64,000 bases of DNA from an uncultured Candidatus Saccharibacteria bacterium (lineage in GTDB: Bacteria > Patescibacteriota > Minisyncoccia > Phycocordibacterales > JAACPR01), in the NCBI GenBank assembly GCA_964630375.1, contig CAZVRT010000001.1, positions 71,379 to 135,378 of the forward strand, given 5' to 3'. Below the pieces are notes generated by a model. That model ran no database searches and was not told the origin of the DNA. It worked only from the letters and a program-made list of their open reading frames with translations. Positions 1 through 64,000 of this stretch are shown piece after piece (the first letter of the stretch is position 1; each line of letters opens with the position of its first letter). The position numbers and the translations under genes are program-made.

Positions 1-286
1 GAAAGTTAGACCTGTTGCTGTGATTGAAATGATTGATGATGGAGAATCAGATTTCAAAATCATCGCAGTACCAGTGAAAGACCGACGATGGGAAAATGTT
101 AGAGATTTGAAAGATGTAAATTCGCATCAACTAAAAGAAATTACTCATTTCTTTGAAACATACAAAAATCTAAAAAATGATGATGCGAAACCAATTGTTG
201 AAATCAAAGGTGTTGGTGATAGCAAAGCTGCGACAGAGGCAGTTCAAAGATCAATCGACTTGTATAAAGAAAGATTCAATAAATAG
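1..286 (+). CDS. ppa: Inorganic pyrophosphatase, C-terminal part (5' end lies outside the window)
   Basis: The ORF 20..286 translation (KIIAVPVKDRRWENVRDLKDV...ITHFFETYKNL) matches the conserved C-terminal region of family I soluble pyrophosphatases. The frame is open to the window edge. Confidence 0.7.
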   Translation, partial: KVRPVAVIEMIDDGESDFKIIAVPVKDRRWENVRDLKDVNSHQLKEITHFFETYKNLKNDDAKPIVEIKGVGDSKAATEAVQRSIDLYKERFNK

Positions 287-304
287 TTTGAAATAAATTT
301 AAAT

Positions 305-336
305 AAAAAAGCCCCGCCGAAGGCGGGGCTTTTTCG
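305..336. terminator. Rho-independent terminator after ppa
   Basis: The stem GCCCCGCC/GGCGGGGC with loop GAA is followed by a T-run and preceded by an A-run, so it could act in both directions. Confidence 0.7.
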
Positions 337-354
337 TTCCACATCTGAAACGAA

Positions 355-726
355 TCAATCCATTTGTCTCTGCAAATTCTCCACCTCTCTGAAAAGCTCT
401 TTGAGCTCTGCTGATTCAGGCTCAATCTCGACAACACGTCTCATCGACCTTTTTGCCGTTGCAAAACAATCCCGACAACAGAAAGTTATTCGATTGTCAG
501 GAATAAGCAAATCCTCAAGCTCAAACAAACTCTTCAACCGCAAAGAATGAACTGCCGGCTTTGTACAAAAATCACAGCTCTTCACCGTACCCTTCACACG
601 CCGATAATCAAAGCACGCTTCTAAATTCTCTTTGCGATACATCTTTCTGAAAATCTTCAAGAAAACAGCCGTAATAACAAACAAACCAAACACGCATATC
701 TCGATAATGTATAAAGGAAAGAACAT
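355..726 (-). CDS. Hypothetical membrane-anchored protein with a Cys-rich (zinc-ribbon-like) domain
   Basis: The 123-aa ORF has an N-terminal hydrophobic helix followed by CxxC-type pairs (SCDFC, FCCRDC). No family was recognised. Confidence 0.45.
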   Translation of the reverse strand: MFFPLYIIEICVFGLFVITAVFLKIFRKMYRKENLEACFDYRRVKGTVKSCDFCTKPAVHSLRLKSLFELEDLLIPDNRITFCCRDCFATAKRSMRRVVEIEPESAELKELFREVENLQRQMD

Positions 727-818
727 AGCTAAAAATTTGGTTAATTTTCCTCACATTAAACATATTAATTAGAAAAATCAATCGTGGTAGAATATATGCA
801 TTAAAATTAAGAGGATTT

Positions 819-1268
819 ATGAAGAAATATCAAATTACAACTTTCGTATTAATAGTCTTTACCATAATCGCCGCCGTGCCTGTAGAAGCAAATGACGCTC
901 GAGCAATTTTTATCGAAGACCGAAAAGAAATATTTTCAATCAAGGTAGAAAATGTTTTCAATAAAATTGAGTTCTCTGTTTCACAACTTGATATCATTTC
1001 TGAAAAAGTAAATTCTCGAATCAACAAAATCCTTGAAGAAGACAAAGGAAGAAATCTAACTGATGCAAAAAACAAACTTGCTGAAGTAAGACAAAAAATC
1101 AGTGAAACGAAAGATGTAATAAACAACAAGAAAAACGAACTGAATATCTCTCTAAGTCTTGGCGAAGAAATTGTTTTCTCTTCAATTAAAGAGACAGTGG
1201 AAATTGTTTCACAAAACATTCAAATTATCAGATCTTCTTTAACAGAAATTATTAACTCAATCAAATAA
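819..1268 (+). CDS. Hypothetical secreted or coiled-coil protein
   Basis: The 149-aa ORF has an N-terminal signal-like hydrophobic segment (FVLIVFTIIAAVPVEA), and the rest is K/E-rich and helical. Confidence 0.45.
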   Translation: MKKYQITTFVLIVFTIIAAVPVEANDARAIFIEDRKEIFSIKVENVFNKIEFSVSQLDIISEKVNSRINKILEEDKGRNLTDAKNKLAEVRQKISETKDVINNKKNELNISLSLGEEIVFSSIKETVEIVSQNIQIIRSSLTEIINSIK

Positions 1269-1270
1269 AC

Positions 1271-1537
1271 ATGACTGAGCAAGAATCAAAAAATTTAGAT
1301 AAAGCTGGTCCACTAATTGGTTCAATAATAATCATTTTGATAATTGTTCTTGGTGCATTTTATTTATTTACACAAATCAAAGAACGAATTGAGATTCAAA
1401 ATCAAAACAAACAACAAGAAATTTCTGAGATAAATAAATCTGATGAAATTCATACTATTGAAGCAGAATTAAATTCGATGGAAATCAATTCTTTGGAAAA
1501 AGAAATGCAATCTTTGGAGGTAGAATTCAAGATTTAA
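1271..1537 (+). CDS. Hypothetical small membrane protein
   Basis: The 88-aa ORF has one TM helix (LIGSIIIILIIVLGAFYLF) and a coiled-coil tail. It starts 3 nt after the previous stop. Confidence 0.4.
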   Translation: MTEQESKNLDKAGPLIGSIIIILIIVLGAFYLFTQIKERIEIQNQNKQQEISEINKSDEIHTIEAELNSMEINSLEKEMQSLEVEFKI

Positions 1538-1571
1538 CTTTTGGGCGAGTTTGGTGTAAACTCTGCCTAAC

Positions 1572-2615
1572 ATGACAAACGACAAATATAAGATATTAAA
1601 AAGAGAGGACTTATCAGCCGGACAAATCGAAATGGAAATCGAAATTCCATTCGAAGTTTTAGAAAATTTTAGAGCAGATGCAGTGAAAGAAATTTCTAAT
1701 GAAATTGAAATTGATGGTTTCAGAAAAGGTGCTGCTCCAGAAAAAATAGTGGTGCAAAAAGTTGGAGAAATGATGGTCTTGGAAAAAACTTCTTTCCGAG
1801 CAATTTATAATGTAATCCCACTTGTGCTTGCAGCAGAAAAAATCGAAGCGCTAACTTTTCCAAATATTACTGTTACAAAAATCGCAAAAGACAATCCTGT
1901 TGTTTTCAAAATGAGCGTCGTGAGCATGCCAGAGATTTCTGTACCTGATTATAAAAAAATTGCTAAATCAGTTGAGAAAGAAAAAGAAGTTGAAGTGACT
2001 GATAAAGAAGTTGATGAATACATCGAGTACATTCGAAAACAAAGAGCTCAAGGCTTGGCGATGTCTGAAGGAAAAAAAATTGATTCTGAAAATCTAGAGC
2101 TTCCTGAATTTGATGATGAATTTGTAAAAACACTTGGAGACTTCAAAACTGTTGATGACTTTAAAACGAAGCTTAAAGAAAATATGTTGGAAGAGAAAAA
2201 GATGCGAAACACAGAAACTCACCGCATCAAAATCATCGAAGCAATAATTGAAAAAGTTTCAGATGAAATTCCTGAACCACTTATCGAACAAGAAACTGAG
2301 AGAATGTTTGGGAAGTTTAAACATGACATTGAACAGTTCAGAATGACTCCGGAAGATTATCTTGCTCAAATCAAAAAGACTGAAGAAGATTTGAAGAAAG
2401 AATGGCGAACAGATGCTGTGAAACGAGTGAAGATGAATTTGATTCTTCCGAAAATTGCAGAAGCTGAAAAAATTAAAATTGATGAAAAAGAAATTGAACA
2501 CGAACTTCATCATTTGAAAGAACATGATCCAAAGATAAATGAGTTTCATGCCAGAAGTTATATTGAAAATGTTTTGACCAATGAAGCTGTTTTCAAACTT
2601 TTAGAAACACTTTAA
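1572..2615 (+). CDS. tig: Trigger factor lacking the central PPIase domain
   Basis: The N-terminal ribosome-binding signature IDGFRKGAAP (compare GFRxGxxP) and the VTDKEVDEYIEYIRKQRAQ linker match Tig. It is only 347 aa, and the sequence runs straight from the N domain into the C-terminal arm region. Confidence 0.75.
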   Translation: MTNDKYKILKREDLSAGQIEMEIEIPFEVLENFRADAVKEISNEIEIDGFRKGAAPEKIVVQKVGEMMVLEKTSFRAIYNVIPLVLAAEKIEALTFPNITVTKIAKDNPVVFKMSVVSMPEISVPDYKKIAKSVEKEKEVEVTDKEVDEYIEYIRKQRAQGLAMSEGKKIDSENLELPEFDDEFVKTLGDFKTVDDFKTKLKENMLEEKKMRNTETHRIKIIEAIIEKVSDEIPEPLIEQETERMFGKFKHDIEQFRMTPEDYLAQIKKTEEDLKKEWRTDAVKRVKMNLILPKIAEAEKIKIDEKEIEHELHHLKEHDPKINEFHARSYIENVLTNEAVFKLLETL

Positions 2616-2626
2616 TCATAAGCATA

Positions 2627-2714
2627 AACAACCCCCGAAATTATTTCTTTTAGGAAACATCTGCAGGCCGTGAGGCCGAAGCCGTTGACTAAAAGAAATA
2701 ATTTCGGTGGTTGT
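2627..2714. repeat. Palindromic intergenic element, copy 1, probably a bidirectional terminator between tig and rsmE
   Basis: It has a 25-bp AT-rich stem (AACAACCCCCGAAATTATTTCTTTT / revcomp, 1 mismatch) and a 38-nt GC-rich loop containing CTGCAGGCCGTGAGGCCGAAGCCG. It is about 80% identical to the inverted copy at 20865-20955. Confidence 0.6.
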
Positions 2715-2801
2715 TTTTATTTTTGTGTAACAATTTTTATTTGTTTCACAAATATTAGAAACTTTTTGCAAAACAATTTACAACCGATTAACAAAACAAA
2801 T

Positions 2802-3509
2802 TTATCCAAGTAACAACACAGAGGCAATCGCGATCGATGCAGTTTCCGCGCGCAAAATATTTTTTCCAAGAGAAACATATTGCACATCTCTTCGAGAAAA
2901 AATTTCTTTGTCTCTTTCGTCCCATCCACCTTCAGGTCCAACAAAAATTGCAACACTTCCAGTTTCACGAATTTTTTCTAAATCAATTTTCGGTGCATCA
3001 ATATCCAAAATTATTGGAGTCGTCTCTGCAACTTTCATCGCAACAGAAAGTTTTATAGGTTCATCAAGAAAAGGTAAATCAGTTCTTCCAGATTGCTCTG
3101 CCGCTTCTCTCACAATCTTATCCGCACGATCCATGTTCAGTCTATTTTTTTCTGTTCTCGCAGAAATTATCGGAGTGATTCTTGTGACACCGATCTCAGT
3201 TGCCTTCTGAAGAACCCATTCAAATTTATCTTTCTTAATAATCGAAGCAAAAAGATGCACTTCAATTTTTTGCCCGTCATTTCGTTTTTCATTTTTCTTC
3301 ACTTTCTCTTTCAAGATAGTCACATCTTTTTTTGAAATATTTTCTACTTGTCCTAAAAACTCTATTCCACTTCCGTCCAAAAGAGCAACTTTTTCTCCTC
3401 CTGAAAATCTCAAAACTGATCGCATTTGATGCACGATTTTTTCATCGGTAATTTTTACTTTTTCTCTATCACCAATTTTGTTTTTCAAAAAAAATCTATG
3501 AATTTTCAT
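2802..3509 (-). CDS. rsmE: 16S rRNA (uracil1498-N3)-methyltransferase
   Basis: The sequence MKIHRFFL... and the C-terminal IFVGPEGGWDERD / LGKNILRAETA motifs are typical of RsmE. The start is placed at the internal Met of the 2802..3584 ORF. Confidence 0.75.
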   Translation of the reverse strand: MKIHRFFLKNKIGDREKVKITDEKIVHQMRSVLRFSGGEKVALLDGSGIEFLGQVENISKKDVTILKEKVKKNEKRNDGQKIEVHLFASIIKKDKFEWVLQKATEIGVTRITPIISARTEKNRLNMDRADKIVREAAEQSGRTDLPFLDEPIKLSVAMKVAETTPIILDIDAPKIDLEKIRETGSVAIFVGPEGGWDERDKEIFSRRDVQYVSLGKNILRAETASIAIASVLLLG

Positions 3510-3584
3510 TTTGTTATTTTTAGAATTTGTAAGCAAATTTAATTTTATAAATAAAAAGTGGAGAAATTTCTCCACACACAACAA

Positions 3585-4082
3585 TCACAACCAATGCCAA
3601 GGAACAAGAGAAACATCCTCCCGTCCAAAATTTTTGGAAGCAACAATGTGAAAATTCACACAGCGACTCTCAACATCCTCGACCAACACAACCCGAGAGA
3701 AGTGCATTCCTTTGTTCCTCATCAGCGCAAAAGCCCTGTCAATTTTTCCATTGATTCGCTTTTCGGGATTCAAATCAAAATTGCATTCTTGAAAAAACTC
3801 TCCCGCCTCATAGGCAAAAAAGCTCTCATGAAAACCTTCGCCCGGAATCGAAATGTAGATGACTCCGTCATTCCTCAAAACCCATTTCATCTGAGATCTG
3901 AGAATAATAGGAGTCAAGAATTTTCGAACATGTTCCTCACAGTTTTCATAGTGAATGAAAACAAAGAAATCGTCTGAGAGATTTTCAGCCTCTCGAGCAA
4001 TGTCAGCTGCATGCAACATACTGTCGCCAACTTTTACTGAAATTTGTCCCTCTCCTTTTTTTGAAGCAGTTGTCAATTTCAT
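3585..4082 (-). CDS. Hypothetical protein
   Basis: The 165-aa ORF is clean but no family was recognised. It is co-directional with rsmE and immediately upstream of it. Confidence 0.45.
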   Translation of the reverse strand: MKLTTASKKGEGQISVKVGDSMLHAADIAREAENLSDDFFVFIHYENCEEHVRKFLTPIILRSQMKWVLRNDGVIYISIPGEGFHESFFAYEAGEFFQECNFDLNPEKRINGKIDRAFALMRNKGMHFSRVVLVEDVESRCVNFHIVASKNFGREDVSLVPWHWL

Positions 4083-4185
4083 TTTCTATTTTCCTTTTGT
4101 TGAAGTTGAAACCAAATTTAAATGATCTTTATAAAGCAGATTACAATAAATTTATATTTTGTCAAAATAAAAAAATCTGTTATAC

Positions 4186-4770
4186 TTGTGTCCTATGATA
4201 ATCCCAACAGTAATCGACAAAAGCCAATTCGGCGAAAGAGCATACGACATTTATTCACGACTTTTAAAAGAAAATATTATTTTCGTTGGAGGAGTAATTG
4301 ATGACTACATGGCAAACCTAATCGTCGCTCAACTTCTTTTCCTTCAATCAGAAGATCCAAAGAAAGAAGTGAAACTTTATATCAACTCTCCAGGCGGTTC
4401 TGTGACAGCTGGTCTTGCAATCATCGACACGATGAATCACATAAAAAATCCTATCGCCACAGTTTGCGTCGGTATCGCAGCTTCTATGGGTGCCGTAATT
4501 CTTGCCTCAGGTGAAAAAGGAAAAAGATTTGCTTTGCCAAACTCTGAAATAATGATTCACCAACCAATGGGCGGAGTTGAAGGACAAGCTTCCGACATTG
4601 CCATCAGCGCAAAGCACATTCTAAAAACTCGAGACACACTATACAAAATTCTTGCTGAAGCTTCAGGAAAAACTCCCGCACAAATCGAAAAAGACTCCGA
4701 CCGAGACTACTTTATGTCTGCTGAGGAGGCGAAGAAATACGGATTGGTTGATAAGGTTTTGGGGAAATAA
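4186..4770 (+). CDS. clpP: ATP-dependent Clp protease proteolytic subunit
   Basis: The motifs [10 protein letters not shown]...[17 protein letters not shown]...[11 protein letters not shown]...MIHQPMGG, including the Ser-His catalytic context, are a strong ClpP signature. The start may be at 4195. Confidence 0.9.
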
Positions 4771-4794
4771 GTACCCATTGACATTTTTAATAAA

Positions 4795-5122
4795 AAGGTT
4801 AAAGTATTTACAGACTAACGCACATTAGTTTTTTGAGGGTGAAAATTTTTGGACCAAGGCGGTTCAAAAAATCCCCCTCCCTACAGCCCAACCTCCCTTG
4901 AGTAGATAGTGGTTCTCTAAACGCTGCTACGAAGATTATTTCAAATTACTGCTCTCTTGCTCACACGTACAATGAAAATTGCACGTAATAGCAGAATTTG
5001 AAATAGTGCATTGCACTTCTTCTCCGAAAAAAGGAAAACAATTGGGCCAGGCTTAGGAGCCACCCCAGATTCCCCCGCTCACCATGGCGGAGAAAGAAAT
5101 CGGGAGGTTGGGCTCCTTTTTT
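4795..5122 (+). ncRNA. Candidate structured RNA with weak RNase P RNA-like motifs, ending in a terminator hairpin
   Basis: This is a 330-bp non-coding gap with locally elevated GC. A stem GGAGCCACCCC...GGGAGGTTGGGCTCC followed by TTTTTT ends at 5122. The motifs GAGGGTGAAAA (4835-4845, compare CR-II AGGGUGAAA) and ACAATTGGGCCAGGCTTA (5039-5056, compare P4 ACAGAAnCCGGCUUA) occur in the right order. rnpA is present in the window, so an rnpB gene is expected somewhere in this genome. Confidence 0.25.
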
Positions 5123-5178
5123 CTTTTATTTTACTTTTCCTTGCAAAAGCTGGCTCGTTTCTCTATTATGAGGTCGCA

Positions 5179-6654
5179 ATGTCACTACTTATAGCATTAA
5201 TCATAGCAATAGCTGCAGGACTATCCGGAATTGCCCTTGGATGGTTTTTGCGTTTCATAATCTCACTTGGAAAGCGTGGCTCAATGGAGCTGGAAATCAA
5301 AGAAATGCTTATCTCCGCCAGAGAAGAAGCTGAGAAAATCCGTAAAGAAGCTGAAGAAAAAGCTAAAAAAACCGAAGAGCGACTAATAAATAAAGAAAGT
5401 TACCTAGACAAGAGACAGGTGGATTTGGACGAAATTGCCGAAGAATTAAAAAGCAAAGAAGCAGAAATCGAAGAAACTGAAGAAAAAATTAAAGAGCTTG
5501 AAAAAAAGAAGTTAGAATCTCTTGAAAAAATTTCTGAAATTACAAAAGAAGATGCCAAAAAAGAACTTTTAGAGACACTGGAGAAAGAACAATCTGAAGA
5601 CATAATGGTTCGCCTGCAAAAACTAGATATTTCTGGAAAAGAAAAGATTGAAGCAAAAGCACGTGAAATTTTAACTTCTGCAATTCAAAGATATGGAAAC
5701 TCAGTCGCAGCGGATGTTTTTTCTAGTATTGTAAATCTTCCATCAGATGAAATTAAAGGAAAGATTATCGGAAAAGAAGGAAGAAACATTAAAAGTTTTG
5801 AACAAGCAACAGGAGTGGAACTTATAATTGACGACACACCTTCTATTATTACAATTTCATCTTTTGATCCGGTTCGTCGAGAAATTGCAAAAAATGCATT
5901 GGAACAATTGTTTCAAGACGGGAGAATTCAACCTGCAAAAATTGAAGAGTGTGTAGAAAAAGCTAAAAAAACAATTAACAAAATAGTAAAAGAAAAAGGA
6001 GAGCAAGCAGCGTACGAATGTGGAGTGTTTAATTTAGATCCGCGAATTATTGGGATTTTAGGTCGTCTGCATTTCAGAACAAGTTATGGGCAAAATGTTT
6101 TGCAACACTCAATAGAAATGTCTCACATCGCAGGAATGATTGCTGAAGAACTTGGTGTAAATGTAAGAGTGGCAAAAGCTGGTGCTTTGTTGCACGACAT
6201 CGGAAAAGCAGTTGATCATGAAATTCCTGGTACACATGTAGAAATTGGACGAAGAATTTTGCAAAAATTTGGGGCAGATGAAGAAGTTGTGAAAGCAATG
6301 CAGGCTCATCACGAAGAATATCCGTACGAAACACCGGAATCTATAATAGTACAAGTAGCTGATGCAATTTCAGGAGGAAGACCTGGTGCACGTCGAGATA
6401 ACACTGAAAATTACTTGAAACGACTTAATGATTTAGAATCAATCGCAAATGGATTTAAAGGAGTTGAAAAATCATACGCATTACAAGCTGGCCGTGAAAT
6501 AAGAATTTTTGTAAACCCAGAAGAAATTTCTGATTTAGAAGCTAGAAATTTAGCTAGAGATATTGCTTTAAAAATTGAAAAAGATTTGAAATATCCCGGT
6601 GAAATTAAAGTTACTGTTATTCGTGAAAATCGAGTTATTGAGGTCGCGAGATAA
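5179..6654 (+). CDS. rny: Ribonuclease Y
   Basis: It has an N-terminal TM helix, a long coiled coil, a KH domain (IIGKEGRNIKSFEQATGV) and an HD domain (LLHDIGKA...HH). The start is at the internal Met, because the upstream extension is GC-rich and non-protein-like. Confidence 0.85.
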   Translation: MSLLIALIIAIAAGLSGIALGWFLRFIISLGKRGSMELEIKEMLISAREEAEKIRKEAEEKAKKTEERLINKESYLDKRQVDLDEIAEELKSKEAEIEETEEKIKELEKKKLESLEKISEITKEDAKKELLETLEKEQSEDIMVRLQKLDISGKEKIEAKAREILTSAIQRYGNSVAADVFSSIVNLPSDEIKGKIIGKEGRNIKSFEQATGVELIIDDTPSIITISSFDPVRREIAKNALEQLFQDGRIQPAKIEECVEKAKKTINKIVKEKGEQAAYECGVFNLDPRIIGILGRLHFRTSYGQNVLQHSIEMSHIAGMIAEELGVNVRVAKAGALLHDIGKAVDHEIPGTHVEIGRRILQKFGADEEVVKAMQAHHEEYPYETPESIIVQVADAISGGRPGARRDNTENYLKRLNDLESIANGFKGVEKSYALQAGREIRIFVNPEEISDLEARNLARDIALKIEKDLKYPGEIKVTVIRENRVIEVAR

Positions 6655-6760
6655 ATTTTTGATAAAACTCTAAGTTGACTTTCTAATTTTAATTTGCAAC
6701 ACTTACAGAGTACCAAGACGAAAAAGGTTCCGAAAAGTGCGAGTGCTTTAGGACCCTTTT

Positions 6761-7249
6761 TCATTTATGCTCAATATAGGACTTAATATTATCTAAATAA
6801 TCATATTTTCTTGATCTCAGTTTTTTATATAAAGAAGACGCGAATTTTTTATTTGGAAACAAAATTTTGCAAAACCTGTCTTTTTTCAATAAAAAATTAA
6901 CCAGGTCAAAATAATCTCCATCTCCAGAAACTAAGATAATTTGATTAAAATCATTATTTTCAAGTAAATTTTTCATTACACGAAAAATAATATCTGAATC
7001 GACGTTCCCTTTTTTAGAAGAGTCAGAATTAAAGTGATGTTTTTTAAATATTAAAATAAATCCAGCTTCTTGTAACTTTTCATAAAGTCTCTGTCTGTTT
7101 TCTGAAAAATAACCCATAAAATAATAAGCATTTTCAACCTTATATTTATCTTTTAAGTAAATGCGGAATTTCTTATGGTCAACTTTCCAATTATTTCTAA
7201 TCGTTCCCATATATAAATTCTGTCCATCAATAAATGCTAGATTTTTCAA
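6761..7249 (-). CDS. NYN-domain (LabA-like, PIN-like) protein
   Basis: The motifs AFIDGQNLY...ILVSGDGDY are the NYN/LabA signature. A paralog lies at 21009..21548. Confidence 0.65.
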   Translation of the reverse strand: MKNLAFIDGQNLYMGTIRNNWKVDHKKFRIYLKDKYKVENAYYFMGYFSENRQRLYEKLQEAGFILIFKKHHFNSDSSKKGNVDSDIIFRVMKNLLENNDFNQIILVSGDGDYFDLVNFLLKKDRFCKILFPNKKFASSLYKKLRSRKYDYLDNIKSYIEHK

Positions 7250-7315
7250 ATTGCAGACAAAATATCACACCAATCCTTAATTTTTGATAAAGAAAAAATG
7301 AAGTTTAAAAATATT

Positions 7316-7345
7316 TGACAGAGATTTATAAAAATTGTTTATTTT
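7316..7345 (+). promoter_or_regulatory. Putative sigma70-like promoter for hup
   Basis: TTGACA at 7316 is followed by an AT-rich -10-like TATAAAA/TTTATT about 17 nt downstream, roughly 120 nt upstream of the hup ATG. This is weak evidence. Confidence 0.25.
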
Positions 7346-7460
7346 TTGGCTTATTGCTATAAAAGCCTTGTTTTATATAATTATTTCCAGCTTAATAACA
7401 AGATCGTTTTAAGCGGTTATCGGTTAACAGCCCGCTTCGGCGGTTTGATAATACCAAAAT

Positions 7461-7733
7461 ATGAATAAAGCAGCACTTGTCGAAAAAGTACAAGAAGTAC
7501 TTGGAGGCACAAAAGTAGAAGCAGAAAGAGTTGTTGATACAATTTTTGACTCAATTACTAAAGCATTGAAATCAGGAAACGAAGTTTCAATTGCAGGATT
7601 TGGTATTTTTGAAGCAAAAACAAGAGCAGCTCGAACAGCTAGAAACCCAAGAACAGGTGAATCTATCAAAGTACCGGCTATGAAAACTCCAAAGTTTCGA
7701 GCAGCAAAGGCTTTGAAAGAAGCTGTAAAATAG
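7461..7733 (+). CDS. hup: HU family DNA-binding protein
   Basis: The motifs GFGIFEAKTRAARTARNPRTGESIKVPA are the HU arm signature. The protein is 90 aa. Confidence 0.9.
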   Translation: MNKAALVEKVQEVLGGTKVEAERVVDTIFDSITKALKSGNEVSIAGFGIFEAKTRAARTARNPRTGESIKVPAMKTPKFRAAKALKEAVK

Positions 7734-7774
7734 TTCAAAATTTTAGTTAAATTTTAAGTTACTAAATTTAACAA

Positions 7775-7805
7775 GCAAAAAGCCGGCTTCGCCGGCTTTT
7801 TGCTT
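7775..7805. terminator. Rho-independent terminator after hup
   Basis: AGCCGGCTTCGCCGGCT is followed by TTTTTGCTTT. Confidence 0.65.
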
Positions 7806-7809
7806 TCTC

Positions 7810-8733
7810 CTACTCAATACCTTTAGCAGAAAAATATAACCTTCCGGTAATTTCTGGAGTCTGCTTACTTTCAATGAAAAGACGAGCGTTAGGATTGAAT
7901 TTAGAAGCGAAATCAAGAGCAATCTTGTGTTTTTCAATAAACTTCTCATCAGCTTCTCGCGGAGCATAGAGATGCACAACCCTGAGATAGTCTCCTAACT
8001 CTCTGAACCACGGCTCTAATATTTCTATAAAATTTTCATGAGCAGCAGCATGCAATGCATGATTGACATCTAGAGTTGCACCCACATAATCTTTTACCAC
8101 ATCAGGATTAACTCCTTTTTCAACAGCCTTCTTTTCTATTTCCCTCAAAAGGAGCAGGACGTCTTCGATTTTCTGCCCCCACGCCCCATCTTCTCCTTTC
8201 GTTGGCATATTTTCTATCGCAACACTAAACTTAATACCATCATCAAAAGATTTCTTGATTGCTTGAGCAAGGATATCGACGTAATTAGAAATTATCTTTT
8301 CTTTTGTTTCTAACGGAAGCTCTTCAAACACCTTCTGATTAACAGAAGGCGGATGAATGGTGTACGATTCACTTGAAAGATATTGAGCGACCTGAAGTTG
8401 TTTTTCTATTTTCTCCTTATTTTTAATCTCCAAGGTTTGCTCATCAATCTTTGGAGTATCACCATGAATTGAAAATCTAACGTCAGGATAACGCTCTCGG
8501 TAAGCAAGTAAGGCTTCTTCGGATTGTTCAATTTCTTCTGTCTCTCTGTTCCTAAAATCAAATTGAATTGTCGCAACATTCATTTCTTCCGCAATTCTAA
8601 TCTGGCTTTCAATAGACGCCGTTCCTCCCATTTTTTGTTTAGCAGAAAAAGCAATTCCTAATTCTTCTTTCAATTCTTCACGACGTTCATTTTTCAATGT
8701 TTCTACACCGTTTTCTGGTTGTTCGAAAGACAT
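7810..8733 (-). CDS. Xylose isomerase-like TIM-barrel protein (sugar-phosphate isomerase/epimerase or endonuclease IV-like family)
   Basis: It has metal-ligand-like motifs HGD, DVNHAL and HLY spaced along a roughly 300-aa protein. Assignment is at family level only. Confidence 0.5.
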   Translation of the reverse strand: MSFEQPENGVETLKNERREELKEELGIAFSAKQKMGGTASIESQIRIAEEMNVATIQFDFRNRETEEIEQSEEALLAYRERYPDVRFSIHGDTPKIDEQTLEIKNKEKIEKQLQVAQYLSSESYTIHPPSVNQKVFEELPLETKEKIISNYVDILAQAIKKSFDDGIKFSVAIENMPTKGEDGAWGQKIEDVLLLLREIEKKAVEKGVNPDVVKDYVGATLDVNHALHAAAHENFIEILEPWFRELGDYLRVVHLYAPREADEKFIEKHKIALDFASKFNPNARLFIESKQTPEITGRLYFSAKGIE

Positions 8734-8774
8734 AATTAGATATTATATACTTTTTCTAGATCTCTCTAAAGTGT

Positions 8775-8844
8775 GCGGGTAAGGGGAATCGAACTCCTAT
8801 CTACTGCTTGGAAGGCAGTCATTCTACCATTAAACTATACCCGC
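8775..8844 (-). tRNA. tRNA-Gly (anticodon UCC)
   Basis: The reverse-complement folds as a cloverleaf with acceptor GCGGGTA/TACCCGC, anticodon stem ACTGC/GCAGT with loop CTTCCAA, and T-arm AGGAG-TTCGATT-CCCCT. CCA is not encoded. Confidence 0.7.
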
Positions 8845-8941
8845 ATGAACGAAGATGACTCAACCAACTAATGATTTAATCGCTTTTTCGTTGTAGTATG
8901 AGATTATCAAATTATAATAAAAATCGCAATAATTTAATCAC

Positions 8942-10225
8942 ATGCCGTTTTTAATCAGAATAGTCGCACAAAGAGTCGTCCTGCTAGTACTTTCATCCAT
9001 GACCATTCTAGGACTTGGTCCAGAAACAAATTTAGGCACAACCGCAACAACGACAGAAAATGAACAGGTCGAACAACCATCTTTTCTATCTATTCCAATT
9101 CCAGAAATAAATATCTTAAACCTCCCTATCGCCAACAAAACAAAAATCGAAGATATAAAAACTTCTATTCCGATTATTCCTGAAATACCAATTAAAACTC
9201 CAGTTATTAGAGTTACAGAAAAAAAAGTTGAGGAAACTACACCGACACAATCAACTCCTATAAAATCTCCCGCAACTCAACAAACCCCGACTCAATCAAC
9301 ACCGATCGACCGAACGCCTGTTACACAACCAGTTGTAGAAAAACCCCCAGAGACTATTTCAGAAACAAAACCGGAAACAAAAATTGCCACAGAAGTTATA
9401 CCAGACACTTCTTCAATAAATTCAATTGAAAACATTGTGGTAAACATTTTGTGTATTAGACAAGTTGGAAATAGAACCAGCCTAACAAACGGTAGCGGAG
9501 TTATTATTTCTTCTTCAGGAATTGTTTTGACAAACGCGCACGTTGCTCAGCATTTTCTTCTAAAAGATCAGGGTTACAACTGTTCAATTCGTCGAGAAAA
9601 TATTCCGCTTTATGGCTTCAATGCTGTTCCTTTATATATTTCCGAAAAATGGATTGAAAATAATTTTTCACAAATTAAAAGTTCAGCTCCAACAGGTACA
9701 GGAAAATATGACTACGCACTTTTACTTATCACAGGCAACACAAACCCAACAGCTTCTCTACCTAAATTCCCTTCTACAAAATTCAATACTGCAACTAAGT
9801 TTTTGGATACTGGAGATACAGTAACAATCGCAGGATACCCAGCACAAATGACTTCTTCACTTGAAGTGGCAAAAAATAATGCGCTTCAAACCGAAAGAGT
9901 TAGGATTAGAGAAATTTTTACATTGGAAACATCGAGCGTTGATGTCGTGAGTACAACTGATTCAGTAGTTGCGCAAAGAGGTGCCAGCGGAGGTGGAGTT
10001 TTCAAAAACGATGAACTTGGCGGAATTGTTGTAAGTACAAAAAATGGAAATGACCCGATGAAACTTTCAGCAAATGTTTTGACTTTAAGTTATATAAACA
10101 GAGAATTAAAAAACGAAACTGGAAAAACAATTTCTGAAATTATTTCTGGAAATGTGATTAAGCAAGCAGAAGATTTTGTGACTGTTGGCCAGCGCCTAAC
10201 GCAGCTCTTGATGAAGAGTTTTTAA
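8942..10225 (+). CDS. Secreted trypsin-like serine protease with a Thr/Pro-rich linker
   Basis: It has an N-terminal signal/anchor and a P/T-rich spacer. The protease core carries the His motif IVLTNAHV and the Ser motif GASGGGVF (compare GDSGGP). Confidence 0.55.
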   Translation: MPFLIRIVAQRVVLLVLSSMTILGLGPETNLGTTATTTENEQVEQPSFLSIPIPEINILNLPIANKTKIEDIKTSIPIIPEIPIKTPVIRVTEKKVEETTPTQSTPIKSPATQQTPTQSTPIDRTPVTQPVVEKPPETISETKPETKIATEVIPDTSSINSIENIVVNILCIRQVGNRTSLTNGSGVIISSSGIVLTNAHVAQHFLLKDQGYNCSIRRENIPLYGFNAVPLYISEKWIENNFSQIKSSAPTGTGKYDYALLLITGNTNPTASLPKFPSTKFNTATKFLDTGDTVTIAGYPAQMTSSLEVAKNNALQTERVRIREIFTLETSSVDVVSTTDSVVAQRGASGGGVFKNDELGGIVVSTKNGNDPMKLSANVLTLSYINRELKNETGKTISEIISGNVIKQAEDFVTVGQRLTQLLMKSF

Positions 10226-10538
10226 TTTCTGCATCTACCAACTCTGTAGCAATTTTTACAACAGTATCAAAATTATCGCTTGGTGAAATTTTATTTCTTT
10301 TTTTGTAAGAGCACTTTACGCAGGTGTGAGTTATTACATATTCCCCGCTTTCATTTTCTAAAGCAGTTGGCTTCATTAAACCGCCACAAGTAGCAGCGCG
10401 ATCTCCTGGATTTATATCAACGTGTTTAGACCAAAGGCATTCAGGGCAATGATTTGTATATCCGTTTCCAGAGACGTTTGTTCCGCAATGTTCGCATTCA
10501 AAACTCTCGATTGTTCTTTGAAATGTTTTTGTTTGCAT
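10158..10538 (-). CDS. RNHCP-domain protein (Cys-rich zinc-binding)
   Basis: It contains CEHCG...GYTNHCPECLWSKHVD...THTCVKCS, and the RNHCP motif is present. Its 3' end overlaps the protease gene by about 68 nt. Confidence 0.55.
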   Translation of the reverse strand: MQTKTFQRTIESFECEHCGTNVSGNGYTNHCPECLWSKHVDINPGDRAATCGGLMKPTALENESGEYVITHTCVKCSYKKRNKISPSDNFDTVVKIATELVDAEIKNSSSRAALGAGQQSQNLLLA

Positions 10539-10569
10539 TTGATTGTATATAATTATATTGTAACTCCAT

Positions 10570-11832
10570 ATGGAAACTAAACAAACTTTTGTAGAAGACC
10601 ATGAATATCTCCAAGGTCTTGGTATTCTTATTCCCGGTAAAAAATACTTTAAAAATAAAGGCTATATAAAACTATATACTGAAGACTTTATCGTTCAAGA
10701 AATTACTCAAAACGACGAATTAGTTGATATAAAAACCAAATACGAAAATGAAATCGACGATATAAATATTAAGCAAAATTTTAAAGCTACATTAATTCAA
10801 AGTAATATAGGTACACTTGAAGTTGTTAAAAAACTGTCAAAAAAATTAAATATCCCAGAAACAAATATTCAATACGCGGGTATTAAAGACAATGACGCAT
10901 TAACCGCTCAAAAAATCACACTCCAAAATGTCAGTTTTGTAGATTTACAATCTGTAAATTCTGAAAACTATTATTTAAAAGATATAGAAAAATGTGAATC
11001 GAAACTAAGAATAGGTGAATTAAAAGGAAACAGATTCACAATCTTGGTTAGATTAGATCCAACAAACATTGATCAAGAAGAGCTGAAAGAAAAAATCGCG
11101 GATATTGAAAAAAATGGTTTTTATAATTTTTATTATTCTCAAAGATTTGGAACTTTAGGAAGAGATAATAATCACATTTTGGGAAGATTAGCTCTCCAAG
11201 GAAGATATTCTGATGCTCTTTTTACCTTCTTAACCAAACCACCAAGATCTGGATTCCAATTCATGTTCCCTATTTTTGAAGAAATAAAAACAAATTATGG
11301 CAACTGGGAATACATAGAAAAACTACTGGAAAAACATCCTGAACATTTTGAAAAAGAATTAGAAATTATTAGATATTTAATTAAAAATCCTTATGATCAC
11401 GAAGGCGCAATTGCTAGTGAAATTAGATTCTGGATGTTGGGCTTTGTTTCTTGGTTGTTTAATATAAAACTAAGTCAATATATTATTGAAGGTAAAAATA
11501 TTCCAAATAAACTAGATTTAATAACAAGTACAAAAAATGATGCGGTAAAAAACTACAGAAACGAACTGGATTTAGTTGGTGTCGATAATTTTGACTTAAA
11601 ACATCTAGAAAAATTTAATATACAAAGAGCCACTTTTCCTGTTGATACAAAAAAGAAAGTAACTTTCGAGAAAATTAATTTTGTAGAAAGCGGAGTTATT
11701 TTAAGTTTCACACTTGATAAAGGTTCTTACGCAACTACAGTTTTAGCACACTTTTTAGATTTGATTGTTGGCTCAATTCCTGAAAATTTTTCTAAAGAAA
11801 AAAGCACACTCCAAAAGGAAATGTGCTCATAG
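10570..11832 (+). CDS. truD: tRNA pseudouridine(13) synthase
   Basis: It has the catalytic Asp context AGIKDNDALT (compare GxKD) and the C-terminal FTLDKGSYATTVL motif typical of TruD. Confidence 0.8.
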   Translation: METKQTFVEDHEYLQGLGILIPGKKYFKNKGYIKLYTEDFIVQEITQNDELVDIKTKYENEIDDINIKQNFKATLIQSNIGTLEVVKKLSKKLNIPETNIQYAGIKDNDALTAQKITLQNVSFVDLQSVNSENYYLKDIEKCESKLRIGELKGNRFTILVRLDPTNIDQEELKEKIADIEKNGFYNFYYSQRFGTLGRDNNHILGRLALQGRYSDALFTFLTKPPRSGFQFMFPIFEEIKTNYGNWEYIEKLLEKHPEHFEKELEIIRYLIKNPYDHEGAIASEIRFWMLGFVSWLFNIKLSQYIIEGKNIPNKLDLITSTKNDAVKNYRNELDLVGVDNFDLKHLEKFNIQRATFPVDTKKKVTFEKINFVESGVILSFTLDKGSYATTVLAHFLDLIVGSIPENFSKEKSTLQKEMCS

Positions 11833-11856
11833 TAGTTAAGCACTACCAAGCCCGTG

Positions 11857-12423
11857 TTATCTGGCAACTGGGATGACCGAAATTCGTCCAGACCCAATTT
11901 GAAAGACATTTTCGATGTGTCTCCCACGCTGAGGATGAGCGAAGTTCAAAGTCATGATCCCTGGGTTTTTGTAGCAATGAACAGTCCATGCCACACTTAA
12001 GTACCATCCCAACATGGTGTCTTTCCATTCCAAACACTCTGCCGGTTTCTTGGAGAAAACACACTCAACCACCGCTCGACGCTCCTTCTGATGAAGAGTG
12101 TCTTTCATGTGATGAGAAAAGCGACAGAAGGTAAAACCTTCTTGCACCAGTCTTCTTCCCACACCCGAAGGAGTAACTCGAGAGCAGTTCTTGACGAATT
12201 GATCCCCCCGAGCCATTTCATGTTGAAGAGCGCGTTTGTCGGCCTCTCTCCAATCCAGAGGAACGAAGGGACAGCCTGACGGCACGGCCCCAGGTTCATC
12301 ATGGACGAAAAACTTGAAATGTACCTCTTTGGTACCATTGAAATCGGCTTCCCGACTCCAGGTTTCGTCAGCTGCTTTTGTTCGGGAAGCAACCACCCCG
12401 TTTTTTTGCCATTTTTTACCCAT
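11857..12423 (-). CDS. GC-rich hypothetical protein (foreign-composition insertion)
   Basis: The 188-aa ORF lies in a 650-bp block of about 52% GC, against about 35% in flanking DNA. The third codon positions are GC-skewed and the protein is His/Cys-rich (HDEPG, CPF, CRFSHH, HCY). No family was recognised. Confidence 0.4.
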   Translation of the reverse strand: MGKKWQKNGVVASRTKAADETWSREADFNGTKEVHFKFFVHDEPGAVPSGCPFVPLDWREADKRALQHEMARGDQFVKNCSRVTPSGVGRRLVQEGFTFCRFSHHMKDTLHQKERRAVVECVFSKKPAECLEWKDTMLGWYLSVAWTVHCYKNPGIMTLNFAHPQRGRHIENVFQIGSGRISVIPVAR

Positions 12424-12517
12424 TTCAAAATTGGGTTGAATTGAAGAACAGCTATCCGAATCAACGGTCTGTCTTATACAATTAAATCACAAAAAATAAA
12501 GAAAGTCAATTTAAAAT

Positions 12518-13399
12518 TTAAGCCTTCACCGCAATTTTTGCCAACTCTATAGCCGCTTCTTTGCTCCAAGCCGTCGCTATGAAACGCTTATTATGACAAG
12601 ACTCCGCGCCTTTCACACCAGTGATTTTCTCCAATTCTTCTTTTCGCTTCCCTGCCCAACTTTGCGGCAAAAGTTTTCTATTCTCATGCGCTCGCGGATT
12701 TTTTAAAACACAAGCCACAATCCACTCACCTGTCATTTGGTTTGGATGAATAACATAAAGCGGTTCTGGTTTTCTAGAAATCACAGACTTCCAAGCTAAA
12801 GGATGCTCCAAAACAATAATTCGCTTATCTTCCGCATCTTTATAAGCTTTTTTTACAATCTCAGTATCTTCAAAGAAATATTTAGCTTTTTTAATTTCCA
12901 TTAAAAGAATTTGTTGAGCTAAAGGCAAAAGATTCATAAAAGTTTCATCAACTGTTCCCTTGTCTCGCCAAGTCGGTGTTAAAGCTTTAAAAGCATTATC
13001 CAAAAGATAAGGAGAAAGTCCTTGTTTAGTTTCTCGGTACATATTATAGCCATTATCTGCAGCATCTATTGGTTGCACCATTTTCTTATCTACAATATCC
13101 CAAACCCTAAAATCTCCGCACAACTCAATACCAAATTTCTTCCACACAAGTCCAAAACTAGCATACGGAACACCGTTTTCACGAACCCCTGCCCCGCCCG
13201 GCTGGTGATGATCAAAACGGTTTGTTGTCTCATCATAAATATCACCAACATCAACAACAAAGTCAGCTTTTTTAGCATCTTCTTTATCTCGTGAACGAAT
13301 TATTTCAATATCTGGATTTAATAAAGAAATAGTTGCAATAGCAAACAGGTCATCTAAATGAAAGCTTCCTGCATGGGTTACAATTTTCAGTTTTTTCAT
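12518..13399 (-). CDS. MYG1/UPF0160 family metal-dependent protein hydrolase or exonuclease
   Basis: The motifs KIVTHAGSFHLDD...FDHHQ are the MYG1 family signature. The start is trimmed to the internal Met so that it does not overlap tRNA-Pro. Confidence 0.7.
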   Translation of the reverse strand: MKKLKIVTHAGSFHLDDLFAIATISLLNPDIEIIRSRDKEDAKKADFVVDVGDIYDETTNRFDHHQPGGAGVRENGVPYASFGLVWKKFGIELCGDFRVWDIVDKKMVQPIDAADNGYNMYRETKQGLSPYLLDNAFKALTPTWRDKGTVDETFMNLLPLAQQILLMEIKKAKYFFEDTEIVKKAYKDAEDKRIIVLEHPLAWKSVISRKPEPLYVIHPNQMTGEWIVACVLKNPRAHENRKLLPQSWAGKRKEELEKITGVKGAESCHNKRFIATAWSKEAAIELAKIAVKA

Positions 13400-13404
13400 A
13401 TTTG

Positions 13405-13477
13405 TCGGGATGCCGGGATTCGAACCCGGAGTCACTCGGTCCCAAACCGAGCATGTTAGCCGTTACACCACATCCCG
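13405..13477 (-). tRNA. tRNA-Pro (anticodon UGG)
   Basis: The reverse-complement has a C1-G72 acceptor (CGGGATG/CATCCCG), anticodon stem CTCGG/CCGAG with loop TTTGGGA, and T-arm CCGGG-TTCGAAT-CCCGG. Confidence 0.75.
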
Positions 13478-13561
13478 AATGTAATGCATAGTAACACTCT
13501 AATTTGTTTAGGTCTAGTTTTTGGTGTTGGCTTCTTGCAAGGTTTCTTTTTAATTTTTATT

Positions 13562-13933
13562 TTAGATTTGTGGAATGTAATCAATAGATATCAAGTCTTT
13601 TGAGAAACGACCTGCTGTAACAATAGCAATCAAATCAATCTGGGTAGAAACATTTGTCAAAGCGTAATCTGCTAAAAAATACTGTGCGACCATGCTTATT
13701 CTCCGAATTTTTTCACGTGTAACGTGATCGTGAGGTCTAATTCCCCTTTCAAATGTTTCGCGTGAAACCGCTTTTACTTCTACAAAGTGAATTGTTCCAT
13801 TCTTTTCCGCAATAATATCCACCTCACCAAAGCTTGTCCGATAATTTTTAAATAATATTGAAAATCCTTGTCTAATAAGAAACAAAACAGCTTCTTCCTC
13901 ACAATAATCCCCAAATTCCTTATGATTTTTCAT
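13562..13933 (-). CDS. yraN: YraN/UPF0102 family endonuclease
   Basis: The 123-aa protein has GExDIIA...VEVKA motifs characteristic of UPF0102. Confidence 0.7.
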   Translation of the reverse strand: MKNHKEFGDYCEEEAVLFLIRQGFSILFKNYRTSFGEVDIIAEKNGTIHFVEVKAVSRETFERGIRPHDHVTREKIRRISMVAQYFLADYALTNVSTQIDLIAIVTAGRFSKDLISIDYIPQI

Positions 13934-14186
13934 ATTAAGTAGTTTAATTTGTTACATATGAAACACCTTTAAAGAAAGATTCAAGTATTTATTAAGAGAA
14001 AAAGTGTTTCACGTGAAACATTTTTGTATATCAGACGCTAAAATATGGCTTAAAATAAGGGTTTGTACTTTACAAAAAGTCAAAAATAGGCTAAAAATCT
14101 GTCTTTTATACACATATCCCCATAGTTATCCACAGTTTCAACACATCAATTGTGGATTTCTTAAATAAAAATAAGACTTTTACTGT

Positions 14187-14256
14187 GCGAGTAGGGAGAA
14201 TCGGACTCCCGTCTAATCCTTGGCAAGGACTCGTTCTACCACTAAACTATACTCGC
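14187..14256 (-). tRNA. tRNA-Gly (anticodon GCC) with an atypical T-loop
   Basis: The reverse-complement has acceptor GCGAGTA/TACTCGC and an anticodon loop TTGCCAA. The T-arm is GGGAG-TCCGATT-CTCCC, with C in place of the near-universal U55, so this may be a divergent gene or a pseudogene. Confidence 0.55.
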
Positions 14257-14314
14257 TTTTTTAAAATCTCTTTCAAAGACATTCTGTTACACATGAAACA
14301 AAAATATCTTCTTG

Positions 14315-14386
14315 TGCTCCTGGAGGGACTCGAACCCCCAACGACGGTTCCGAAGACCGCTGTGATATCCATTTCACCACAAGAGC
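14315..14386 (-). tRNA. tRNA-Arg (anticodon UCG)
   Basis: The reverse-complement has acceptor GCTCTTG/CAGGAGC, an anticodon loop CTTCGGA, and T-arm GGGGG-TTCGAGT-CCCTC. Confidence 0.7.
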
Positions 14387-14479
14387 ATGTGTGATGATTA
14401 TACATTAACATTCATAAAAATAAAGAGTCGGTTGTTTATTTTAGGTCGCAAAAAGCTAAGAAACTGCTACAATAACGCA

Positions 14480-15940
14480 ATGAAAAAGGGAAAGTACGAA
14501 ATTCCACAATCAATAGAAACTATTTTAGAAGGACTGGAAAATGCAGGTTTTGAGGCTTTTCTTGTTGGTGGATGTGTAAGAGATCTGTTTTTAAATAAAA
14601 AACCAAAAGATTGGGATGTGACAACTAATGCGACCCCTGAAGAAATCCAAGAAGTTTTTCCTGATTCTTTCTATGAAAACAAATTTGGAACAGTGGGTGT
14701 AAAAACAGGGGACGAAGATGAAACATTACAAATAGTTGAAGTTACACCGTACAGACTAGAATCTGAATACTCAGACCACCGACATCCAGACTCTGTGTCG
14801 TTTAGCAAAAACATAAAAGACGATTTATCTAGACGAGATTTTACTATAAATGCCATGGCACTTTCTAAAGGACAAATTATTGACCTTTATAAAGGACAGG
14901 GTGATTTGGAGTCTAAAATTATAAGGACGGTAGGGAATCCACAGGAAAGATTTGAGGAAGACGCTCTTAGAATTATGAGAGCAGTGCGTTTCTCAGCTGA
15001 ATTAGGATTCACAATAGAATCTGAGACTTCTCAGGCTATTTTTGAGCTTTCAGATATGTTATCAAAGGTTTCACGTGAAAGGATTCGTGAGGAGTTCGTG
15101 AAAATTATAATGTCAGATAATCCAATGATTGGAATCGTGATGTTACAAAAGCTGGGTCTACTGAAACATGTTTCTGAAGCTTTAGATGGAATGGTTGGTG
15201 TTTCACAAGAAACACAAGCTCATAAATATGATGTTTTTGAACACTCTTTAAGAGCTTTGCAACATTCAGCTGAAAAAGGTAATAGATTAGAGCTGAGACT
15301 AGCTGTTTTGTTTCATGACGTGGCAAAACCTCATACAAAGCGAATGGTAGGAAAAAAAGCGACATTTTATGGCCACGAAGTAGTTGGGGCTCGTGTTACA
15401 CGGGAAACATTAGAGAATCTAAAATTTTCACGTGAAACAATAGACAATGTTTCTCGGCTTGTTCGTTGGCACATGTTTTTCGCTGATCCAGATAAAATTA
15501 CTCTTTCAGCAGTTCGACGAATGATTACCAGAGTAGGGGAAAAGGGAATTTGGGACCTTGTTGAGCTAAGAAAATGTGACCGAATAGGCACAGGAAGACC
15601 AACAGAAGAACCTTACAGATTCCGAAAGTACCAATCAATGATTGAAGAAGCATTGCGAGCGCCGCTTTCTGTGGGAATGCTTAAAGTTGATGGTGTGAAA
15701 CTAATGGAACTAGGAGTAGAGAAGGGTCCTAGAATTGGATCAATTCTACACGCACTACTTGAAGAAGTTCTTGATGAACCAGAGAAAAATACCGAAGAAT
15801 ATCTTGTTTCACGTGTAACTGAACTAAATAAATTAAGTGACACAGAGCTAGATAAAATGGGTAAAAAAGGGAAGAACCGACTTGAGGAAGAGGACGACAA
15901 GCTTATTCAAGGATTACGAAAAAAACATCGAGTTAACTAA
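14480..15940 (+). CDS. cca: CCA-adding tRNA nucleotidyltransferase with an HD domain
   Basis: It has the head-domain motifs AFLVGGCVRD and RRDFTINAMA, and the HD motif VLFHDVAKP. The start is placed at MKKGKYEI, downstream of the tRNA. Confidence 0.8.
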   Translation: MKKGKYEIPQSIETILEGLENAGFEAFLVGGCVRDLFLNKKPKDWDVTTNATPEEIQEVFPDSFYENKFGTVGVKTGDEDETLQIVEVTPYRLESEYSDHRHPDSVSFSKNIKDDLSRRDFTINAMALSKGQIIDLYKGQGDLESKIIRTVGNPQERFEEDALRIMRAVRFSAELGFTIESETSQAIFELSDMLSKVSRERIREEFVKIIMSDNPMIGIVMLQKLGLLKHVSEALDGMVGVSQETQAHKYDVFEHSLRALQHSAEKGNRLELRLAVLFHDVAKPHTKRMVGKKATFYGHEVVGARVTRETLENLKFSRETIDNVSRLVRWHMFFADPDKITLSAVRRMITRVGEKGIWDLVELRKCDRIGTGRPTEEPYRFRKYQSMIEEALRAPLSVGMLKVDGVKLMELGVEKGPRIGSILHALLEEVLDEPEKNTEEYLVSRVTELNKLSDTELDKMGKKGKNRLEEEDDKLIQGLRKKHRVN

Positions 15941-16311
15941 TGTTTCGCCCGATGCTTGTGAAGCCAATTACAAAATTTTAAAGAAACAACCGCCTGGATT
16001 GAGTTTTTTGAGAGGGTTTTAAGTGAGACGAGAGGAGTCTACTTGGTTTTCCAGACGGTGTGGAAAGGATTATTTGGCTGTTTCAAGATTCAACCTACAA
16101 CTAATTAATTAGGAAAAGTCCTAGACATTTAAGGGAATCCGCTGTTTTCAGCTCTTGTCCTTTATATTTTTGTAATTTTTATTTTAATGAACTGAATGTA
16201 CTACCTCTCTAATATTGTATCTTTCCTAAAAGACATGTAAAGGACATATGGTGCAGTTGTTGTGGATAAGTTGTCTTTTATAAAATAAAAACTGCTCTTG
16301 GCAGTAAGTAG

Positions 16312-16701
16312 TCAACAAAGTTGTGAATTTATTTTTCCACAAACACGTCGTCCTCCTATCAAAACAAAGCTTTTCGTAAACACAACTTCACCATGTAAAA
16401 ACACGGAAACCTTGGCACAAACGAAACCTTTTTCGTCGATGAAATAAGTTCCATGCTTATACATTATCCGCCGGCAATCATTCCAACCGAGCATGTAGAG
16501 CGTGTCACTGAGAGAAATTTCAAAAACCAAATTCTCAGGAGTTAATTTGATTTCTTCAAAAACCTCCTTACAAAAAGGCTCAGCCTCACCGATTTTCCGA
16601 TGCTGAATGTGAAGCACTTTTTCCTCTAGCCTCCCGTTCAAAATACGAAACTCTCCTAGACTTATCTTGGTAAAATCCATTGATTTTTGATTAAAGTTCA
16701 T
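16312..16701 (-). CDS. Hypothetical protein
   Basis: The 129-aa ORF has moderately elevated GC of about 40%. No family was recognised. Confidence 0.35.
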   Translation of the reverse strand: MNFNQKSMDFTKISLGEFRILNGRLEEKVLHIQHRKIGEAEPFCKEVFEEIKLTPENLVFEISLSDTLYMLGWNDCRRIMYKHGTYFIDEKGFVCAKVSVFLHGEVVFTKSFVLIGGRRVCGKINSQLC

Positions 16702-16721
16702 TTGTGCCAGATACTAGCACA

Positions 16722-17501
16722 CTATAAATCAATTTCCAGAGAAACAGGGCAGTGATCGCTACCAAAAACTTCGTTGTGAATTTCGGTGCGACGAATTTTT
16801 GAAGCGATATTTTCAGAAACAAAAATATAATCTATACGCCAGCCTACATTCCTATCGCGAGCACGCGTCTTCATATCCCACCAAGAATACTTCTCAATCT
16901 TCGGATGCTGACTTCTCCATGAATCCACAAAACCACTCTCAACAACTTTAGAAACCCATTCTCGTTCAACAGGCAAAAAACCAATCGTGTTTTCATTTTC
17001 TTTCGCTCTTAAAATATCCAACTCCGTATGTGCCACATTTACATCACCGGCAAAAATTACGTTGTAACCTTTTTTCCGCAGCTTCAAAACATATTCCAAA
17101 AACTCATCAAAAAATTTCAACTTAAATTTAAATTTGTCGCCACCCATTCCGCCGTTGGGGAAGTAACAATTTATCAAAACAAAATCTTCATAAAAAAGAG
17201 AAATCATACGCCCTTCTGCATCCAACTCTTCAATTCCAAAACCATACTCAACTTTTTCTGGTTCGTGTTTTGTATAAATAGCAACTCCGCTATAACCTTT
17301 TCGCAACTTTGAATGATCAAAATAAACAAAATAATCTTCTACTTCCATAAGAGATTCTGGAAGTTGTTCAGGATGACATTTTGTCTCTTGCAAGCAAAAA
17401 AAATCAGGATTTTGCTTTAAAAACCAAGAAAAAGTTTTTTGTTCAGAGTCTTTTTTATACCACGCCCGAATTCCATTTACATTCCAAGAAATAATTTTCA
17501 T
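16722..17501 (-). CDS. xth: Exodeoxyribonuclease III (AP endonuclease)
   Basis: The motifs IISWNVNGIRA...FFCLQETK...SDHCPV are the EEP-family ExoIII signature. Confidence 0.9.
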   Translation of the reverse strand: MKIISWNVNGIRAWYKKDSEQKTFSWFLKQNPDFFCLQETKCHPEQLPESLMEVEDYFVYFDHSKLRKGYSGVAIYTKHEPEKVEYGFGIEELDAEGRMISLFYEDFVLINCYFPNGGMGGDKFKFKLKFFDEFLEYVLKLRKKGYNVIFAGDVNVAHTELDILRAKENENTIGFLPVEREWVSKVVESGFVDSWRSQHPKIEKYSWWDMKTRARDRNVGWRIDYIFVSENIASKIRRTEIHNEVFGSDHCPVSLEIDL

Positions 17502-17521
17502 ATTGCAAAAACAACTATAAC

Positions 17522-17752
17522 ATGGCTAGAATGATATGGAATCTCAACCCTGTTCTTGCCATGAGCACTTGTTTAGAAAAAACCCCAAAAGAAAGAAGAG
17601 TCGACTGGGATAACCTGATAAAAGTAGTAGAAGGTAACCTGGACTGCTCGAAAGAAGAAGCCGAAATAGCAATTGACAACTGGCTTGAAGCCGGTGACAT
17701 CGTTTGCGAACCACAACCTGGCGGTAAATTTATTTACCGCGTCAACATCTGA
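17522..17752 (+). CDS. Small hypothetical protein, possibly winged-helix
   Basis: The 76-aa ORF is about 44% GC and is followed by the hairpin ACATCTTCCTCTGGAAGATGT plus a T-run. It is the first gene of the GC-elevated island. Confidence 0.35.
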   Translation: MARMIWNLNPVLAMSTCLEKTPKERRVDWDNLIKVVEGNLDCSKEEAEIAIDNWLEAGDIVCEPQPGGKFIYRVNI

Positions 17753-17926
17753 AAGCTTTTCAACACATCTCACATCTTCCTCTGGAAGATGTTTTTATTT
17801 AAGAACACCAAATACTTGCCATATTATATTAACAATGGTTAAATTGACCTCGAATTGCTCGTTTGAATTAGAGATCATGATGAGTAATTCTATTCGTAAC
17901 AACAAAAGATAGAAAGATAAAGTCAG

Positions 17927-18325
17927 ATGCAAAAACTTGGAGATGAGATGTCGCCGGACCAAATCCGTGCCGCGCAAAACAAGCTCGGTCTCGAGACCCC
18001 TGCCGACCTCAACGGTCGACATGTCAAGGCCGTCTGCAAACGCGGAGGTGGATCATTCCACGGCAAGATCACCCTCAAAGAGGGGAGGTATTACCTCAAG
18101 TCGATGAAACTCTCTCTGCTTAGGGAGAAGATGGAGAAAGAGCTGCAAGAGGCTGGGTTTGTCCCCAAACCTCGGTACGAAGGCACGGCTTGGTCCACCC
18201 CAACCTCGGCCTCGGCCAGCAGCACGGAGGCCGTCAAAGCGGAAGTCGTCAAGAAAGAGAAGCCCAAGGCTTCTCGTCGCAATTGGCGACACAAGTTCGA
18301 TATCCAAGGTTTGGCTTCGGCCTGA
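17927..18325 (+). CDS. GC-rich hypothetical basic protein (cassette A)
   Basis: The 132-aa ORF has about 55% GC with strong GC3 bias. It is preceded by a conserved ~60-bp leader (TTCTATTCGTAACAACAAAAG...) and followed by the terminator GGGCCCGGAGCTTCGCTCTGGGCCC plus a T-run. Confidence 0.45.
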   Translation: MQKLGDEMSPDQIRAAQNKLGLETPADLNGRHVKAVCKRGGGSFHGKITLKEGRYYLKSMKLSLLREKMEKELQEAGFVPKPRYEGTAWSTPTSASASSTEAVKAEVVKKEKPKASRRNWRHKFDIQGLASA

Positions 18326-18504
18326 CACTGGCGATCACGATTTCACAAACAGACAAATGGGCCCGGAGCTTCGCTCTGGGCCCTAATTTTTTCTTTAAAC
18401 TTGAAAAAACATAATTTTGTGTTATAATGCCGTGGAACAGTTCATTTCATTAGAGAGTTATGAGCCGTTCTATTCGTAACAACAAAAATAGAAAATAACG
18501 AAAA

Positions 18505-18828
18505 ATGGCAGGAAAACTTGCGCAAAGGATCAGGTCAAAAGCTCCGAACCGGCTCATGCTGAATGCATCGGAACTTCGACTCCTCCAGAATGCAGGACTC
18601 TTCAAAGGTCGCGAAGGATTCGTCGACCGAGAAGTCAAAGGGAAAATCATTCGACACTTCGGCGTTTTGCGCCGAATCGAAGAATCAAGGATGATCACCA
18701 ATCCTCGGGGAGAGAGGGTGATTGACACCCAAATCCACACGGTCTTCGACGTCCAACGCGAGGAAGACACCGGCTTCATCGCCGAACCTCGCTCCAAACG
18801 CACCAAAAACCACGTTTGGAGCGCGTAA
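18505..18828 (+). CDS. GC-rich hypothetical basic protein (cassette B)
   Basis: The 107-aa ORF carries the same leader motif at 18472-18493 and its own terminator AAGCCCGG...CCGGGCTTT plus a T-run. The antisense ORFs here are GC artefacts. Confidence 0.45.
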   Translation: MAGKLAQRIRSKAPNRLMLNASELRLLQNAGLFKGREGFVDREVKGKIIRHFGVLRRIEESRMITNPRGERVIDTQIHTVFDVQREEDTGFIAEPRSKRTKNHVWSA

Positions 18829-18897
18829 CGAAAACAACACAAACACAAACAGGCCAAAGCCCGGTAGCATTCGCTCCGGGCTTTATTTCTTTTTATT

Positions 18898-19830
18898 TTA
18901 TTTTTTCTTTCGATTTTTTCCGTGAAAGTTTTTGTGAATTTCTCGCAAATGTCTGTCGGTAACGTGAGTATAAACTTGTGTTGTTGTAATATTCGCATGC
19001 CCCAACAAAGCTTGCACTGAACGCAAATCAGCACCATTTGAAAGCAAGTCCGTTGCGAAACTATGCCGAATAACATGTGGAGTAACTTTTCGAGAAATTC
19101 CAGACTTTATCGCATAACCTTGCACAATTCTCTCAATTGAACGAGCCGAAATCCTAATAGATTTTTTCTTTGCCAAAACATCTTTTCCACTTTTGTTCGC
19201 AACTTGCACAAACAAAGCATCATCCATATCGTCTCTTTTATCTAAATAGTTTTTCACAGCATCTCTCGCTTCATCTGAAATAAAAACCACTCGCACTTTG
19301 TCTCCTTTTCCACGAATAGAAAATTCGTCTTTTGTTAAATCCAATTCTCGAGGCAAAGAAACCAATTCTGAAACACGTAATCCTGTTGAAAATAAAAGCT
19401 CTAACATTGCTTTATCTCTCAGACCTTTTAAATCTTTTGTATCTGGCGCATTTAAAAGACGAGTCAATTCTTCATTAGACATCAAATCCAATTCTCGAGC
19501 TTCTGTTTTTGCCAACTCAATTTTTTCTGAAGCCAAAGCTGTCACGCCTCGCTTCGCCAAATATTTTAAAAAAGAACGCAAAGCAATTAAATAATAATTC
19601 TGAGTTCTTCTCTTCATTGTATCTTTCACTCCCGGCTGTCTGTTGAGCCACAAACGAAACTCTCTAATATTGTTTTCAGTTATATCTTTTGGGTTTTTTA
19701 TTCCAGCATGTTCAAAAAAACGAGTTAAATACCGATCATAATTCTCAACAGTTTTTACACTTCTACCTTTTTCAATTTCCACATACTCCAGAAATTCTTG
19801 TTTGATATTTAAAATAGGGGAATTTGCCAT
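18898..19830 (-). CDS. xerC: Tyrosine site-specific recombinase of the XerC/XerD family
   Basis: It has the N-terminal core-binding domain, the catalytic R...HxxR...Y motifs (VTPHVIRHSFATDLL, LGHANITTTQVYTHV), and a K-rich tail. Confidence 0.8.
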   Translation of the reverse strand: MANSPILNIKQEFLEYVEIEKGRSVKTVENYDRYLTRFFEHAGIKNPKDITENNIREFRLWLNRQPGVKDTMKRRTQNYYLIALRSFLKYLAKRGVTALASEKIELAKTEARELDLMSNEELTRLLNAPDTKDLKGLRDKAMLELLFSTGLRVSELVSLPRELDLTKDEFSIRGKGDKVRVVFISDEARDAVKNYLDKRDDMDDALFVQVANKSGKDVLAKKKSIRISARSIERIVQGYAIKSGISRKVTPHVIRHSFATDLLSNGADLRSVQALLGHANITTTQVYTHVTDRHLREIHKNFHGKNRKKK

Positions 19831-19887
19831 ATATGTCGCAAAATAATTATACTCGAATTTTAAATTTTAAAAAATAAAAAAACCGAA

Positions 19888-20550
19888 TCACTCCGGTTTC
19901 GGTTGAAGTGCAGAAAACTCAAAAAAAGAAAATTCCGCAACCCATTCATGAACAACATCCAAAGTTTGGACAAAACGACTTTGATGATTAACCCCAGGAA
20001 CTGGGCCTCCAGTGAATTCATCCATAAACAAATCTCCGAAAGAAGACGACAAATGGTGGATATCAATCCACTTCATGTTCCCCAAATGTTTATGGAAAAC
20101 ATAAGTCACAGTTGCCAATGGAGAAAAGTTTTGCGGCATAGTCCCCAAAGAAGAATACAAAGAAAAGGAAAGTATTCTTCCGTTATTGTTCAAAACATCA
20201 GAGCCAAATGACACTAGGCAAATGTACTCATCGAAATCTGGGCTTTTGAACTTAAAGTGAATCCTCCGATGAAACTCGAAAGAAGTGCGATCTGAACCCG
20301 GAAATTGAAAGTTGAACATTTCGAAAGACAGGAGTTTTTGGCCAGAAGAAAGAATTCTGAAGCAAATTTCGGCTTTTGAAATAATCTCAAGACCATAGCT
20401 TAAAATGAATTCCCTCAACAAACTCCGAGGAGTTAAGTACGAGTGAAAACTTATCATTATTTTATATGTTTGTGTTTGTGCTGTTTCACCATAAATATAT
20501 AGAAATATCAAGAAAAAGCCAGCTTTTTGTACTGATATCAAGACTTGCAT
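19888..20550 (-). CDS. Hypothetical protein
   Basis: The 220-aa ORF is divergent from rpsO and has no recognised family. Its start is ambiguous; there is an internal Met at 20459. Confidence 0.35.
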   Translation of the reverse strand: MQVLISVQKAGFFLIFLYIYGETAQTQTYKIMISFHSYLTPRSLLREFILSYGLEIISKAEICFRILSSGQKLLSFEMFNFQFPGSDRTSFEFHRRIHFKFKSPDFDEYICLVSFGSDVLNNNGRILSFSLYSSLGTMPQNFSPLATVTYVFHKHLGNMKWIDIHHLSSSFGDLFMDEFTGGPVPGVNHQSRFVQTLDVVHEWVAEFSFFEFSALQPKPE

Positions 20551-20580
20551 TTTCCACTCAATTGTGTTACTATCTAATAT

Positions 20581-20856
20581 ATGTTAACAAAACGAAAGAA
20601 AGAAATCGTAATCAAGGAAACACAAATTCACGCCAGTGATACTGGTTCTCCTGAAGCGCAAGCGGCAATTTTGACTAAAAAAATTGACGAACTAGCTAAG
20701 CATTTGAAAAAAAATGACAAGGATAACCACTCACGAAAGGGTCTTTTGGGAATGGTTGCTGATAGACAAAAACACCTAAACTACCTAGCTAAAAAATCTC
20801 CTGATCGATACAAGAAATTGGTGAAGAAACTTGGTCTAAAAAGTAGAATTGCTTAA
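20581..20856 (+). CDS. rpsO: 30S ribosomal protein S15
   Basis: The sequence TGSPEAQAAILTKKIDELAKHLKKNDKDNHSRKGLLGMV...HLNYL is the canonical S15. Confidence 0.9.
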   Translation: MLTKRKKEIVIKETQIHASDTGSPEAQAAILTKKIDELAKHLKKNDKDNHSRKGLLGMVADRQKHLNYLAKKSPDRYKKLVKKLGLKSRIA

Positions 20857-20864
20857 ATATAGAC

Positions 20865-20955
20865 AAAAACACCCCGAAAATTATTCTTCTCGTCAACGGC
20901 TTCGGTCTCTGACCTGCAGATGCTTCCTCAAAGAATAATTTTCGGGGTGTTTTTA
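20865..20955. repeat. Palindromic intergenic element, copy 2 (inverted relative to copy 1), downstream of rpsO
   Basis: It has a perfect 24-bp AT-rich stem (AAAAACACCCCGAAAATTATTCTT / revcomp). The 43-nt loop is about 80% identical to the reverse-complement of the copy-1 loop, sharing ...CATCTGCAGG...CCGAAGCCGTTGAC.... Confidence 0.6.
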
Positions 20956-21008
20956 TTTATCTTCAGACAATACTTCAAAAACAGTTTATCTGTTAAAATG
21001 AAGGTGAT

Positions 21009-21548
21009 ATGCCAATAATCAAACACAAAGATCAGCGCGTGGGAATTTTTATAGATACACAAAACATATACCACAGTGCGAAAAATTTATATAAAAGCAA
21101 AGTTAATTTTGGAAGAGTAGTCCAAGAATCTTTAGCCGGAAGACAATTAATTCGAGCAATTGCGTATGTAATCAGTTCTGAATCAGGCGAAGAGCAAAGT
21201 TTTTTTGACGCACTAACAAAAGCAGGAATTGAAACAAAAACAAAAGATCTCCAAGTTTTCATTGGCGGAGCAAAAAAAGCAGATTGGGATGTTGGACTAG
21301 CAGTTGATGCAATAAAAATGTCTTCAAAACTAGATACGATTATCATTATTTCTGGAGACGGGGATTTTGTTCCTCTTGTTGAATATTTAAAAACAAATTC
21401 TGGCTGCCAAGTAGAAGTTGTGGCTTTTGGAAAATCTACTTCAAGCAAACTTATTGAATCAGCAGATGATTTTATCGACCTAGATACAGACTCTCGAAAA
21501 TATTTGATTGGTGGAAAATTAAAAATAATTAAACGCTCTAAGTTCTGA
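21009..21548 (+). CDS. NYN-domain (LabA-like) protein, second paralog
   Basis: The motifs VGIFIDTQNIY...IIISGDGDF are the NYN signature. Confidence 0.65.
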   Translation: MPIIKHKDQRVGIFIDTQNIYHSAKNLYKSKVNFGRVVQESLAGRQLIRAIAYVISSESGEEQSFFDALTKAGIETKTKDLQVFIGGAKKADWDVGLAVDAIKMSSKLDTIIIISGDGDFVPLVEYLKTNSGCQVEVVAFGKSTSSKLIESADDFIDLDTDSRKYLIGGKLKIIKRSKF

Positions 21549-21562
21549 TACAATAATAGTCA

Positions 21563-22600
21563 ATGGACGAAGAACAAAAAAACACAACTCCAAAAATAGA
21601 CGGTGAGCCTTTAAGTCGTGTTAAAACATATCAAGATGCGATCAAAGAAGCTTTGAGATCACAAGAAATGTCTGCAGCCGGAATGTTGATGGCTGAGCAA
21701 AAAAAACGCGATAATTTTCAAAAAGAAAGCGAAGCTCATTCAATTTCAAATCCTAGAAATAAAATGTTGGTGACAATCTCGATTGTGCTTGTTGTCGCGG
21801 CTGGAGCAGTAGCAACTTTTGCAATTATAAATGCAAACAAAAGACCGGCTCCAGATACAGGCTTTGTAATGAGAAGTAAGTATTTTTTGTCAGAAAAAAT
21901 GATAGAAATTGCGTCGTCTCAATTATCTAGGAATACTCTTGCCAGAATTCAGCAAGTTGGATTTGAACCAACTCAATCTGGAACAATCAACCAGATTGTT
22001 GTTACAAAAGAAGTCAGAACCGATCCATCTTCGTCTTTGGATTTAAGAACAAAAGTTTCGTATGACACGAATGATTTTCTTTCACTTTTAAATTCACGAA
22101 CGCCAGACTCATTAAGAGGCACTCTTGATCCGGAATTCATGCTAGGCGTTCACGGAGCACCACAACGAAACGAAAAATTTGTTTTGTTTAGAATAAATGA
22201 TTTTGAAAGTGCGTTTTCTGGAATGTTTACATGGGAAAGCGCTCTAGCAAGAGATATGGAAAATATTTTTCCGGCAGAAATAGGACGCGCAAGAACAGTA
22301 GTAACAGAAGAAGTTCCACCAGCTCCAACAACTGAATCTACAAGTACTGCAACAACCACTGACGAAGAAGTCAGCGATGCAACAACAACTCCAGAAATGA
22401 TTCAAAGAACAATTGATAATACACGTACTTGGCACGATAGGGTGATTAGAAACACAGACACCAGAGCACTTTTAGATGATGCCGGGAGAGTTGTTTTCTT
22501 CTACGCTTTTATTGATAAAGAATATATTTTCTTTGGAACACGAGAAGAAACTTTTGCGGAAGTAATGAGAAGAGTTCGAAGTGCTAAACTAATTAGATAA
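21563..22600 (+). CDS. Hypothetical membrane-anchored protein
   Basis: The 345-aa ORF has a single TM helix (MLVTISIVLVVAAGAVATFAII) and a T/E-rich low-complexity stretch. Confidence 0.4.
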   Translation: MDEEQKNTTPKIDGEPLSRVKTYQDAIKEALRSQEMSAAGMLMAEQKKRDNFQKESEAHSISNPRNKMLVTISIVLVVAAGAVATFAIINANKRPAPDTGFVMRSKYFLSEKMIEIASSQLSRNTLARIQQVGFEPTQSGTINQIVVTKEVRTDPSSSLDLRTKVSYDTNDFLSLLNSRTPDSLRGTLDPEFMLGVHGAPQRNEKFVLFRINDFESAFSGMFTWESALARDMENIFPAEIGRARTVVTEEVPPAPTTESTSTATTTDEEVSDATTTPEMIQRTIDNTRTWHDRVIRNTDTRALLDDAGRVVFFYAFIDKEYIFFGTREETFAEVMRRVRSAKLIR

Positions 22601-22618
22601 GTTTGATATAATAAAAGC

Positions 22619-22981
22619 ATGAGTGAAATTGATTTAAACAAATTTAAAAATTTACTTTTAGAAGAAAAAAGTCGACTTGAAACAGAGTTGGCGACTGTTG
22701 GGAGAATCAATCCGGACAATCCAGAAGACTGGGAAGCAACTCCTGATTATATTGAGGAAAGTGCGGACTTAAACGACTTTTCAGACAGCATCGAAAGTTA
22801 CGAAACAAACACTGCAATTTTGAAACAACTTGAAACTCAACTTGTTGATGTAAAAGATGCCCTAGAAAAAATCGAGAATGGCACTTATGGAATCTGTGAA
22901 GTCAGTGGGGAACCAATTGAACTAGACAGACTTGAAGCAAATCCAGCAGCTAGGACTTCTAAGGCACATATGAATTCTTAA
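22619..22981 (+). CDS. DksA/TraR-family protein lacking the full Cys4 zinc finger
   Basis: The layout and motifs LLLEEKSRLETEL...ILKQLETQLVDVKDALEKIENGTYGICEVSGEPIELDRLEANP are DksA-like, but only one Cys is present in the finger region. Confidence 0.5.
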   Translation: MSEIDLNKFKNLLLEEKSRLETELATVGRINPDNPEDWEATPDYIEESADLNDFSDSIESYETNTAILKQLETQLVDVKDALEKIENGTYGICEVSGEPIELDRLEANPAARTSKAHMNS

Positions 22982-22989
22982 AGACAAAA

Positions 22990-23027
22990 TAAAAAAGCGG
23001 ACGAGCAAGCTCGTCCGCTTTTTTATT
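22990..23027. terminator. Rho-independent terminator
   Basis: AAAAAAGCGGACGAGCAAGCTCGTCCGCTTTTTTATT. Confidence 0.7.
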
Positions 23028-23081
23028 TATTTTTAGTTTTTCTTTAAAAGTTCTTAATACTTAGTTTGTTACATTTGCTCA

Positions 23082-24671
23082 ATGTCATTTGCAAAAGTCT
23101 ATACAGCTCATGTTTCAAATTTGAAAGTGGAGAAAATTGATGTGGAAGTTGATATTTCAAATGGATTGTATTCTTTGAGTATTGTCGGGTTGGGTGATAA
23201 AGCAATTTCAGAATCAAAAGATCGCGTGACATCGGCAATAAAAAATTCTGGTTTCAAACCACCAAAACAAAAGAACGAAAAGATTGTTGTTTCACTCGCA
23301 CCAGCGCATGTAAAAAAGCAAGGTCCGATTTTTGATTTAGCGATCGCAGTCGGATATCTAAAAACTTCAGAAAAATTTTCTTTTGAAACAAACAAAACAA
23401 TTTTTATCGGCGAATTGGCTCTTGATGGAAGTATCAGAAAAATTCAAGGAGTTTTGCCGATTGTGAAATGGGCGAAAGAAAAAGGCTTCAAAGAAATTTT
23501 TATCCCAAAAGAAAACGCGTTGGAAGCTGGTTTGATAGGGGAAATTGATATTTATCCCGCAGAAAATTTGTTGGAAGTTTTGAATCATCTCAATAAAATT
23601 AAATTGATAAAACCCCAACCAAAAACTCTTCTGAAAAGCTTTGAAAAAGAAATTGAAATTGATTTTGAAAATATAAAAGGTCAACAAATTGCAAAAAGAG
23701 GATTACTTTTAGCTGGAGCAGGCGGACACAATATAAATTTTCTTGGACCCCCGGGGACAGGGAAGACAATGCTCTCAAAAGCATTTCGAGAAATACTTCC
23801 GACACCAAACGAAAAAGATCTTCTGGAGATAACAACAATTTATTCCAGCGCAGGATTACTGTCAGCAGAAAATTTTTCGAAAACTCCTTTTCGCTCACCA
23901 CATCACAGTGCATCATACAGCGCAATTTGCGGTGGAGGAGGAAATTTAAATTTTGGCGAAATAACTTTGGCACACAATGGAGTTTTGTTTTTGGATGAGT
24001 TTCCAGAATTTGATAGGCGGGTAATAGAATCACTCCGCGGACCGATTGAAGATGGCAAAATTTCTTTAGCTAGAAAAAATGGCTCGGCAACATATCCGGC
24101 AGATTTTATTTTAATCACAACAATGAATCCTTGTCCGTGCGGATATTATCAAACCAATATCAAAAATTGCGAATGTAGCAATCAATCGATTCTCCGATAC
24201 AAACAAAAAATTTCTGGGCCAATTCTAGATAGAATTGATATGTTTATTTTTGTAGATCAAATACCGACGAGTGATTTGTTTGAGAATCAATATGAAGATA
24301 AGAGTGCAAGTGAAAATAAAAATGTAGATGAAAATAAAAATACGAGCGGAGATAAAAATCAAAATCAATCGGTCAGTCACAAAACTCAATCACAAATTTT
24401 TAGAGAAAAAATAAAGCATGCCAGAGAAATTCAAAACAATCGCCAAGGTTTTCTAAATGCAAAAATTCCAAGCTCAAAAATAAATGAATACATACAAATA
24501 GATAATCAAAGCAGGGAATTATTAAAGCAAGCGGCAGAAAAACTAAATCTTTCTGCTCGCGCGATTCATCGAGTTTTAAAACTTTCACGTACAATCGCCG
24601 ATTTAGAAGAATCGGAAAATATAAAAGATTCTCACATATTGGAAGCACTTCAATATCGACAACTGGAATAA
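23082..24671 (+). CDS. comM: YifB/ComM family Mg-chelatase-like AAA+ ATPase
   Basis: It has the Lon-like N domain, Walker A (GPPGTGKTML), Walker B (VLFLDEFPEF) and the C-terminal ChlI-like region. Confidence 0.85.
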   Translation: MSFAKVYTAHVSNLKVEKIDVEVDISNGLYSLSIVGLGDKAISESKDRVTSAIKNSGFKPPKQKNEKIVVSLAPAHVKKQGPIFDLAIAVGYLKTSEKFSFETNKTIFIGELALDGSIRKIQGVLPIVKWAKEKGFKEIFIPKENALEAGLIGEIDIYPAENLLEVLNHLNKIKLIKPQPKTLLKSFEKEIEIDFENIKGQQIAKRGLLLAGAGGHNINFLGPPGTGKTMLSKAFREILPTPNEKDLLEITTIYSSAGLLSAENFSKTPFRSPHHSASYSAICGGGGNLNFGEITLAHNGVLFLDEFPEFDRRVIESLRGPIEDGKISLARKNGSATYPADFILITTMNPCPCGYYQTNIKNCECSNQSILRYKQKISGPILDRIDMFIFVDQIPTSDLFENQYEDKSASENKNVDENKNTSGDKNQNQSVSHKTQSQIFREKIKHAREIQNNRQGFLNAKIPSSKINEYIQIDNQSRELLKQAAEKLNLSARAIHRVLKLSRTIADLEESENIKDSHILEALQYRQLE

Positions 24672-24709
24672 TATTGACAATAATTATACTAGAATATATA
24701 TTTCAGTAT

Positions 24710-24976
24710 ATGAATACAACAATGCTAATAAAAATAGATAAAAAACTAAAAGAACAAGCTCAAAGGACAGCTAAAGAACTGGGACTACCTCTTTCTACTG
24801 TCACAAGTGGTTTATTAAAAGAATTTGTTTTAAAAAAAGAAATAACTTTTTCATTAACTCCAAATAAAAGACTTCGACGATCAATTTTGGAAACAGAAAA
24901 ATCTTTAAAGGATAAAAAAAATCTTTCACCGGCATTCAAAAATAAAAAAGAAATAATTAAGTGGCTAGAGGATTAG
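24710..24976 (+). CDS. dinJ: Type II antitoxin of the RelB/DinJ family (ribbon-helix-helix)
   Basis: The sequence MLIKIDKKLKEQAQRTAKELGLPLSTVTSGLLKEFV is the DinJ/RelB RHH signature. It lies 1 nt upstream of a RelE/YafQ-like ORF. Confidence 0.6.
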   Translation: MNTTMLIKIDKKLKEQAQRTAKELGLPLSTVTSGLLKEFVLKKEITFSLTPNKRLRRSILETEKSLKDKKNLSPAFKNKKEIIKWLED

Positions 24977-24977
24977 A

Positions 24978-25232
24978 ATGATATTTTTTAATTCAAGATT
25001 TAAAAAATCTTTTAAAAAACTTCCTCAACACTATAAAAATAAATTTTACGACCGACTCGATCAATTTCTAGAAGATGAAAATTACCCAACTCTTCGAAAA
25101 CATCCTCTTAATGGAGAATATGCAAATTACTGGAGCATTAGTATAAGCGGAGATTTAAGAGCAATATACAAAAAAGATGGAAATAATTTTGTATTCGTAG
25201 ATATTGGTAGTCACAGTGAACTGTATGAGTAG
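24978..25232 (+). CDS. yafQ: Type II toxin of the RelE/YafQ family (mRNA interferase)
   Basis: The 84-aa protein has RFKKSFKKL...LRKHPLNGEYANYWSISISGDLRAIYKKDGNNFVFVDIGSHSELY, which fits the RelE/ParE superfamily fold. Confidence 0.6.
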   Translation: MIFFNSRFKKSFKKLPQHYKNKFYDRLDQFLEDENYPTLRKHPLNGEYANYWSISISGDLRAIYKKDGNNFVFVDIGSHSELYE

Positions 25233-25235
25233 TCT

Positions 25236-26357
25236 TTAAAAAGGATTTGTTGCTCCTCGGACTTCAAAGTGAAGATGTGGGCCAGTTGATCGTCCAGTGT
25301 TTCCAACATTAGCAATCAAATCTCCTTGTGCAACCCATTCCCCAGAAACAACATTCACAGAACTTGCATGAGCATAAAGTGTTTGACTTCCGTTATCGTG
25401 TTTAATTACAACATAATTTCCGTAACCTCCGTTCCAACCGCTAGATTTACTAATAATAACTTGCCCGCCTGCTGCCGCATAAATAGGAGTACCAATAGGA
25501 GCACCGAAGTCCACAGCATTGTATCCGTGAATACCTTGAGTCTTAACAGCTCCCGGAACAGGATTCTTAAATCCATTACCTGAACTTTTTGGAGTACTTC
25601 CTGTAGCCTTTGATCCAGTTGAACCTTTGGCAACTTTTGAACCTGAAGTAGGTTTCTTTTCTTCAGCGTGCAACTCTCCGTTTGGAACCAAAATTTCCAT
25701 TCCAGCTTCAAGTCTTGTATCTACAGAAATACCGTTAAACAAAGCAATTTCTCTGGCATCGGCTTTGTACATTTCAGCCAAATCAGCCACTGTTCCACCA
25801 TTTTTAACTTTATGCTTCACACCAGTAACAGGCAGAATAACAAGTTGTTGCCCAGGTTGAATTTCACCATCAAAATCGTTCGCCCAACGAATAGTATTAG
25901 AAGAAACATTGAACATATTAGCGATTTGAGAAAGAGTATCCCCTTCACGCACAACATAAACACTAATTTGATCAGATTTTGGCTTATAGATTTCCACAGG
26001 ATCTCCACTGATAGATTGAACTGCCATAATAGCTTTGTTGTCTACCACCAAAATATCGCCCCCTCCTTTTGCTGGGTTAGGGTCATTGTTTGTAGCAGCT
26101 TTCAAAACAGCAAGATTTTGAGAGTTTGGCTTTAATCCAATATAGCTTGTGTCTTGAGACGATGTTGCTGTAAGAAAAGAAAAAATTCCAGCTGCGTGTG
26201 CCAAGAATGGTATGACAAAAAAGACACATGCAAAAATAGCTTTTTTCACCGTAATTTGTGAAGCAATTTTGCTTATGTTAACTCTATGTGACTTCGCGAG
26301 CGAAGGATCAGAGTCTTGTTCCATATAAGTGATAAGCCAGTTTTCATCTGATCCCAA
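25236..26357 (-). CDS. LysM-domain M23 family peptidoglycan metalloendopeptidase
   Basis: It has a signal anchor and two LysM repeats (VREGDTLSQIA..., VKNGGTVADLAEMYK...). The M23 motifs are HGYNAVDFGAPIGTPIYAAAGG and GNTGRSTGPHLHFEV. Confidence 0.8.
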   Translation of the reverse strand: MGSDENWLITYMEQDSDPSLAKSHRVNISKIASQITVKKAIFACVFFVIPFLAHAAGIFSFLTATSSQDTSYIGLKPNSQNLAVLKAATNNDPNPAKGGGDILVVDNKAIMAVQSISGDPVEIYKPKSDQISVYVVREGDTLSQIANMFNVSSNTIRWANDFDGEIQPGQQLVILPVTGVKHKVKNGGTVADLAEMYKADAREIALFNGISVDTRLEAGMEILVPNGELHAEEKKPTSGSKVAKGSTGSKATGSTPKSSGNGFKNPVPGAVKTQGIHGYNAVDFGAPIGTPIYAAAGGQVIISKSSGWNGGYGNYVVIKHDNGSQTLYAHASSVNVVSGEWVAQGDLIANVGNTGRSTGPHLHFEVRGATNPF

Positions 26358-26450
26358 AACCCCCGTTTCAGATGATCCCCGCTAAAGAGGATACGTACAA
26401 TGTTAGCAAGCTAGGGAAAGGTGTCAACCGTATGTTAAGATAGTCCAACG

Positions 26451-28388
26451 ATGAAACATTTAGAGGGCTTAAATGAAGCACAAAAACGCGCAGTTATACA
26501 CACCCAAGGCCCACTACTTATCTTAGCGGGTGCCGGAGCAGGGAAAACAAAGACGCTTACACACCGAATTTTAAACCTTGTCAAAGAAGGAGTGTTGCCT
26601 CAAAACATAATGGCAATCACTTTTACAAACAAAGCCGCAAAAGAAATGCGGGACAGAGTTTCAAAATTGTTGGCTGATGACATTGGAAAACCTTTTGTTT
26701 CAACTTTTCACTCTTTAGGTGTAAAAATTTTGCGGGACAACTCTCATATTTTAGGAATAACAAAACACTTTAATATTTATGACCGCAACGATTCTATTTC
26801 TTTGGTAAAAAAAATCTTGAAAGAAATTGGTGAAGCAGAGAGTGGAGTAGAGCCAAAGACTATTCTTTCTATAATTTCTAGCGAGAAAGGAAATATGGTT
26901 ACCGCTGAAGAATATGAATCGCAATCAAATCATTCTTATATCACTGAAATCGTAGCGAAAGTTTGGCTTAAATATCAAGAAACATTGCGAAAAGAAAAAG
27001 CTTACGACTTTGATGATTTACTTTTAGAGCCTACGCTTCTTTTGAAAAAAAATCCCGAGCTAAGAAAAAAATATCAGGACTTGTGGCAATTTGTTCATAT
27101 CGATGAGTATCAAGATACAAATGGAGTTCAATACGAAATGGCTAGATGCATTATCGGCGATAAAAATAATGTTTGTGTGGTTGGAGATATCGACCAAAAT
27201 ATTTATAGCTGGAGAGGTGCGACGATAAAAAATATTTTGAATTTTGAAAAAGATTTTCCTGGGGCAGACATGATTGTGTTGGAGCAAAATTATCGTTCAA
27301 CCGGAAATATTTTGAAAGCAGCAAATGCAGTGATTGAAAAAAATGTAAACCGACGAGAGAAAAATCTTTATACAGAAAATGGAGAAGGGGAGAAGCTTAA
27401 ACTTTATAACGCCTTTGATGGTTTAGATGAAGCAAGATTTGTTGCAGATGAAATAAAAGAACTTATGAAAAACGGAGTTCCATCAAATGAGATTGCGATT
27501 TTATATCGAGCAAATTTTCAATCTCGAATTTTGGAAGAATCATTGTTACGCGCCTCACTTCCATATCAAGTTCTCGGAACAAAATTCTTCGACCGCAAAG
27601 AAGTAAAAGATGTTTTATGTTTTTTGCGTTCGGCGCTTAACCCAGACGACCTGACAAGCTTAAGCAGAATTATAAATGTTCCAACAAGAGGAATTGGAAA
27701 AGTTACTTTGTTAAAAATTTTAGAAGGAAACGAACACGAGTTGTCAGGAAAAGTTGCAGAAAAAGTTGCAGATTTCCGAAGCATGCTTCAAAGAATTAAA
27801 AAATTTGCTGAGACAAACAAGCCAAGCGAAACAATCAAAATGATTATCCGAACAACCGGACTTGAAATTGATTTGCAAAAAGATGGAGAAGATGGATTGG
27901 AAAGAATTCAAAACATAAAAGAGTTGGCGACACTGGCTCAAAAATACGACGAATTAGAGCCGTCAGAAGGAATTTCAAAACTTTTGGAAGAAGCAGCTTT
28001 AGCAACAGATCAAGATGAAATCGAAACAGAAACCGATATTGCAAAAAAGAATGGGGTGAAACTTATGACAGTTCACTCATCAAAAGGTTTGGAGTTTGAT
28101 TATGTTTTTATTACAGGACTTGAGCACGGACTTTTTCCAAGCGAAAGACAAGATCAGAAAAAAGACGACGAGGAAGAAGAGAGAAGATTGTTTTATGTTG
28201 CCCTTACAAGAGCAAGAAAAAAAGTTTTCTTATCTTATGCAGGTATTCGAACAATTTTTGGTTCACAACAAGTAAACACTCCGTCAGAATTTTTGGACGA
28301 TATTCCAGCGGACTTAATTGAAACAGAAGAACCAGATGAAGATGTTGATGTAGTTAGTCAAGCAAGAAATATTTTTATAGATTGGTAA
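26451..28388 (+). CDS. pcrA: ATP-dependent DNA helicase of the UvrD/PcrA family
   Basis: It has Walker A AGAGAGKTKTLTHRI, motif II VHIDEYQDTN, and motifs V/VI TVHSSKGLEFDYVF and VALTRAR. At 645 aa it is shorter than typical PcrA. Confidence 0.85.
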   Translation: MKHLEGLNEAQKRAVIHTQGPLLILAGAGAGKTKTLTHRILNLVKEGVLPQNIMAITFTNKAAKEMRDRVSKLLADDIGKPFVSTFHSLGVKILRDNSHILGITKHFNIYDRNDSISLVKKILKEIGEAESGVEPKTILSIISSEKGNMVTAEEYESQSNHSYITEIVAKVWLKYQETLRKEKAYDFDDLLLEPTLLLKKNPELRKKYQDLWQFVHIDEYQDTNGVQYEMARCIIGDKNNVCVVGDIDQNIYSWRGATIKNILNFEKDFPGADMIVLEQNYRSTGNILKAANAVIEKNVNRREKNLYTENGEGEKLKLYNAFDGLDEARFVADEIKELMKNGVPSNEIAILYRANFQSRILEESLLRASLPYQVLGTKFFDRKEVKDVLCFLRSALNPDDLTSLSRIINVPTRGIGKVTLLKILEGNEHELSGKVAEKVADFRSMLQRIKKFAETNKPSETIKMIIRTTGLEIDLQKDGEDGLERIQNIKELATLAQKYDELEPSEGISKLLEEAALATDQDEIETETDIAKKNGVKLMTVHSSKGLEFDYVFITGLEHGLFPSERQDQKKDDEEEERRLFYVALTRARKKVFLSYAGIRTIFGSQQVNTPSEFLDDIPADLIETEEPDEDVDVVSQARNIFIDW

Positions 28389-28397
28389 AATAATTTT

Positions 28398-29192
28398 ATG
28401 AAAAATTTTTTCAGCCAGAAAGCAAAAAAATCTTTAGGACAAAACTTTTTAAAATCAGAAAAAGCATTGAATCAAATGATTGAATGTTCTGATTTAAAAA
28501 AAGATGAGGTTGTTTTAGAAATCGGACCAGGGCGTGGAGCATTAACAAAAAAACTTTTAGAAAGTGGAGTGAGAGTTGTGGCTTTAGAAAAAGATGACGT
28601 GTTGGCGAGGGAATTGGGAGCGGTGTTGAAAAACTTTTGTGAGAGTGGGCAGCTTGAAATACTTTCAGTGGATGCTTTGCAATTCGACCCGAGCGACCAT
28701 GAAAAATTAAAATCAAAATATAAAATTGTTGCCAACATCCCTTATTACATCACAGGTGCTTTAATCGAAAAATTTTTAACTGAAAAAAATCCTCCTCAAT
28801 CAATTTCATTTTTAGTTCAAAAAGAAGTTGCAGAAAGAATAATGTCGAGAGACAAGAAAGAAAGTATTCTTTCAATTTCAATAAAAGTTTTTGGAAATCC
28901 AAAATATATCGCAACTGTTCCAAAAGGAGCTTTCGTTCCTGCACCAAAAGTTGATTCAGCAATCATTCACATTGCCAATATCTCAAATAAAATTTTCGAA
29001 GAAAACAAAATCACTGAACAAAGATTTTTTGAAGTTGTAAAAGCCAGCTTCGCTCACAAAAGAAAACAGCTAGGAAAAAATCTGGAAAACATAGTTTCAA
29101 AAGAACAATTTGAAAATTGCAAAATCAGCCCAAAAACAAGAGCAGAGGAGTTGAAAGTAGAAGATTGGATTTGTTTGTCTAAAAGTTTATAA
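28398..29192 (+). CDS. rsmA: 16S rRNA (adenine1518/1519-N6)-dimethyltransferase
   Basis: The sequence KKSLGQNFLKSEKALNQM...VLEIGPGRGALT...NIPYYIT is the KsgA signature. Confidence 0.85.
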   Translation: MKNFFSQKAKKSLGQNFLKSEKALNQMIECSDLKKDEVVLEIGPGRGALTKKLLESGVRVVALEKDDVLARELGAVLKNFCESGQLEILSVDALQFDPSDHEKLKSKYKIVANIPYYITGALIEKFLTEKNPPQSISFLVQKEVAERIMSRDKKESILSISIKVFGNPKYIATVPKGAFVPAPKVDSAIIHIANISNKIFEENKITEQRFFEVVKASFAHKRKQLGKNLENIVSKEQFENCKISPKTRAEELKVEDWICLSKSL

Positions 29193-30042
29193 AATTTCCG
29201 TCACCCATTGGTAAATCAGACATATCCGAAGGCATTATTCCAGAGCTACCAACACCCGGACCCCTATTGATAACACCATCAACTCTTAAAGGAATCTGAC
29301 ATTGTGGGTCAACTCGTCTTGAATAACATTCCCCACCCATATCATATGTTCCAAGACCATACTGCCCGGGTTGAAGATCATAAAATAGATAAAATTTTGT
29401 ATAAGGCAAGTCAACTTTTAGTAGTTTGACACTATTAGTTACAAATTCCCACATAAAGACCACGTATTTTTGACCTTCAATAGGCGCGGGCTCACAATCA
29501 CACTCTATTCTGAATTGAACAAGTCCACCAAACGGCTCTCCTTGATGATGAATTTGTTCTGCCCAAGGAGTTTCAGTCGATTGTCCAGCGTCACCAATAC
29601 CATTTATAGGAAGATTCGAATCAGAAATATTTGATTTTGGCTCATAAGCAACACTCGGAGTAGGATTTCCGTCTGAAACAAAGTTTTTAAGTGTATAATT
29701 TTCTGGTTTATAAGGAAAAGGATTTGGTGTTCCCATAAGTTTTTGAAACTCCAAATCATATTGTCGAGCTTTCATAGCCGCAATATTAGCCTCTTGTCTT
29801 CTCATAAAATTACTATTTGGATCTCGGCCTTTATCATAGTAAAAATTCTCATATCTTTTCTCAGCTTGAGCAATTTCAGAACGAAGCCTATCAACATTCC
29901 AACCCATTGGAACAGCGGCAACACTTGCATCTTTTAAAACAGCCGGATCAAAATCAGTTTTAACAACAAACATAATTAAAATAAGAGCCAAAATCAAAAC
30001 AGTTGAGCCTTGAAAGATATTTTTAAACTGATTTTTAACCAT
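29179..30042 (-). CDS. Hypothetical membrane-anchored, Cys-containing exported protein
   Basis: It has an N-terminal TM helix (STVLILALILIMFVV) and several Cys pairs (ECDCEP, GGECY...QCQ). Confidence 0.4.
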   Translation of the reverse strand: MVKNQFKNIFQGSTVLILALILIMFVVKTDFDPAVLKDASVAAVPMGWNVDRLRSEIAQAEKRYENFYYDKGRDPNSNFMRRQEANIAAMKARQYDLEFQKLMGTPNPFPYKPENYTLKNFVSDGNPTPSVAYEPKSNISDSNLPINGIGDAGQSTETPWAEQIHHQGEPFGGLVQFRIECDCEPAPIEGQKYVVFMWEFVTNSVKLLKVDLPYTKFYLFYDLQPGQYGLGTYDMGGECYSRRVDPQCQIPLRVDGVINRGPGVGSSGIMPSDMSDLPMGDGNFINF

Positions 30043-30067
30043 TAGAAAAAATTATATCACGCAATTT

Positions 30068-30925
30068 TTGATATCTGTTATAATTTCTTTAATGTTAAAA
30101 CCTAGCAAAAAAGTTGCGAGCATTATGATAATCGTCGGAGCAGTCACAATTGCTTCTATTGGTTCAGATATCATCAAAAAAAATGATTTGGCTAAAAAAA
30201 GCATGGCTTTGGTTAGTGGAATTTTTGAAGAGGATAAGAGTGTTAAATCAATTGAAGACTACCTAATTTCTCGTACTTCAAATGAATCAGCAACACAAAA
30301 TGAAGAGCTAACAACCCCAAAAACTGTTACTGATTTTACTTTATCTGCACTTTTTAATAATTATCAATCTTTAAAAATTCAATCTTTAAACACATTTGAA
30401 AATGTTGATTTATTAACCACAACACTAGCCGAACAAACAACAGAATTCACAAAACTTCCAAACAAATATTCAATATTAAATCTTAAAACATTTCCAGATT
30501 ATGAAAAAGAGAAGGCAAAATATTATGGTAATGAGTTTGCAAAAATAACAGAAAAGTATTTCAAGCAGCAGTTTTTTATTGAAGAAGAAGATTCAATGAA
30601 ATATATCAAAACTTATGCAAATATAAAAATAAGCAACAGCGATGAATTGGCAAAAATAGAAATTCCAAGAAGTATCTCCGACGAACACTTAGAATTTACT
30701 AACAACTTAACAAAAGTGGGAATCGCTCTTGTAAAACTAGCAGAATCTGAAGACGATCCTATTCTTTCAGCAATGATTATAAAACAGTATGAAGAAATCA
30801 GAGATACCCAGCCAAAAATTTTGTTAGCAATAGCAAATTATTTTAAAAAAAATGATATAATTTTTTACGATGATGAACCTGGTGCAATGTGGAACACGAT
30901 AAATGAAAAAGGTAATCAGTTTTAG
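30068..30925 (+). CDS. Hypothetical membrane-anchored protein (first gene of the T4SS-like cluster)
   Basis: The 285-aa ORF has an N-terminal TM helix. It is co-directional and tightly spaced with the downstream cluster. Confidence 0.4.
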   Translation: MISVIISLMLKPSKKVASIMIIVGAVTIASIGSDIIKKNDLAKKSMALVSGIFEEDKSVKSIEDYLISRTSNESATQNEELTTPKTVTDFTLSALFNNYQSLKIQSLNTFENVDLLTTTLAEQTTEFTKLPNKYSILNLKTFPDYEKEKAKYYGNEFAKITEKYFKQQFFIEEEDSMKYIKTYANIKISNSDELAKIEIPRSISDEHLEFTNNLTKVGIALVKLAESEDDPILSAMIIKQYEEIRDTQPKILLAIANYFKKNDIIFYDDEPGAMWNTINEKGNQF

Positions 30926-32405
30926 AGATATGAAAAAATTACTTAAAACAACAATAACTGGAACATTAATCATCGCAACTGGTTTTTATTTCGCTTTTCA
31001 CACAGGAACAAGAGAGACTCAAGCTCAGCAAACTCCTCCTACAAACATTCGAGTAACTTGTGCACCTGATAAAGAATTTGTTTTGAGAAATAGCCCAGTA
31101 AAATTCACAGCGACAGTTCAAAACGCAACTTCAACAATTATCTACAGTTGGAGAGGAGCAAACATCACATCAAGAAATGCACCAGATGTAACAGCACAAT
31201 ACGGTAGTTTAGGAGTAAAAAGAGCAACAACAACAATTAACACCGGTGGAGTAACTCTTTCTGCAGGTTGTAGCGTAACTGTAGTAACAACACTTCCTGG
31301 AGGCAGCAACCAAGGTGGAAATCAACAAAATCCTTTAGGAAACCTTCCACAAGGAGGTAACCAAACAGGAAACCAAAGTGGAAATAATAATTCAGGCGGG
31401 CAACAAAGCGGTGGAAACAATCAAGGTACACCAATTCCTCAAACACAACCCCAGAGAGAAGAGGCTGCCAGACAACAAGCTCGACAAAATTATGAAAGAG
31501 AGCAACAGCAAGCAGAGAGAACTTTCGAACAAGAAAAACAACAATGTGAAGAAGGTGAAACCTCACAAGGTTCGAGTGATTCAATTAAAGACTCTATTGA
31601 GGGAGACATTGCACAAGACGCAGAAATGTTTGGCCAAATGGTTCCCACAGATCCAAAACCAATTGTCGATCCTATAAAAAACATTAGAGAAAATATAGAA
31701 AGGTTAACAGCAAAAGAAATTGGATTGAAAGATTCACAAGAACCTCCTTTAGATCAAAAAGTTGCATGTAAAGCGGATGCTGCTATTAAAAAAATAGCAG
31801 AACAAAGTAGAAACTTTCTGTCTCAAGGAAGAGATGGTAACCCTTATTGGATTACGGACTACAATGCACTTATTAAAGACAGTAACGACATTGGCAGATC
31901 AAGACACATAACAGCATTAGCAAACGATCAATCATGTAAATCAGCAGAAAATAAGAAAATTGCACAAGCGCTAGCCTCAGTACCAAGATCTATTATTGGC
32001 GCAGAATCAACTGAGACATCGTGTCCGATGAATCAAAATAAAGACTTGAATGACCTAAACACTTACCTGAGTTATAGTGATCCTCTTAATAATCCCGCAT
32101 ACAGATTTGCAGAAAAATATTCAGCTATGATTTCGGTGAGTGCAGAAACAGTAGATCTAGCAAAATATGAGACTGAAATTAACAATGGCTTTATAGGAGT
32201 TAAGGACGAAAATGGGAAAATAATTAATCCTCCAAACATATACGCCAACACAGCTTTATTTAATATAAATAATGAAGTTGGTAGACTTGGTAGTTTGCAT
32301 GAAATTACAGACGGAGAAAGTGTTTTATTTGAAAACTTTCTTGGTAAAACAGGAATAGATAATATTGCAGGAGTTCAGGAAGGAAATTCGGATCTACCTG
32401 CTTAA
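30903..32405 (+). CDS. Hypothetical surface protein with low-complexity GGNQ/Q-rich linker
   Basis: It has a TM anchor, a beta-rich Ig-like region, (GGNQ)n repeats, a Q/E-rich coiled coil and a C-terminal Cys-containing globular domain. Confidence 0.4.
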   Translation: MKKVISFRDMKKLLKTTITGTLIIATGFYFAFHTGTRETQAQQTPPTNIRVTCAPDKEFVLRNSPVKFTATVQNATSTIIYSWRGANITSRNAPDVTAQYGSLGVKRATTTINTGGVTLSAGCSVTVVTTLPGGSNQGGNQQNPLGNLPQGGNQTGNQSGNNNSGGQQSGGNNQGTPIPQTQPQREEAARQQARQNYEREQQQAERTFEQEKQQCEEGETSQGSSDSIKDSIEGDIAQDAEMFGQMVPTDPKPIVDPIKNIRENIERLTAKEIGLKDSQEPPLDQKVACKADAAIKKIAEQSRNFLSQGRDGNPYWITDYNALIKDSNDIGRSRHITALANDQSCKSAENKKIAQALASVPRSIIGAESTETSCPMNQNKDLNDLNTYLSYSDPLNNPAYRFAEKYSAMISVSAETVDLAKYETEINNGFIGVKDENGKIINPPNIYANTALFNINNEVGRLGSLHEITDGESVLFENFLGKTGIDNIAGVQEGNSDLPA

Positions 32406-32457
32406 TTTAAATAGGAAAAAAAGACTTTTAATTAAAAATTGGTGATATAATTTTTGT

Positions 32458-34608
32458 ATGAGTTTTTTGTTTAAGAAGAGAAAAATTTTTCTTTTTATTT
32501 TGTTGTTTGTTATTTTCCTTGCTCAACCAAATAATTTAAAAGCTGAAGACATGGGCGGTGGTATCTATGGATCAATGATAGGTGACAACATTGATAAAGC
32601 TAATGAAGCTCGAGCTGTTCTTACAAATCCAGAGTCAACAGAATCAGAAAAGAGCAGCGCACAAGCTACTATTAATAATGTAGAAGCAGGAAACAATCCT
32701 AACGGGACTAGCATGTCTGGATTAGGTGATACAGCAATGAGAATAATGGAAGGGCTAGTTGCTGCTGCAATTCCTTTTGCAGCTTTATTCTCACTTCCTT
32801 TCGGAATGATCGCTTTTGCTCTTTCTAGTCTTGTTTTAGGCATGGCTTCTTATGGAGTAGATTTAGCACTAGAAATAGGAGTCAATTTAATGTCTCAAAT
32901 AGTTCATAATGATGCAAATTCCGTTAAAACATCTTGGCAAATTTTTAGAAACATAGGAAATGTTGGGATAATATTTGCAACTATATACATAGCAATAAAA
33001 ACTGTACTAAGAGCAAGTGGTTATGATGGCAAGGTTTTACTTGGAAGAGTGGTTGTTGCGGGTCTATTAATAAATTTTAGTTTCTTTTTTGGAGCACTAG
33101 TTGTAGATGTTTCTAATATCATGTCTCTTGAAATCTATAAAAAAGTTGCAGAGATAACAGGTGATGGAGAAAAAGTAAAGCTTGGAGAATTCATGTTTAA
33201 TCGTACCTCTCCAGGAATGTTTCAATCTGCCATAACAAAAGACGCTGAGCCTGTTACTAGAGAGTTTTTTGAAACAACATTTAAAAATCAATCGGAAGGA
33301 GGAGGAAATGCTATAACAAATTTTCTAAGAAGTGCCACTCTTTTTACAGTAAACTTTTCTTTAGGGTATATATTAGGAACTGTCGCAAACTTAGCTTTAG
33401 CTGTTGTTATATTCATGGCTATTTTTATGATTTACTCAAGGTTAATAATAATATTATTACTACTAGTAATTTCTCCACTAGCTTTTGTAGGAATGATACT
33501 TCCCAACACACAAAAAATGTCTAAAGAATGGTGGGACTCTTTAATAGGTCAATCGTTCTTTCTACCTGCTTTTTTATTATTTCTATTAGTAAGTTTAAAA
33601 CTAATAGAAAATCTACCCGATCTAAACAACTCTGTAGTAGGCACTCAAGATCAGCTTCAACTAACAGGTCTGGCTAGTTACGCAAAAATCTTTACACCGC
33701 AAATATTTAATTATTTGATGGTAATAGGTTTCTTTGTTGCTGCATTAATGGCAGCCAAAAAAGTTTCTAGCATGGGAAGTGCAGCAATAAATAAGATATC
33801 TTCATCAATTACAGCTACAACAGGTGGAGCAGCGGCAGCGGGGTTGGCATTTGCAGGAAGAAATACAATTGGTGCAGGTGCAAACGCTATGGCATCCAGA
33901 TTTGCAAAAACCGATTTTGCACAAACAAGAACAGGTATGGTGTTGTTAGATAGCATGAAAGGTGTTGCTAAAAACAGTTTTGATGCTCGAGAATCAATAG
34001 CATTTAAAGGTGTAGCATCAGCCACAGGTGTTGGTGGTGATTTCAAAAATACCCTTGCCCCACAAAAAGGTGGCTACATAGATCAGCAAAAACGTGCTGA
34101 AGAAAGAAGAGTTAAATTGGCAGGCAATCTAAGCAACGACTTAACACAAATCCAAAAAGACGAAGCTAAACAAAGGTCAACAACCATGGAAAACATGGTA
34201 GACAACGATGGAAATGTCGTAACAAAAGACCAAGCAGTTCGCACTGCAGACGCCGCACTTAAAGCAGCAAAAAGAAGTGGTAATGTGGCAACAATACAAA
34301 GTGCACAAACTACTCTTCAAACTGCCAAAAGAGAGGCTGAAGAAGCTCGTGAACTTGTAAAAACCTCAGCAGCGTACAAAGCTGAAAAAGAGGCTCTTGA
34401 TGCAATTGTTTCAGCACGAGGAGCATACGCAAAAAGTCTTGAAGGGGATCCAGGTAAAATATCTACTATTAGAACCTTAGGGACAACTTGGCTTCCAGGA
34501 AGCAGGTCTGCGGACAAATCTGCTGCTAAAAAAATTATGGCACAAAAATCTGAATCAGAAAAACTACTAGAAGGTCTAAAGAAAGCAATGGAGAACAGTG
34601 GGAAATAA
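32458..34608 (+). CDS. Polytopic membrane protein, VirB6/TrbL-like T4SS channel component, with a long C-terminal extension
   Basis: It has a signal peptide and at least six TM helices in a roughly 420-aa core, as in VirB6/PrgH-like proteins, followed by an Ala/Lys-rich coiled-coil tail of about 250 aa. Confidence 0.45.
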   Translation: MSFLFKKRKIFLFILLFVIFLAQPNNLKAEDMGGGIYGSMIGDNIDKANEARAVLTNPESTESEKSSAQATINNVEAGNNPNGTSMSGLGDTAMRIMEGLVAAAIPFAALFSLPFGMIAFALSSLVLGMASYGVDLALEIGVNLMSQIVHNDANSVKTSWQIFRNIGNVGIIFATIYIAIKTVLRASGYDGKVLLGRVVVAGLLINFSFFFGALVVDVSNIMSLEIYKKVAEITGDGEKVKLGEFMFNRTSPGMFQSAITKDAEPVTREFFETTFKNQSEGGGNAITNFLRSATLFTVNFSLGYILGTVANLALAVVIFMAIFMIYSRLIIILLLLVISPLAFVGMILPNTQKMSKEWWDSLIGQSFFLPAFLLFLLVSLKLIENLPDLNNSVVGTQDQLQLTGLASYAKIFTPQIFNYLMVIGFFVAALMAAKKVSSMGSAAINKISSSITATTGGAAAAGLAFAGRNTIGAGANAMASRFAKTDFAQTRTGMVLLDSMKGVAKNSFDARESIAFKGVASATGVGGDFKNTLAPQKGGYIDQQKRAEERRVKLAGNLSNDLTQIQKDEAKQRSTTMENMVDNDGNVVTKDQAVRTADAALKAAKRSGNVATIQSAQTTLQTAKREAEEARELVKTSAAYKAEKEALDAIVSARGAYAKSLEGDPGKISTIRTLGTTWLPGSRSADKSAAKKIMAQKSESEKLLEGLKKAMENSGK

Positions 34609-34626
34609 ATCTTCATAAAAAATAAA

Positions 34627-35589
34627 ATGAATCCAGAAATACAAGATATAATCCAAGAACAATTTAAATCTCTTCCAAAAGTGATCCAAGAAACTATTCT
34701 TGATTCAAAATGGCAAGATAAAATTCGTCGAATTGTAAAAGTTAATAATCTACACGTTGATCAAGGAGCTGCTATTGAAAATCTTGTTTTAATTACAATG
34801 CTCGGAATCGAAATACCGGAAGATTTTGTTAAGAATGCTAAAGAATATGCAAAAGTTAATGACGAACAAGCGCAAAACATTTCTGCACAAGTAGAAAGAG
34901 AAATCTTTGGTGACATCAGAAAAAAACTTATCGAAACCACAGACGCGGTGGGGACTATTGGTGAAATTGAGCAAGCAACAAATGAGCTGGATAAAGTAGC
35001 AGCTGAAATTGAAAAACAAGCAAAAAATACACCAGCACCTATATCGTCGACAAAACCTTCTCTGAAAGAAAAAATCCCGGCAAATTATTTTGACAAAAAT
35101 TACGAAGCTTCTACACCTTCTGCTTCTGTATCTACTGTTACCCCAACAGTTCCACCAACACAAGCAGAACAAGTCCCTGAAGCAGTGCGAGAAGAAACAC
35201 CTGCACTAGAGCCACAATCACAACCTGAACCAGAAATTATCCCTGAAACAATTCCTGAAATTGAAACAGCACCAGAACCAATCGTAATTGAACCTAAAGA
35301 AATTCCACAAGAAGCACCGATTGAACTAAATGAAACTAACATTGACTCGGTAATTCCTGAAGTTTCAGAAGAAGTCCAAATAGAAACTCCGAAAGAAGAT
35401 CCTTACAGAGAAGAAATTGAGCCAGAAGACATAAAACTAACACCTGCTAAAATTCAAAAGCCAATTTTCACACCAATGCCAAAAAACCTAGACGACACAA
35501 TGATTAATTCACCATCTGAAACACCAGACTTAATTACAGATACTCCGGTTACTGCAAAAGTTGATCCGTATCGCGAGCCAATAGAGTAG
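34627..35589 (+). CDS. Hypothetical acidic Pro/Glu-rich protein
   Basis: It has an N-terminal globular domain of about 110 aa, followed by an extended P/E/T/I-rich low-complexity region. Confidence 0.4.
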   Translation: MNPEIQDIIQEQFKSLPKVIQETILDSKWQDKIRRIVKVNNLHVDQGAAIENLVLITMLGIEIPEDFVKNAKEYAKVNDEQAQNISAQVEREIFGDIRKKLIETTDAVGTIGEIEQATNELDKVAAEIEKQAKNTPAPISSTKPSLKEKIPANYFDKNYEASTPSASVSTVTPTVPPTQAEQVPEAVREETPALEPQSQPEPEIIPETIPEIETAPEPIVIEPKEIPQEAPIELNETNIDSVIPEVSEEVQIETPKEDPYREEIEPEDIKLTPAKIQKPIFTPMPKNLDDTMINSPSETPDLITDTPVTAKVDPYREPIE

Positions 35590-35599
35590 AATAATAAAT

Positions 35600-36031
35600 A
35601 TGAAATACCAAGTTCCACAATTCCTAGAAGTTGAAGATAAAATTTTTGGGCCGTTTACTTTAAAACAGTTCCTTTACGTAGGGGCAGGAATCGCTATCGG
35701 ATTTGTGCTTTGGACAACATTTCCAAGATTTTTAGCAATTCTTATCGGAGTACCAATCATCACTTTATTTTTTGGTTTAGCTTTTTGGAAAATAAATGAT
35801 CGACCTTTGGCAGAAGCAATTGAAAACATGTTCAAATACACTTTTGCGCCAAAACTTTATCTTTGGAAAAAACGAGAGAAAGTTCCTGAAAAACAAGCTG
35901 CGGAAATTATCAGCCACGCGAAGCTTGATGTACCAAAGCTTTCAAACAGCAAGCTAAAAGATTTGTCATGGGGTCTTGATATTCACGAAACTCTAGAAAC
36001 TTTAGACGACATTGCACCAAGAAAAGAATAA
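35600..36031 (+). CDS. Small two-TM membrane protein, VirB3/PrgI-like
   Basis: The 143-aa protein has two adjacent TM helices near the N-terminus. It sits upstream of VirB4, as in Gram-positive-type T4SS operons. Confidence 0.4.
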   Translation: MKYQVPQFLEVEDKIFGPFTLKQFLYVGAGIAIGFVLWTTFPRFLAILIGVPIITLFFGLAFWKINDRPLAEAIENMFKYTFAPKLYLWKKREKVPEKQAAEIISHAKLDVPKLSNSKLKDLSWGLDIHETLETLDDIAPRKE

Positions 36032-36072
36032 ATAAATTTTATTTTATTGTTTTTTGTTATAATAAAAACAAT

Positions 36073-36705
36073 ATGGCAGAAAGCAATAAAGCAACTCAAT
36101 CAATTGTTCCAATCAGAGAAGTTAGAAATGGAATTATAGTTTTAAAAGATGGTTCGATGAGAGCTTTGCTTATGACTTCTTCTATCAACTTCGCTCTTAA
36201 ATCACAAGACGAACAAGATTCTATTATTTTCCAATTTCAACAATTTCTAAACTCATTAAATTTCAGCGTGCAAATTTTTCTTCAATCAAGACGACTTGAT
36301 ATTCGACCTTATATCGCAACTTTGGAAGCAAGAGAAAAAGAACAAGTAAACGATTTGATGAGAATTCAAACAAAAGAATATGTGGAATTCATCAAAGCTT
36401 TCACAGAAAGAACAAACATTATGACAAAAACTTTTTATATTGTTGTTCCTTATACGCCTCCTGCATTGGCGATAAATAAATCTGAAGAAAAAGGATTGTT
36501 TAAAAAGAAAGCAACAACAGCAGTGGGAAAGAAAGAAGACTTTGAAGAATTAAGTACACAACTAGAACAAAGAATTGCAGTAGTTCAGCAAGGTATTACG
36601 AGAACCGGCGTGCGTGCAGTACAATTAGGAACAGAAGAAGCAATTGAAGTTTTTTATAGACTATTTAATCCAGGAGATGTAGAAAAACCGATTCCGGTGC
36701 ATTAA
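36073..36705 (+). CDS. T4SS-associated protein resembling the N-terminal region of VirB4-family ATPases
   Basis: The sequence IVPIREVRNGIIVLKDGSMRALLMTSSINFALKSQDEQDSII..FQQFLNSL follows the conserved N-terminal pattern of PrgJ/TraE-type VirB4 proteins. It ends 5 nt before the VirB4 ORF. Confidence 0.35.
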   Translation: MAESNKATQSIVPIREVRNGIIVLKDGSMRALLMTSSINFALKSQDEQDSIIFQFQQFLNSLNFSVQIFLQSRRLDIRPYIATLEAREKEQVNDLMRIQTKEYVEFIKAFTERTNIMTKTFYIVVPYTPPALAINKSEEKGLFKKKATTAVGKKEDFEELSTQLEQRIAVVQQGITRTGVRAVQLGTEEAIEVFYRLFNPGDVEKPIPVH

Positions 36706-36710
36706 AAAAT

Positions 36711-38591
36711 ATGGCGTTACTAGACTTTCTAAAAGGAAAACAGCAAAAAGAACCAACACAAATCACTTCTTTTTTGCCACAAGAAATTTACGAAGCGGGA
36801 GTTTTGGAACTTCAAGATGTTATTGCACCTAGTGCTTTAAAAATTACTCCGAGAGAAATAAACTTGGGAGATAAACTTGTGAGAAGTTTCTTTGTTATTT
36901 CATATCCTCGATATCTTTCAGATTCTTGGTTTTCTCCTATCATCAACCTAGACAGAGTTTTTGATATTTCTATTTATGTTCACCCAATAGACACCGCAAC
37001 AATTCTTCGACAATTCAAAAAGAAAGTTGCTGAAGTTCAATCACAAATTCAAACTCGAGAACAAAAAGGTTTGGTTCGTGATCCTGTTTTGGATACTGCA
37101 TATCAAGATTTGGAAATTCTTCGAGACAATTTGCAACAAGCTCAAGAAAAGATTTTTGATGTTGGACTTTATATTTCTATTTACGCAGATAGCAAAGATG
37201 AGCTGGATAAATTTGAGTCAGAAGTAAAATCAATTCTTGAAGCTAAACTTGTTTATGTAAAACCAGCGCTTTTCCAACAAGAAGAAGGCTTCCGAACAAT
37301 TATTCCAACAGCTCAAGATTTACTTGGTGTTCACTCAAAATTAAATTCTTCACCACTTTCAAGTATTTTCCCATTTATTTCTTTCGACCTTACTGCCGAT
37401 AAAGGAATTTTGTTTGGAATCAACAGACACAATAGTTCACTTATTTTGTTTGATAGATTTAGTTTGGAAAACTACAACTCGGTAACTTTTGCAAAAGCTG
37501 GTTCTGGAAAATCTTACGCAACAAAGCTGGAGATTTTGCGAACTCTAATGTTTGAAACTGATGTTATTGTTATCGACCCTGAAAGAGAATATGAATTTTT
37601 GGCAGAAGCGACAGGAGGGAGATACTTCAACATTTCTCTGACTTCAGATCACCACATCAATCCTTTTGATCTCCCACCTGCAAGAGAAGATGAATCACCT
37701 GCAGATATTTTGCGTTCAAACATCGTAAACCTTGTAGGACTTTTCCGACTTATGCTTGGTGGTCTTACACCTGAAGAAGATGCGATTGTCGACAGAGCGA
37801 TTGCTGAAACTTACGCACTGAAAGACATCACACCTGAAAGTGATTTCTCAAACATCGAACCACCACTTCTTTCAGACTTTGAATACGTTCTATCTGGAAT
37901 GGAAGGAGGGGATGTTTTGGCACAAAAACTTTCTAAATACACAAGAGGTACTTGGTCAGGTTTCATTAACAGACCAACAAACGTTGATATCAACAAAAGA
38001 TTCGTTGTGTTTTCTTTGAGAGACATGGAAGACGAACTAAAGCCTGTCGCGATGTATTTGGTAACACACTTTATTTGGAACGCAGTTCGAAAACAATTAA
38101 AGAAAAGACTTCTTGTTATCGACGAGGCATGGTGGATGATGAAATCTGATGACACTGCATCTTTCTTGTTTGGATTAGCAAAACGAGGTCGAAAATACTA
38201 TTTAGGAATGTCTACAATTACTCAAGACGTTGAAGACTTTTTGCGATCGCCTTATGGAATGCCGATTATTACAAACTCTTCAATTCAACTTTTGTTGAAA
38301 CAATCACCAACTGCGATTGATATGATTTCTCAAACTTTCAATCTTACAGACGAAGAAAAATATTTGCTTCTAGAATCTGATGTGGGAGAGGGAATTTTCT
38401 TTGCTGGAATTAAACACGTTGCAATTAAAATCATTGCGTCTTATACAGAAGATCAAATTATTACTTCTGACCCATCACAAGTTCTTCAAATTAAAAGAGC
38501 AAAGGATGATTTGAAGGCTTCAGCAGGAACTCAAACTCCAGACGAACTAGCAAGAAGAACAACTGAAATAAAGTCTAATACCATAAACTAA
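36711..38591 (+). CDS. virB4: VirB4/TraE/TrbE-family conjugal-transfer ATPase
   Basis: It has Walker A AKAGSGKSYATK, Walker B LLVIDEAWWMM, and the N-terminal VirB4 domain (ITPREINLGDKLVRSFFVISYPRYLS). Confidence 0.8.
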   Translation: MALLDFLKGKQQKEPTQITSFLPQEIYEAGVLELQDVIAPSALKITPREINLGDKLVRSFFVISYPRYLSDSWFSPIINLDRVFDISIYVHPIDTATILRQFKKKVAEVQSQIQTREQKGLVRDPVLDTAYQDLEILRDNLQQAQEKIFDVGLYISIYADSKDELDKFESEVKSILEAKLVYVKPALFQQEEGFRTIIPTAQDLLGVHSKLNSSPLSSIFPFISFDLTADKGILFGINRHNSSLILFDRFSLENYNSVTFAKAGSGKSYATKLEILRTLMFETDVIVIDPEREYEFLAEATGGRYFNISLTSDHHINPFDLPPAREDESPADILRSNIVNLVGLFRLMLGGLTPEEDAIVDRAIAETYALKDITPESDFSNIEPPLLSDFEYVLSGMEGGDVLAQKLSKYTRGTWSGFINRPTNVDINKRFVVFSLRDMEDELKPVAMYLVTHFIWNAVRKQLKKRLLVIDEAWWMMKSDDTASFLFGLAKRGRKYYLGMSTITQDVEDFLRSPYGMPIITNSSIQLLLKQSPTAIDMISQTFNLTDEEKYLLLESDVGEGIFFAGIKHVAIKIIASYTEDQIITSDPSQVLQIKRAKDDLKASAGTQTPDELARRTTEIKSNTIN

Positions 38592-38592
38592 A

Positions 38593-39234
38593 ATGGCAGT
38601 AATTCGTGAAGCAAGAAGTTCAAATGTAAACTTAGATGGAAGCTCATTTAATAAAAGAAATCAGCTAACTCAAGTAGCTAGACAACAATTAGTAACTACT
38701 CTAGAAAAAAACTTCCAAAAAGAGCTCCAAGATTCTGAGTTTCTAGATGATGTTATTAAAAATCTTCAAACAAAAGAAGATGTTGCTGACTTTATTGATT
38801 CCGCACCTGAAAAAATGGATTTTCCATTTGTTATATTTACAATAGCTCTAGTCGTTGACATTCTAGACATATCTGAATTTTCAGGATTTGCTTATTTTGT
38901 AACAGCAATAATAAAAGTATTGTTTACAGCCATCATTTGGATTTGGCTTTTAGGAAAATTAAATGGATTGTTTAGAGTTGGGTCTAGAGTCGCTTTTAAA
39001 GGAAGTCAATCTGCCGTTCAACAAAAAGCAAAAACGGCATCTAAACAGTTTTTGAGAAAATATTTATCAAGAAGAGCAGTTGCTATTATCATAGTTAACT
39101 TTATTCCAGTAATAAGCATCCTCGCAAGTTGGGCGTTTTTTATTTTTTTGGCATACAACAGGCACAATAAATTAGCTAACGCTTACATACAAGCAGTAAG
39201 CTCTATTAAAATCAATAATATAAAGAAAAAATAA
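38593..39234 (+). CDS. Hypothetical membrane protein in the T4SS cluster
   Basis: The 213-aa ORF has several TM helices and starts 2 nt after the virB4 stop. Confidence 0.4.
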   Translation: MAVIREARSSNVNLDGSSFNKRNQLTQVARQQLVTTLEKNFQKELQDSEFLDDVIKNLQTKEDVADFIDSAPEKMDFPFVIFTIALVVDILDISEFSGFAYFVTAIIKVLFTAIIWIWLLGKLNGLFRVGSRVAFKGSQSAVQQKAKTASKQFLRKYLSRRAVAIIIVNFIPVISILASWAFFIFLAYNRHNKLANAYIQAVSSIKINNIKKK

Positions 39235-39263
39235 TCTAGTTAACTTTTTAAAAAAGAGTTAAA

Positions 39264-40313
39264 ATGTATTTAATGAAATATTTATTTTTACTAATAGCCA
39301 TTTTTCTTCCATTTCAAACATTTGCGCAACTATCTTCATCTTTCTCGTCCATTACAGAAAGAGCTGTTATTGAACTAAGCCCAGAATTTCCAGAACCAAA
39401 TCAAACAGTAACAGCAAAAGTTAGGAGCAGTAGTTACGAGAGTCTGGACTCAGCAAATATCGTTTGGCACATAAATGATGTTGAAAGAAAAAGAGGAATT
39501 GGAGAAACCACATTCCAATTCACCGCCCCAGAGCCAGGAAGAAATATGGAACTTTTTGTTACGGTAGAAAAAAATGAGCAAGATACTTTTGCAAACTTTA
39601 TAAACATCCAAACTGCAGAACTTGATTTAATTTATGAAGCAAATACATACACACCTCCTTTCTATAAAGGAAGATCTATTTTTACACCTCAATCAACAAT
39701 CACATTTTCTGCATTGGCCAAGGTTTATGAAAACGGAGCATTACTTCCAAAAAATAGGGTTACTTATAATTGGTATGTAAATGACAATTTCGTTTCAGAT
39801 TTATCTGGCACAGGAAAAGACAGTATGATTTTTCAAGGAGATATATTATCTAGACCGTTTTCTGTATCTGTTTCAGTGGGCTCTGCTAATTCAAATACAA
39901 AATCTAGAAAGAAAGTTGTCATAAATGCGATACAGCCTAAAGTTGTTCTTTACGAAAACAATCCAATTTATGGAAATATGCTTGAAAAAGCATTAACGGG
40001 AACTTTCAATTTCGACAGAGAAAAAGTTAGTTTAACAGCCATTCCATATTTTTTCAGCACAAATAATAGAAATTCATCTCAATTAACATATAAATGGTAT
40101 GAAAATGGACAAAGAATTGGTAATGAGACTTTCGGTAGCTTTATAAATTATTTAAATCCAAATCTAGCAAAATCTGGGGTTTCAAACATTAGTGTTGAGG
40201 TAGATCATGGTAACAGCTTTCTTCAATCTGGAAAAAGTTTCTTCCAAGTAAATGTTTTAGGTCAACAACAATCTGGTACAATAAATACAAATGAAAAACC
40301 ATCCGCTTTCTAA
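39264..40313 (+). CDS. Hypothetical secreted beta-rich protein in the T4SS cluster
   Basis: It has a signal peptide (LFLLIAIFLPFQTFA) and repeated Ig-like segments. Confidence 0.4.
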   Translation: MYLMKYLFLLIAIFLPFQTFAQLSSSFSSITERAVIELSPEFPEPNQTVTAKVRSSSYESLDSANIVWHINDVERKRGIGETTFQFTAPEPGRNMELFVTVEKNEQDTFANFINIQTAELDLIYEANTYTPPFYKGRSIFTPQSTITFSALAKVYENGALLPKNRVTYNWYVNDNFVSDLSGTGKDSMIFQGDILSRPFSVSVSVGSANSNTKSRKKVVINAIQPKVVLYENNPIYGNMLEKALTGTFNFDREKVSLTAIPYFFSTNNRNSSQLTYKWYENGQRIGNETFGSFINYLNPNLAKSGVSNISVEVDHGNSFLQSGKSFFQVNVLGQQQSGTINTNEKPSAF

Positions 40314-40773
40314 AATAAAATTTCTAGCAATTTTTACAAGCATCTTTTTTAGTATATTTTTTGTCGCTTTTAGTATTTTTACTCCAACAACTTTTGCTCA
40401 AGATGTTGAAGCGGCTCCCATAGAACTACATGGACCACCGGATTATCTTGCTGGTGGAAACACTTATCGTCCAATCACTCCCGGAACAGATGGAGTTGGT
40501 GGATTTTTAAATTTCGGAGGAAGTTTTGAACAAATGCTTCAAAGACTTTTTGAAATGGGAGTTATGATCACAGTTATTTTGGCAGTCATTATGATTATCT
40601 GGGGAGGAGTTGAATATATGGGAAGTGAATCTGTTTTTGCGAAAGGAGAGGGTAGAGATAGAATAAAATTTGCAATCTGGGGACTGATGATTGCACTAAT
40701 TTCAATTCTTCTAATCTCAACAATTCTTCCCGGAGGAACTGGTGGTACTTTTGAAATAAACATATTTGGATAA
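40291..40773 (+). CDS. VirB2/TrbC-like pilin candidate
   Basis: The 160-aa protein has a signal peptide plus two hydrophobic helices (VMITVILAVIMIIWGG, LMIALISILLISTIL), which is the VirB2 pilin architecture. Confidence 0.4.
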   Translation: MKNHPLSKIKFLAIFTSIFFSIFFVAFSIFTPTTFAQDVEAAPIELHGPPDYLAGGNTYRPITPGTDGVGGFLNFGGSFEQMLQRLFEMGVMITVILAVIMIIWGGVEYMGSESVFAKGEGRDRIKFAIWGLMIALISILLISTILPGGTGGTFEINIFG

Positions 40774-40777
40774 TTAA

Positions 40778-41539
40778 ATGAAAGAATTATTTAAAAACAA
40801 AATATTTATTGCGGCACTTGCTTTGGTTTTAGTTTTCGCAATTATTGGAATTATTTTTACTTTTAGAACTCCTGAAGCCGAAAATACTGAAAATAACCAA
40901 GTAGTTACACAGGATTTTGACTTCACAAGAGAAGACACTGTTCAAGAAGATACAGAAACTTACTCTAATTTTGGGGTAAACAGATTAAGAGTTGTTTCAT
41001 ACGGCGGAGCATCAGACATTAAAACTTACACAGAAAGAACTTCTGAATATGCACTTACAAGAAATCCTAGAAACACCGGCGGATTAACTTTTGCAGCTTC
41101 AAATGATTATGGGGAATTTTATTTTGCAATCAATCAAGACGAACAAAGAATAATTTTTAATGAAGGAACATCAGAAGGAAAGTTTGGATATGAAGATGTT
41201 GGGGAAGTAAGTGGAACGTTGATACGAGAAAGAATTCCCAGCGCAGAATATTATGCAGCGTACCCTATAAGCGAGCTGGCGCTTAAAGCCGGTTTCCAAC
41301 AAATTCCTGACACAGGAGCTGCAAATAATTTTCTAAAAGATAAATATTTGAAAATCACAAATATTAATAACAACAGACAAGTAGTTGTAGAAATTGATAC
41401 ACGAAATCACATAGAAGATTCTCTAATGATTTCTGAAGCTACAAGAAAAGCTTTGCTGGTAGACAACGGAATTCTTGGAAGCTTCAATCTGCAAATTGTT
41501 GATAAAGAAGAAAACACGCTGGGAGTTGTACAAAGATAG
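40778..41539 (+). CDS. Hypothetical membrane-anchored protein in the T4SS cluster
   Basis: It has an N-terminal TM helix and a 230-aa extracytoplasmic domain. Confidence 0.4.
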   Translation: MKELFKNKIFIAALALVLVFAIIGIIFTFRTPEAENTENNQVVTQDFDFTREDTVQEDTETYSNFGVNRLRVVSYGGASDIKTYTERTSEYALTRNPRNTGGLTFAASNDYGEFYFAINQDEQRIIFNEGTSEGKFGYEDVGEVSGTLIRERIPSAEYYAAYPISELALKAGFQQIPDTGAANNFLKDKYLKITNINNNRQVVVEIDTRNHIEDSLMISEATRKALLVDNGILGSFNLQIVDKEENTLGVVQR

Positions 41540-41553
41540 AGTATAATAATTTC

Positions 41554-42870
41554 ATGATTAGAAAAATATTAGGTTGGACAATTTTTGTTTTAATTTTTGC
41601 TTTCATTATTTTTATTATCTGGCTTTTCTTTTTAAGAGGAGATTCAAATGAAAGTACTTATTCTCCAACAGGACGACCAGAAGATTTTTTTCCAGCAAAC
41701 ATTCCTAATCTAAATCAAAACGGCGAAATTGATCCCGATCCAAATCGCACAGGACAAGCAAACAGAAATCTTATTCCACGAATCAGACAACTGTCTCAAG
41801 TACCAGTAGCAGGTTCAGTTGCTTTTTCTCGAGCAGGAAATACTTCTAGACCAGTGGTAAATCCAGATGGTTCTGAAAGCAGAGAACAAAGCACTTATAC
41901 TGTTTTTAGATACGTAGAGCGCTCAACTGGGCATTTATATGAAGCCAGAGAGGATTCTCTAACACAAACAAGACTATCAAACACAACAATTCCAAAAGTT
42001 GTAGACGCTTTTTTCTCACGAGATGGAAATAATGCGATTTTGAGAATTCTTAAAGATGACCAAGAAACAATTGATACACTTTCTGCTTCAGTTGTTCAAA
42101 AATCAACAACTTCTCCATCCGGAAGTGGAATAGTGGCGGACGGATATGCTCTTGAAGGTCCTTATCTTTCACAAAATATTATCGATGCAAAAATCAGCTC
42201 TGCAGGATTAACTTATCTTATTCCAAAAAACACAGGTGGGAGTTCTTTGATTACTTCAAACTTAAGCGACTTGGCAAAGAGAATTGTTTTTGACTCTCCA
42301 TTGAAAGATTGGGTTATCTCAAGAATAAACAACAACAGTATTTTGTTCACAACTAAAGCAGATTCACGAGTTGCCGGTTTCTCATACCTTATAAACGCCC
42401 AAAATGGCTCTAGCCGAAAACTTTTAGGCGATTTGCCAGGATTGACCACTTTGCTTAGTCCAAACGAAAAATGGCTGATTTATTCTGTTTCAAACAACAA
42501 TGAATTTAGTACTTTTGTATTAAACACAGACACAAACGAAACAAAAAGATTTGGAGTAAACACATTGCCTGAAAAATGTGTGTTCAGTCAGCAAAATTCT
42601 GATTTGCTATTCTGTGCCGGACCTTCTCAAATGCCACGAGTGCCAATGCCAGAATCTTGGTACCAAGGAACAGTTAGTTTAAATGACAACCTTTGGAGAG
42701 TTGATCTTTCTACTCAAAACTACGAGCAAATTCACAGCGACAGAGAAGAAGTAGAACAAAGCTTTGACATGATAAAACTGGAAATCAGCTCAAACGACGA
42801 ATTCCTTTTGTTTGTAAACAAGAAAGATTTAACTCTTTGGAGTATTGAAACAGCAAATATTGTTAGATAG
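41554..42870 (+). CDS. Hypothetical membrane-anchored protein (last gene of the T4SS cluster)
   Basis: It has an N-terminal TM helix and a roughly 400-aa beta-rich domain. Confidence 0.4.
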   Translation: MIRKILGWTIFVLIFAFIIFIIWLFFLRGDSNESTYSPTGRPEDFFPANIPNLNQNGEIDPDPNRTGQANRNLIPRIRQLSQVPVAGSVAFSRAGNTSRPVVNPDGSESREQSTYTVFRYVERSTGHLYEAREDSLTQTRLSNTTIPKVVDAFFSRDGNNAILRILKDDQETIDTLSASVVQKSTTSPSGSGIVADGYALEGPYLSQNIIDAKISSAGLTYLIPKNTGGSSLITSNLSDLAKRIVFDSPLKDWVISRINNNSILFTTKADSRVAGFSYLINAQNGSSRKLLGDLPGLTTLLSPNEKWLIYSVSNNNEFSTFVLNTDTNETKRFGVNTLPEKCVFSQQNSDLLFCAGPSQMPRVPMPESWYQGTVSLNDNLWRVDLSTQNYEQIHSDREEVEQSFDMIKLEISSNDEFLLFVNKKDLTLWSIETANIVR

Positions 42871-43633
42871 TTTTCTCTTTTTCTGCTTTCTCTTTCTCAG
42901 CTGGCTTTTTAATAGTTTCTCGGATGTAAAGCTCTTGTCCGATTCCAAAAAGGTTTGAAACTGTCCAATAAAGAGCAACTACTGAAATAAGTCCATAAGA
43001 AATACCGAAAATCATCACAGGCAACACCCACTTGATTTGAATTTGCATTCCTTTCATAAAATCAGCTTGAAAATCAACTTTTCCTGTTTGCTCTGGTTTT
43101 TTAGGTTCTGTTTTTGGAAATGAAAGTCTTGCTTGAATATGTTGAGTAAGAGCCGCCAAAAATGCCAAAACAAAGCTTTTTGATTCAGCAATGTGGAAAA
43201 CTCCCAAGAAAGTCATATCAACATTTTCGGGTGCAGGAATAAAAGAATAAAGAATATCTACATTGATAGCAGGAAGACCTCCTTTATAAATAACCCAATA
43301 CAAAGCCAAAATAACCGGAAGTTGAATAATAATCAGCAAAATTCCTGAAAAAGGATTTATTTTATTAACTCTGTAAAGCTCAAGCATTGCTCGTCCAAGC
43401 TCTTCGCGGTTATCTTTATATTTAGTTTTCAATTCTTCAAGCTCACCTTGTATTTCTCGAGTTTTAATAGATGTTCGAACCGCTGATTTTGAAAGAGGGA
43501 ACAATACGAATTTTACGATTAAAGTAAGTATTATCACCGCAAATCCCACGTCTCCACCAGGAATAATATCGATAAATAAAATTAAAGCGTTGTATAAAGG
43601 TGTAAAAAATAAGTCGTTGAATAGTTCTTTCAT
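42863..43633 (-). CDS. yidC: Membrane protein insertase YidC/Oxa1 (short form)
   Basis: The motifs GFAVIILTLIVKFVLFPL...QLPVILALYWVIY match the YidC core. It is located after rnpA, as expected. Confidence 0.85.
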   Translation of the reverse strand: MKELFNDLFFTPLYNALILFIDIIPGGDVGFAVIILTLIVKFVLFPLSKSAVRTSIKTREIQGELEELKTKYKDNREELGRAMLELYRVNKINPFSGILLIIIQLPVILALYWVIYKGGLPAINVDILYSFIPAPENVDMTFLGVFHIAESKSFVLAFLAALTQHIQARLSFPKTEPKKPEQTGKVDFQADFMKGMQIQIKWVLPVMIFGISYGLISVVALYWTVSNLFGIGQELYIRETIKKPAEKEKAEKEKTI

Positions 43634-43959
43634 TGCTTGGTAATTATAGTTGTCAAAATGTGTCTAAGCAAGGATGTGATTTGTTTGTAATCCATCTCTA
43701 AAATATCTTTGGTCGCAAACACTATGTAGTCAGCAACGGGGAATAGGTCTTTATTTTCTTTAATTGCATGAAATACTCGTCTTTTTATCAAATGTCTTCT
43801 AATGGCACTTTTTGTGACTTTCTTAGAAACAACAACAGCGAATCGTGATTTGTCGTTATTTAAGGTTTTAAAATAAAAAGCTCCGGCACTGATATTTTTG
43901 CCGGAAGCAATTACCTCATTGAATCGTTTTGTGTCAATTCTTTGGTCTTTTGGAAGCAT
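43630..43959 (-). CDS. rnpA: Ribonuclease P protein component
   Basis: It has the RNR-like basic motif (AIRRHLIKRRVFH) and the conserved rpmH-rnpA-yidC synteny. Confidence 0.85.
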   Translation of the reverse strand: MLPKDQRIDTKRFNEVIASGKNISAGAFYFKTLNNDKSRFAVVVSKKVTKSAIRRHLIKRRVFHAIKENKDLFPVADYIVFATKDILEMDYKQITSLLRHILTTIITKQ

Positions 43960-43962
43960 TGT

Positions 43963-44097
43963 TTAAACAGAAAGCTTAGATCGGCCTTTAGCCCGTCTTC
44001 TGTTCAAAACGTTCTTTCCTCCTGGAGTTTTTGATCTAACCAAAAAACCGTGAGTTGTTTTTCTCTTTTTTCTGCTTGGTTGGTATGTTACAGACAT
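43963..44097 (-). CDS. rpmH: 50S ribosomal protein L34
   Basis: The manual translation [44 protein letters not shown] is a canonical 44-aa L34. It is below the ORF-track size cutoff. Confidence 0.85.
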
Positions 44098-44215
44098 AAA
44101 ATTTTTTATTACTTATTCACAAGTTATGAACATGTTTTTAACATAAAGACGAAAATTTAACAAGTTTCTCATTTCTGTCTTAAGTATATAATAAGTTATC
44201 AATAAGTTTTCACAA
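44098..44215. promoter_or_regulatory. dnaA upstream region with DnaA-box-like sites (part of oriC or the dnaA promoter)
   Basis: This is an AT-rich 118-bp gap between divergent rpmH and dnaA, containing TTATTCACA and TTATCAATA near-consensus boxes. Confidence 0.45.
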
Positions 44216-45574
44216 ATGACTACAATCACTGATACAAAAAGTTTATGGGAAAACTCTTTAGCCGAAATTGAGGTTTTAGTTTCAAAGGCAAATTTCGCAA
44301 CTTGGTTTAAAGATACTTTTTTGGTGAAAATAAATGATGGGGAGGCAGTGGTTGGTGTGCCAAACACTTTTGTTAAGGATTGGTTGAGCAATAAGTTCTC
44401 TAAAACCATTCTAAAGGCACTTCGAGATCAAAACGACGAGATAAAATCTGTTGCTTTTACGGTTGCCAACATTGAGAAGATTCGAGCTCAAAAAGAAAAG
44501 TTTATAAAAAGAGAACAAAAAAATACTCAAGAGCTTCCTCTGGCAGATTACTATATAAATAAAGATGACAATCTAAATCCACGCTACACTTTTGATACTT
44601 TCATTATTGGTTCTTTCAACGAACTTGCTCACGCTGCATCTCAAGCAATTGTTAGACAACCAGGGATTGTTTACAACCCTCTATTTATATACGGAAGCAC
44701 AGGACACGGAAAAACTCATCTTATTCAAGCCATCGGAAATAAAATAAAAGAGATTCAAAGAGACAAAAAGGTATTTTATCTAACATCTGAAAAGTTTGCT
44801 TCGGAATACGTTGCGGCTGTTCAACAAAACAAAATGACTGTATTTAAGGATAAATACCGAAAATATGATGTTTTGATTATGGACGATATTCAATTCCTTT
44901 CAAAAATGGAAAAGACGCAAGAAGAACTTTTCCATTTATTCAACACCCTTTACGACAACAATAAGCAAATTGTTTTCTCATCTGACATGCACCCAAACTT
45001 TATTCCAGGACTTGAAGAAAGACTTAAATCTCGTTTCAACCAAGGAATGATTGTAGATATTCCAAAACCTGACTCAGAATCACGTATTGCAATCCTTCAA
45101 ACAAAAGCAAAACAAAACAATGTGTGCATTTCACCTGAAATCTGCGACTACCTATCAAACACAATCGACGGAAACATTCGAGAACTAGAAGGAGTTATAA
45201 ACTCAATCGCCTGCCAATCTCAACTAAAAAACAGGGAATTGAATTTAAACGATGTAAAAGATTTGGTAAAAAACAGCACAAGACCAAAGAAAATGGTTTC
45301 TATTAAAGATTTAATCAAGTTAGTAGCTGATTTCTACAACATTGATCCAGATGCGATTTGTGATAAAACAAGAAAAAAGGAAGTTGTTCGACCAAGACAA
45401 ATAACGATGTACATTTTGAGAGAGGATTTCAACACTTCATACCCAACAATCGGAGACAAATTAGGAGGAAGGGACCACACTACTGTTATTCACTCTTGTG
45501 AAAAAATCAAAGAAGATCTAAAAACAGATCAAAATCTATCTCAACAAATATCCCAAATTCGCGCTATGCTCTAG
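44216..45574 (+). CDS. dnaA: Chromosomal replication initiator protein
   Basis: It has the AAA+ Walker A GSTGHGKTHL and Walker B VLIMDDIQFL, and the C-terminal DNA-binding domain with the DnaA signature (KLGGRDHTTVIHSCEKI). Confidence 0.9.
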   Translation: MTTITDTKSLWENSLAEIEVLVSKANFATWFKDTFLVKINDGEAVVGVPNTFVKDWLSNKFSKTILKALRDQNDEIKSVAFTVANIEKIRAQKEKFIKREQKNTQELPLADYYINKDDNLNPRYTFDTFIIGSFNELAHAASQAIVRQPGIVYNPLFIYGSTGHGKTHLIQAIGNKIKEIQRDKKVFYLTSEKFASEYVAAVQQNKMTVFKDKYRKYDVLIMDDIQFLSKMEKTQEELFHLFNTLYDNNKQIVFSSDMHPNFIPGLEERLKSRFNQGMIVDIPKPDSESRIAILQTKAKQNNVCISPEICDYLSNTIDGNIRELEGVINSIACQSQLKNRELNLNDVKDLVKNSTRPKKMVSIKDLIKLVADFYNIDPDAICDKTRKKEVVRPRQITMYILREDFNTSYPTIGDKLGGRDHTTVIHSCEKIKEDLKTDQNLSQQISQIRAML

Positions 45575-45828
45575 CTTATTAACATGTTGATAAATATGTT
45601 AATAAGTTGTTGGATAGCTTGTGAATTTAAATGGGGTATTTTTGGGGATAAGATTGGGGAAAAAGCTTATCCACTAAGTTCTTAACAAATTATCAAAAAC
45701 AATCCACAGGTTTTTAAAAAATAAAATCTGAAAAGAGATTTATTTTTAAAGATTATTTTAGAGTTATACACATATCCACAGGACTAATAAAAATAATAAA
45801 TAATTAAATTAAAAAATAAAATAATTAA
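45575..45828. promoter_or_regulatory. Probable oriC: DnaA-box cluster in the dnaA-dnaN intergenic region
   Basis: The boxes are TTATCCACT (45667-45675), AATCCACAG (45711-45719) and TATCCACAG (45773-45781), set in a very AT-rich 254-bp spacer. Confidence 0.55.
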
Positions 45829-46929
45829 ATGAAATTCATTTGTTCAAAAGAAAAACTTCATAACTTAATTTCAAAAGCTGAAAAGATTTCAGGAAAGAAT
45901 TCTACGCTTCCTGTTCTTTCATGTGTGATTCTTGAAGCAAAGGATACTTCTTTGATTGTGAGAGCAACTAACTTGGATATTGGTATAGAAGCTTCAGCAG
46001 CGGTAAAAGTAGAGGCTGAGGGAATGGCTGCTATTCCTGGAGCTTTGTTTTTACAATATCTTTCAAATATATCTAATGACGAAAACATCACCGTTGAGAT
46101 TGTAAATAAAAACCTTCTTCTTACTTCATCAAAAAGTGAAGCAACAATAAAAACTATTCCCCATGACGATTTCCCAACTATTCCAAAAGTTGAAAATGAT
46201 AAGAAATGTAAAATCGCAGCCAACTCCCTAATTTATGGTTTGAAGTCTGTTTGGTACAGTGCTTCAGTTTCAAGTATGAAACCGGAACTTTCTAGTGTTT
46301 ATTTATATCCAAAAGATTCTGGATTGATGTTTGTGGCAACAGATTCATTTAGACTTGCAGAAAAGAAAATCGAAACAAAAGAAATCGATTCTTTCGAAAG
46401 TGTTCTTGTGCCTTTTAGAAATGTTTCAGAAATTATTCGAGTGTTCGACAATATTGTTGGAGATATTGAAATTATTTTTGATGAAGGACAAATTGCTTTT
46501 GTTTATGACGGACTTTATTTAGTGTCTCGAATTGTTGATGGAAATTTCCCAGACTACAAACAAATTATTCCAAAAGACAATACAACAGAAGTTACTGTTC
46601 TAAAACAAGATTTAGTTCAAGCGCTAAAACTTTCAAATATTTTTTCAGATAAATTTAATAAAGTTCATTTCACAATTAGACCAGAAGATGGAATTTTTGA
46701 ATTAAATTCTAAAAATGTTGATAAAGGAGAAAACAAAAACAATGTCGAAGCGACTTTGCGGGGAGAAGCGATTGATATTAGTTTCAATCACAAATATTTG
46801 GGAGATGCTTTTAGTTCAATCAATTCTGACAACTTAATCTTGATGTTCAACGGAGCAAATAGAGCAATGGTAATGCGTGGAGTAAATGACAACAGCTTTA
46901 TGTATTTAGTGATGCCTTTAAATCGCTAA
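45829..46929 (+). CDS. dnaN: DNA polymerase III beta sliding clamp
   Basis: It is 366 aa, has the three-domain clamp pattern, and sits immediately downstream of dnaA. Confidence 0.85.
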   Translation: MKFICSKEKLHNLISKAEKISGKNSTLPVLSCVILEAKDTSLIVRATNLDIGIEASAAVKVEAEGMAAIPGALFLQYLSNISNDENITVEIVNKNLLLTSSKSEATIKTIPHDDFPTIPKVENDKKCKIAANSLIYGLKSVWYSASVSSMKPELSSVYLYPKDSGLMFVATDSFRLAEKKIETKEIDSFESVLVPFRNVSEIIRVFDNIVGDIEIIFDEGQIAFVYDGLYLVSRIVDGNFPDYKQIIPKDNTTEVTVLKQDLVQALKLSNIFSDKFNKVHFTIRPEDGIFELNSKNVDKGENKNNVEATLRGEAIDISFNHKYLGDAFSSINSDNLILMFNGANRAMVMRGVNDNSFMYLVMPLNR

Positions 46930-46960
46930 AATCGCCTCGTGTTCGATTTTAAAAACAAAT

Positions 46961-47200
46961 ATGAATCAGATTAGCTTATATCTAAAAAAATACGAAAATT
47001 TTGGATTTAAAGAAGCTGATTTAAAAAATAAAATAATTGAGATTGTAAAAAAAGAAACCGGAGTTGAATTGGATAAAAAACTTATTTCAGTAAACGATAT
47101 GACGGCTAATATTTCTGTTAGTGGATCAGCAAAAGCCGCTCTTTTTTTAAAGAGAAAACAAATTGAGGAGCAGATAAACGATATAAAAACTATTCGTTAA
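46961..47200 (+). CDS. Small hypothetical protein downstream of dnaN
   Basis: The 79-aa ORF has no recognised family. Confidence 0.35.
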   Translation: MNQISLYLKKYENFGFKEADLKNKIIEIVKKETGVELDKKLISVNDMTANISVSGSAKAALFLKRKQIEEQINDIKTIR

Positions 47201-49713
47201 TTTATATTGAAATTAATTTTGTCTGAGAATCGATTTCCTTCAGAATCTCTAACTTCTACTTCGATAGAGTTGCCAACATTTTTAATGTCTCTTATTTCGC
47301 TTGGAATAAAAGAGAATGATCTTGAAACAGGATCAATTTTTCCTTCTTGTGTTCCGTTGATTTTTACAGTTCCGTCTGTGATTTGTGCAGTTGTATTATT
47401 TAGTTGAACAGCAACATATATTTCAGTGTCTTTCAAAAATACTTGTCCGTTTTGTGGGTTGATTATTTGAAGATGAGGTTCTGTATTATCTTCGTTGTTT
47501 TCAGAATTTTCAGTAGGGAAACCTAACCAAGCTTGAACACCTGATTCCCAAAGCCAGTATTGTGAGTCTGAACTCGGGTTTCTTGGTTCTCCACCTAGTG
47601 GATTTGCTCTATCAACCCAGTGAAGAATTGAGTGAACGATCCCGTCGTTTGTGTGTTGCCAATTTCCTGCGATTACTGGTTTTGTTCCTTCGGGAATTCC
47701 GTCTGGAGAATTGAAAGATGATACTGGTTTTTTGCTAATAGCGAATTGCATAAATTCATTCCACATTGGTGCAACGATAAATCCGGCAACTCTTTTTTCC
47801 ATTGAGCGGTTGTCGTTGTTTCCTGCCCATGCTGCAACCGAAATTTCCGGAGTATAACCAACAATCCATGCATCTCGATAATCGTTTGTTGTACCAGTTT
47901 TTACCGCAACTCCTGAAAGATTTAGATATGAGTTTGAACCAAAAGCCGGAGTTCTTGCTGCGTTGTCTGTAAGAACATCTGAGATAAGTCGCGCTGTTTG
48001 TTCGGGGATAATTCTTTCTTGTTCCGGTTTATTTTCTTCCAAAACTTTTCCTTTTCTGTCTTCAACTTTTAGAATTCCAAGTTGCTTTGCTTTCATTCCA
48101 TCGTTTGCAAAAACTCCGTAAGCAGCTGCCATATCAAGTGGGCGAACTTCACCACCTCCAAGAACAAGTGTTAATCCATATTGGTCTGCGCTTCCAAGTG
48201 TTTCTAGTCCCATTTTTTTAGCCAAACTTAAAGAATCTCTAAGTCCTGCAAGGTGAAGAACTTTAACGGCTGGAATGTTTACAGATTGAGCAAGCGCATC
48301 TCTTAATGACATTGGACCTCTGAAAAGATTGTCGTAGTTTTGTGGGTTGTAACAATTACCACCTGACGCACAAGATGTTGAAAATTCTGTTGGAACGTCG
48401 AACACTACTGTTTCTGGACGATATCCTTTGTTGAAGGCCTCCGCATAAACAATTGGTTTGAAAGCAGAACCAGGTTGTCTGTTTGCTGTTGCAATATTGA
48501 ATTTACCGTCAATTTGTTCATCGAAATAATCTCGTGATCCAACCATTACAAGAACTTCTCCAGTTTTTGGATCTGTTGCAACGATAGAGGCATTTTCTGC
48601 ATTAAATCTTGTGGCGTTATCTAGAGCATGTTTTTTAACAATTTCTTCCGCTTGTTCTTGAAGTTCCCAGTCTAGTGTTGTTGTGATTTTTAGACCTCCT
48701 TCTTCGACAGCTTCAATTCCGTATTTTTCTTCAATTTGTTGAAGTACCCAGAATACAAAGTGAGGAGCTTTGATTCCAAAGTTTTCTGGTTTTTGGAATT
48801 CAACTTTTTCTGACATTGCTGAATCGTATTCGCCTTGAGAAATGAAATCATTTTTTAGCATTTCTTTTAGAACTTTGTTTTTTCTGTCTTCAAGTTTGTC
48901 TGTGTTGCTTCCATAAGGAGAGTAGTAAGTCGGTCTTTGTGGAAGAGAAGCAAGATAAGCTGATTCTGCAAGAGTTAAATCAGCGGCATCTTTTCCAAAA
49001 AATCTTCTTGAAGCTTCTTGAATTCCGTAAACAGTTCCTCCGTAAGGGATTTCATTTAGATAAATTTCAAGAATCTGATCTTTTGAAAGTTGGCTTTCCA
49101 GTCGTGGAGCTAAAACCCACTCTTTTAATTTTCGAGAGATTTTTTTATCTGAAGTAAGAAGGGCGTTTTTGATAACTTGTTGTGTGATTGTAGAACCTCC
49201 TTGTCCACTGAAAGGCCTTCCGTCAGCTATGTTTGTTAATACGGCTCTAATTATGGCTTTTATTTCAATACCGTTGTGGTTTTGGAAATTTGAGTCTTCA
49301 ATAGCGATTGTGGCTTTTTCTACATAATCATTGATTCTGTCCAAAGTAACAACAGTTCTTGTAACTTCTCCGTGAACATCAAAAAGAATAACCCGACCTG
49401 TTCTGTCGAGAATTTTTGTAGATTGAACAACTTTTCTTTCTGCAAAGTTGTCTAGATTTGGCATTTCAAAAGTGGCTACCCAAATTAGAATCCCGCCGGC
49501 GAATAGGAAACACAGCAGCAGACAGGCAAGTATAATTCTTTTTAGACTTTGCTTTTTTAAAAATTTGAAAGATTTATTTATCATTTTATTTGTTTGTTCA
49601 CCACCCCAATCTAAAAAATCTCTCATTTCCTGAATGCTTGGAATGTTTCTTTTAACAAATTTATTATACAACTCTTTTAGGTTTATTTTTTTCACAGTGG
49701 GCAGAATATACAA
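47197..49713 (-). CDS. mrcA: Class A penicillin-binding protein (bifunctional glycosyltransferase/transpeptidase) with a C-terminal extension
   Basis: It has a TM anchor. The GT51 motifs are GGSTITQQVIKN and RKLKEW, and the transpeptidase motifs are SxxK (SAFKP), SxN and KTG (KTGTTND). The C-terminal roughly 150 aa are an extra beta-rich domain. Confidence 0.85.
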   Translation of the reverse strand: MYILPTVKKINLKELYNKFVKRNIPSIQEMRDFLDWGGEQTNKMINKSFKFLKKQSLKRIILACLLLCFLFAGGILIWVATFEMPNLDNFAERKVVQSTKILDRTGRVILFDVHGEVTRTVVTLDRINDYVEKATIAIEDSNFQNHNGIEIKAIIRAVLTNIADGRPFSGQGGSTITQQVIKNALLTSDKKISRKLKEWVLAPRLESQLSKDQILEIYLNEIPYGGTVYGIQEASRRFFGKDAADLTLAESAYLASLPQRPTYYSPYGSNTDKLEDRKNKVLKEMLKNDFISQGEYDSAMSEKVEFQKPENFGIKAPHFVFWVLQQIEEKYGIEAVEEGGLKITTTLDWELQEQAEEIVKKHALDNATRFNAENASIVATDPKTGEVLVMVGSRDYFDEQIDGKFNIATANRQPGSAFKPIVYAEAFNKGYRPETVVFDVPTEFSTSCASGGNCYNPQNYDNLFRGPMSLRDALAQSVNIPAVKVLHLAGLRDSLSLAKKMGLETLGSADQYGLTLVLGGGEVRPLDMAAAYGVFANDGMKAKQLGILKVEDRKGKVLEENKPEQERIIPEQTARLISDVLTDNAARTPAFGSNSYLNLSGVAVKTGTTNDYRDAWIVGYTPEISVAAWAGNNDNRSMEKRVAGFIVAPMWNEFMQFAISKKPVSSFNSPDGIPEGTKPVIAGNWQHTNDGIVHSILHWVDRANPLGGEPRNPSSDSQYWLWESGVQAWLGFPTENSENNEDNTEPHLQIINPQNGQVFLKDTEIYVAVQLNNTTAQITDGTVKINGTQEGKIDPVSRSFSFIPSEIRDIKNVGNSIEVEVRDSEGNRFSDKINFNIN

Positions 49714-49780
49714 TTTATTTTTATTTCAGTCAATGAAAATGATTATTTAAAGAATTTTAATAAAATGCTAGAATTGCTTT

Positions 49781-50989
49781 ATGTTTTTCAATAAAAAACC
49801 TGAAATAATCACGGATGAGTCGAAAATTAATGAAATTCTAGAAAGAGGAGTTGAAGATGTTTTTGTTAAAGAAGATTTAGTTTCAAAATTAAAGTCTGGT
49901 AAACAACTAAGAATTAAGTTGGGAGTTGACCCTACTTCTCCAAATATTCATTTAGGACGAGCTGTTGTTATTAGAAAGCTCCGTGATTTTCAAAAGTTGG
50001 GACATAAGGTGATTTTTTTAATTGGAGACTTCACTGCATTGATTGGAGATCCATCAGACAAATTAGCCAAGCGTCCAATGCTTACTGAAGCAAAAATAAA
50101 AGAAAATTTAAAAACTTATAAAGAACAAGTTGGAAAAATTATTGATTTAAATAATGCAGAATTTTTGTTTAATAGTTCTTGGCTTTCAAAAATGAATTTT
50201 AAGCAAGTTGCTGAGCTTGCAGAAGCTTTTACTGTTTCTCAAATGACAAGTCGAAGAAATTTTAAAGAGAGATTGGATAGAGGTGATGAAGTTTCTTTAC
50301 GGGAGTTTTTGTATCCAATTATGCAAGGATATGATTCTGTTGTTTTAAATTCCGATATTGAGATTGGTGGTTTTGATCAATTATTTAATTTGAAAGCAGG
50401 AAGAATTATTCAAAAACATTTTGGTATGCAAGAACAAGATGTTTTAACCATTCAAATGTTGGAAGGAACTGATGGAAGAAAGATGTCTTCTAGTTGGGGA
50501 AATATTGTTGCAATCAATGATTTGCCAAATGATATGTATGGAAAAATAATGGCGCTGAGAGATGAGTTGATTGAAAAATATTTTTTGCTTTGTACTGATG
50601 TTGAGATGGAGGAAATAAATAAAATTTCTGAAGAAATTAAAAATGGAAAAAATCCAAAAGATTTCAAAATGAAATTAGCTAGAGAAATTGTTTCGATTTA
50701 TCACAGTAAAGAAGAAGCGGAGAAGGCAGAAAAAAATTGGGTGGAAACTTTTTCAAAAGGAGGTGTGCCTGATGATGTGCAAGAAATAAAAGCGGATGCA
50801 AATAAAGGCTTGATTGATGTTTTGGTGGAAAATAAAATTTTGGAATCTCGTGGGGAATTTCGAAGATTGATTGATGGTGGTGGAATCAAGAAAGCAGATG
50901 GAACACAAATTAAAGATCCAAATATTTTAGTTGAGAGTGAAACTTACCGAATTGGAAAAAAGAAGTTTGTGAAGATTGTTGTTGAATAA
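49781..50989 (+). CDS. tyrS: Tyrosine--tRNA ligase
   Basis: It has the HIGH-class motif PNIHLG and the KMSKS variant KMSSS, followed by a C-terminal S4-like domain. Confidence 0.9.
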   Translation: MFFNKKPEIITDESKINEILERGVEDVFVKEDLVSKLKSGKQLRIKLGVDPTSPNIHLGRAVVIRKLRDFQKLGHKVIFLIGDFTALIGDPSDKLAKRPMLTEAKIKENLKTYKEQVGKIIDLNNAEFLFNSSWLSKMNFKQVAELAEAFTVSQMTSRRNFKERLDRGDEVSLREFLYPIMQGYDSVVLNSDIEIGGFDQLFNLKAGRIIQKHFGMQEQDVLTIQMLEGTDGRKMSSSWGNIVAINDLPNDMYGKIMALRDELIEKYFLLCTDVEMEEINKISEEIKNGKNPKDFKMKLAREIVSIYHSKEEAEKAEKNWVETFSKGGVPDDVQEIKADANKGLIDVLVENKILESRGEFRRLIDGGGIKKADGTQIKDPNILVESETYRIGKKKFVKIVVE

Positions 50990-50993
50990 AATT

Positions 50994-51072
50994 AAAACAA
51001 AATAACTCGCAAATTTTTGCTTCCGCAGGCGTGAGCCGAGGACTGGCAAAAATTTGCGAGTTATTTTGTTTT
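50994..51072. terminator. Long hairpin (27-bp AT-rich stem, 25-nt GC-rich loop), probably a bidirectional terminator between tyrS and the convergent ruvC operon
   Basis: The stem is AAAACAAAATAACTCGCAAATTTTTGC / GCAAAAATTTGCGAGTTATTTTGTTTT. The loop TTCCGCAGGCGTGAGCCGAGGACTG resembles the loops of the 2627 and 20865 elements. Confidence 0.6.
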
Positions 51073-51077
51073 AATTG

Positions 51078-51254
51078 TTAGTAGAACCCGTCTTCGTCTT
51101 CAGTGTCGTCGTAAAGATCTAGTTCATCGTCTTCTTCCTCTTCGTCGTCAAAATCTTCATCTTCTATTTCTTCGTCATCTAGAAGTGCATCATCCAAAAA
51201 ATCATCTTCTAAGTCCATCTCCAACACATCGCTTAAAACATCTTCTTCATCCAT
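51078..51254 (-). CDS. Small highly acidic protein (58 aa, Asp/Glu about 60%)
   Basis: The manual translation is MDEEDVLSDVLEMDLEDDFLDDALLDDEEIEDEDFDDEEEEDDELDLYDDTEDEDGFY. It lies directly downstream of ruvC on the same strand and is below the ORF-track size cutoff. Confidence 0.4.
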   Translation of the reverse strand: MDEEDVLSDVLEMDLEDDFLDDALLDDEEIEDEDFDDEEEEDDELDLYDDTEDEDGFY

Positions 51255-51319
51255 GTTTTTGTATTTTTTATTTTAATAGACTTATTATTTATCACAAGAA
51301 AAAGTTCCTGCAAGTGTTT

Positions 51320-51805
51320 TTATCTGTGGATATTTCTTATTGTTGCCAAACAGGTCAAACCAACAGCGATTGCGTCTATTTCATCGTCTATTTTCCCCTT
51401 CAAATCGATGTTTGTGATAAGGCTAACCATTTTTGAAACTTGAGTTTTATCGCTACTTCCAGAGCCTGTGACAGCCGCTTTTATTGTTTGAGGAGTAAAT
51501 TCGTTTACAAACAAACCCTCTTTTGCGCAGATTGCCATCAACACACCTCGAGATTCTGCCACTTTCAAAGCGGTTTTTGTGTTTTTGCTAAAGAATAAAG
51601 TTTCAATTGCCATTTGTTCCGGCAAAAATTTTTCAATTAATTCTTCGACTTTTTTTGCAATTTGTCCTAGCCGTTCCGAATGAGCTTCTTTTGCGCTGGT
51701 TTTAAAACATTCTGAATAGATAACTTTATCCTTGCCGTTTTGTTCTTTCTCTAAAATAGCAATTCCAAGTCTTTCGTATCCTGGGTCGAAGGCAATTATT
51801 TTCAT
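51320..51805 (-). CDS. ruvC: Holliday junction resolvase
   Basis: It has the motifs IIAFDPGYERLGIAIL and the C-terminal DAIAVGLTC, which are RuvC catalytic-residue contexts. Confidence 0.85.
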   Translation of the reverse strand: MKIIAFDPGYERLGIAILEKEQNGKDKVIYSECFKTSAKEAHSERLGQIAKKVEELIEKFLPEQMAIETLFFSKNTKTALKVAESRGVLMAICAKEGLFVNEFTPQTIKAAVTGSGSSDKTQVSKMVSLITNIDLKGKIDDEIDAIAVGLTCLATIRNIHR

Positions 51806-51825
51806 GGGGTAATTGTATCAAAATA

Positions 51826-51853
51826 AAAAGGCGGGCACCGCAGGTGCCCGCCG
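51826..51853. terminator. Terminator hairpin downstream of the GC-rich ORF
   Basis: GGCGGGCACCGCAGGTGCCCGCC is flanked by A-runs and T-runs. Confidence 0.55.
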
Positions 51854-51881
51854 AAGACGAAAACGAAACTCTCGCAAATAT

Positions 51882-52289
51882 TCAAATTTGCGCCCGAAGG
51901 AAATGCAAGAAATCGATCTTGAGAGGATCGAAAAACTCAGCATGCCTTTTCTGGGGATGTTCACAGAGAAAGAATCCGTCACTGGAAGTGCTCCGAAACC
52001 AGAGGTCTGAAGTCGGAATTTTTTCGTTCTCAGAAACCAACTTGAGTTCCAAGGCGATTCTTACCAGCTCTTGGCGAAGCTTCTTCTTCGCCGCAAAAAT
52101 CCGCTTTCTGTGAAGAACCGTCAGAGGAGAACCCGAGAGTTGGGCAGGATGCAGATCAACATTCAGGATTTCACGGTCGGTGACACACAGAAGTGATATC
52201 ACGTTTCCGAGAGCACAGGGATCGTTGGACAACAGCTCAAATGCACGCCGAACGATTTCCTCGTCACGAGTTGCGGTTTGTTTCATCAT
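51882..52289 (-). CDS. GC-rich hypothetical protein inserted between yebC and ruvC
   Basis: The 135-aa ORF sits in a 480-bp block of about 48% GC and has its own terminator. No family was recognised. Confidence 0.4.
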   Translation of the reverse strand: MMKQTATRDEEIVRRAFELLSNDPCALGNVISLLCVTDREILNVDLHPAQLSGSPLTVLHRKRIFAAKKKLRQELVRIALELKLVSENEKIPTSDLWFRSTSSDGFFLCEHPQKRHAEFFDPLKIDFLHFLRAQI

Positions 52290-52376
52290 AGGATATTCAG
52301 GGGGCTAAGGTTCAGTTACCATAAGCAAACTAAAATATTTATTCAATTATGTCAAATTTTATAAGAAAAGATTTTG

Positions 52377-52907
52377 CTAAGCTTCGTTTGAAAATACACC
52401 TTGAACATCGTCGTGTTCTTCCAGAGAATCTAAAATCCCACCAAGTTTTTCACCATCATCTTCTGAAATTTCTACCGTTGAGTTTGCAACCCACTCTTGT
52501 CCTTGTTTCGAAAAAGCCCAAGAAGCCGCGCCTGGAGTCGCTAGTTCGTATCCAGATTTTGTAAAAATGTGTCTAATTTCTGCCGCGGTTCGGTTTTTGT
52601 TGTCAGTCAAAGTTTCAATAATTATCGCAACTCCTCCCGGACCATAAGCTTCGTAAGTAACAGGGAACATTTCTGCTGTTCCTGATTCCGTTCCTTTTTT
52701 AATAGCTCGCTCGATATTATCTTTTGGCATATTTTCTTTTTTTGCCATATCCATAATTGCGACCAGCGACGGAGAAGACATATTTCCTCCAACCTTTTTA
52801 GATTCGTTAGTTAAAAGTCTTGCCAATCTTGAGAAAACTTTACTCTTCTTTGCATCTTCTCCTTCTTTTTTTCTTTTGATTTTTGACCATTTATTGTGTC
52901 CTGACAT
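52377..52907 (-). CDS. yebC: YebC/PmpR-family transcriptional regulatory protein (short form)
   Basis: The sequence MSGHNKWSKIKRKK... is the YebC N-terminal signature. At 176 aa it is shorter than canonical YebC. Confidence 0.75.
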   Translation of the reverse strand: MSGHNKWSKIKRKKEGEDAKKSKVFSRLARLLTNESKKVGGNMSSPSLVAIMDMAKKENMPKDNIERAIKKGTESGTAEMFPVTYEAYGPGGVAIIIETLTDNKNRTAAEIRHIFTKSGYELATPGAASWAFSKQGQEWVANSTVEISEDDGEKLGGILDSLEEHDDVQGVFSNEA

Positions 52908-53025
52908 ATATTTTCAAGTTATTTTTGAAGCATATCAAATTTTTTGAAAATAAAAAACTTGTTGACCAGGTATTCAAAAAGAGTATATTTGTTTTTGAGT
53001 AAGTCCTAAACAACAAAATAAGATT

Positions 53026-53397
53026 ATGGAAACAGAAATAGAGGACACTTTAAATAGTGTTGTTCGGAATATTTTGGAACTTGAAGGTGGTAAAGTAGCT
53101 GATTTGGTTGGAAAATCTGTCATGGTTGAATCCTTGAATCTAAAAAGAGTTTCTCACGAAACAGCGAAGTATTTTTTCACCAAAATTTCGAGTGTCGAAT
53201 TTACTACTGATTTTAAGGTTTCGTATTCCAACTACAAAAAAACAACTTGTCTTTTCAGGGTGATTTTAAAACTAGAAAATGGTTTTAAGATAAAACTCTG
53301 CGACAATATCAGGCAAGTGACGAGAAGGGTGATAAAAGACAGGAAAGTTTTTATTCTGTCGCCAGAAGGTGGATACGCGCAAATCACTATTCTCTGA
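53026..53397 (+). CDS. Hypothetical protein, paralog 1 of the LENGFKI family
   Basis: The 123-aa protein shares the motif R(V/A)xL(K/E)LENGFKI(K/D)L with the next ORF. It has its own terminator, CCGCTGCGGCGG plus a T-run. Confidence 0.4.
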   Translation: METEIEDTLNSVVRNILELEGGKVADLVGKSVMVESLNLKRVSHETAKYFFTKISSVEFTTDFKVSYSNYKKTTCLFRVILKLENGFKIKLCDNIRQVTRRVIKDRKVFILSPEGGYAQITIL

Positions 53398-53484
53398 AAT
53401 TTATTTTACCGCTGCGGCGGCTTTTTATTTTATTGACTTATTTTTTCTATTAAGTAGAGTTCTTTTGAAAGGTTCAAAGTAATT

Positions 53485-53958
53485 ATGATTAAAGAAACTG
53501 ACTATTGTGTTGGAATCGAAAGACATTTGAAGCAGGCTTTTGGCAAAGATGTTGATTTGGAAAACATTGCAAGAAGGACCTGTATAGTTTCTTTCCAAAG
53601 AGACCCTGAGCGGGAGGAGTTCGAGATTGTTGTTTCGAAAATAAAAGCTTTTCGAGCGGTTGTTGCGAACAATGCTTTCCGTTTCCGTGCTTACCTTGAG
53701 CTTGAAAATGGATTTAAGATTGATTTGTTCATGAATCAAGTTTCTTCCGTAAATGTTCGTGCCATGCAAAAGGATCTGGGAGACATTTTGGATCTCTCAG
53801 AATATGTTCAAGCTTGTGCTTACGAGCAAGCTGGATGGGCACTTTGCGTCATCAAGGAAGGAGTGAGGTTCAAGAAGGAAAGGGTGAAAACCTTTTTTAA
53901 AATTTTGCCTCGTATAAAAGTTCCTTGTTCTTACAACGCAAAACTGAAAATTCTCTGA
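53485..53958 (+). CDS. Hypothetical protein, paralog 2 of the LENGFKI family
   Basis: The 157-aa protein has YLELENGFKIDLF and its own terminator, GCGCTTCGGCGC plus a T-run. Confidence 0.4.
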   Translation: MIKETDYCVGIERHLKQAFGKDVDLENIARRTCIVSFQRDPEREEFEIVVSKIKAFRAVVANNAFRFRAYLELENGFKIDLFMNQVSSVNVRAMQKDLGDILDLSEYVQACAYEQAGWALCVIKEGVRFKKERVKTFFKILPRIKVPCSYNAKLKIL

Positions 53959-54018
53959 CGCGCTTCGGCGCTTTTTATTTTTTCTTGACTTTTTAAGGTA
54001 TGAAGGGTAGTTTGGTTT

Positions 54019-54261
54019 TTGAAACTCAACCCTCTAAATAATATGGATGTTGCAGAAGTTCTTCGTTACCTCACTTTTTTTTCGGTGGCTATTGCATCAA
54101 TTGCAATTTTCTTCATCATTGTGCTTGATGTGGCAAGCCTTAATGACAGATTTTATCGTCTTCTTGGTTTTCTGAAGACACTAACTTTCGGTGCGGTTGT
54201 AAGTGCTGCTTTTTTCGGAATCGTCCTCCGACTGTTGTGGAGATATTATTCTTCCCTCTGA
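54019..54261 (+). CDS. Small hypothetical membrane protein (2 TM)
   Basis: The 80-aa ORF has two hydrophobic helices and the terminator CCCTCTGATTTGGAGGG plus a T-run. Confidence 0.35.
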   Translation: MKLNPLNNMDVAEVLRYLTFFSVAIASIAIFFIIVLDVASLNDRFYRLLGFLKTLTFGAVVSAAFFGIVLRLLWRYYSSL

Positions 54262-54333
54262 TTTGGAGGGTTTTTATTTTGACAAATTCATGTTTTAGAG
54301 TAGATTAATTGGGAACCTTGAATTAAAAATATA

Positions 54334-54537
54334 ATGAACTTTATTGAAACCGTTCAAATTGCTGGATTTGTAAGCACACTGGTTTACATATTTTCATTTT
54401 TCCCATTTATCTTTTGTGTGACAAATTGTCCAAGAAGCAAATGGTGTGTTTTGTGGAGTGCTATTTTTGTAATCAGCACTTGTTGTTTTATTGTTTCTGC
54501 ACTTATCATACAAGTTGCTTTTGGGGGGCCTAAGTAA
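54334..54537 (+). CDS. Small hypothetical Cys-containing membrane protein
   Basis: The 67-aa ORF has two hydrophobic helices. Confidence 0.3.
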   Translation: MNFIETVQIAGFVSTLVYIFSFFPFIFCVTNCPRSKWCVLWSAIFVISTCCFIVSALIIQVAFGGPK

Positions 54538-54556
54538 ATTTACCTTTCAAGCTTTT

Positions 54557-55555
54557 TTATTTCTGAATATTCAAATGCGCGTATGCTTTTTCTGTTGCAA
54601 CACGACCGCGTGGAGTTCGTTCAATCATTCCAAGTTGAATTAAATATGGCTCATGAAATTCTTCGACAGTTGCTTCTTCTTCATGAAGAGCTGTTGCAAG
54701 TGTATTCAAACCAACTGGACCACCTTTGAATTTTTCAATCAAAACTCGCAAAACATCTCTGTCCATTTTTGTTAAACCAAGATCGTCGATTTCTAACATA
54801 TCCAAAGCCTCGCAAACATTTTTAGTATCTAAATTTTCTTTCTTCACTTGCGCCAAGTCTCGACATCTTTTCAAAAGATAATTTGCGGTTCGAGGTGTAC
54901 TTCGACTTCTTTTTGCAATTTCTTCTGCGGCAGAATCTTCTAATTCGATATTTAAAATTCGCGCGGATCTTTTCAAAATGTTTTCAATTTCTTTTTCAGA
55001 ATAAAATTCTAGCCTATGAGTTCCGCCAGAGAATCGTGAACGAAGTGGGGAAGACAAACTGGCGATTTTTGTTGTTGCTGCGATAAGTGTGAAAGGAGGA
55101 AGGTCTAACTGAATTGTTCTGGCAGACGGACCTTTTCCGATAATAATATCCAAAACGCCAGATTCCATCGCAGGGTATAAAACTTCTTCGATTGATTTGT
55201 TTAATCTGTGAATTTCATCGATAAAAAGTATGTCGCCGGCAGAAAGGTTTGTCAGAATTGAAGCTAAATCCCCAACTTTTTCGATAGCCGGACCGGATGT
55301 GATTTTGATTTGCGCGTTTATGTGTTTTGCGATAAGGTATGCCAACGATGTTTTTCCAAGACCTGGAGGACCGTAAAATAAAATGTGTTCAGGAGGGTGT
55401 CCTCGCTCACGAGCGGCACCTAAAAGTATGTCCAAATTGTCTTTAATTGGTTGTTGTCCAACATAATCATTCCAGACATTCGGACGAAGCTCTTTGTCTA
55501 AAAAAGAAGCCTCTCCTGAAACATCATTTAAGGGTTGATTGGGTGTTGTTGACAT
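54557..55555 (-). CDS. ruvB: Holliday junction branch-migration helicase
   Basis: It has Walker A GPPGLGKTSLA, Walker B ILFIDEIHRL, and the C-terminal winged helix. The start is at the internal Met (MSTTPNQ). Confidence 0.9.
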   Translation of the reverse strand: MSTTPNQPLNDVSGEASFLDKELRPNVWNDYVGQQPIKDNLDILLGAARERGHPPEHILFYGPPGLGKTSLAYLIAKHINAQIKITSGPAIEKVGDLASILTNLSAGDILFIDEIHRLNKSIEEVLYPAMESGVLDIIIGKGPSARTIQLDLPPFTLIAATTKIASLSSPLRSRFSGGTHRLEFYSEKEIENILKRSARILNIELEDSAAEEIAKRSRSTPRTANYLLKRCRDLAQVKKENLDTKNVCEALDMLEIDDLGLTKMDRDVLRVLIEKFKGGPVGLNTLATALHEEEATVEEFHEPYLIQLGMIERTPRGRVATEKAYAHLNIQK

Positions 55556-55617
55556 TTTTTTAAAATATGTTAATATACTTCTTAACAACTGCACATAAAG
55601 TATATTGTTGATTTTTG

Positions 55618-55768
55618 AAACGGCAGATCTCTAAACGATAGACACAGTCTATAGGCGAGCAATAAAGGACACTCCTGGTTACGGGCTTACGCGCGTTTGC
55701 TGGGGTTATCCTTAATTCCTCGTCTCCCATTGGCACGGTTCGATGGCTCGTTTAGAGATCTGCCTTTT
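55618..55768. ncRNA. About 150-bp element bounded by a 17-21-bp inverted repeat: candidate structured ncRNA or MITE-like element
   Basis: AAACGGCAGATCTCTAAACGA (55618-55638) and TCGTTTAGAGATCTGCC(T)TTT (55748-55768) flank a GC-elevated core that contains the internal palindrome ACGCGCGT. It lies in the pilB-ruvB intergenic gap and has no ORF. Confidence 0.3.
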
Positions 55769-55837
55769 CAAATATCTTTTTCTCTTAAGAAAATATAACT
55801 GTTTTCAATTTTATCACAACTAGTCAAACAATATTTT

Positions 55838-57610
55838 TTATTCCGCAATTTTTGAGATATCAAAATCATCAAAGTTTTCCTTGTTTGGATCTTCATTAGC
55901 CCATCCATCTGAAGCATCGCCAAGACCACTTCTTGAAGCAAGGTCTACAACTCGTTTTAGTTCAGCTAAGTCGGTATATCCTTTAAGAATTTTAGTTACC
56001 CCGTCTTGTGCCATGTCCATAATTCCTTGATGTTCGGCAGCTGTTTTTATTTCTCTTTCACTTGGGTTTGATTCAAGTGCCAACTCAACTTTTTTGTCAG
56101 AAAGAACAGCTTCGAAAACTCCAATTCGTCCTTTGTATCCAGTGTGATTACATTTTTCACATCCTCCTTCTTTTGCTTTGTGAATTTTGTCAGACCATTC
56201 AACTTCTTTTTCTTTAATACTTTCGTATACACTTTTCATTAAACCTAAATCTTCGCCTTCAAGTAAAATTTCTTCTTTACAATTTTCACAAAGTCTTCGC
56301 ACAAGCCGTTGAGCGATTGCCATACTGATTGCTGACGTTAGAATTTTTGGATTAACTCCCAAGTCGATAAGTCGTGTGAATGTTCCGGCGGCGTTGTTGG
56401 TGTGAAGAGTGGAGAACACTAAGTGTCCTGTAAGAGCGGCGTGAACCGCTGTTTCTGCTGTTTCTAAATCTCGGATTTCTCCCACCATGATTACATCGGG
56501 ATCTTGTCGCAAAGTTTTTTTCAAACCTGTTGCAAAGTCATAACCTTTTGCACTGTCGACTTGTGTTTGAACGATTCCTTCTAGGTGATATTCGATTGGA
56601 TCTTCAATTGTGATGATTTTTATTTCAGGAGTTTTTTTCAATCGAAGAAAAGCATAAAGAGTTGTCGTTTTTCCGGAACCTGTTGGACCTGTGTTCAAAA
56701 TCATTCCGTTTGGACGAACAAGATTTTCCATAAATACTTTCATCAATTTGTCTGGAACACCAAGATCTTGAATCTTAACTTGAATAGATGCCGGATCAAG
56801 AAGACGCATAACAATACTTTCTCCATAATTTCCCGGAAGAGTAGAAGAACGAATCTCGATTTCTCTTTGTCCGATAGCGACGCTGAAACGACCATCTTGA
56901 GCGGTTTCTTTGATATTTAGTTTCATTCCAGAAAGAAGTTTTATTCTTGAAAGAAGAAGTTTGTATGTTTCTTCATCCAAGTCTACAACTTCAATCAAAA
57001 CTCCGTCCAAACGAAAACGAATTTTTATTAAAGTTTTTTCTGGTTCGATGTGAATGTCGGAAGCGCCAAGTGCGATTGCTCCAGCCATGACAATTTCTAC
57101 AATTCTAGAAATTCTGAAGCTTTTTTTCATTTGCACGATTTCTTCAATCAATGCTTTCACATCTTCGATTCTGTGGACTTCGTTTATAAAGTCCTCAATG
57201 TCTTTGCTTGAAATTTCTAGCATTCCTTCTTTTGTGTTGCTCGCATATGAAATTTCTTTGTATCTTTCCCAAGCTCTCTCAAGGCTTTGAGTTGAAACCA
57301 TAAAAGGTTCGACAATAAAACCTTTGTCTTCCAGATTTTTTACCGCTCGCTGAGTATCTTCACGACCTGGTGCAAGCATTGCTACTCTGGCTCTTTTTCC
57401 AATCAAATCGAAAACTGCCATTTTTGAGGCGCGAGCTTCGTCTTCTTCTAAAATTCTTAGTCCGTCGGTGTCGATTGTGATTCTAGAAAGGTCTGCATAG
57501 GGAATTTGGTATTTTTTTGAGAGAATTTTTGCAAGGTCTTCTTCTTCGCGACGACGGAGCTCCGCTACGCGTGTATCTCGTAATTCTTCATCTGCAAATT
57601 GGACCATCAT
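55838..57610 (-). CDS. pilB: Type IV pilus / type II secretion assembly ATPase (GspE/PilB family)
   Basis: It has Walker A GPTGSGKTTTL, Asp and His boxes, and the C-terminal tetracysteine motif CENC...CEKCNHTGYKGRIGVFE. Confidence 0.85.
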   Translation of the reverse strand: MMVQFADEELRDTRVAELRRREEEDLAKILSKKYQIPYADLSRITIDTDGLRILEEDEARASKMAVFDLIGKRARVAMLAPGREDTQRAVKNLEDKGFIVEPFMVSTQSLERAWERYKEISYASNTKEGMLEISSKDIEDFINEVHRIEDVKALIEEIVQMKKSFRISRIVEIVMAGAIALGASDIHIEPEKTLIKIRFRLDGVLIEVVDLDEETYKLLLSRIKLLSGMKLNIKETAQDGRFSVAIGQREIEIRSSTLPGNYGESIVMRLLDPASIQVKIQDLGVPDKLMKVFMENLVRPNGMILNTGPTGSGKTTTLYAFLRLKKTPEIKIITIEDPIEYHLEGIVQTQVDSAKGYDFATGLKKTLRQDPDVIMVGEIRDLETAETAVHAALTGHLVFSTLHTNNAAGTFTRLIDLGVNPKILTSAISMAIAQRLVRRLCENCKEEILLEGEDLGLMKSVYESIKEKEVEWSDKIHKAKEGGCEKCNHTGYKGRIGVFEAVLSDKKVELALESNPSEREIKTAAEHQGIMDMAQDGVTKILKGYTDLAELKRVVDLASRSGLGDASDGWANEDPNKENFDDFDISKIAE

Positions 57611-57770
57611 TGCAGTAATTTTAGCACACAAATTGATGTGCAAAATTTTTTTTATTTGATTTGTTTAGGAGGAAAATTCGGGAAGTGTTTTAAAGTGCTG
57701 CCAAAGTATTGAGGGGATACGGATAGGTGCAGATTGACATTTTGTGTTTTTATTGTTATTATTCCAGACA

Positions 57771-58676
57771 ATGAAATCGTTCTTTTTCAACAACAGGACG
57801 GCGTTTCTCGCCGTGTTCACCCTTATGTTCAACCTGTTTTCGGTCTCGCTTGTCGAGGCTGGAACTCAACCCGTCAAAGAGAAGAAGGGTTTGGCGAAGA
57901 TTTTCGCCAAGAAAGCCCCGACTATCGATTCTGTTGCGAGGCAGGCACCTGTGCAAGCTTCGGCTTCCAGGCCGAGCTGTGTTCCGCCGAAATGTCAGCC
58001 GACACAAGTTGTCAGGCAACCACGGATTATCTACGAATACGAAGATGTTGTGGAGGTCATCAAACGACCCAAAATCATCTACGAGGACGAGATACACGTT
58101 GTCAAGCGCCCCGTAATTGAGGAGGTGGAGGAAGTGTTTAAAGTGCCAGTATACATTCCCGAAATTGAAACTAGGAAAGTAGTAATTCCGGTGTATGTCG
58201 TAGAGACAAAGACCGTTCCGGTTTCGGTACAGGTTTCACAACCTGTTGTGTATGCTCCGGCGCCTCAGGTGATTCATTGCCCTCCGCCTATTGTATATGC
58301 ACCTGCACCACAGATGGTACACTGCCCTCCGCCTGTGCAAAGGTGTCCTCCTGTTCAGCAGGTGAGATATTCTGCTCCGGCGCCGAGGACTGTTTATCGT
58401 CAACCTTGTCCTCCTCCGCGTCAGTATGTGAGGCATCAACAACAGTATCGTCAGCCTTGTCCGCCTCCGGAAGGGTATCGACAACCACCGCGTAGACACT
58501 ACGCAGGTGGTGGGCATCCAGGTTACGGTGGGGGATTCAACTTCAATCCTGTGAATATAAATCAGGGTAACAACATCATGTATCGCTCTGGTGGCAACCA
58601 CAACCCTAATGCTGGGTTGGGGCAAGCCGCTGTCCGCCATGCGCTTGCGCAAGGTGGTATGTTCATGGGAAGGTGA
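57771..58676 (+). CDS. GC-rich secreted Pro/Val/Gln-rich repetitive protein
   Basis: It has a signal peptide (MKSFFFNNRTAFLAVFTLMFNLFSVSLVEA) and repeats such as VYAPAPQ(V/M)(I/V)HCPPP, with a Gly/Asn-rich tail. It is about 50% GC with high GC3, and is followed by a terminator (58690-58730). Confidence 0.5.
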   Translation: MKSFFFNNRTAFLAVFTLMFNLFSVSLVEAGTQPVKEKKGLAKIFAKKAPTIDSVARQAPVQASASRPSCVPPKCQPTQVVRQPRIIYEYEDVVEVIKRPKIIYEDEIHVVKRPVIEEVEEVFKVPVYIPEIETRKVVIPVYVVETKTVPVSVQVSQPVVYAPAPQVIHCPPPIVYAPAPQMVHCPPPVQRCPPVQQVRYSAPAPRTVYRQPCPPPRQYVRHQQQYRQPCPPPEGYRQPPRRHYAGGGHPGYGGGFNFNPVNINQGNNIMYRSGGNHNPNAGLGQAAVRHALAQGGMFMGR

Positions 58677-58858
58677 AGTTTTGGTGCGCGAGGTGATTGC
58701 GAAAGCAATCGCCGAGCGCACCTTTTTTATTTGATTTATTTAAATTTATTTTATTTCTTTAAAAATTAGTATTCATTCAATTTTATTAAACTCAAAAATT
58801 AAAATTGACACGCCTTTTAATAAGAGTATATTGACTTTGAACAACCCAATACATTCAC

Positions 58859-59113
58859 ATGGAATCATACTCCGACCAAGAATATGAATTTTTGCTTAAG
58901 TTTTATGCAGGCGAATCTGATTTGGAGAAAAAGTTTGATATGCTTCTTCAGGCTTTAGGCGGAGGACAAATTGCATTTTATGCGCTCGCAATGCCTTCTG
59001 AAAATCATTTTCAAGCTATATACGACTCAGAAATTCCAATTGAAAGAAAAATCCAAGATTTGGAAGATAATCTTTTGAAACAAGAAGGCTTGAGAAAGAG
59101 AATTCTTTGCTGA
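58859..59113 (+). CDS. Small hypothetical protein
   Basis: The 84-aa ORF has no recognised family. Confidence 0.3.
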   Translation: MESYSDQEYEFLLKFYAGESDLEKKFDMLLQALGGGQIAFYALAMPSENHFQAIYDSEIPIERKIQDLEDNLLKQEGLRKRILC

Positions 59114-59158
59114 GCTACTTTGTGGCTCTTTTTATTTTTGCTATGCTGAATCATATCT

Positions 59159-59599
59159 ATGAGAGTTTCATTTGAACAAATGCCGGATTTTGCAGAAGAT
59201 TTTTTAAACGATATTTCTGCTAATTATTCAAATCTAAATCACGCTTTGTTGGTTGCTCTTTCTGGTAATCTGGGTGCTGGCAAAACCACTTTTACTCAAC
59301 AAGTTGCAAACCTGTTGGATGTTGAAGAAAAAATCACAAGTCCAACTTTTGTATTGATGAAAAAATACGATATTGATTTTGGTCAATTTAGAAATTTAAT
59401 TCATATTGATGCATATCGAGTTGAAGATTCTGATGAAGTTTCAATTTTAAATTTGCCGGAACTTTTTGAAGATCCAGAAAATTTAATTTTATTGGAATGG
59501 CCGGAAAAAATTTCTGATATTTTACCAGAAGAAAGAATTACAATTTCATTTGAAGTTGTTGACGAAGAAAGGGAAATAACTATTTCAAAAAATGTCTAA
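59159..59599 (+). CDS. tsaE: tRNA threonylcarbamoyladenosine biosynthesis protein
   Basis: It has the P-loop LSGNLGAGKTTF and the motif SPTFVLMKKY...IHIDAYR, which is the YjeE/TsaE signature. Confidence 0.8.
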   Translation: MRVSFEQMPDFAEDFLNDISANYSNLNHALLVALSGNLGAGKTTFTQQVANLLDVEEKITSPTFVLMKKYDIDFGQFRNLIHIDAYRVEDSDEVSILNLPELFEDPENLILLEWPEKISDILPEERITISFEVVDEEREITISKNV

Positions 59600-61952
59600 A
59601 ACAAAAAAAAGAAAAATAATTCTATTTGATTCTCATGCAATTATTCATCGTGCATATCATGCGCTTCCAGATTTTAGTAATTCAAAAGGTGAGCCAACGG
59701 GAGCTTTGTACGGACTTTCTTCGATGTTGATGGCGATTATAAATGAGTTTAAGCCAGATTTTATGATTGCTGCTTTTGATTTGCCGAAGCCAACCTATCG
59801 TCACGAAGCATATGCTGATTACAAAACAGGACGAAAAGCTCTTGATGAAAATCTTTCGGTTCAAATAAAAAAGTCTCGTGATATTTTTAAAGCGTTTGGA
59901 ATTCCAATTTATGAAGCGGCAGGTTTTGAAGCTGACGACATTATCGGAACAGCTGTTGAGCAACTGCAAAAAAATCCTGACAACGAAATAATTATTGCGT
60001 CAGGAGATATGGACACAATGCAGCTTGTTTCAAAAAAGCAGGTAAAAGTTTTCACTTTGCGAAAAGGAATTAAAGATACAGTTTTGTATGATGAAAATTC
60101 TGTAATAGATAGATTTGGTTTTAAGCCCAATCAACTTATTGATTTCAAAGGTTTGAGAGGTGATCCGTCAGACAATATTATTGGTGTTCCAGGAATTGGA
60201 GAAAAAACTGCTACAACTCTTTTACAAACTTTTGGAACAATAGAAAAAATTTACAAAGCAATTGAAGAAGATTCGCCAAAGTTTAAAGAAATAAAAATAA
60301 CTCCAAGAATCATCGGTCTTTTGATAGAGCATAAAGAAGAAGCTGAGTTTAGTAAAATGCTGGCGACTATTCGTCGGGACGCACCTGTCGAAATTGAAAT
60401 TCCAGAAGAAAGTTGGATGGAAAATATTCCAACTCAAAAAATAAAAACGCTTTTTAACGAATTGGAATTTCGTTCTCTTTCTGAAAGATTTAACAATTTG
60501 TTTTCAAATGGCGAAAATCTTGAAGAAGAAAAACAACAAGAAGATATTGATGAAAATCTTTTGGAAGAAGCGAAAGTTGGTTTGTGGCTTTTGAATTCTG
60601 ATTTAACAAATCCATCTCTTCAAGATGTTTTGCATTTTGCACGAACAGAAAATTTTGAGCAAGCATACAAAAAAATTCTGGAAGAAATTTCAAAAAACAA
60701 AATGGATTTTGTTTTTGAAGAAATCGAGAAACCACTGATTCCAATTTTGAAAAAAATGGAAGAAAAGGGAATTGCTGTTTTGCCAGAAATTTTGAAAGAA
60801 CTTTCAAAAGAGTACAAGAAAAAACTGGCTGTTCTTGAAAAAGAAATTTACAAAACTGCTGGAGAAGAATTTAATATCAACTCGCCTAAACAAATGGCAG
60901 ATATTTTGTTTGTAAAAATGGGATTGAAATATCAAGGTATGAGAAAAACTTCGACTGGTGCATATTCAACAAAAGAAGAAGTTTTGCAAAAACTTATCGA
61001 TGCCAGCCCGATTATCGAGCTAATTTTGGAATACAGAGAGTTGGCAAAACTTGTTTCAACTTACATTGATAAAATTCCGGAGATGATTGCAAAAGATGGG
61101 CGATTGCATCCAAGTTTTGTTCAAACAGGAACAACAACGGGTCGGATGTCTTCTCAAGATCCAAACATTCAAAACATTCCAATTAAATCAGAAAACGGTC
61201 GGCGAATTAGAAATGCTTTTGTTGCTGCAAAAAACAAAAGACTTTTGGCTTTCGATTATTCTCAAATGGAGCTTCGGCTTGCTGCAATTTTTTCTGACGA
61301 TGAAAAACTTTTGGAGTCTTTTAGGTCTGGAAATGATATTCACTCAAGTGTAGCTTCGTTCGTCTTTAAAGTTCCGCAAAATGAAGTTACAAAGGCAATG
61401 CGAGCAAAAGCAAAAACAATTAACTTCGGAATTTTGTACGGAATGGGAGTTGTTGCTCTTCAGAAAAATTTGAAAACTGATAGAAAAGAAGCACAAAAAT
61501 TCTATGATGATTATTTTGAAACTTTTACAACACTTGCAAATTATTTGAACAACACAAAAACAGACGCGAAGATAAAAGGTTACACAGAAACTTTGTTTGG
61601 ACGCCGAAGATATTTTGAAGGTATAAATTCTTCTCTGCCTTTTATTCGTGCGCAAGCTGAAAGAATGGCAATCAATGCACCTATTCAAGGAACACTCGCT
61701 GATATTACAAAACTGGCAATGGTCAGAGCTTCAAAATGGGTTGAAGAAAATAAAATGAACGGCAAAGTTGATTTACTTTTGCAAATTCATGATGAACTTA
61801 TTTTTGAAGTTGATGAAGATTTGGTTGAAAAAGTTGCACCAGAAATTCAAAAGATTATGGAAAATGTACTTTCTGAAGAGCAAAAGAAAGGTGTGCAGAT
61901 AATTGTCGAAGGTTCCGTTGGAAAAAGTTGGGGAGAGATGAAAAGTCTATAA
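59592..61952 (+). CDS. polA: DNA polymerase I (5'-3' exonuclease plus polymerase; the 3'-5' exonuclease region is reduced)
   Basis: It has the N-terminal FEN-like domain (ILFDSHAIIHRAYHA). The polymerase motifs are A (DYSQMELR), B (RAKAKTINFGILYG) and C (QIHDELIFE). It is 786 aa. Confidence 0.9.
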   Translation: MSKTKKRKIILFDSHAIIHRAYHALPDFSNSKGEPTGALYGLSSMLMAIINEFKPDFMIAAFDLPKPTYRHEAYADYKTGRKALDENLSVQIKKSRDIFKAFGIPIYEAAGFEADDIIGTAVEQLQKNPDNEIIIASGDMDTMQLVSKKQVKVFTLRKGIKDTVLYDENSVIDRFGFKPNQLIDFKGLRGDPSDNIIGVPGIGEKTATTLLQTFGTIEKIYKAIEEDSPKFKEIKITPRIIGLLIEHKEEAEFSKMLATIRRDAPVEIEIPEESWMENIPTQKIKTLFNELEFRSLSERFNNLFSNGENLEEEKQQEDIDENLLEEAKVGLWLLNSDLTNPSLQDVLHFARTENFEQAYKKILEEISKNKMDFVFEEIEKPLIPILKKMEEKGIAVLPEILKELSKEYKKKLAVLEKEIYKTAGEEFNINSPKQMADILFVKMGLKYQGMRKTSTGAYSTKEEVLQKLIDASPIIELILEYRELAKLVSTYIDKIPEMIAKDGRLHPSFVQTGTTTGRMSSQDPNIQNIPIKSENGRRIRNAFVAAKNKRLLAFDYSQMELRLAAIFSDDEKLLESFRSGNDIHSSVASFVFKVPQNEVTKAMRAKAKTINFGILYGMGVVALQKNLKTDRKEAQKFYDDYFETFTTLANYLNNTKTDAKIKGYTETLFGRRRYFEGINSSLPFIRAQAERMAINAPIQGTLADITKLAMVRASKWVEENKMNGKVDLLLQIHDELIFEVDEDLVEKVAPEIQKIMENVLSEEQKKGVQIIVEGSVGKSWGEMKSL

Positions 61953-61969
61953 AATGATAAAATAGATTT

Positions 61970-62680
61970 ATGTTGTATTTCTTATACGGAGACGTGCCAA
62001 AAGCAGCGGAAAAAGCCAAAAGCATGGTGGACGCTTTGCTTGCTAAACAACCAGATGCGGCACGATTCAAAATTGATTCTCAAAATTGGTCTGAAAATGA
62101 AATAGAAGGATTGCTTGATGGGCAAGGACTTTTTTCTCAAAGATACATCATCGAGTTGAGACATTTATTTGAAAAAGCAGAAACAGCGGAATCTGTGATT
62201 TCTTTTTTGCCGGAAATTGCAGAATCAGAAAATATTTTTATTTGGGTAGATCGAGATGTTGATGCAAAAAAAATAAAAGAAATTGAAAAACACGCTGCAA
62301 AAGTTCAGCAATTCTCTGAAGATAAAAAAGCAGAAAAACCAACTTTCAATGTTTTTAGCTTAGCGGATGCTATTTGTGAAAGAAACAAACAAAAGCTTTG
62401 GGTTTTGTATCGAGATGCTCTAAATTATTTTCCTCCTGAAGAAATTCACGGAACACTTTTTTGGCAAATAAAAAGTTTGCTTTTGGCTATAAAGACAAAA
62501 AATGCTGAAGAGGCAGATATGAAAGCTTTTCCTTACAACAAAGCAAAAGCTGGTGCAAAAAAATATTCTGAAAATGAAATTGAGCAACTGACAACATCTC
62601 TGATTGAAGTTTCTCATGAAGCTCGTCGAGGAAAGCGTGATTTTGAGATTGCTTTGGAGCGGTGGGTTTTGAGTATTTAA
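61970..62680 (+). CDS. holA: DNA polymerase III delta subunit-like protein
   Basis: The size, the position after polA and the N-terminal MLYFLYGD...G..LF pattern resemble HolA. Similarity is weak. Confidence 0.4.
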   Translation: MLYFLYGDVPKAAEKAKSMVDALLAKQPDAARFKIDSQNWSENEIEGLLDGQGLFSQRYIIELRHLFEKAETAESVISFLPEIAESENIFIWVDRDVDAKKIKEIEKHAAKVQQFSEDKKAEKPTFNVFSLADAICERNKQKLWVLYRDALNYFPPEEIHGTLFWQIKSLLLAIKTKNAEEADMKAFPYNKAKAGAKKYSENEIEQLTTSLIEVSHEARRGKRDFEIALERWVLSI

Positions 62681-62698
62681 AATGTTAAAATTATAAAC

Positions 62699-63007
62699 AT
62701 GATTGAAATGCTAAATCCAAAAGAAGAATTGTTTGCAGAATTTGAAGATGAAAAAAATGAAATCCGATCACTTTATACAAACATGATTGATAAAGCCTTT
62801 GCTTTAGAAACACCCTATAATCCAGCTGTTAATTTCCGTGATTTTATTAAAGAAAAATTTGAAGTTCTGGGAATTGGTGACAGACCAGAAGATTTTGGTG
62901 CATATCATTATGCAGTAGGAAGCAGTCCAGATGGAAGGGAAATGGCTTTTGATACAGATGATTCTCTGATTTTAGAATCTCTGCGTGAATTTGCTGAGAC
63001 AATTTAA
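62699..63007 (+). CDS. Hypothetical protein
   Basis: The 102-aa ORF has no recognised family. Confidence 0.3.
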   Translation: MIEMLNPKEELFAEFEDEKNEIRSLYTNMIDKAFALETPYNPAVNFRDFIKEKFEVLGIGDRPEDFGAYHYAVGSSPDGREMAFDTDDSLILESLREFAETI

Positions 63008-63089
63008 TTATTTCTTGTCCGTCCGTACTTCGTTCTGTCCGTCCGCGTTCGGAAATAATGAAAATTCATTTTCATTATTTCCCCTCTTG

Positions 63090-63162
63090 TCCGTCCAGTA
63101 GGATTCGAACCTACGACCCTCCGCTTAAAAGGCGGGTGCTCTACCAACTGAGCTATGGACGG
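63090..63162 (-). tRNA. tRNA-Lys (anticodon UUU)
   Basis: The reverse-complement has D-arm TAGCTCAGTTGGTAGAGCA, an anticodon loop CTTTTAA, and T-arm GTAGG-TTCGAAT-CCTAC. The acceptor is CCGTCCA/TGGACGG with a C1-G72 pair. Confidence 0.7.
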
Positions 63163-63185
63163 AAGTGGTTGTTAGCATACACTTT

Positions 63186-63596
63186 TTACAGAGGTAAATC
63201 AACTGCGAATGCTCCAGCGCCTGTAAGCAATAATGAAAGGGAAACCACGATCATAACCAGATAAAATGTAGAGTCGTGCGGCAAAATTCTTTCAACACGG
63301 TTTTCTATATAATAAAGAGCGACTAAAATATATACTGAAATTAGTACAGAAATTTGTGTAAAAGCTCCAATTAGGAAGAAAGTTCCCAAAATTATTTGAG
63401 CGATTCCAAATTTCCAAGGCAAGAAAGCGGCTAGTGGAAATTCTTTGCTTGAAAAATACGCTACAAATAAAGCTCTTTTTGTTTGTCTAATCATGTCGAT
63501 TCCGATTGAAATCAAAACGAAAGCCAAAACCCAACGCAAAAGAGTTGGTGCTAATATTGAATAATTTAATAATTCTGGGAATGGGTTTAACAACAT
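63186..63596 (-). CDS. DoxX-family membrane protein
   Basis: It is 136 aa with four TM helices, which is a DoxX-like topology. Similarity is weak. Confidence 0.45.
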   Translation of the reverse strand: MLLNPFPELLNYSILAPTLLRWVLAFVLISIGIDMIRQTKRALFVAYFSSKEFPLAAFLPWKFGIAQIILGTFFLIGAFTQISVLISVYILVALYYIENRVERILPHDSTFYLVMIVVSLSLLLTGAGAFAVDLPL

Positions 63597-63624
63597 ATGT
63601 TTTTAGTATAAAGTGATTATTAAT

Positions 63625-64000
63625 ATGAAACAAGCCAAAGAAACATATGTGCTTTTGCATAATATTCGTAGTACTCAAAATGTTGGGGCAATTTTGCGAA
63701 CTTGTGATGCTGCTGGAATTGATAAAGTTTTTTTCTCTGGGATCACTCCATCGCCAGTTGATCGTTTTGGTCGCAAGAGAAGTGATGTTGCGAAGAGTGC
63801 ACTTGGGGCAGAAGAAACTGTAAATTGGGAAGTTCTGGAAGGTGCGGACTCCGCGGAAAAATCTGCCCAGAATGTTTTGGAGTTTTTAAGTGAAATGAAA
63901 TCAAAAGGATTTCAAATTATTGCATTGGAGCAAAATGAAAATTCTGTTGACTATAAAAATTTAAACAAAGAATTTCCGGCAGAGAAGAGGGTTGTGGTTT
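63625..64000 (+). CDS. SpoU/TrmH-family RNA 2'-O-methyltransferase (3' end lies outside the window)
   Basis: It begins MKQAKETYVLLHNIRSTQNVGAILRTCDAAG, which is the SPOUT motif 1 context. The frame is open to the window end. Confidence 0.65.
   Translation, partial: MKQAKETYVLLHNIRSTQNVGAILRTCDAAGIDKVFFSGITPSPVDRFGRKRSDVAKSALGAEETVNWEVLEGADSAEKSAQNVLEFLSEMKSKGFQIIALEQNENSVDYKNLNKEFPAEKRVVV

Follow-up and report, generated by a model that had tools for sequence, protein, structure and literature searches.

The interval between the housekeeping genes xth and xerC in this genome, that of an uncultured, ultra-small bacterium of the CPR/Paceibacteria type, is an uncharacterised variable locus and not a recently imported mobile element. 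The slot holds a winged-helix gene, orfA, together with one to three autonomous mini-genes, each built in the order sigma-70 promoter, leader of ~80 nt, GC3-rich ORF for a small basic protein, CA-rich tract and intrinsic terminator, and at least four ORF families without detectable homology to one another use this one promoter-leader-terminator platform. Our best explanation, which taken as a whole we rate at somewhat better than even, is that the slot is an ancestral, lineage-specific variable locus of Paceibacteria-type CPR genomes. The features of the slot are given below, with positions counted from the first letter of the window, by which we mean the whole stretch of 64,000 nucleotides that was analysed.

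16722 to 17501, minus strand: xth (exodeoxyribonuclease III), conserved left boundary of the slot (Pfam Exo_endo_phos, E = 3e-30)
17503 to 17532, plus strand: orfA promoter, TTGCAA-18-TAGAAT (promoter scan)
17561 to 17752, plus strand: orfA, 63 aa, acidic, minimal winged helix (predicted)
17772 to 17800, plus strand: orfA intrinsic terminator, hairpin 17772-17792 with a 9-bp stem, then a T run (-11.2 kcal/mol, z = -4.3)
17816 to 17845, plus strand: unit 1 promoter, TTGCCA, 17-nt spacer, TGgTTAAAT (promoter scan)
17845 to 17926, plus strand: unit 1 leader (model R1, 64 bits, E = 7e-10)
17927 to 18325, plus strand: ORF1, 132 aa, basic, family motif GRHV..C.RGG..FHGK
18344 to 18393, plus strand: unit 1 3' UTR, CA-rich tract CACAAACAGACAAA, terminator hairpin 18359-18383, T run (-23.8 kcal/mol, z = -5.8)
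18401 to 18428, plus strand: unit 2 promoter, TTGAAA-16-TGnTATAAT (extended TG), 11 of 12 consensus matches
18428 to 18504, plus strand: unit 2 leader (model R1, 58 bits, E = 1e-8)
18505 to 18828, plus strand: ORF2, 107 aa, basic, C-terminal HVWSA
18836 to 18895, plus strand: unit 2 3' UTR, CA-rich tract ACACAAACACAAACAGGCC, terminator hairpin 18856-18884, T run (-19.9 kcal/mol, z = -5.0)
18898 to 19830, minus strand: Xer-type tyrosine recombinase, conserved right boundary of the slot, convergent with the array (Pfam Phage_integrase, E = 2.5e-43)

The expression signals recur between genomes. The orfA promoter sequence, TTGCAAAAnAAACTATAACATGGCTAGAAT, is near-identical in L039, L042, L045, L046, L049 and L050, and the pattern (C)TTGCn...TGGTTAAA(A)T is kept ahead of every unit-1 leader in relatives. 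The three hairpins agree with the first-pass annotation, which had given each ORF its own GC-rich terminator; to this we add the correction that the 3' UTRs of units 1 and 2 are homologous too (CACAAACAG...GCCCGG...TTCGCTC.GGGC), and relatives carry 3' UTRs homologous to that of unit 1. The third small ORF, previously placed at 17522..17752, stands as a gene with its own terminator but most likely starts at 17561 and encodes 63 rather than 76 aa, because the upstream ATGGCTAGAAT is a conserved -10 region that is out of frame in relatives. Its product is predicted to combine a helix, a helix-turn-helix and a beta-hairpin wing; the gene is variable and is missing from L040 and L044.

As the first-pass annotation had noted, ORF1 and ORF2 fall in no recognisable family: neither matched anything in Pfam, NCBIfam, PHROG, PADLOC or PDB, and no PADLOC or PHROG model, the defence and counter-defence families among them, matched orfA, ORF1 or ORF2. 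ORF1 is predicted to form an alpha-alpha-beta-beta-beta-alpha core (residues 10-76; AlphaFold core without a PDB match) followed by a disordered basic tail. The ORF1 and ORF2 families showed no detectable homology (hhalign probability 1.2%), and neither C-terminal nor full-length ORF1 profiles found an ORF2-type protein. The ORF1 profile recovered L044_u1 (E = 1e-5) and missed L042_u1 and L040_u1, which are further unrelated ORFs lying in relatives between the same leader and the same terminator. ORF2 orthologues were identified in L042/L043, L044 and L049 (alignment A5), and its absence from a 5.8-billion-protein collection is explained by gene callers missing the ORF. The earlier description of a conserved leader before unrelated ORFs, in a cassette-like arrangement, is upheld by these comparisons and by two near-identical strains whose only differences lie in the ORF bodies.

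Position of the slot and exchange of ORF bodies

Eleven contigs fetched from related genomes, representing nine distinct arrangements, all keep the synteny of xth, orfA, mini-genes, xerC and rpsO, and the order cca/xth/orfA/mini-genes/xerC/rpsO recurs in L039, L040/41, L042/43, L044, L045, L046-48, L049, L050 and L051/52. In L039-L051 the slot is likewise bordered by an xth homologue of 65-85% identity, and slot synteny persists between genomes whose xth genes are 70-85% identical. HMMER, run exhaustively against 1.84 billion representatives, returned only ~13 small relatives of ORF1 and no homologue outside the clade; all six for which DNA context was fetched lie in the xth-xerC slot of related AT-rich CPR genomes. 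The viral contigs searched gave no matches. The criteria of a horizontally acquired genomic island were compared with the locus and do not describe it: the slot occurs in relatives, its GC3 atypia is family-wide and homologues outside the clade were lacking.

Between L042 and L049, identity is 90-100% in xth, promoters, leaders, terminators, units 2-3 and xerC, and falls to 35-45% in the bodies of orfA and unit 1. The breakpoints lie at GATAGAAA, ~10 nt before the ATG, and at the stop codon. Near-identical strains have swapped ORF bodies between these two points, as judged from one clean strain pair; two assemblies carry the L042 form, and a single short contig carries the L049 form.

The recombinase gene lies at the 3' side of the array, as first described. 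Its product carries Pfam Phage_integrase and an N-terminal SAM-like domain with the catalytic motifs RVSE, HVIRH, GHANI and QVYTH, and it matched the NCBIfam models for XerD (255 bits), XerC (254 bits) and XerA (230 bits, cut-off 220) end to end, although the XerC and XerD scores fall below their equivalog cut-offs. Its match to the integron integrase model TIGR02249 reached 130.8 bits (cut-off 265) and was broken into two stretches, which means that the IntI-specific insert is lacking. In every relative examined the gene occupies the same chromosomal position, adjoining rpsO and an NYN-domain gene, as fits a housekeeping recombinase of the XerC/XerD type.

The shared leader

The two units share a leader, as the first-pass annotation had claimed, but not one of ~60 bp: a covariance model covers 17845-17929 and 18428-18507, ~80 nt in each case. 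The 20-mer TTCTATTCGTAACAACAAAA occurs exactly twice in the window, at 17888 and 18468 (two or more matches in 0 of 100 shuffles), and a search of 139 kb with the leader model found no other copy. That annotation had named a leader confined to this locus, together with relatives carrying the genes at native GC, as speaking against a cassette system; half of this was found, in that the exact leader 18-19-mer matched nowhere else, whereas every relative examined has a diverged leader and the relatives' genes are GC-enriched. Leader identity within a genome is 0.62 in the window and 0.79 in L044, while unit 2 and its orthologues share 0.42-0.56. A hairpin and a short upstream frame inside the leader are additions to the earlier description.

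Alignment of 15 leaders from 10 related genomes with RNAalifold gave a 10-bp hairpin, P1, which in unit 1 pairs 17854-17863 with 17879-17888 around the purine-rich loop TTAGAGAT and in unit 2 pairs 18437-18446 with 18459-18468 around TTAGAGAG. P1 cells are paired in 89% of cases versus 33-50% in slid registers, and the covariation score is 0.405 versus at most 0.14; 0 of 500 shuffles reach the P1 value, a control that overstates significance given the relatedness of the source genomes, and double-sided changes occur at only 3 of the 10 pairs. P1 is present in the minimum free energy (MFE) fold of 14 of the 15 leaders, that of unit 1 included. Together these comparisons point to a covarying hairpin in the leader. 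In several species P1 buries a strong Shine-Dalgarno (SD)-like GGAGG and a NUG codon; the window's own two copies have the loop AGAGA(T/G), not GGAGG.

Downstream of P1, all 15 leaders carry a 6-7-nt match of the TAGAAAG type ending 6-12 nt before the ATG (in unit 1 TAGAAAG at 17910-17916, ending 10 nt before the ATG; in unit 2 TAGAAA at 18489-18494), compared with a best match to the same 16-mer of at most 5 nt in 36 of 40 native genes. An SD core was found in only 1 of 40 native genes, and a conserved TAGAAAG before the start is therefore odd in this organism; most native genes show a TATAAT box instead, 6-9 nt ahead of the ATG. Reading these sites as SD elements presupposes a 16S rRNA that ends in ...CCUCCUUUCUA; neither the window nor the loci of the relatives contain an rRNA. 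A putative GUUCU/UAGAA pairing (in unit 1 the GTTCT-like TTCTAT lies at 17888) is short, nearly invariant and present in only a few MFE folds. An Rfam scan at gathering thresholds returned tRNAs only, and none of the known cis-regulatory RNA families in Rfam 15 (ribosomal-protein leaders, fourU, ROSE) scored at its threshold; the best match of a permissive Rfam 15 scan over 17400-18950 was L20_leader (23.7 bits versus a threshold of 58.7, E = 0.06), which overlies a terminator and not the leader.

Composition, coding status and rival explanations

Both ORFs are small, basic (pI 9.9 and 11.1) and GC-rich with a strong GC3 bias, in agreement with the first-pass annotation: GC is 0.561 in ORF1 (GC1/2/3 = 0.57/0.45/0.66) and 0.528 in ORF2 (0.58/0.41/0.59), compared with 0.357 for the window and a mean GC3 of 0.27 over its 46 ORFs of at least 150 aa. 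This composition, the adjoining tyrosine recombinase, the hairpin after each ORF and the variation of ORF bodies between strains are what a small element or integron-like cassette array would show, had it come recently from a GC-richer donor and been inserted or mobilised by the recombinase. Small, mostly orphan and unrelated ORFs with strain-variable content are likewise features of integron arrays, in which an IntI with an extra domain acts on attC sites bounded by R'' (RYYYAAC) and R' (GTTRRRY) cores and promoterless cassettes are read from a common Pc. Here, however, each unit has its own sigma-70-like promoter and leader, and the recombinase is Xer-type, without the IntI signature, and sits at the 3' end of the array, convergent with it rather than divergent from an attI. 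Each hairpin is a perfect GC stem with a T run behind it, which makes it a terminator, and has no paired cores alongside: only single core matches were found, no more than chance would give (17838 plus/17844 minus and 18751 plus/18757 minus; shuffle mean 2.8), and none of them flanks a hairpin. The exchanged segment leaves the hairpin out; an attC, by contrast, would move together with its cassette. The slot, recombinase and flanks are syntenic and ancestral, and GC3 is elevated in nearly all ORF1-family relatives (0.37-0.66 in family ORFs versus 0.26-0.30 in flanking genes). The cassette-like arrangement with its conserved leader survives from the first interpretation; the GC-richer donor, the integrated element, the proposed insertion at 17.5-18.9 kb (slot and gene families are present in relatives) and a role for the recombinase do not, and recent import is largely refuted, being in our estimate the least probable of the readings. 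The units might instead be ordinary fast-evolving orphans that inherited leader and terminator from a tandem duplication and owe their GC to amino-acid composition. The tandem units do have both UTRs in common, the proteins are rich in Arg, Gly, Ala and Pro with GC1 and GC2 raised as well, and the window holds other GC-rich orphan genes. Yet conservation is much stronger in the UTRs than in the ORFs, both between species and beside non-homologous ORFs, the opposite of what neutral decay of a duplicate would leave; the excess is largest at GC3, the strain-mosaic breakpoints are sharp, P1 covaries and the mRNAs show excess structure, and we consider this reading unlikely.

That structure raises the further question of whether the GC-rich bodies might work as folded non-coding RNAs in which the frames are open by chance. 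Mini-gene mRNAs are more stably folded than their composition predicts (median z = -2.1 versus +0.1 in native-gene controls, p = 2e-4), and both bodies fold far better than shuffles (z = -3.2 for ORF1 and -3.8 for ORF2), an effect seen family-wide. GC-rich DNA has long ORFs in several frames, a 208-aa antisense ORF among them, and ORF2 and the whole L044 interval were skipped by gene callers. Against this, orthologues keep frames, start codons and stop codons despite saturated synonymous sites, pN (0.31-0.47; 0.39-0.46 for ORF2) is below pS (0.65-0.85; 0.67-0.78) in every orthologous pair, the motifs GRHV..C.RGG..FHGK and HVWSA-stop persist at 30-50% identity, the ORF1 core has an AF2 pLDDT above 90, codon-position composition is coding-like (first positions purine-rich and T-poor) and Rfam gave no match. 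The mini-gene ORFs are real coding genes under protein-level constraint, and the non-coding reading is very improbable, although a dual role of the bodies as coding sequence and RNA is possible. The alternative we take most seriously, unlikely as it is, concerns the leader: a translated peptide (MMSNSIRNNKR at 17877-17912 in unit 1, MSRSIRNNKNRK at 18460-18498 in unit 2, each ending in a stop) would control the downstream gene by stalling or termination-reinitiation, with the hairpin secondary. A NUG (ATG, GTG or TTG, never CTG) follows an SD-like element in 15 of 15 leaders, several peptides start MS(S/V)(S/L)F, the TAG of TAGAAA is an in-frame stop or part of a double stop in 5 of 15, and the main ATG has no canonical SD, making coupling attractive; leader-peptide genes such as ermC, catA86 and tnaC similarly place a short frame with an SD-like element ~10-20 nt upstream of a gene without a canonical SD. 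In the present leaders, by contrast, the GGAGG-NUG spacing is just 0-3 nt, neither sequence, length nor frame of the peptide is conserved (1 to ~35 codons, overlapping the main ORF in some and fused in frame with it in L053), and no resistance or catabolic gene lies downstream. Sister strains have 9 versus 5 codons in unit 1 and ~35 versus 5 in unit 2; the two window copies share 20 identical nt with no synonymous change, yet the frame shifts before the stop, and the NUG lies within the covarying 3' arm of P1. Membership among leader-peptide attenuators or arrest peptides was rejected on this variation in length and frame, on the difference between sister strains and on the spacing. The two models are compatible: the upstream frame might itself be translated under the control of P1.

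A model for the locus and comparison with known systems

Under the ancestral-locus explanation, the conserved flanks would be the site of homologous recombination or gene conversion that exchanges ORF bodies, and the same process would also homogenise leaders within a genome; GC-biased repair of mismatched ORF bodies, selection for stable mRNA or both may keep GC3 high. Capsule and O-antigen loci and pilE/pilS gene conversion likewise show sharp drops in identity at the edges of variable segments, conserved brackets and signs of concerted evolution in the flanks. They differ in that the exchange unit here is a single ORF of 0.3-0.4 kb flanked by its own 5' and 3' UTRs and in that the leader model found no silent donor copies in the 64-kb window.

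The leader may gate translation, with P1 hiding the SD-like GGAGG and its adjoining NUG codon. The invariant UAGAAAG, which precedes the true AUG by 6-12 nt, could act as an offset SD by pairing with the very end of the 16S rRNA 3' tail, and the upstream GUUCU could in turn mask it. Other genes being mostly leaderless and without SD, the mini-genes would come under a separate, conditional mode of initiation. As in the SD-sequestering hairpins of translational operators and of fourU and ROSE thermometers, GGAGG and the start-like codon beside it are held in several species by a U-rich 5' arm (CAUUUCU); unlike those elements, these leaders place the buried SD 43-54 nt ahead of the real start codon rather than at it, Rfam (whose library includes the thermometer families) gave no match and the organism otherwise makes no use of SD.

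A candidate DNA-binding regulator of the slot is orfA. Its presence recalls anti-CRISPR (acr-aca) and other counter-defence or accessory hotspots, in which small, fast-evolving, unrelated orphans occupy a fixed slot with common expression signals, alongside a small (winged-)helix-turn-helix protein through which the locus could be autoregulated. The xth-xerC slot departs from these in having no phage or mobile-element context and no PHROG or PADLOC match, in the variability of orfA, and in that each gene is a separate transcription unit and not part of an operon. Our best guess is that the mini-genes encode a set of small basic proteins shuffled by recombination and gated at the level of translation; their fast divergence and allele replacement may point to a role in conflict or interaction, for example with a phage or a host cell.

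Gene content and composition of the xth-xerC slot

The interval between xth and the tyrosine recombinase gene (the slot) contains a small gene, orfA, followed by two units, each with its own promoter, a leader of ~80 nt, a GC-rich small ORF, a CA-rich tract and a terminator:

16722-17501, minus strand: xth, neighbor of the slot
17561-17752, plus strand: orfA, 63-aa winged-helix gene
17927-18325: ORF1 of unit 1, 132 aa; GC1/2/3 of 0.57/0.45/0.66
18505-18828: ORF2 of unit 2, 107 aa; GC1/2/3 of 0.58/0.41/0.59
18898-19830, minus strand: tyrosine recombinase gene, neighbor of the slot

ORF1 and ORF2 form two patches with 52-58% GC in a window of 35.7% GC overall, where the 46 long ORFs have a mean GC3 of 0.27 and a maximum of 0.51. 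A promoter-like site precedes each unit (11 of 12 consensus positions for unit 2), and each unit has a strong terminator hairpin (free energy of -11 to -24 kcal/mol; z = -4.3 to -5.8). The 3' UTRs are likewise shared by the two units: in both, a CA-rich tract leads into a related terminator. The 20-mer TTCTATTCGTAACAACAAAA occurs exactly twice in the window, a count reached by none of 100 shuffles. The GC-rich ORFs, shared leader, terminators and adjoining recombinase described in the first-pass annotation were all confirmed. The -10 region of unit 1, GGTTAAAT (17836-17845), matches the integron core consensus GTTRRRY; we treated this as coincidence because most relatives have GTTAAAA at the same position and no partner core was found.

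ORF1 and ORF2 are real genes: their orthologues in related genomes retained reading frames and start and stop codons despite saturated synonymous sites (pS of 0.65-0.85, pN of 0.31-0.47). Members of the ORF1 family have the core motif GRHV..C.RGG..FHGK.H...G.YYLE.K...VR..M.KEGF..KPK..G..W in common, and AlphaFold, run on the family alignment, predicted an alpha-alpha-beta-beta-beta-alpha fold (pLDDT >90 for residues 10-76) with a disordered basic tail; the core has no fold match in the PDB. Orthologues of ORF2 sharing an HVWSA end occur in the related contigs L042/L043, L044 and L049. None of the three small proteins (ORF1, ORF2 and orfA) matched Pfam, PHROGs, NCBIfam or PADLOC, and they therefore represent three small protein families with no sequence-family match in the libraries searched. 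Among 5.8 billion clustered proteins ORF1 matched only itself, and ORF2 was absent from the collection. Automatic gene callers skip the GC-rich ORFs of the slot, as at 18505-18828 of the window and in L044, where a 1-kb interval with two clear units (1203-2256, minus strand) had no genes called; in the one public contig carrying the locus, a 61-aa antisense ORF was called in place of ORF2. As a result, protein databases contain fewer members of the family than exist.

Ancestry of the slot and maintenance of its GC content

Two routes led to relatives: homologues of the flanking xth gene and homologues of ORF1. The xth homologues, 65-85% identical, came from CPR bacteria, the named matches being Taylorbacteria, Campbellbacteria, Nomurabacteria and Paceibacterota. 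In all of the relatives' contigs cca, a gene of ~125 aa and xth follow one another on one strand, after which come an interval of 0.6-1.7 kb on the other strand and then convergent xerC, rpsO and an NYN-domain gene. These intervals hold units of the same type as those of the window (promoter, leader, GC-enriched small ORF, CA tract and terminator), often preceded by an orfA homologue. When 1.84 billion representatives were searched exhaustively with HMMER, only ~13 small relatives of ORF1 came up; a few giant Ig/cadherin proteins that were also returned are spurious repeat matches. Seven of the small relatives were looked up, and all six with DNA context occupied the same xth-xerC slot, even those that share no more than 38-41% identity with ORF1. 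Because the relatives' contigs keep this order and the ORF1 homologues with DNA context occupy the same slot, the locus is ancestral to the clade rather than an insertion, and xerC is merely a conserved neighbor.

This ancestry bears directly on the origins first proposed for the locus. Acquisition from a GC-richer donor would account for the atypical composition, yet the slot is ancestral and a GC3 of 0.5-0.66 is common to almost all family members, whose genomes have 33-41% GC; the raised GC3 is thus an old, maintained feature and not a sign of recent transfer. A small integrated element is likewise contradicted by the same gene order and slot in relatives. As for a recombinase-driven system, the adjoining recombinase matched XerD and XerC end to end, its match to the integron-integrase model was split in two and scored 131 bits against a cut-off of 265, and no attC-like core sites were found at the locus. 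Atypical GC in an AT-rich genome, then, need not mean horizontal transfer, a point that holds even if the model of gating and swapping set out below is wrong.

The ORF1 and ORF2 bodies folded better as mRNA than their dinucleotide shuffles (z = -3.2 and -3.8). Across 24 slot ORFs the median mRNA z was -2.1, compared with +0.1 for 17 size-matched pieces of native genes (Mann-Whitney p = 2e-4). Since synonymous sites are saturated, no particular fold is conserved, and the property maintained is mRNA stability or GC content itself. High GC3 may have been produced by GC-biased gene conversion in a recombination hotspot or, alternatively, by selection for stable mRNA.

In the relatives, toxin-antitoxin pairs (PhdYeFM/ParE, HigB-like/DUF6290 and PemK) are inserted at varying positions around the cca-xth block, a neighborhood that appears to tolerate small accessory genes; none was found near cca-xth in the window. 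The insertions lie at:

L042, 11502-12013
L050, 1463-2786
L040, 1-259

Exchange of ORF bodies between conserved flanks

A 40-nt stretch of 70% identity and a BLASTP E-value of 0.02 had raised the suspicion that ORF1 and ORF2 are diverged paralogues. This idea was rejected, since no relationship emerged from profile-profile comparison (hhalign probability of 1.2%), from a profile of the C-terminal motif or from the full-length ORF1 profile. Run on 1,671 six-frame ORFs compiled locally, the full-length profile recovered the divergent unit 1 ORF of L044 (E = 1e-5) and did not recover those of L042 and L040. From the failed comparisons among ORF1, ORF2 and the unit 1 ORFs of L042 and L040, it follows that at least four unrelated ORF families lie between homologous leaders and terminators.

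The closely related contigs L042 and L049 were 90-100% identical in xth, both promoters, both leaders, the terminators, units 2 and 3 and xerC, while identity fell to 35-45% in the orfA body and the unit 1 body. Conservation ended at GATAGAAA, ~10 nt 5' of the ATG, and restarted at the stop codon; the L042 form was present in two independent assemblies. Replacement at the level of the ORF, with the UTRs on either side conserved, is thus seen here in a clean natural case. Leaders within a genome were more alike (identity of 0.62 in the window and 0.79 in L044) than the leader of unit 2 was to its orthologues (0.42-0.56), a sequence pattern indicating that, in two of three genomes, the flanks have evolved in concert. 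The exchange of ORF bodies probably proceeds by homologous recombination within the shared UTRs. What survives of the original cassette idea is a common expression platform for unrelated ORF bodies, which strains (L042/L049) have exchanged, and what falls away is import, an integrated element and recombinase drive.

Three further GC-rich islands were observed in the window:

11857-12423, minus strand: GC of 0.49; 188-aa orphan protein, mRNA z of -3.4
51882-52289, minus strand: 135-aa orphan ORF
57744-58676, plus strand: proline-rich protein of 310 aa, probably secreted (hydrophobic segment at the N-terminus)

The first has a leader of ~65 nt containing GCTGTTCTTCAATTCAAC. Its protein is only 47% identical to the syntenic homologue in L039, the adjacent MYG1-family gene being 86% identical, and L042 carries an unrelated 375-aa gene in its place, a pattern that matches the xth-xerC locus.

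Leader RNA, translation signals and a possible plug-in site

RNAalifold of fifteen leaders from ten genomes gave one 10-bp hairpin, P1. Its paired cells (89%) and covariation score (0.405) exceeded those of slid registers (33-50% and at most 0.14, respectively) and were reached by none of 500 shuffles. Three pairs showed double-sided changes, and P1 was present in 14 of the 15 single-sequence MFE folds, in several of which it was extended by pairing of the U-rich 5' arm with GGAGG. A possible second helix, GUUCU with UAGAA, was set aside as too short and too invariant. No further leader copy was found in 139 kb by a covariance model, a permissive Rfam search of the locus gave no match, and an Rfam scan of the window returned only tRNAs. 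Exact 18-19-mers of the leader core matched 3 times among 185,579 species-representative genomes and 34 times among metagenome contigs, and had no match in viral contigs; these were chance matches inside unrelated sequence, none with the extended motif. From one species to another the leader motif has diverged too far to be caught by exact words. The leader is thus a candidate structured RNA with no Rfam match, specific to one genomic slot. The orfA 5' UTR (17533-17560 of the window; also L042, L046 and L049) has a conserved AACCCyGTTCTT directly before the ATG, and the GTTCT pentamer that it holds is also found 3' of P1 in the unit leaders; by its sequence, GTTCT could be a protein- or RNA-binding site common to orfA and the units.

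A start-like NUG codon in the 3' arm of P1 opens a short frame (MMSNSIRNNKR and MSRSIRNNKNRK in the window copies, each ending at a stop codon). Such frames could point to a conserved leader peptide, but their length (1 to ~35 codons, or in-frame fusion to the main ORF) and phase varied even between sister strains, and GGAGG lies only 0-3 nt from the NUG; we therefore ranked the RNA hairpin above the leader peptide, although the two models can coexist. TAGAAA was rejected as a conserved stop codon of this frame, being in frame in only 5 of the 15 leaders, and as a -10 box belonging to a second promoter close to the ATG, since the final T present in all native -10 boxes of the window is missing in all copies.

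All leaders have an element of the TAGAAAG type whose 3' end lies 6-12 nt upstream of the true ATG; matches of this kind are rare in native genes. TAGAAAG complements the extreme 3' tail (CUUUCUA) of many bacterial 16S rRNAs, and its spacing fits an offset Shine-Dalgarno (SD) site; the proposed pairings of GGAGG and UAGAAAG assume a 16S 3' end of ...CCUCCUUUCUA-3'. A 4-mer SD core was found in only 1 of 40 native genes, and in most of them a TATAAT-like box lies 6-9 nt upstream of the start codon (e.g., upstream of 4195, 10570, 30092, 32458, 36073 and 41554), so the organism looks largely leaderless. Native genes thus appear from their sequence to be leaderless and to lack SD sites, so that a single genome would combine two sharply contrasting kinds of translation signal, the SD-like leaders of this locus and the leaderless genes of the remainder. 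That the leaders act as a translational gate is our reasoned proposal, based on the covarying hairpin, the complementarity to the assumed rRNA tail and the contrast with the rest of the genome.

By analogy, the locus resembles variable cassette loci and SD-sequestering leaders. It is conceivable, though we think it improbable, that it is a dedicated plug-in site at which promoter, leader and terminator serve both as a hairpin-controlled SD gate and as homology handles for swapping unrelated small effector genes. Such a site would provide SD-dependent initiation against a background of leaderless, SD-less ordinary genes, and would amount to an integron-like cassette economy without integrase or attC sites; the high GC3 and excess mRNA structure of the inserts would then either arise from this lifestyle as a by-product, through GC-biased conversion, or be required by it, to keep the mRNA stable. 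No published account was found of this locus, of SD or leaderless usage in this group, or of such cassettes. A large part of bacterial diversity belongs to the CPR/Patescibacteria, which have tiny genomes and live mostly attached to other cells, and to our knowledge their gene regulation is almost unstudied. If both gating and swapping are true, the locus would help to explain how streamlined symbionts maintain a small repertoire of interaction or conflict proteins that can change rapidly.

Follow-up and report, generated by a model that had tools for sequence, protein, structure and literature searches.

Organization of the gene cluster

The DNA analysed here, a stretch of 64 kb referred to as the window, contains a monoderm-type T4SS cluster (Table 1). 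The initial annotation had described thirteen co-directional, closely spaced genes. The direction holds for all members, and nine of the eleven junctions are shorter than 30 nt (-23, 52, 18, 10, 41, 5, 1, 29, -23, 4 and 14 nt from g1 to g12). The count is reduced to 12, as a scan of the interval down to 25 aa yielded no additional non-overlapping ORF. Recognisable T4SS parts are VirB4, which occupies two genes, a PrgI/VirB3 protein, a VirB6-like protein and a VirB2-like pilin, and they are accompanied by seven accessory genes. The eight membrane-anchored or secreted unknowns listed initially thus become these seven genes plus a TrsD-like gene, and the predicted localization does not apply to g4 and g6, which are cytoplasmic and lack a TM segment. 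Many of the cluster genes appear to be leaderless.

Table 1. Positions of the cluster genes and of other features in the 64-kb window.
Feature	Position	Strand	Description	Basis
Tyrosine recombinase gene	18898-19830
Cluster g1-g12	30068-42870	+	T4SS-type cluster	12 tiling, tightly packed ORFs
g1	30068-30925	+	Bitopic membrane protein, first cluster gene	ORF, one N-terminal TM segment
Extended -10 element	30076-30084		Upstream of g1 ATG
g2	30903-32405	+	500 aa	ORF, fast-evolving slot
g3	32458-34608	+	VirB6-like polytopic membrane protein, 716 aa	Seven TM segments, weak profile matches
g4	34627-35589	+	Very acidic cytoplasmic protein, 320 aa	No TM segment, net charge -33
g5	35600-36031	+	VirB3 homologue, PrgI family, hydrophobic hairpin, 143 aa	Pfam PrgI
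g6	36073-36705	+	TrsD-like, detached VirB4 N-terminal domain, 210 aa	NCBIfam, BLASTP
g7	36711-38591	+	VirB4 ATPase body, motor of the system, 626 aa	HMM matches
g8	38593-39234	+	Membrane protein, three TM segments, basic N-terminus, 213 aa	Slot after virB4
g9	39264-40313	+	Secreted, signal peptide, three predicted tandem Ig-like domains, 349 aa	AlphaFold2, Foldseek
g10	40291-40773	+	VirB2-like pilin, 160 aa	PF18895, TM layout
g11	40778-41539	+	Bitopic, one TM segment, 253 aa	Lineage-specific
g12	41554-42870	+	Predicted membrane-anchored beta-propeller, last cluster gene, 438 aa	AlphaFold2, Foldseek
yidC, rnpA, dnaA, dnaN	42863-46929	-, -, +, +	Origin-region flank, outside the machine	Pfam
DnaA-box-like site cluster	45585-45780		Between dnaA and dnaN
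PilB-type ATPase gene	55838-57643		Within the window

A VirB4 motor encoded by two genes

The VirB4 assignment of g7 is borne out by its score against the NCBIfam model conju_CD1110, which at 370.7 bits (E = 1.5e-110) exceeds the curated cut-off of 325, and by Pfam matches to TraG P-loop, AAA_10 and DUF87. A Walker A motif (AKAGSGKS) is located at residue 261 and a Walker B motif (LLVIDE) at residue 467. The protein aligns with residues 203-757 of a clostridial VirB4 (E = 1e-89, 31% identity over 560 residues), and a match to CedB is weak (E = 9e-9, 34.5 bits versus a cut-off of 700). Across 79 species the median identity of g7 is 79%. The nearest VirB4 proteins, 79-95% identical, all derive from Paceibacterota or Parcubacteria MAGs, which bears out the earlier guess of a reduced-genome episymbiont; the nearest plasmid-encoded ones, from Firmicutes and Actinobacteria, are just 31-35% identical.

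The product of g6 matches the N-terminal parts of NCBIfam VirB4 models and TrsD (E = 2.7e-6), in each case below the cut-off, and by BLASTP aligns with a clostridial plasmid VirB4 of 797 aa over residues 20-197 of the latter (E = 2e-13). It was found in 79 of 80 related loci with a median identity of 59%. Since g6 and g7 align to successive parts of full-length clostridial VirB4, the alignments verify that VirB4 is divided between one gene for the TrsD-like N-domain and another for the ATPase body.

VirB3-like and VirB6-like membrane proteins and a VirB2-like pilin

The VirB3-like nature of g5 was likewise confirmed by a Pfam PrgI match above the cut-off (38.9 bits versus 27, E = 1.3e-9), and the gene was found in 77 of the 80 loci (median identity 46%). 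For g3, initially called VirB6-like, seven hydrophobic segments are followed by a long hydrophilic C-terminal tail. Its match to MMCAP2_0566, an NCBIfam family of Mycoplasma conjugal transfer proteins, stays below the cut-off (E = 5.9e-9), and Pfam TrbL/VirB6 is matched by three of 23 orthologues (best E = 6e-5). An hhalign comparison of g3 with one single clostridial VirB6 was not significant. The gene is kept in 56 of the 80 loci, immediately upstream of the g4-virB3-virB4 genes.

The layout of g10, a signal peptide and two TM helices flanking a basic loop, agrees with the VirB2-like pilin proposed earlier. Its score against Pfam PF18895 (T4SS_pilin) falls just under the cut-off (22.6 versus 26.6 bits, E = 1.1e-4); 36 of 42 orthologues match this family (best E = 2.4e-10), and one matches TrbC/VirB2 at 8.3e-7. 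The extracellular extensions at the C-termini of the orthologues vary strongly (alignment A7). As the window proteins g3 and g10 each score below curated cut-offs, they are designated VirB6-like and VirB2-like. No VirB8-like component was identified in the cluster.

A protein family with a conserved C-terminal tail

Situated between virB6 (g3) and virB3 (g5) is g4, for which no Pfam, PDB or literature match was obtained. In an alignment of the family (A4), about 100 aa at the N-terminus make up a conserved domain, which is followed by a disordered linker rich in Pro and Glu and a C-terminal tail, DPYREPIE; a second, internal copy of the motif reads EDPYREEIE. Within the window the DPYRE motif is confined to g4. 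In the 80 related loci it occurs in 55 ORFs, in 52 of which it is located 2-4 residues from the C-terminus, and those ORFs that were compared with alignment A4 and the gene order occupy the slot upstream of virB3. A search with the N-domain alone retrieved 1789 cluster representatives; of the 150 best, 125 terminate in DP[YFW]R. Judged by these sequences, g4 is the founding member of a large family that lacks annotation and whose C-terminus bears a nearly invariant DPYREP tail, and it is a candidate for an ATPase-docking adaptor or a substrate.

Other accessory proteins

The two best-conserved unknowns are predicted to be a secreted rod of three Ig domains (g9, in 73 of the 80 loci) and a membrane-anchored beta-propeller (g12, in 63). 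The AlphaFold2 model of g9 (pLDDT 90.0) retrieved Hoc, SiiE, sidekick and FnIII arrays in Foldseek (E about 1e-7), and its orthologues show weak Pfam matches to Ig, PKD and BiPBP_C. In the model of g12 (pLDDT 86.6) a TM helix (residues 2-27) and a disordered stretch (31-71) precede the propeller domain, which resembles the propellers of TolB, tricorn, PD40 and WD40 proteins (Foldseek, E about 1e-8); a profile search yielded TolB at E = 0.022. One g12 homologue, P0233, has a peptidoglycan-binding domain. On the basis of its model, g9 may serve the T4SS as an extracellular rod or as an adhesin. However, neither of the two modelled folds, Ig or propeller, is specific enough to assign a role to g9 or g12.

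The remaining accessory genes are less uniform. Translation of g1 probably starts at ATG 30092 and not at TTG 30068, giving about 277 aa, of which residues 10-28 form a TM segment. This ATG is preceded, at a distance of 7 nt, by TGTTATAAT, an extended -10 element. No Pfam, NCBIfam or PDB match was found for the window protein, and in 26 related loci the gene that follows ksgA is an orthologue encoding about 300 aa and a single TM segment. The g2 protein combines a weakly hydrophobic N-terminus, a low-complexity stretch rich in Gly, Asn and Gln and a coiled-coil-like region, and matches neither a family nor a PDB entry. Its slot in related loci is filled by a one-TM protein of 290-650 aa, with detectable sequence similarity in only four.

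Directly after virB4, g8 gave no Pfam or NCBIfam family match and has similar sequences in only two related loci (L001 and L031); elsewhere this lineage-variable slot holds unrelated small proteins with 1-4 TM segments or is empty. A comparison by hhalign revealed no likeness of g8 to pilins. For g11 a homologue was found in L001 only, and a PDB sequence search gave no match. The sole profile hint, NCBIfam RlpA (E = 3.7e-3, 17 bits versus a cut-off of 82), suggests that its C-terminus may be a cell-wall-cutting DPBB (RlpA-like) domain.

Genomic neighbourhood and inheritance

Upstream, the cluster is flanked by the housekeeping genes uvrD and ksgA. The initial annotation placed the cluster next to the replication origin; dnaA and dnaN are located downstream, and within 196 bp of the dnaA-dnaN interval five sites differ by at most one mismatch from TTATCCACA. 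In 50-58 of the 80 related loci the cluster is followed by yidC, rnpA, dnaA and dnaN. Related loci of different species share the order ksgA-g1-g2-virB6-g4-virB3-trsD-virB4-g9-pilin-g12-yidC-rnpA-dnaA-dnaN. Dozens of Paceibacteria species have the same arrangement of ksgA, cluster, yidC/rnpA, dnaA and dnaN.

A Pfam scan of 49 ORFs, namely the 12 of the cluster and 37 further ones among the window ORFs of at least 120 aa, detected neither a relaxase nor a VirD4/T4CP domain, as had been observed from the start, and tblastn found no VirD4 within 10 kb of virB4 in the 80 related loci. According to a published survey, most Patescibacteria genomes encode VirD4 homologues elsewhere, with T4CP genes mostly distant (PMC12102498), so that a distant coupling protein may serve this T4SS.

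Alternatively, the cluster could belong to an integrated conjugative or mobilisable element with relaxase, coupling protein and integrase outside the inspected region. The VirB4/PrgI/VirB6 core and its order resemble those of Firmicute conjugative plasmids, and a tyrosine recombinase gene is present in the window. However, this recombinase has an Xer-type N-terminal domain, and about 10 kb, taken up mostly by housekeeping genes, lie between it and the cluster. No att-like direct repeats surround the cluster, no integrase adjoins it and no relaxase or oriT-type element flanks it; GC content is flat. Further evidence against a mobile element comes from the identical housekeeping flanks in dozens of species, from the 80 loci devoid of a nearby VirD4 and from the scarcity of relaxases, of which only 109 were counted across 3,035 Patescibacteria genomes (PMC12102498). 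Moreover, VirB4 evolves more slowly than DnaA (median identity 79% versus 60%, VirB4 being more conserved in 51 of 51 loci), a comparison biased by the choice of loci according to VirB4 similarity. An integrated element is thus largely refuted and highly improbable. The recurring gene order, together with the lack of a relaxase, coupling protein, adjacent integrase, att repeats and GC anomaly, argues that the cluster is a vertically inherited chromosomal T4SS and not an integrated conjugative element. The non-conjugative T4SS put forward initially is supported by the profile matches of g7 and the other HMM tests, which upheld each initial T4SS assignment, by the housekeeping flanks and by the gene order kept in relatives.

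Comparison with known systems

Taken together, the cluster is assigned, with a probability of roughly 0.85, to the chromosomal T4SS type of the Patescibacteria VirB4 clade, which goes back to MPF-FATA, a conjugation type of monoderms, and is seen here in the Paceibacteria arrangement beside replication-initiation genes. This cluster type was already described in 2025 and is present in nearly all ultra-small Patescibacteria. Quinonero-Coronel et al. described the clade, with TrsD, PrgI, VirB6 and pilin neighbours and no relaxase, and reported dnaA, dnaN, rnpA and ksgA as the neighbourhood of the Paceibacteria T4SS (PMC12102498). The window shares with this arrangement a VirB4 with separate TrsD, a PrgI-type VirB3, a VirB6, a PF18895 pilin near virB4, the lack of a relaxase and of an adjacent T4CP, and the four neighbouring genes. 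It differs in having a single pilin gene instead of an array and in the lineage-specific g8 and g11; nothing essential sets it apart. The g4 tail family, the Ig rod and the propeller do not appear in the consulted sections of that paper. Additions to the published description are the predicted folds of g9 and g12, the DPYREP family of g4 and the apparently leaderless genes.

A homologous T4SS was shown by Wang et al. (2023) to be essential in the Saccharibacterium Southlakia epibionticum, in which ComEC is dispensable (PMC10633639). The corresponding genes of strain ML1, SEML1_0006-0019, likewise encode a chromosomal monoderm-type T4SS with pilins and without recognisable relaxase or coupling protein (PMC10633639), and, judging by the low numbers in their locus tags, they may lie close to the beginning of the genome record. 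In contrast to the window, ML1 belongs to the class Saccharimonadia, encodes six divergent pilins in an array and carries peptidase and lysozyme genes downstream of virB4. The demonstration of essentiality concerns the ML1 system (PMC10633639).

The VirB6-PrgI-VirB4 order is shared with the MPF-FATA systems of Firmicutes (CD1110/CD1112/CD1115 type, Clostridium botulinum plasmid pCDC3875), and a separate TrsD protein with the Trs system of pGO1, a trait of the pGO1 subclass (PMC12102498). Unlike the window, these plasmid systems possess VirD4, a relaxase and a large SLT-type VirB1 and lack a pilin; the window in turn has a pilin, Ig rod, propeller and DPYREP protein and neither VirD4 nor relaxase. 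Helicobacter ComB, archaeal Ced, both DNA importers, and Bordetella Ptl also function without a coupling protein beside the machine. However, they show no specific homology to the window proteins past the shared ATPase fold, and ComB is a diderm system.

Proposed function

Because the cluster has neither a relaxase nor a coupling protein next to it, a non-conjugative role at host contact is proposed. VirB3, VirB6 and a VirB4 hexamer would form a membrane translocon. A pilus or conduit would be assembled from pilin that VirB4 extracts from the membrane, and passage through the cell wall would be organised by the Ig rod and the propeller. The T4SS would act where the cell touches its host bacterium and not in conjugation. 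Uptake of host macromolecules, for instance nucleic acids, is tentatively favoured over effector export. A 2026 preprint describes tubular structures at the parasite-host interface and the uptake of host RNA.

Export of proteins into or onto the host, with g4 as substrate or as an adaptor between substrate and VirB4, is possible, if rather unlikely. The g4 family combines a disordered region with an invariant C-terminal motif. Secretion signals of T4SS are commonly C-terminal. Protein export has been suggested as an alternative to DNA transfer (Wang et al., PMC10633639), and Ptl and Brucella VirB provide precedents for effector systems lacking a T4CP. However, the cluster shows no evident repertoire of candidate effectors, and g4, universally conserved and fixed in position, looks more like a component of the machine than like an effector specific to one host.

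An organelle mainly for adhesion, in which a VirB2-type pilus, Ig rod and propeller attach the cell without passage of a substrate, appears improbable. The pilin and extracellular Ig-type parts are conserved, and the variable C-terminal extensions of the pilin suggest surface recognition, as do the sequence-variable pilin arrays of other classes (PMC12102498). However, type IV pili, which are implicated in adhesion, are available for attachment in the same genomes, the window itself encoding a PilB-type ATPase, and the VirB4 motor and the VirB3/VirB6 translocon are very highly conserved, beyond the expected need of an adhesin.

Composition of the T4SS cluster

The cluster at 30068–42870 is tiled by twelve ORFs on the + strand, g1 to g12, ranging in size from 143 to 716 aa and joined at junctions of −23, 52, 18, 10, 41, 5, 1, 29, −23, 4 and 14 nt. 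The initial annotation had counted thirteen genes; however, an ORF scan down to 25 aa found no thirteenth gene in the cluster and leaves no room for another. The claim of a VirB4 ATPase with clear Walker motifs is borne out by g7. Its score of 370.7 bits with NCBIfam conju_CD1110 exceeds the curated cut-off of 325 (E 1.5e-110), and it carries an intact Walker A motif (AKAGSGKS at residue 261) as well as an intact Walker B motif (LLVIDE at 467). Compared with one plasmid VirB4, identity amounts to 31% over 562 alignment columns.

The preceding gene g6 had been counted among the unknowns, but both NCBIfam and BLASTP identify it as a TrsD-like N-domain of VirB4. It matches NCBIfam TrsD at E 2.7e-6, below the cut-off, and aligns with residues 20–197 of the 797-aa VirB4 of Clostridium botulinum plasmid pCDC3875 (E 2e-13), while g7 aligns with residues 203–757 of the same protein (E 1e-89). 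Since the two alignments cover successive parts of the plasmid protein, VirB4 is cleanly split into g6 and g7, which lie in different frames with 5 nt between them. A g6-like gene is found in 79 of 80 loci holding the best VirB4 relatives.

The VirB3-like protein g5 passes Pfam PrgI with 38.9 bits (cut-off 27), in agreement with its first description. The VirB2-like pilin candidate g10 scores just under the cut-off of PF18895, T4SS_pilin (22.6 versus 26.6 bits); among 42 positional orthologues, 36 match this model (best 2.4e-10) and one matches TrbC/VirB2. The pilin assignment is thus upheld, although it belongs to the family and not to the single sequence, because the score of g10 itself is sub-threshold. 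For g3, the proposed VirB6 likeness gains from seven hydrophobic segments and from gene position. The NCBIfam Mycoplasma ICE conjugal-transfer family gives 35.6 bits (E 5.9e-9), below its cut-off of 90, Pfam TrbL/VirB6 matches only 3 of 23 orthologues, and hhalign against a single clostridial VirB6 yielded no significant match. Judged from these features, g3 is a probable VirB6-type polytopic protein.

Features of the window, with median identity of related-locus proteins to the window protein
Feature	Position	Strand	Median identity	Description
ComM-like protein	23082–24671	+		Mg-chelatase family
UvrD			53%	
287-aa protein	29179–30042	−		membrane-anchored, Cys-containing; divergent from cluster
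KsgA	ends at 29192		47%	
g3, VirB6-like (probable)	32458–34608	+	26%	seven hydrophobic/TM segments; upstream of virB3-virB4 genes
g4	34627–35589	+		between virB6 and virB3; cytoplasmic; motif at 35398 and 35563
g5, VirB3	35600–36031	+	46%	Pfam PrgI; two genes upstream of virB4
g6, TrsD-like N-domain	36073–36705	+	59%	210 aa; matches TrsD and the N-terminus of VirB4 models
g7, VirB4	36711–38591	+	79%	NCBIfam conju_CD1110; Pfam TraG P-loop, AAA_10, DUF87
g9	39264–40313	+	29%	signal peptide, then three tandem Ig-like domains (model pLDDT 90)
g10, VirB2-like pilin	40291–40773	+	36%	signal peptide; two TM helices flanking a basic loop
g12	41554–42870	+	30%	N-terminal TM helix, disordered linker, beta-propeller (model pLDDT 86.6)
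yidC, rnpA, dnaA, dnaN	42863–46929			housekeeping block
YidC			44%	
DnaA	44216–45574		60%	
DnaN			49%	
Likely oriC	45585–45780			between dnaA and dnaN
135-aa ORF	51882–52289	−		no family match
YebC/TACO1-family ORF	52377–52907	−		176 aa
PilB-type ATPase	55838–57643	−		type II/IV secretion; T2SSE, E 7e-119

Conservation and relation to the published system

The related loci represent the best 80 of 591 relatives in a scan with one genome per species and were picked by VirB4 similarity. All 80 stem from MAGs, many named as Taylor-, Campbell-, Kaiser-, Zambryski-, Nomura- or Wolfebacteria, Paceibacterota or Parcubacteria, and many others labelled generically as uncultured Saccharibacteria or "bacterium". 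The best 120 VirB4 matches listed share 79–95% identity, and all those with a name belong to Paceibacterota, Parcubacteria or Pacebacteria MAGs; the best plasmid VirB4 matches reach 31–35%. This pattern is consistent with a place of the window protein inside the monophyletic Patescibacteria VirB4 clade. Three window proteins have exact counterparts in the protein collection, two of which lie on a 207-kb NCBI contig.

Comparison of the loci revealed a conserved order of uvrD, ksgA, g1, the g2 slot, virB6, g4, virB3, trsD and virB4, continued by a variable small membrane protein, g9, the pilin, g12, yidC (−), rnpA (−), dnaA and dnaN. Synteny covers both the cluster and its housekeeping flanks, with ksgA, yidC, rnpA, dnaA and dnaN recurring in 44–58 of the 80 loci. 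VirB4 exceeds DnaA in identity to the window protein in 51 of 51 loci containing both, and in these genomes, chosen by VirB4 similarity, this gives evidence that the VirB4 motor may be more constrained than DnaA.

The locus is the already published Patescibacteria T4SS and represents a correct rediscovery. In the survey of 3,035 Patescibacteria genomes by Quinonero-Coronel et al. 2025 (PMC12102498), the Patescibacteria VirB4 clade is monophyletic and nested in MPF-FATA, TrsD is the commonest VirB4 companion, and PrgI-type VirB3, VirB6 and VirB2-like pilins (PF18895/PF04956) are found near virB4. The same survey describes relaxases as almost absent and finds that most Patescibacteria carry T4CP genes, as a rule at a distance from virB4. 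For Paceibacteria and Microgenomatia it gives dnaA, dnaN, rnpA, ksgA and rpmH as neighbours, and a gene-dosage benefit of the origin-proximal site is proposed by the authors. The window resembles this description in its TrsD beside virB4, its PF18895 pilin and its dnaA, dnaN, rnpA and ksgA flanks. The position of the virB6-like g3 directly upstream of the VirB3-VirB4 genes is also shared with Firmicute plasmids.

Search for mobility functions

An ordinary integrated conjugative element would be expected if the cluster were flanked by a relaxase and oriT. Pfam was searched with 49 ORFs, made up of all twelve from the cluster plus 37 of the remaining ORFs of at least 120 aa. Neither a relaxase (MOB) domain nor a T4CP domain (VirD4 or TcpA) was present among them, in keeping with the first reading of the sequence. 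Moreover, tblastn with a clostridial CD1115-type VirD4 gave no match, either in the window or, for the 80 related loci, in the 10 kb around virB4. The sole recombinase found is Xer-like and lies 10 kb from the cluster, with mostly housekeeping genes between. No att-like repeats bracket the cluster, and the GC content is flat (0.33–0.38 throughout), with no shift at the cluster. Those scanned ORFs that could be identified are of the housekeeping type, namely tig, clpP, rny, truD, cca, the Xer-type recombinase, comM, uvrD, ksgA, yidC, rnpA, dnaA, dnaN, PBP1, tyrS, ruvC, ruvB, the PilB-type ATPase, tsaE and polA. Owing to the missing relaxase and T4CP domains among the 49 ORFs, the negative VirD4 search, the lack of an adjacent integrase, att repeats and GC shift, and the housekeeping flanks conserved across species, an integrated conjugative element is very unlikely and was rejected. 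In view of the published survey, a coupling protein may still be encoded elsewhere in the genome. The missing relaxase and adjacent coupling protein argue against conjugation, and together with the profile matches and conserved flanks they support the non-conjugative T4SS suggested by the initial annotation.

Putative extracytoplasmic and variable components

Two conserved components received structural models. Structurally, the rod-like g9 comes closest to rods of generic Ig and FnIII type, Hoc and SiiE among them, and a PDB profile search returned Ig-like matches; a counterpart exists in 73 of the 80 related loci. The nearest folds to g12 are the propellers of TolB, tricorn and PD40, and the PDB profile search gave a hint of TolB at E 0.022; of the 80 loci, 63 have a g12 counterpart. 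Based on these models, g9 and g12 are plausible extracytoplasmic scaffold parts with generic folds. One g12 homologue, P0233, is fused to a peptidoglycan-binding domain (PF01471), which hints that the propeller may act at the cell wall.

Profile searches found no VirB8-like (NTF2-fold) signal in g1, g11 or g12, and model and structural matches make g12 a beta-propeller, not an NTF2 fold. The conserved bitopic protein g1 has no domain recognized by profile searches including the PDB; a calcium-binding repeat detected in g1 orthologues by the PDB search is absent from g1 of the window. The PDB profile matches for g1, g9 and g12 show no more than generic or chance similarity. In the related loci, the g2, g8 and g11 slots are fast-evolving or lineage-specific. 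Sequence searches of the PDB returned nothing for g2 and no match for g11. The sole hint that g11 may be a VirB1-like cell-wall hydrolase is a score of 17 bits against NCBIfam RlpA. The possibility that g8 is a second, divergent pilin was ruled out by hhalign.

Pilin orthologues of related loci are often 260–500 aa in length, with a long, very variable C-terminal extension past the second TM helix (e.g. L077:12870-14111, L002:12990-14216, L004:13462-14496 and L035:13314-14381). Several extensions resemble coiled coils. That of L077 contains SxHxxGxAxD-type peptidase motifs, and the one VanY (peptidase M15) match among the orthologues likely stems from this protein. The pilin of the window is short, and a separate bitopic gene, g11, comes next.

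The g4 family and its C-terminal tail

The acidic protein encoded by g4 (net charge −33) has no TM segment. Alignment of its orthologues delineates a conserved N-domain (~100 aa), an acidic or Pro-rich linker of highly variable length and a C-terminal tail with the near-invariant motif DPYREP[ILV]. A scan of every ORF in the 80 loci found DPYRE 55 times, in 52 cases 2–4 residues from the C-terminus, and those of the ORFs that were checked against the orthologue alignment and the locus layouts occupy the slot upstream of virB3. Within the 64-kb window the motif is confined to g4, with one internal and one terminal copy.

The g4 N-domain without the tail was used as query against 1.84 billion cluster representatives and retrieved 1789 relatives. 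Among the best 150 of these, 125 have DP[YFW]R at their end, and about 11 further ones DPY[LHKQ]EP; since the query lacked the tail, the motif is thereby confirmed independently. Sequence and profile searches returned no Pfam model and no PDB relative for the family, and literature searches on the family and on "DPYRE" found nothing relevant. On sequence grounds, g4 founds a large unannotated family.

Analogies exist in type VII secretion, where substrates bind to FtsK-like ATPases through their C-terminal tails, and in SSB, whose tail recruits its partners. It may be speculated that the g4 tail serves to dock a partner, the simplest candidate being the VirB4/TrsD motor, or else is a secretion signal. 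That g4 is an undescribed core part of the Patescibacteria T4SS, whose tail would dock to VirB4/TrsD so that the protein serves as coupling-protein substitute or conserved cargo, is a long shot, yet if true would provide the first concrete biochemical handle on the cargo of an essential T4SS. The family-wide motif is a possible bait for interaction experiments.

Possible function

Beyond the observed parts list and its conservation, a working model can be derived from T4SS families: VirB3, VirB6 and a VirB4 hexamer would form a membrane translocon, the pilin would be dislocated by VirB4 to build a pilus or conduit, and the extracellular parts would guide this structure through the wall. Import of host macromolecules is the favoured role, with a probability of about 0.4, because the T4SS is essential, ComEC is dispensable, the phylum Patescibacteria is to our knowledge without nucleotide synthesis, and RNA feeding has recently been reported. 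The first two points derive from Tn-seq, in which a homologous cluster proved essential for epibiotic growth of a Saccharibacterium that could dispense with ComEC (Wang et al. 2023, PMC10633639). A 2026 preprint describes tubular structures at the parasite-host interface together with host RNA acquisition. Reviews call the function of the T4SS unknown and mention effector delivery alongside nucleic-acid uptake; by the same evidence that favours import, effector export appears somewhat less likely than import, and an apparatus serving pure adhesion quite improbable.

The Patescibacteria T4SS, near-universal across its phylum and essential in the single species examined for this, is an open problem of "microbial dark matter" biology. 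The present locus is a typical example, which by itself leaves the general picture unchanged; it provides a clean reference, tiled throughout, for how the genes are arranged in Paceibacteria, and folds for two conserved unknowns.

Gene starts and putative promoters

At 19 of the window's 59 gene starts, a −10-like hexamer ends 6–9 nt ahead of the start codon, as opposed to 2.2% of other ATGs (Fisher p ~1e-15), and Shine-Dalgarno-like motifs at proper distance precede about 2 of the 59 starts. The extended −10 sequence TGNTATAAT occurs 7 times in the window versus 2.4 expected. At the cluster, −10 elements are located at 30051–30059 (−), 30076–30084, 32443–32451 and 36055–36063, and also upstream of 35600, 40291 and 41554. 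This arrangement suggests leaderless mRNAs and several promoters within the cluster, before g1, g3, g5, g6, g10 and g12. The extended −10 element TGTTATAAT at 30076–30084 falls inside the longer version of the g1 ORF, 7 nt before the ATG at 30092; as implied by this leaderless-type placement, g1 probably starts at this ATG and not at the TTG at 30068 (30068–30094). Elements of this type are seen again in related loci, before virB3 (55%), g9 (65%), trsD (38%) and yidC (59%). The analysis anchored on start codons was more informative than a scan for sigma-70 promoters and terminators, which gave fewer sites than in shuffled sequences. A search of the literature on leaderless genes in CPR found nothing relevant.

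Neighbouring features

Between dnaA and dnaN, five sites with at most one mismatch to the DnaA box TTATCCACA lie within 196 bp, and this segment is likely oriC. Over the window as a whole DnaA boxes show no enrichment, and they cluster only here; GC skew displays no clear switch marking the origin at this place. At the opposite edge of the cluster, the slot between ksgA and g1, which holds the 287-aa protein, is a variable spot, since related loci contain unrelated minus-strand ORFs there. With the PilB-type ATPase and the ComM-like protein, type IV pilus and competence-related functions are encoded within ~15–20 kb of the T4SS. The best stretch of the YebC/TACO1-family ORF corresponds to positions 4–58 of a 160-position profile of the second/third domain, and this ORF and its 135-aa neighbour could constitute a split or interrupted gene.
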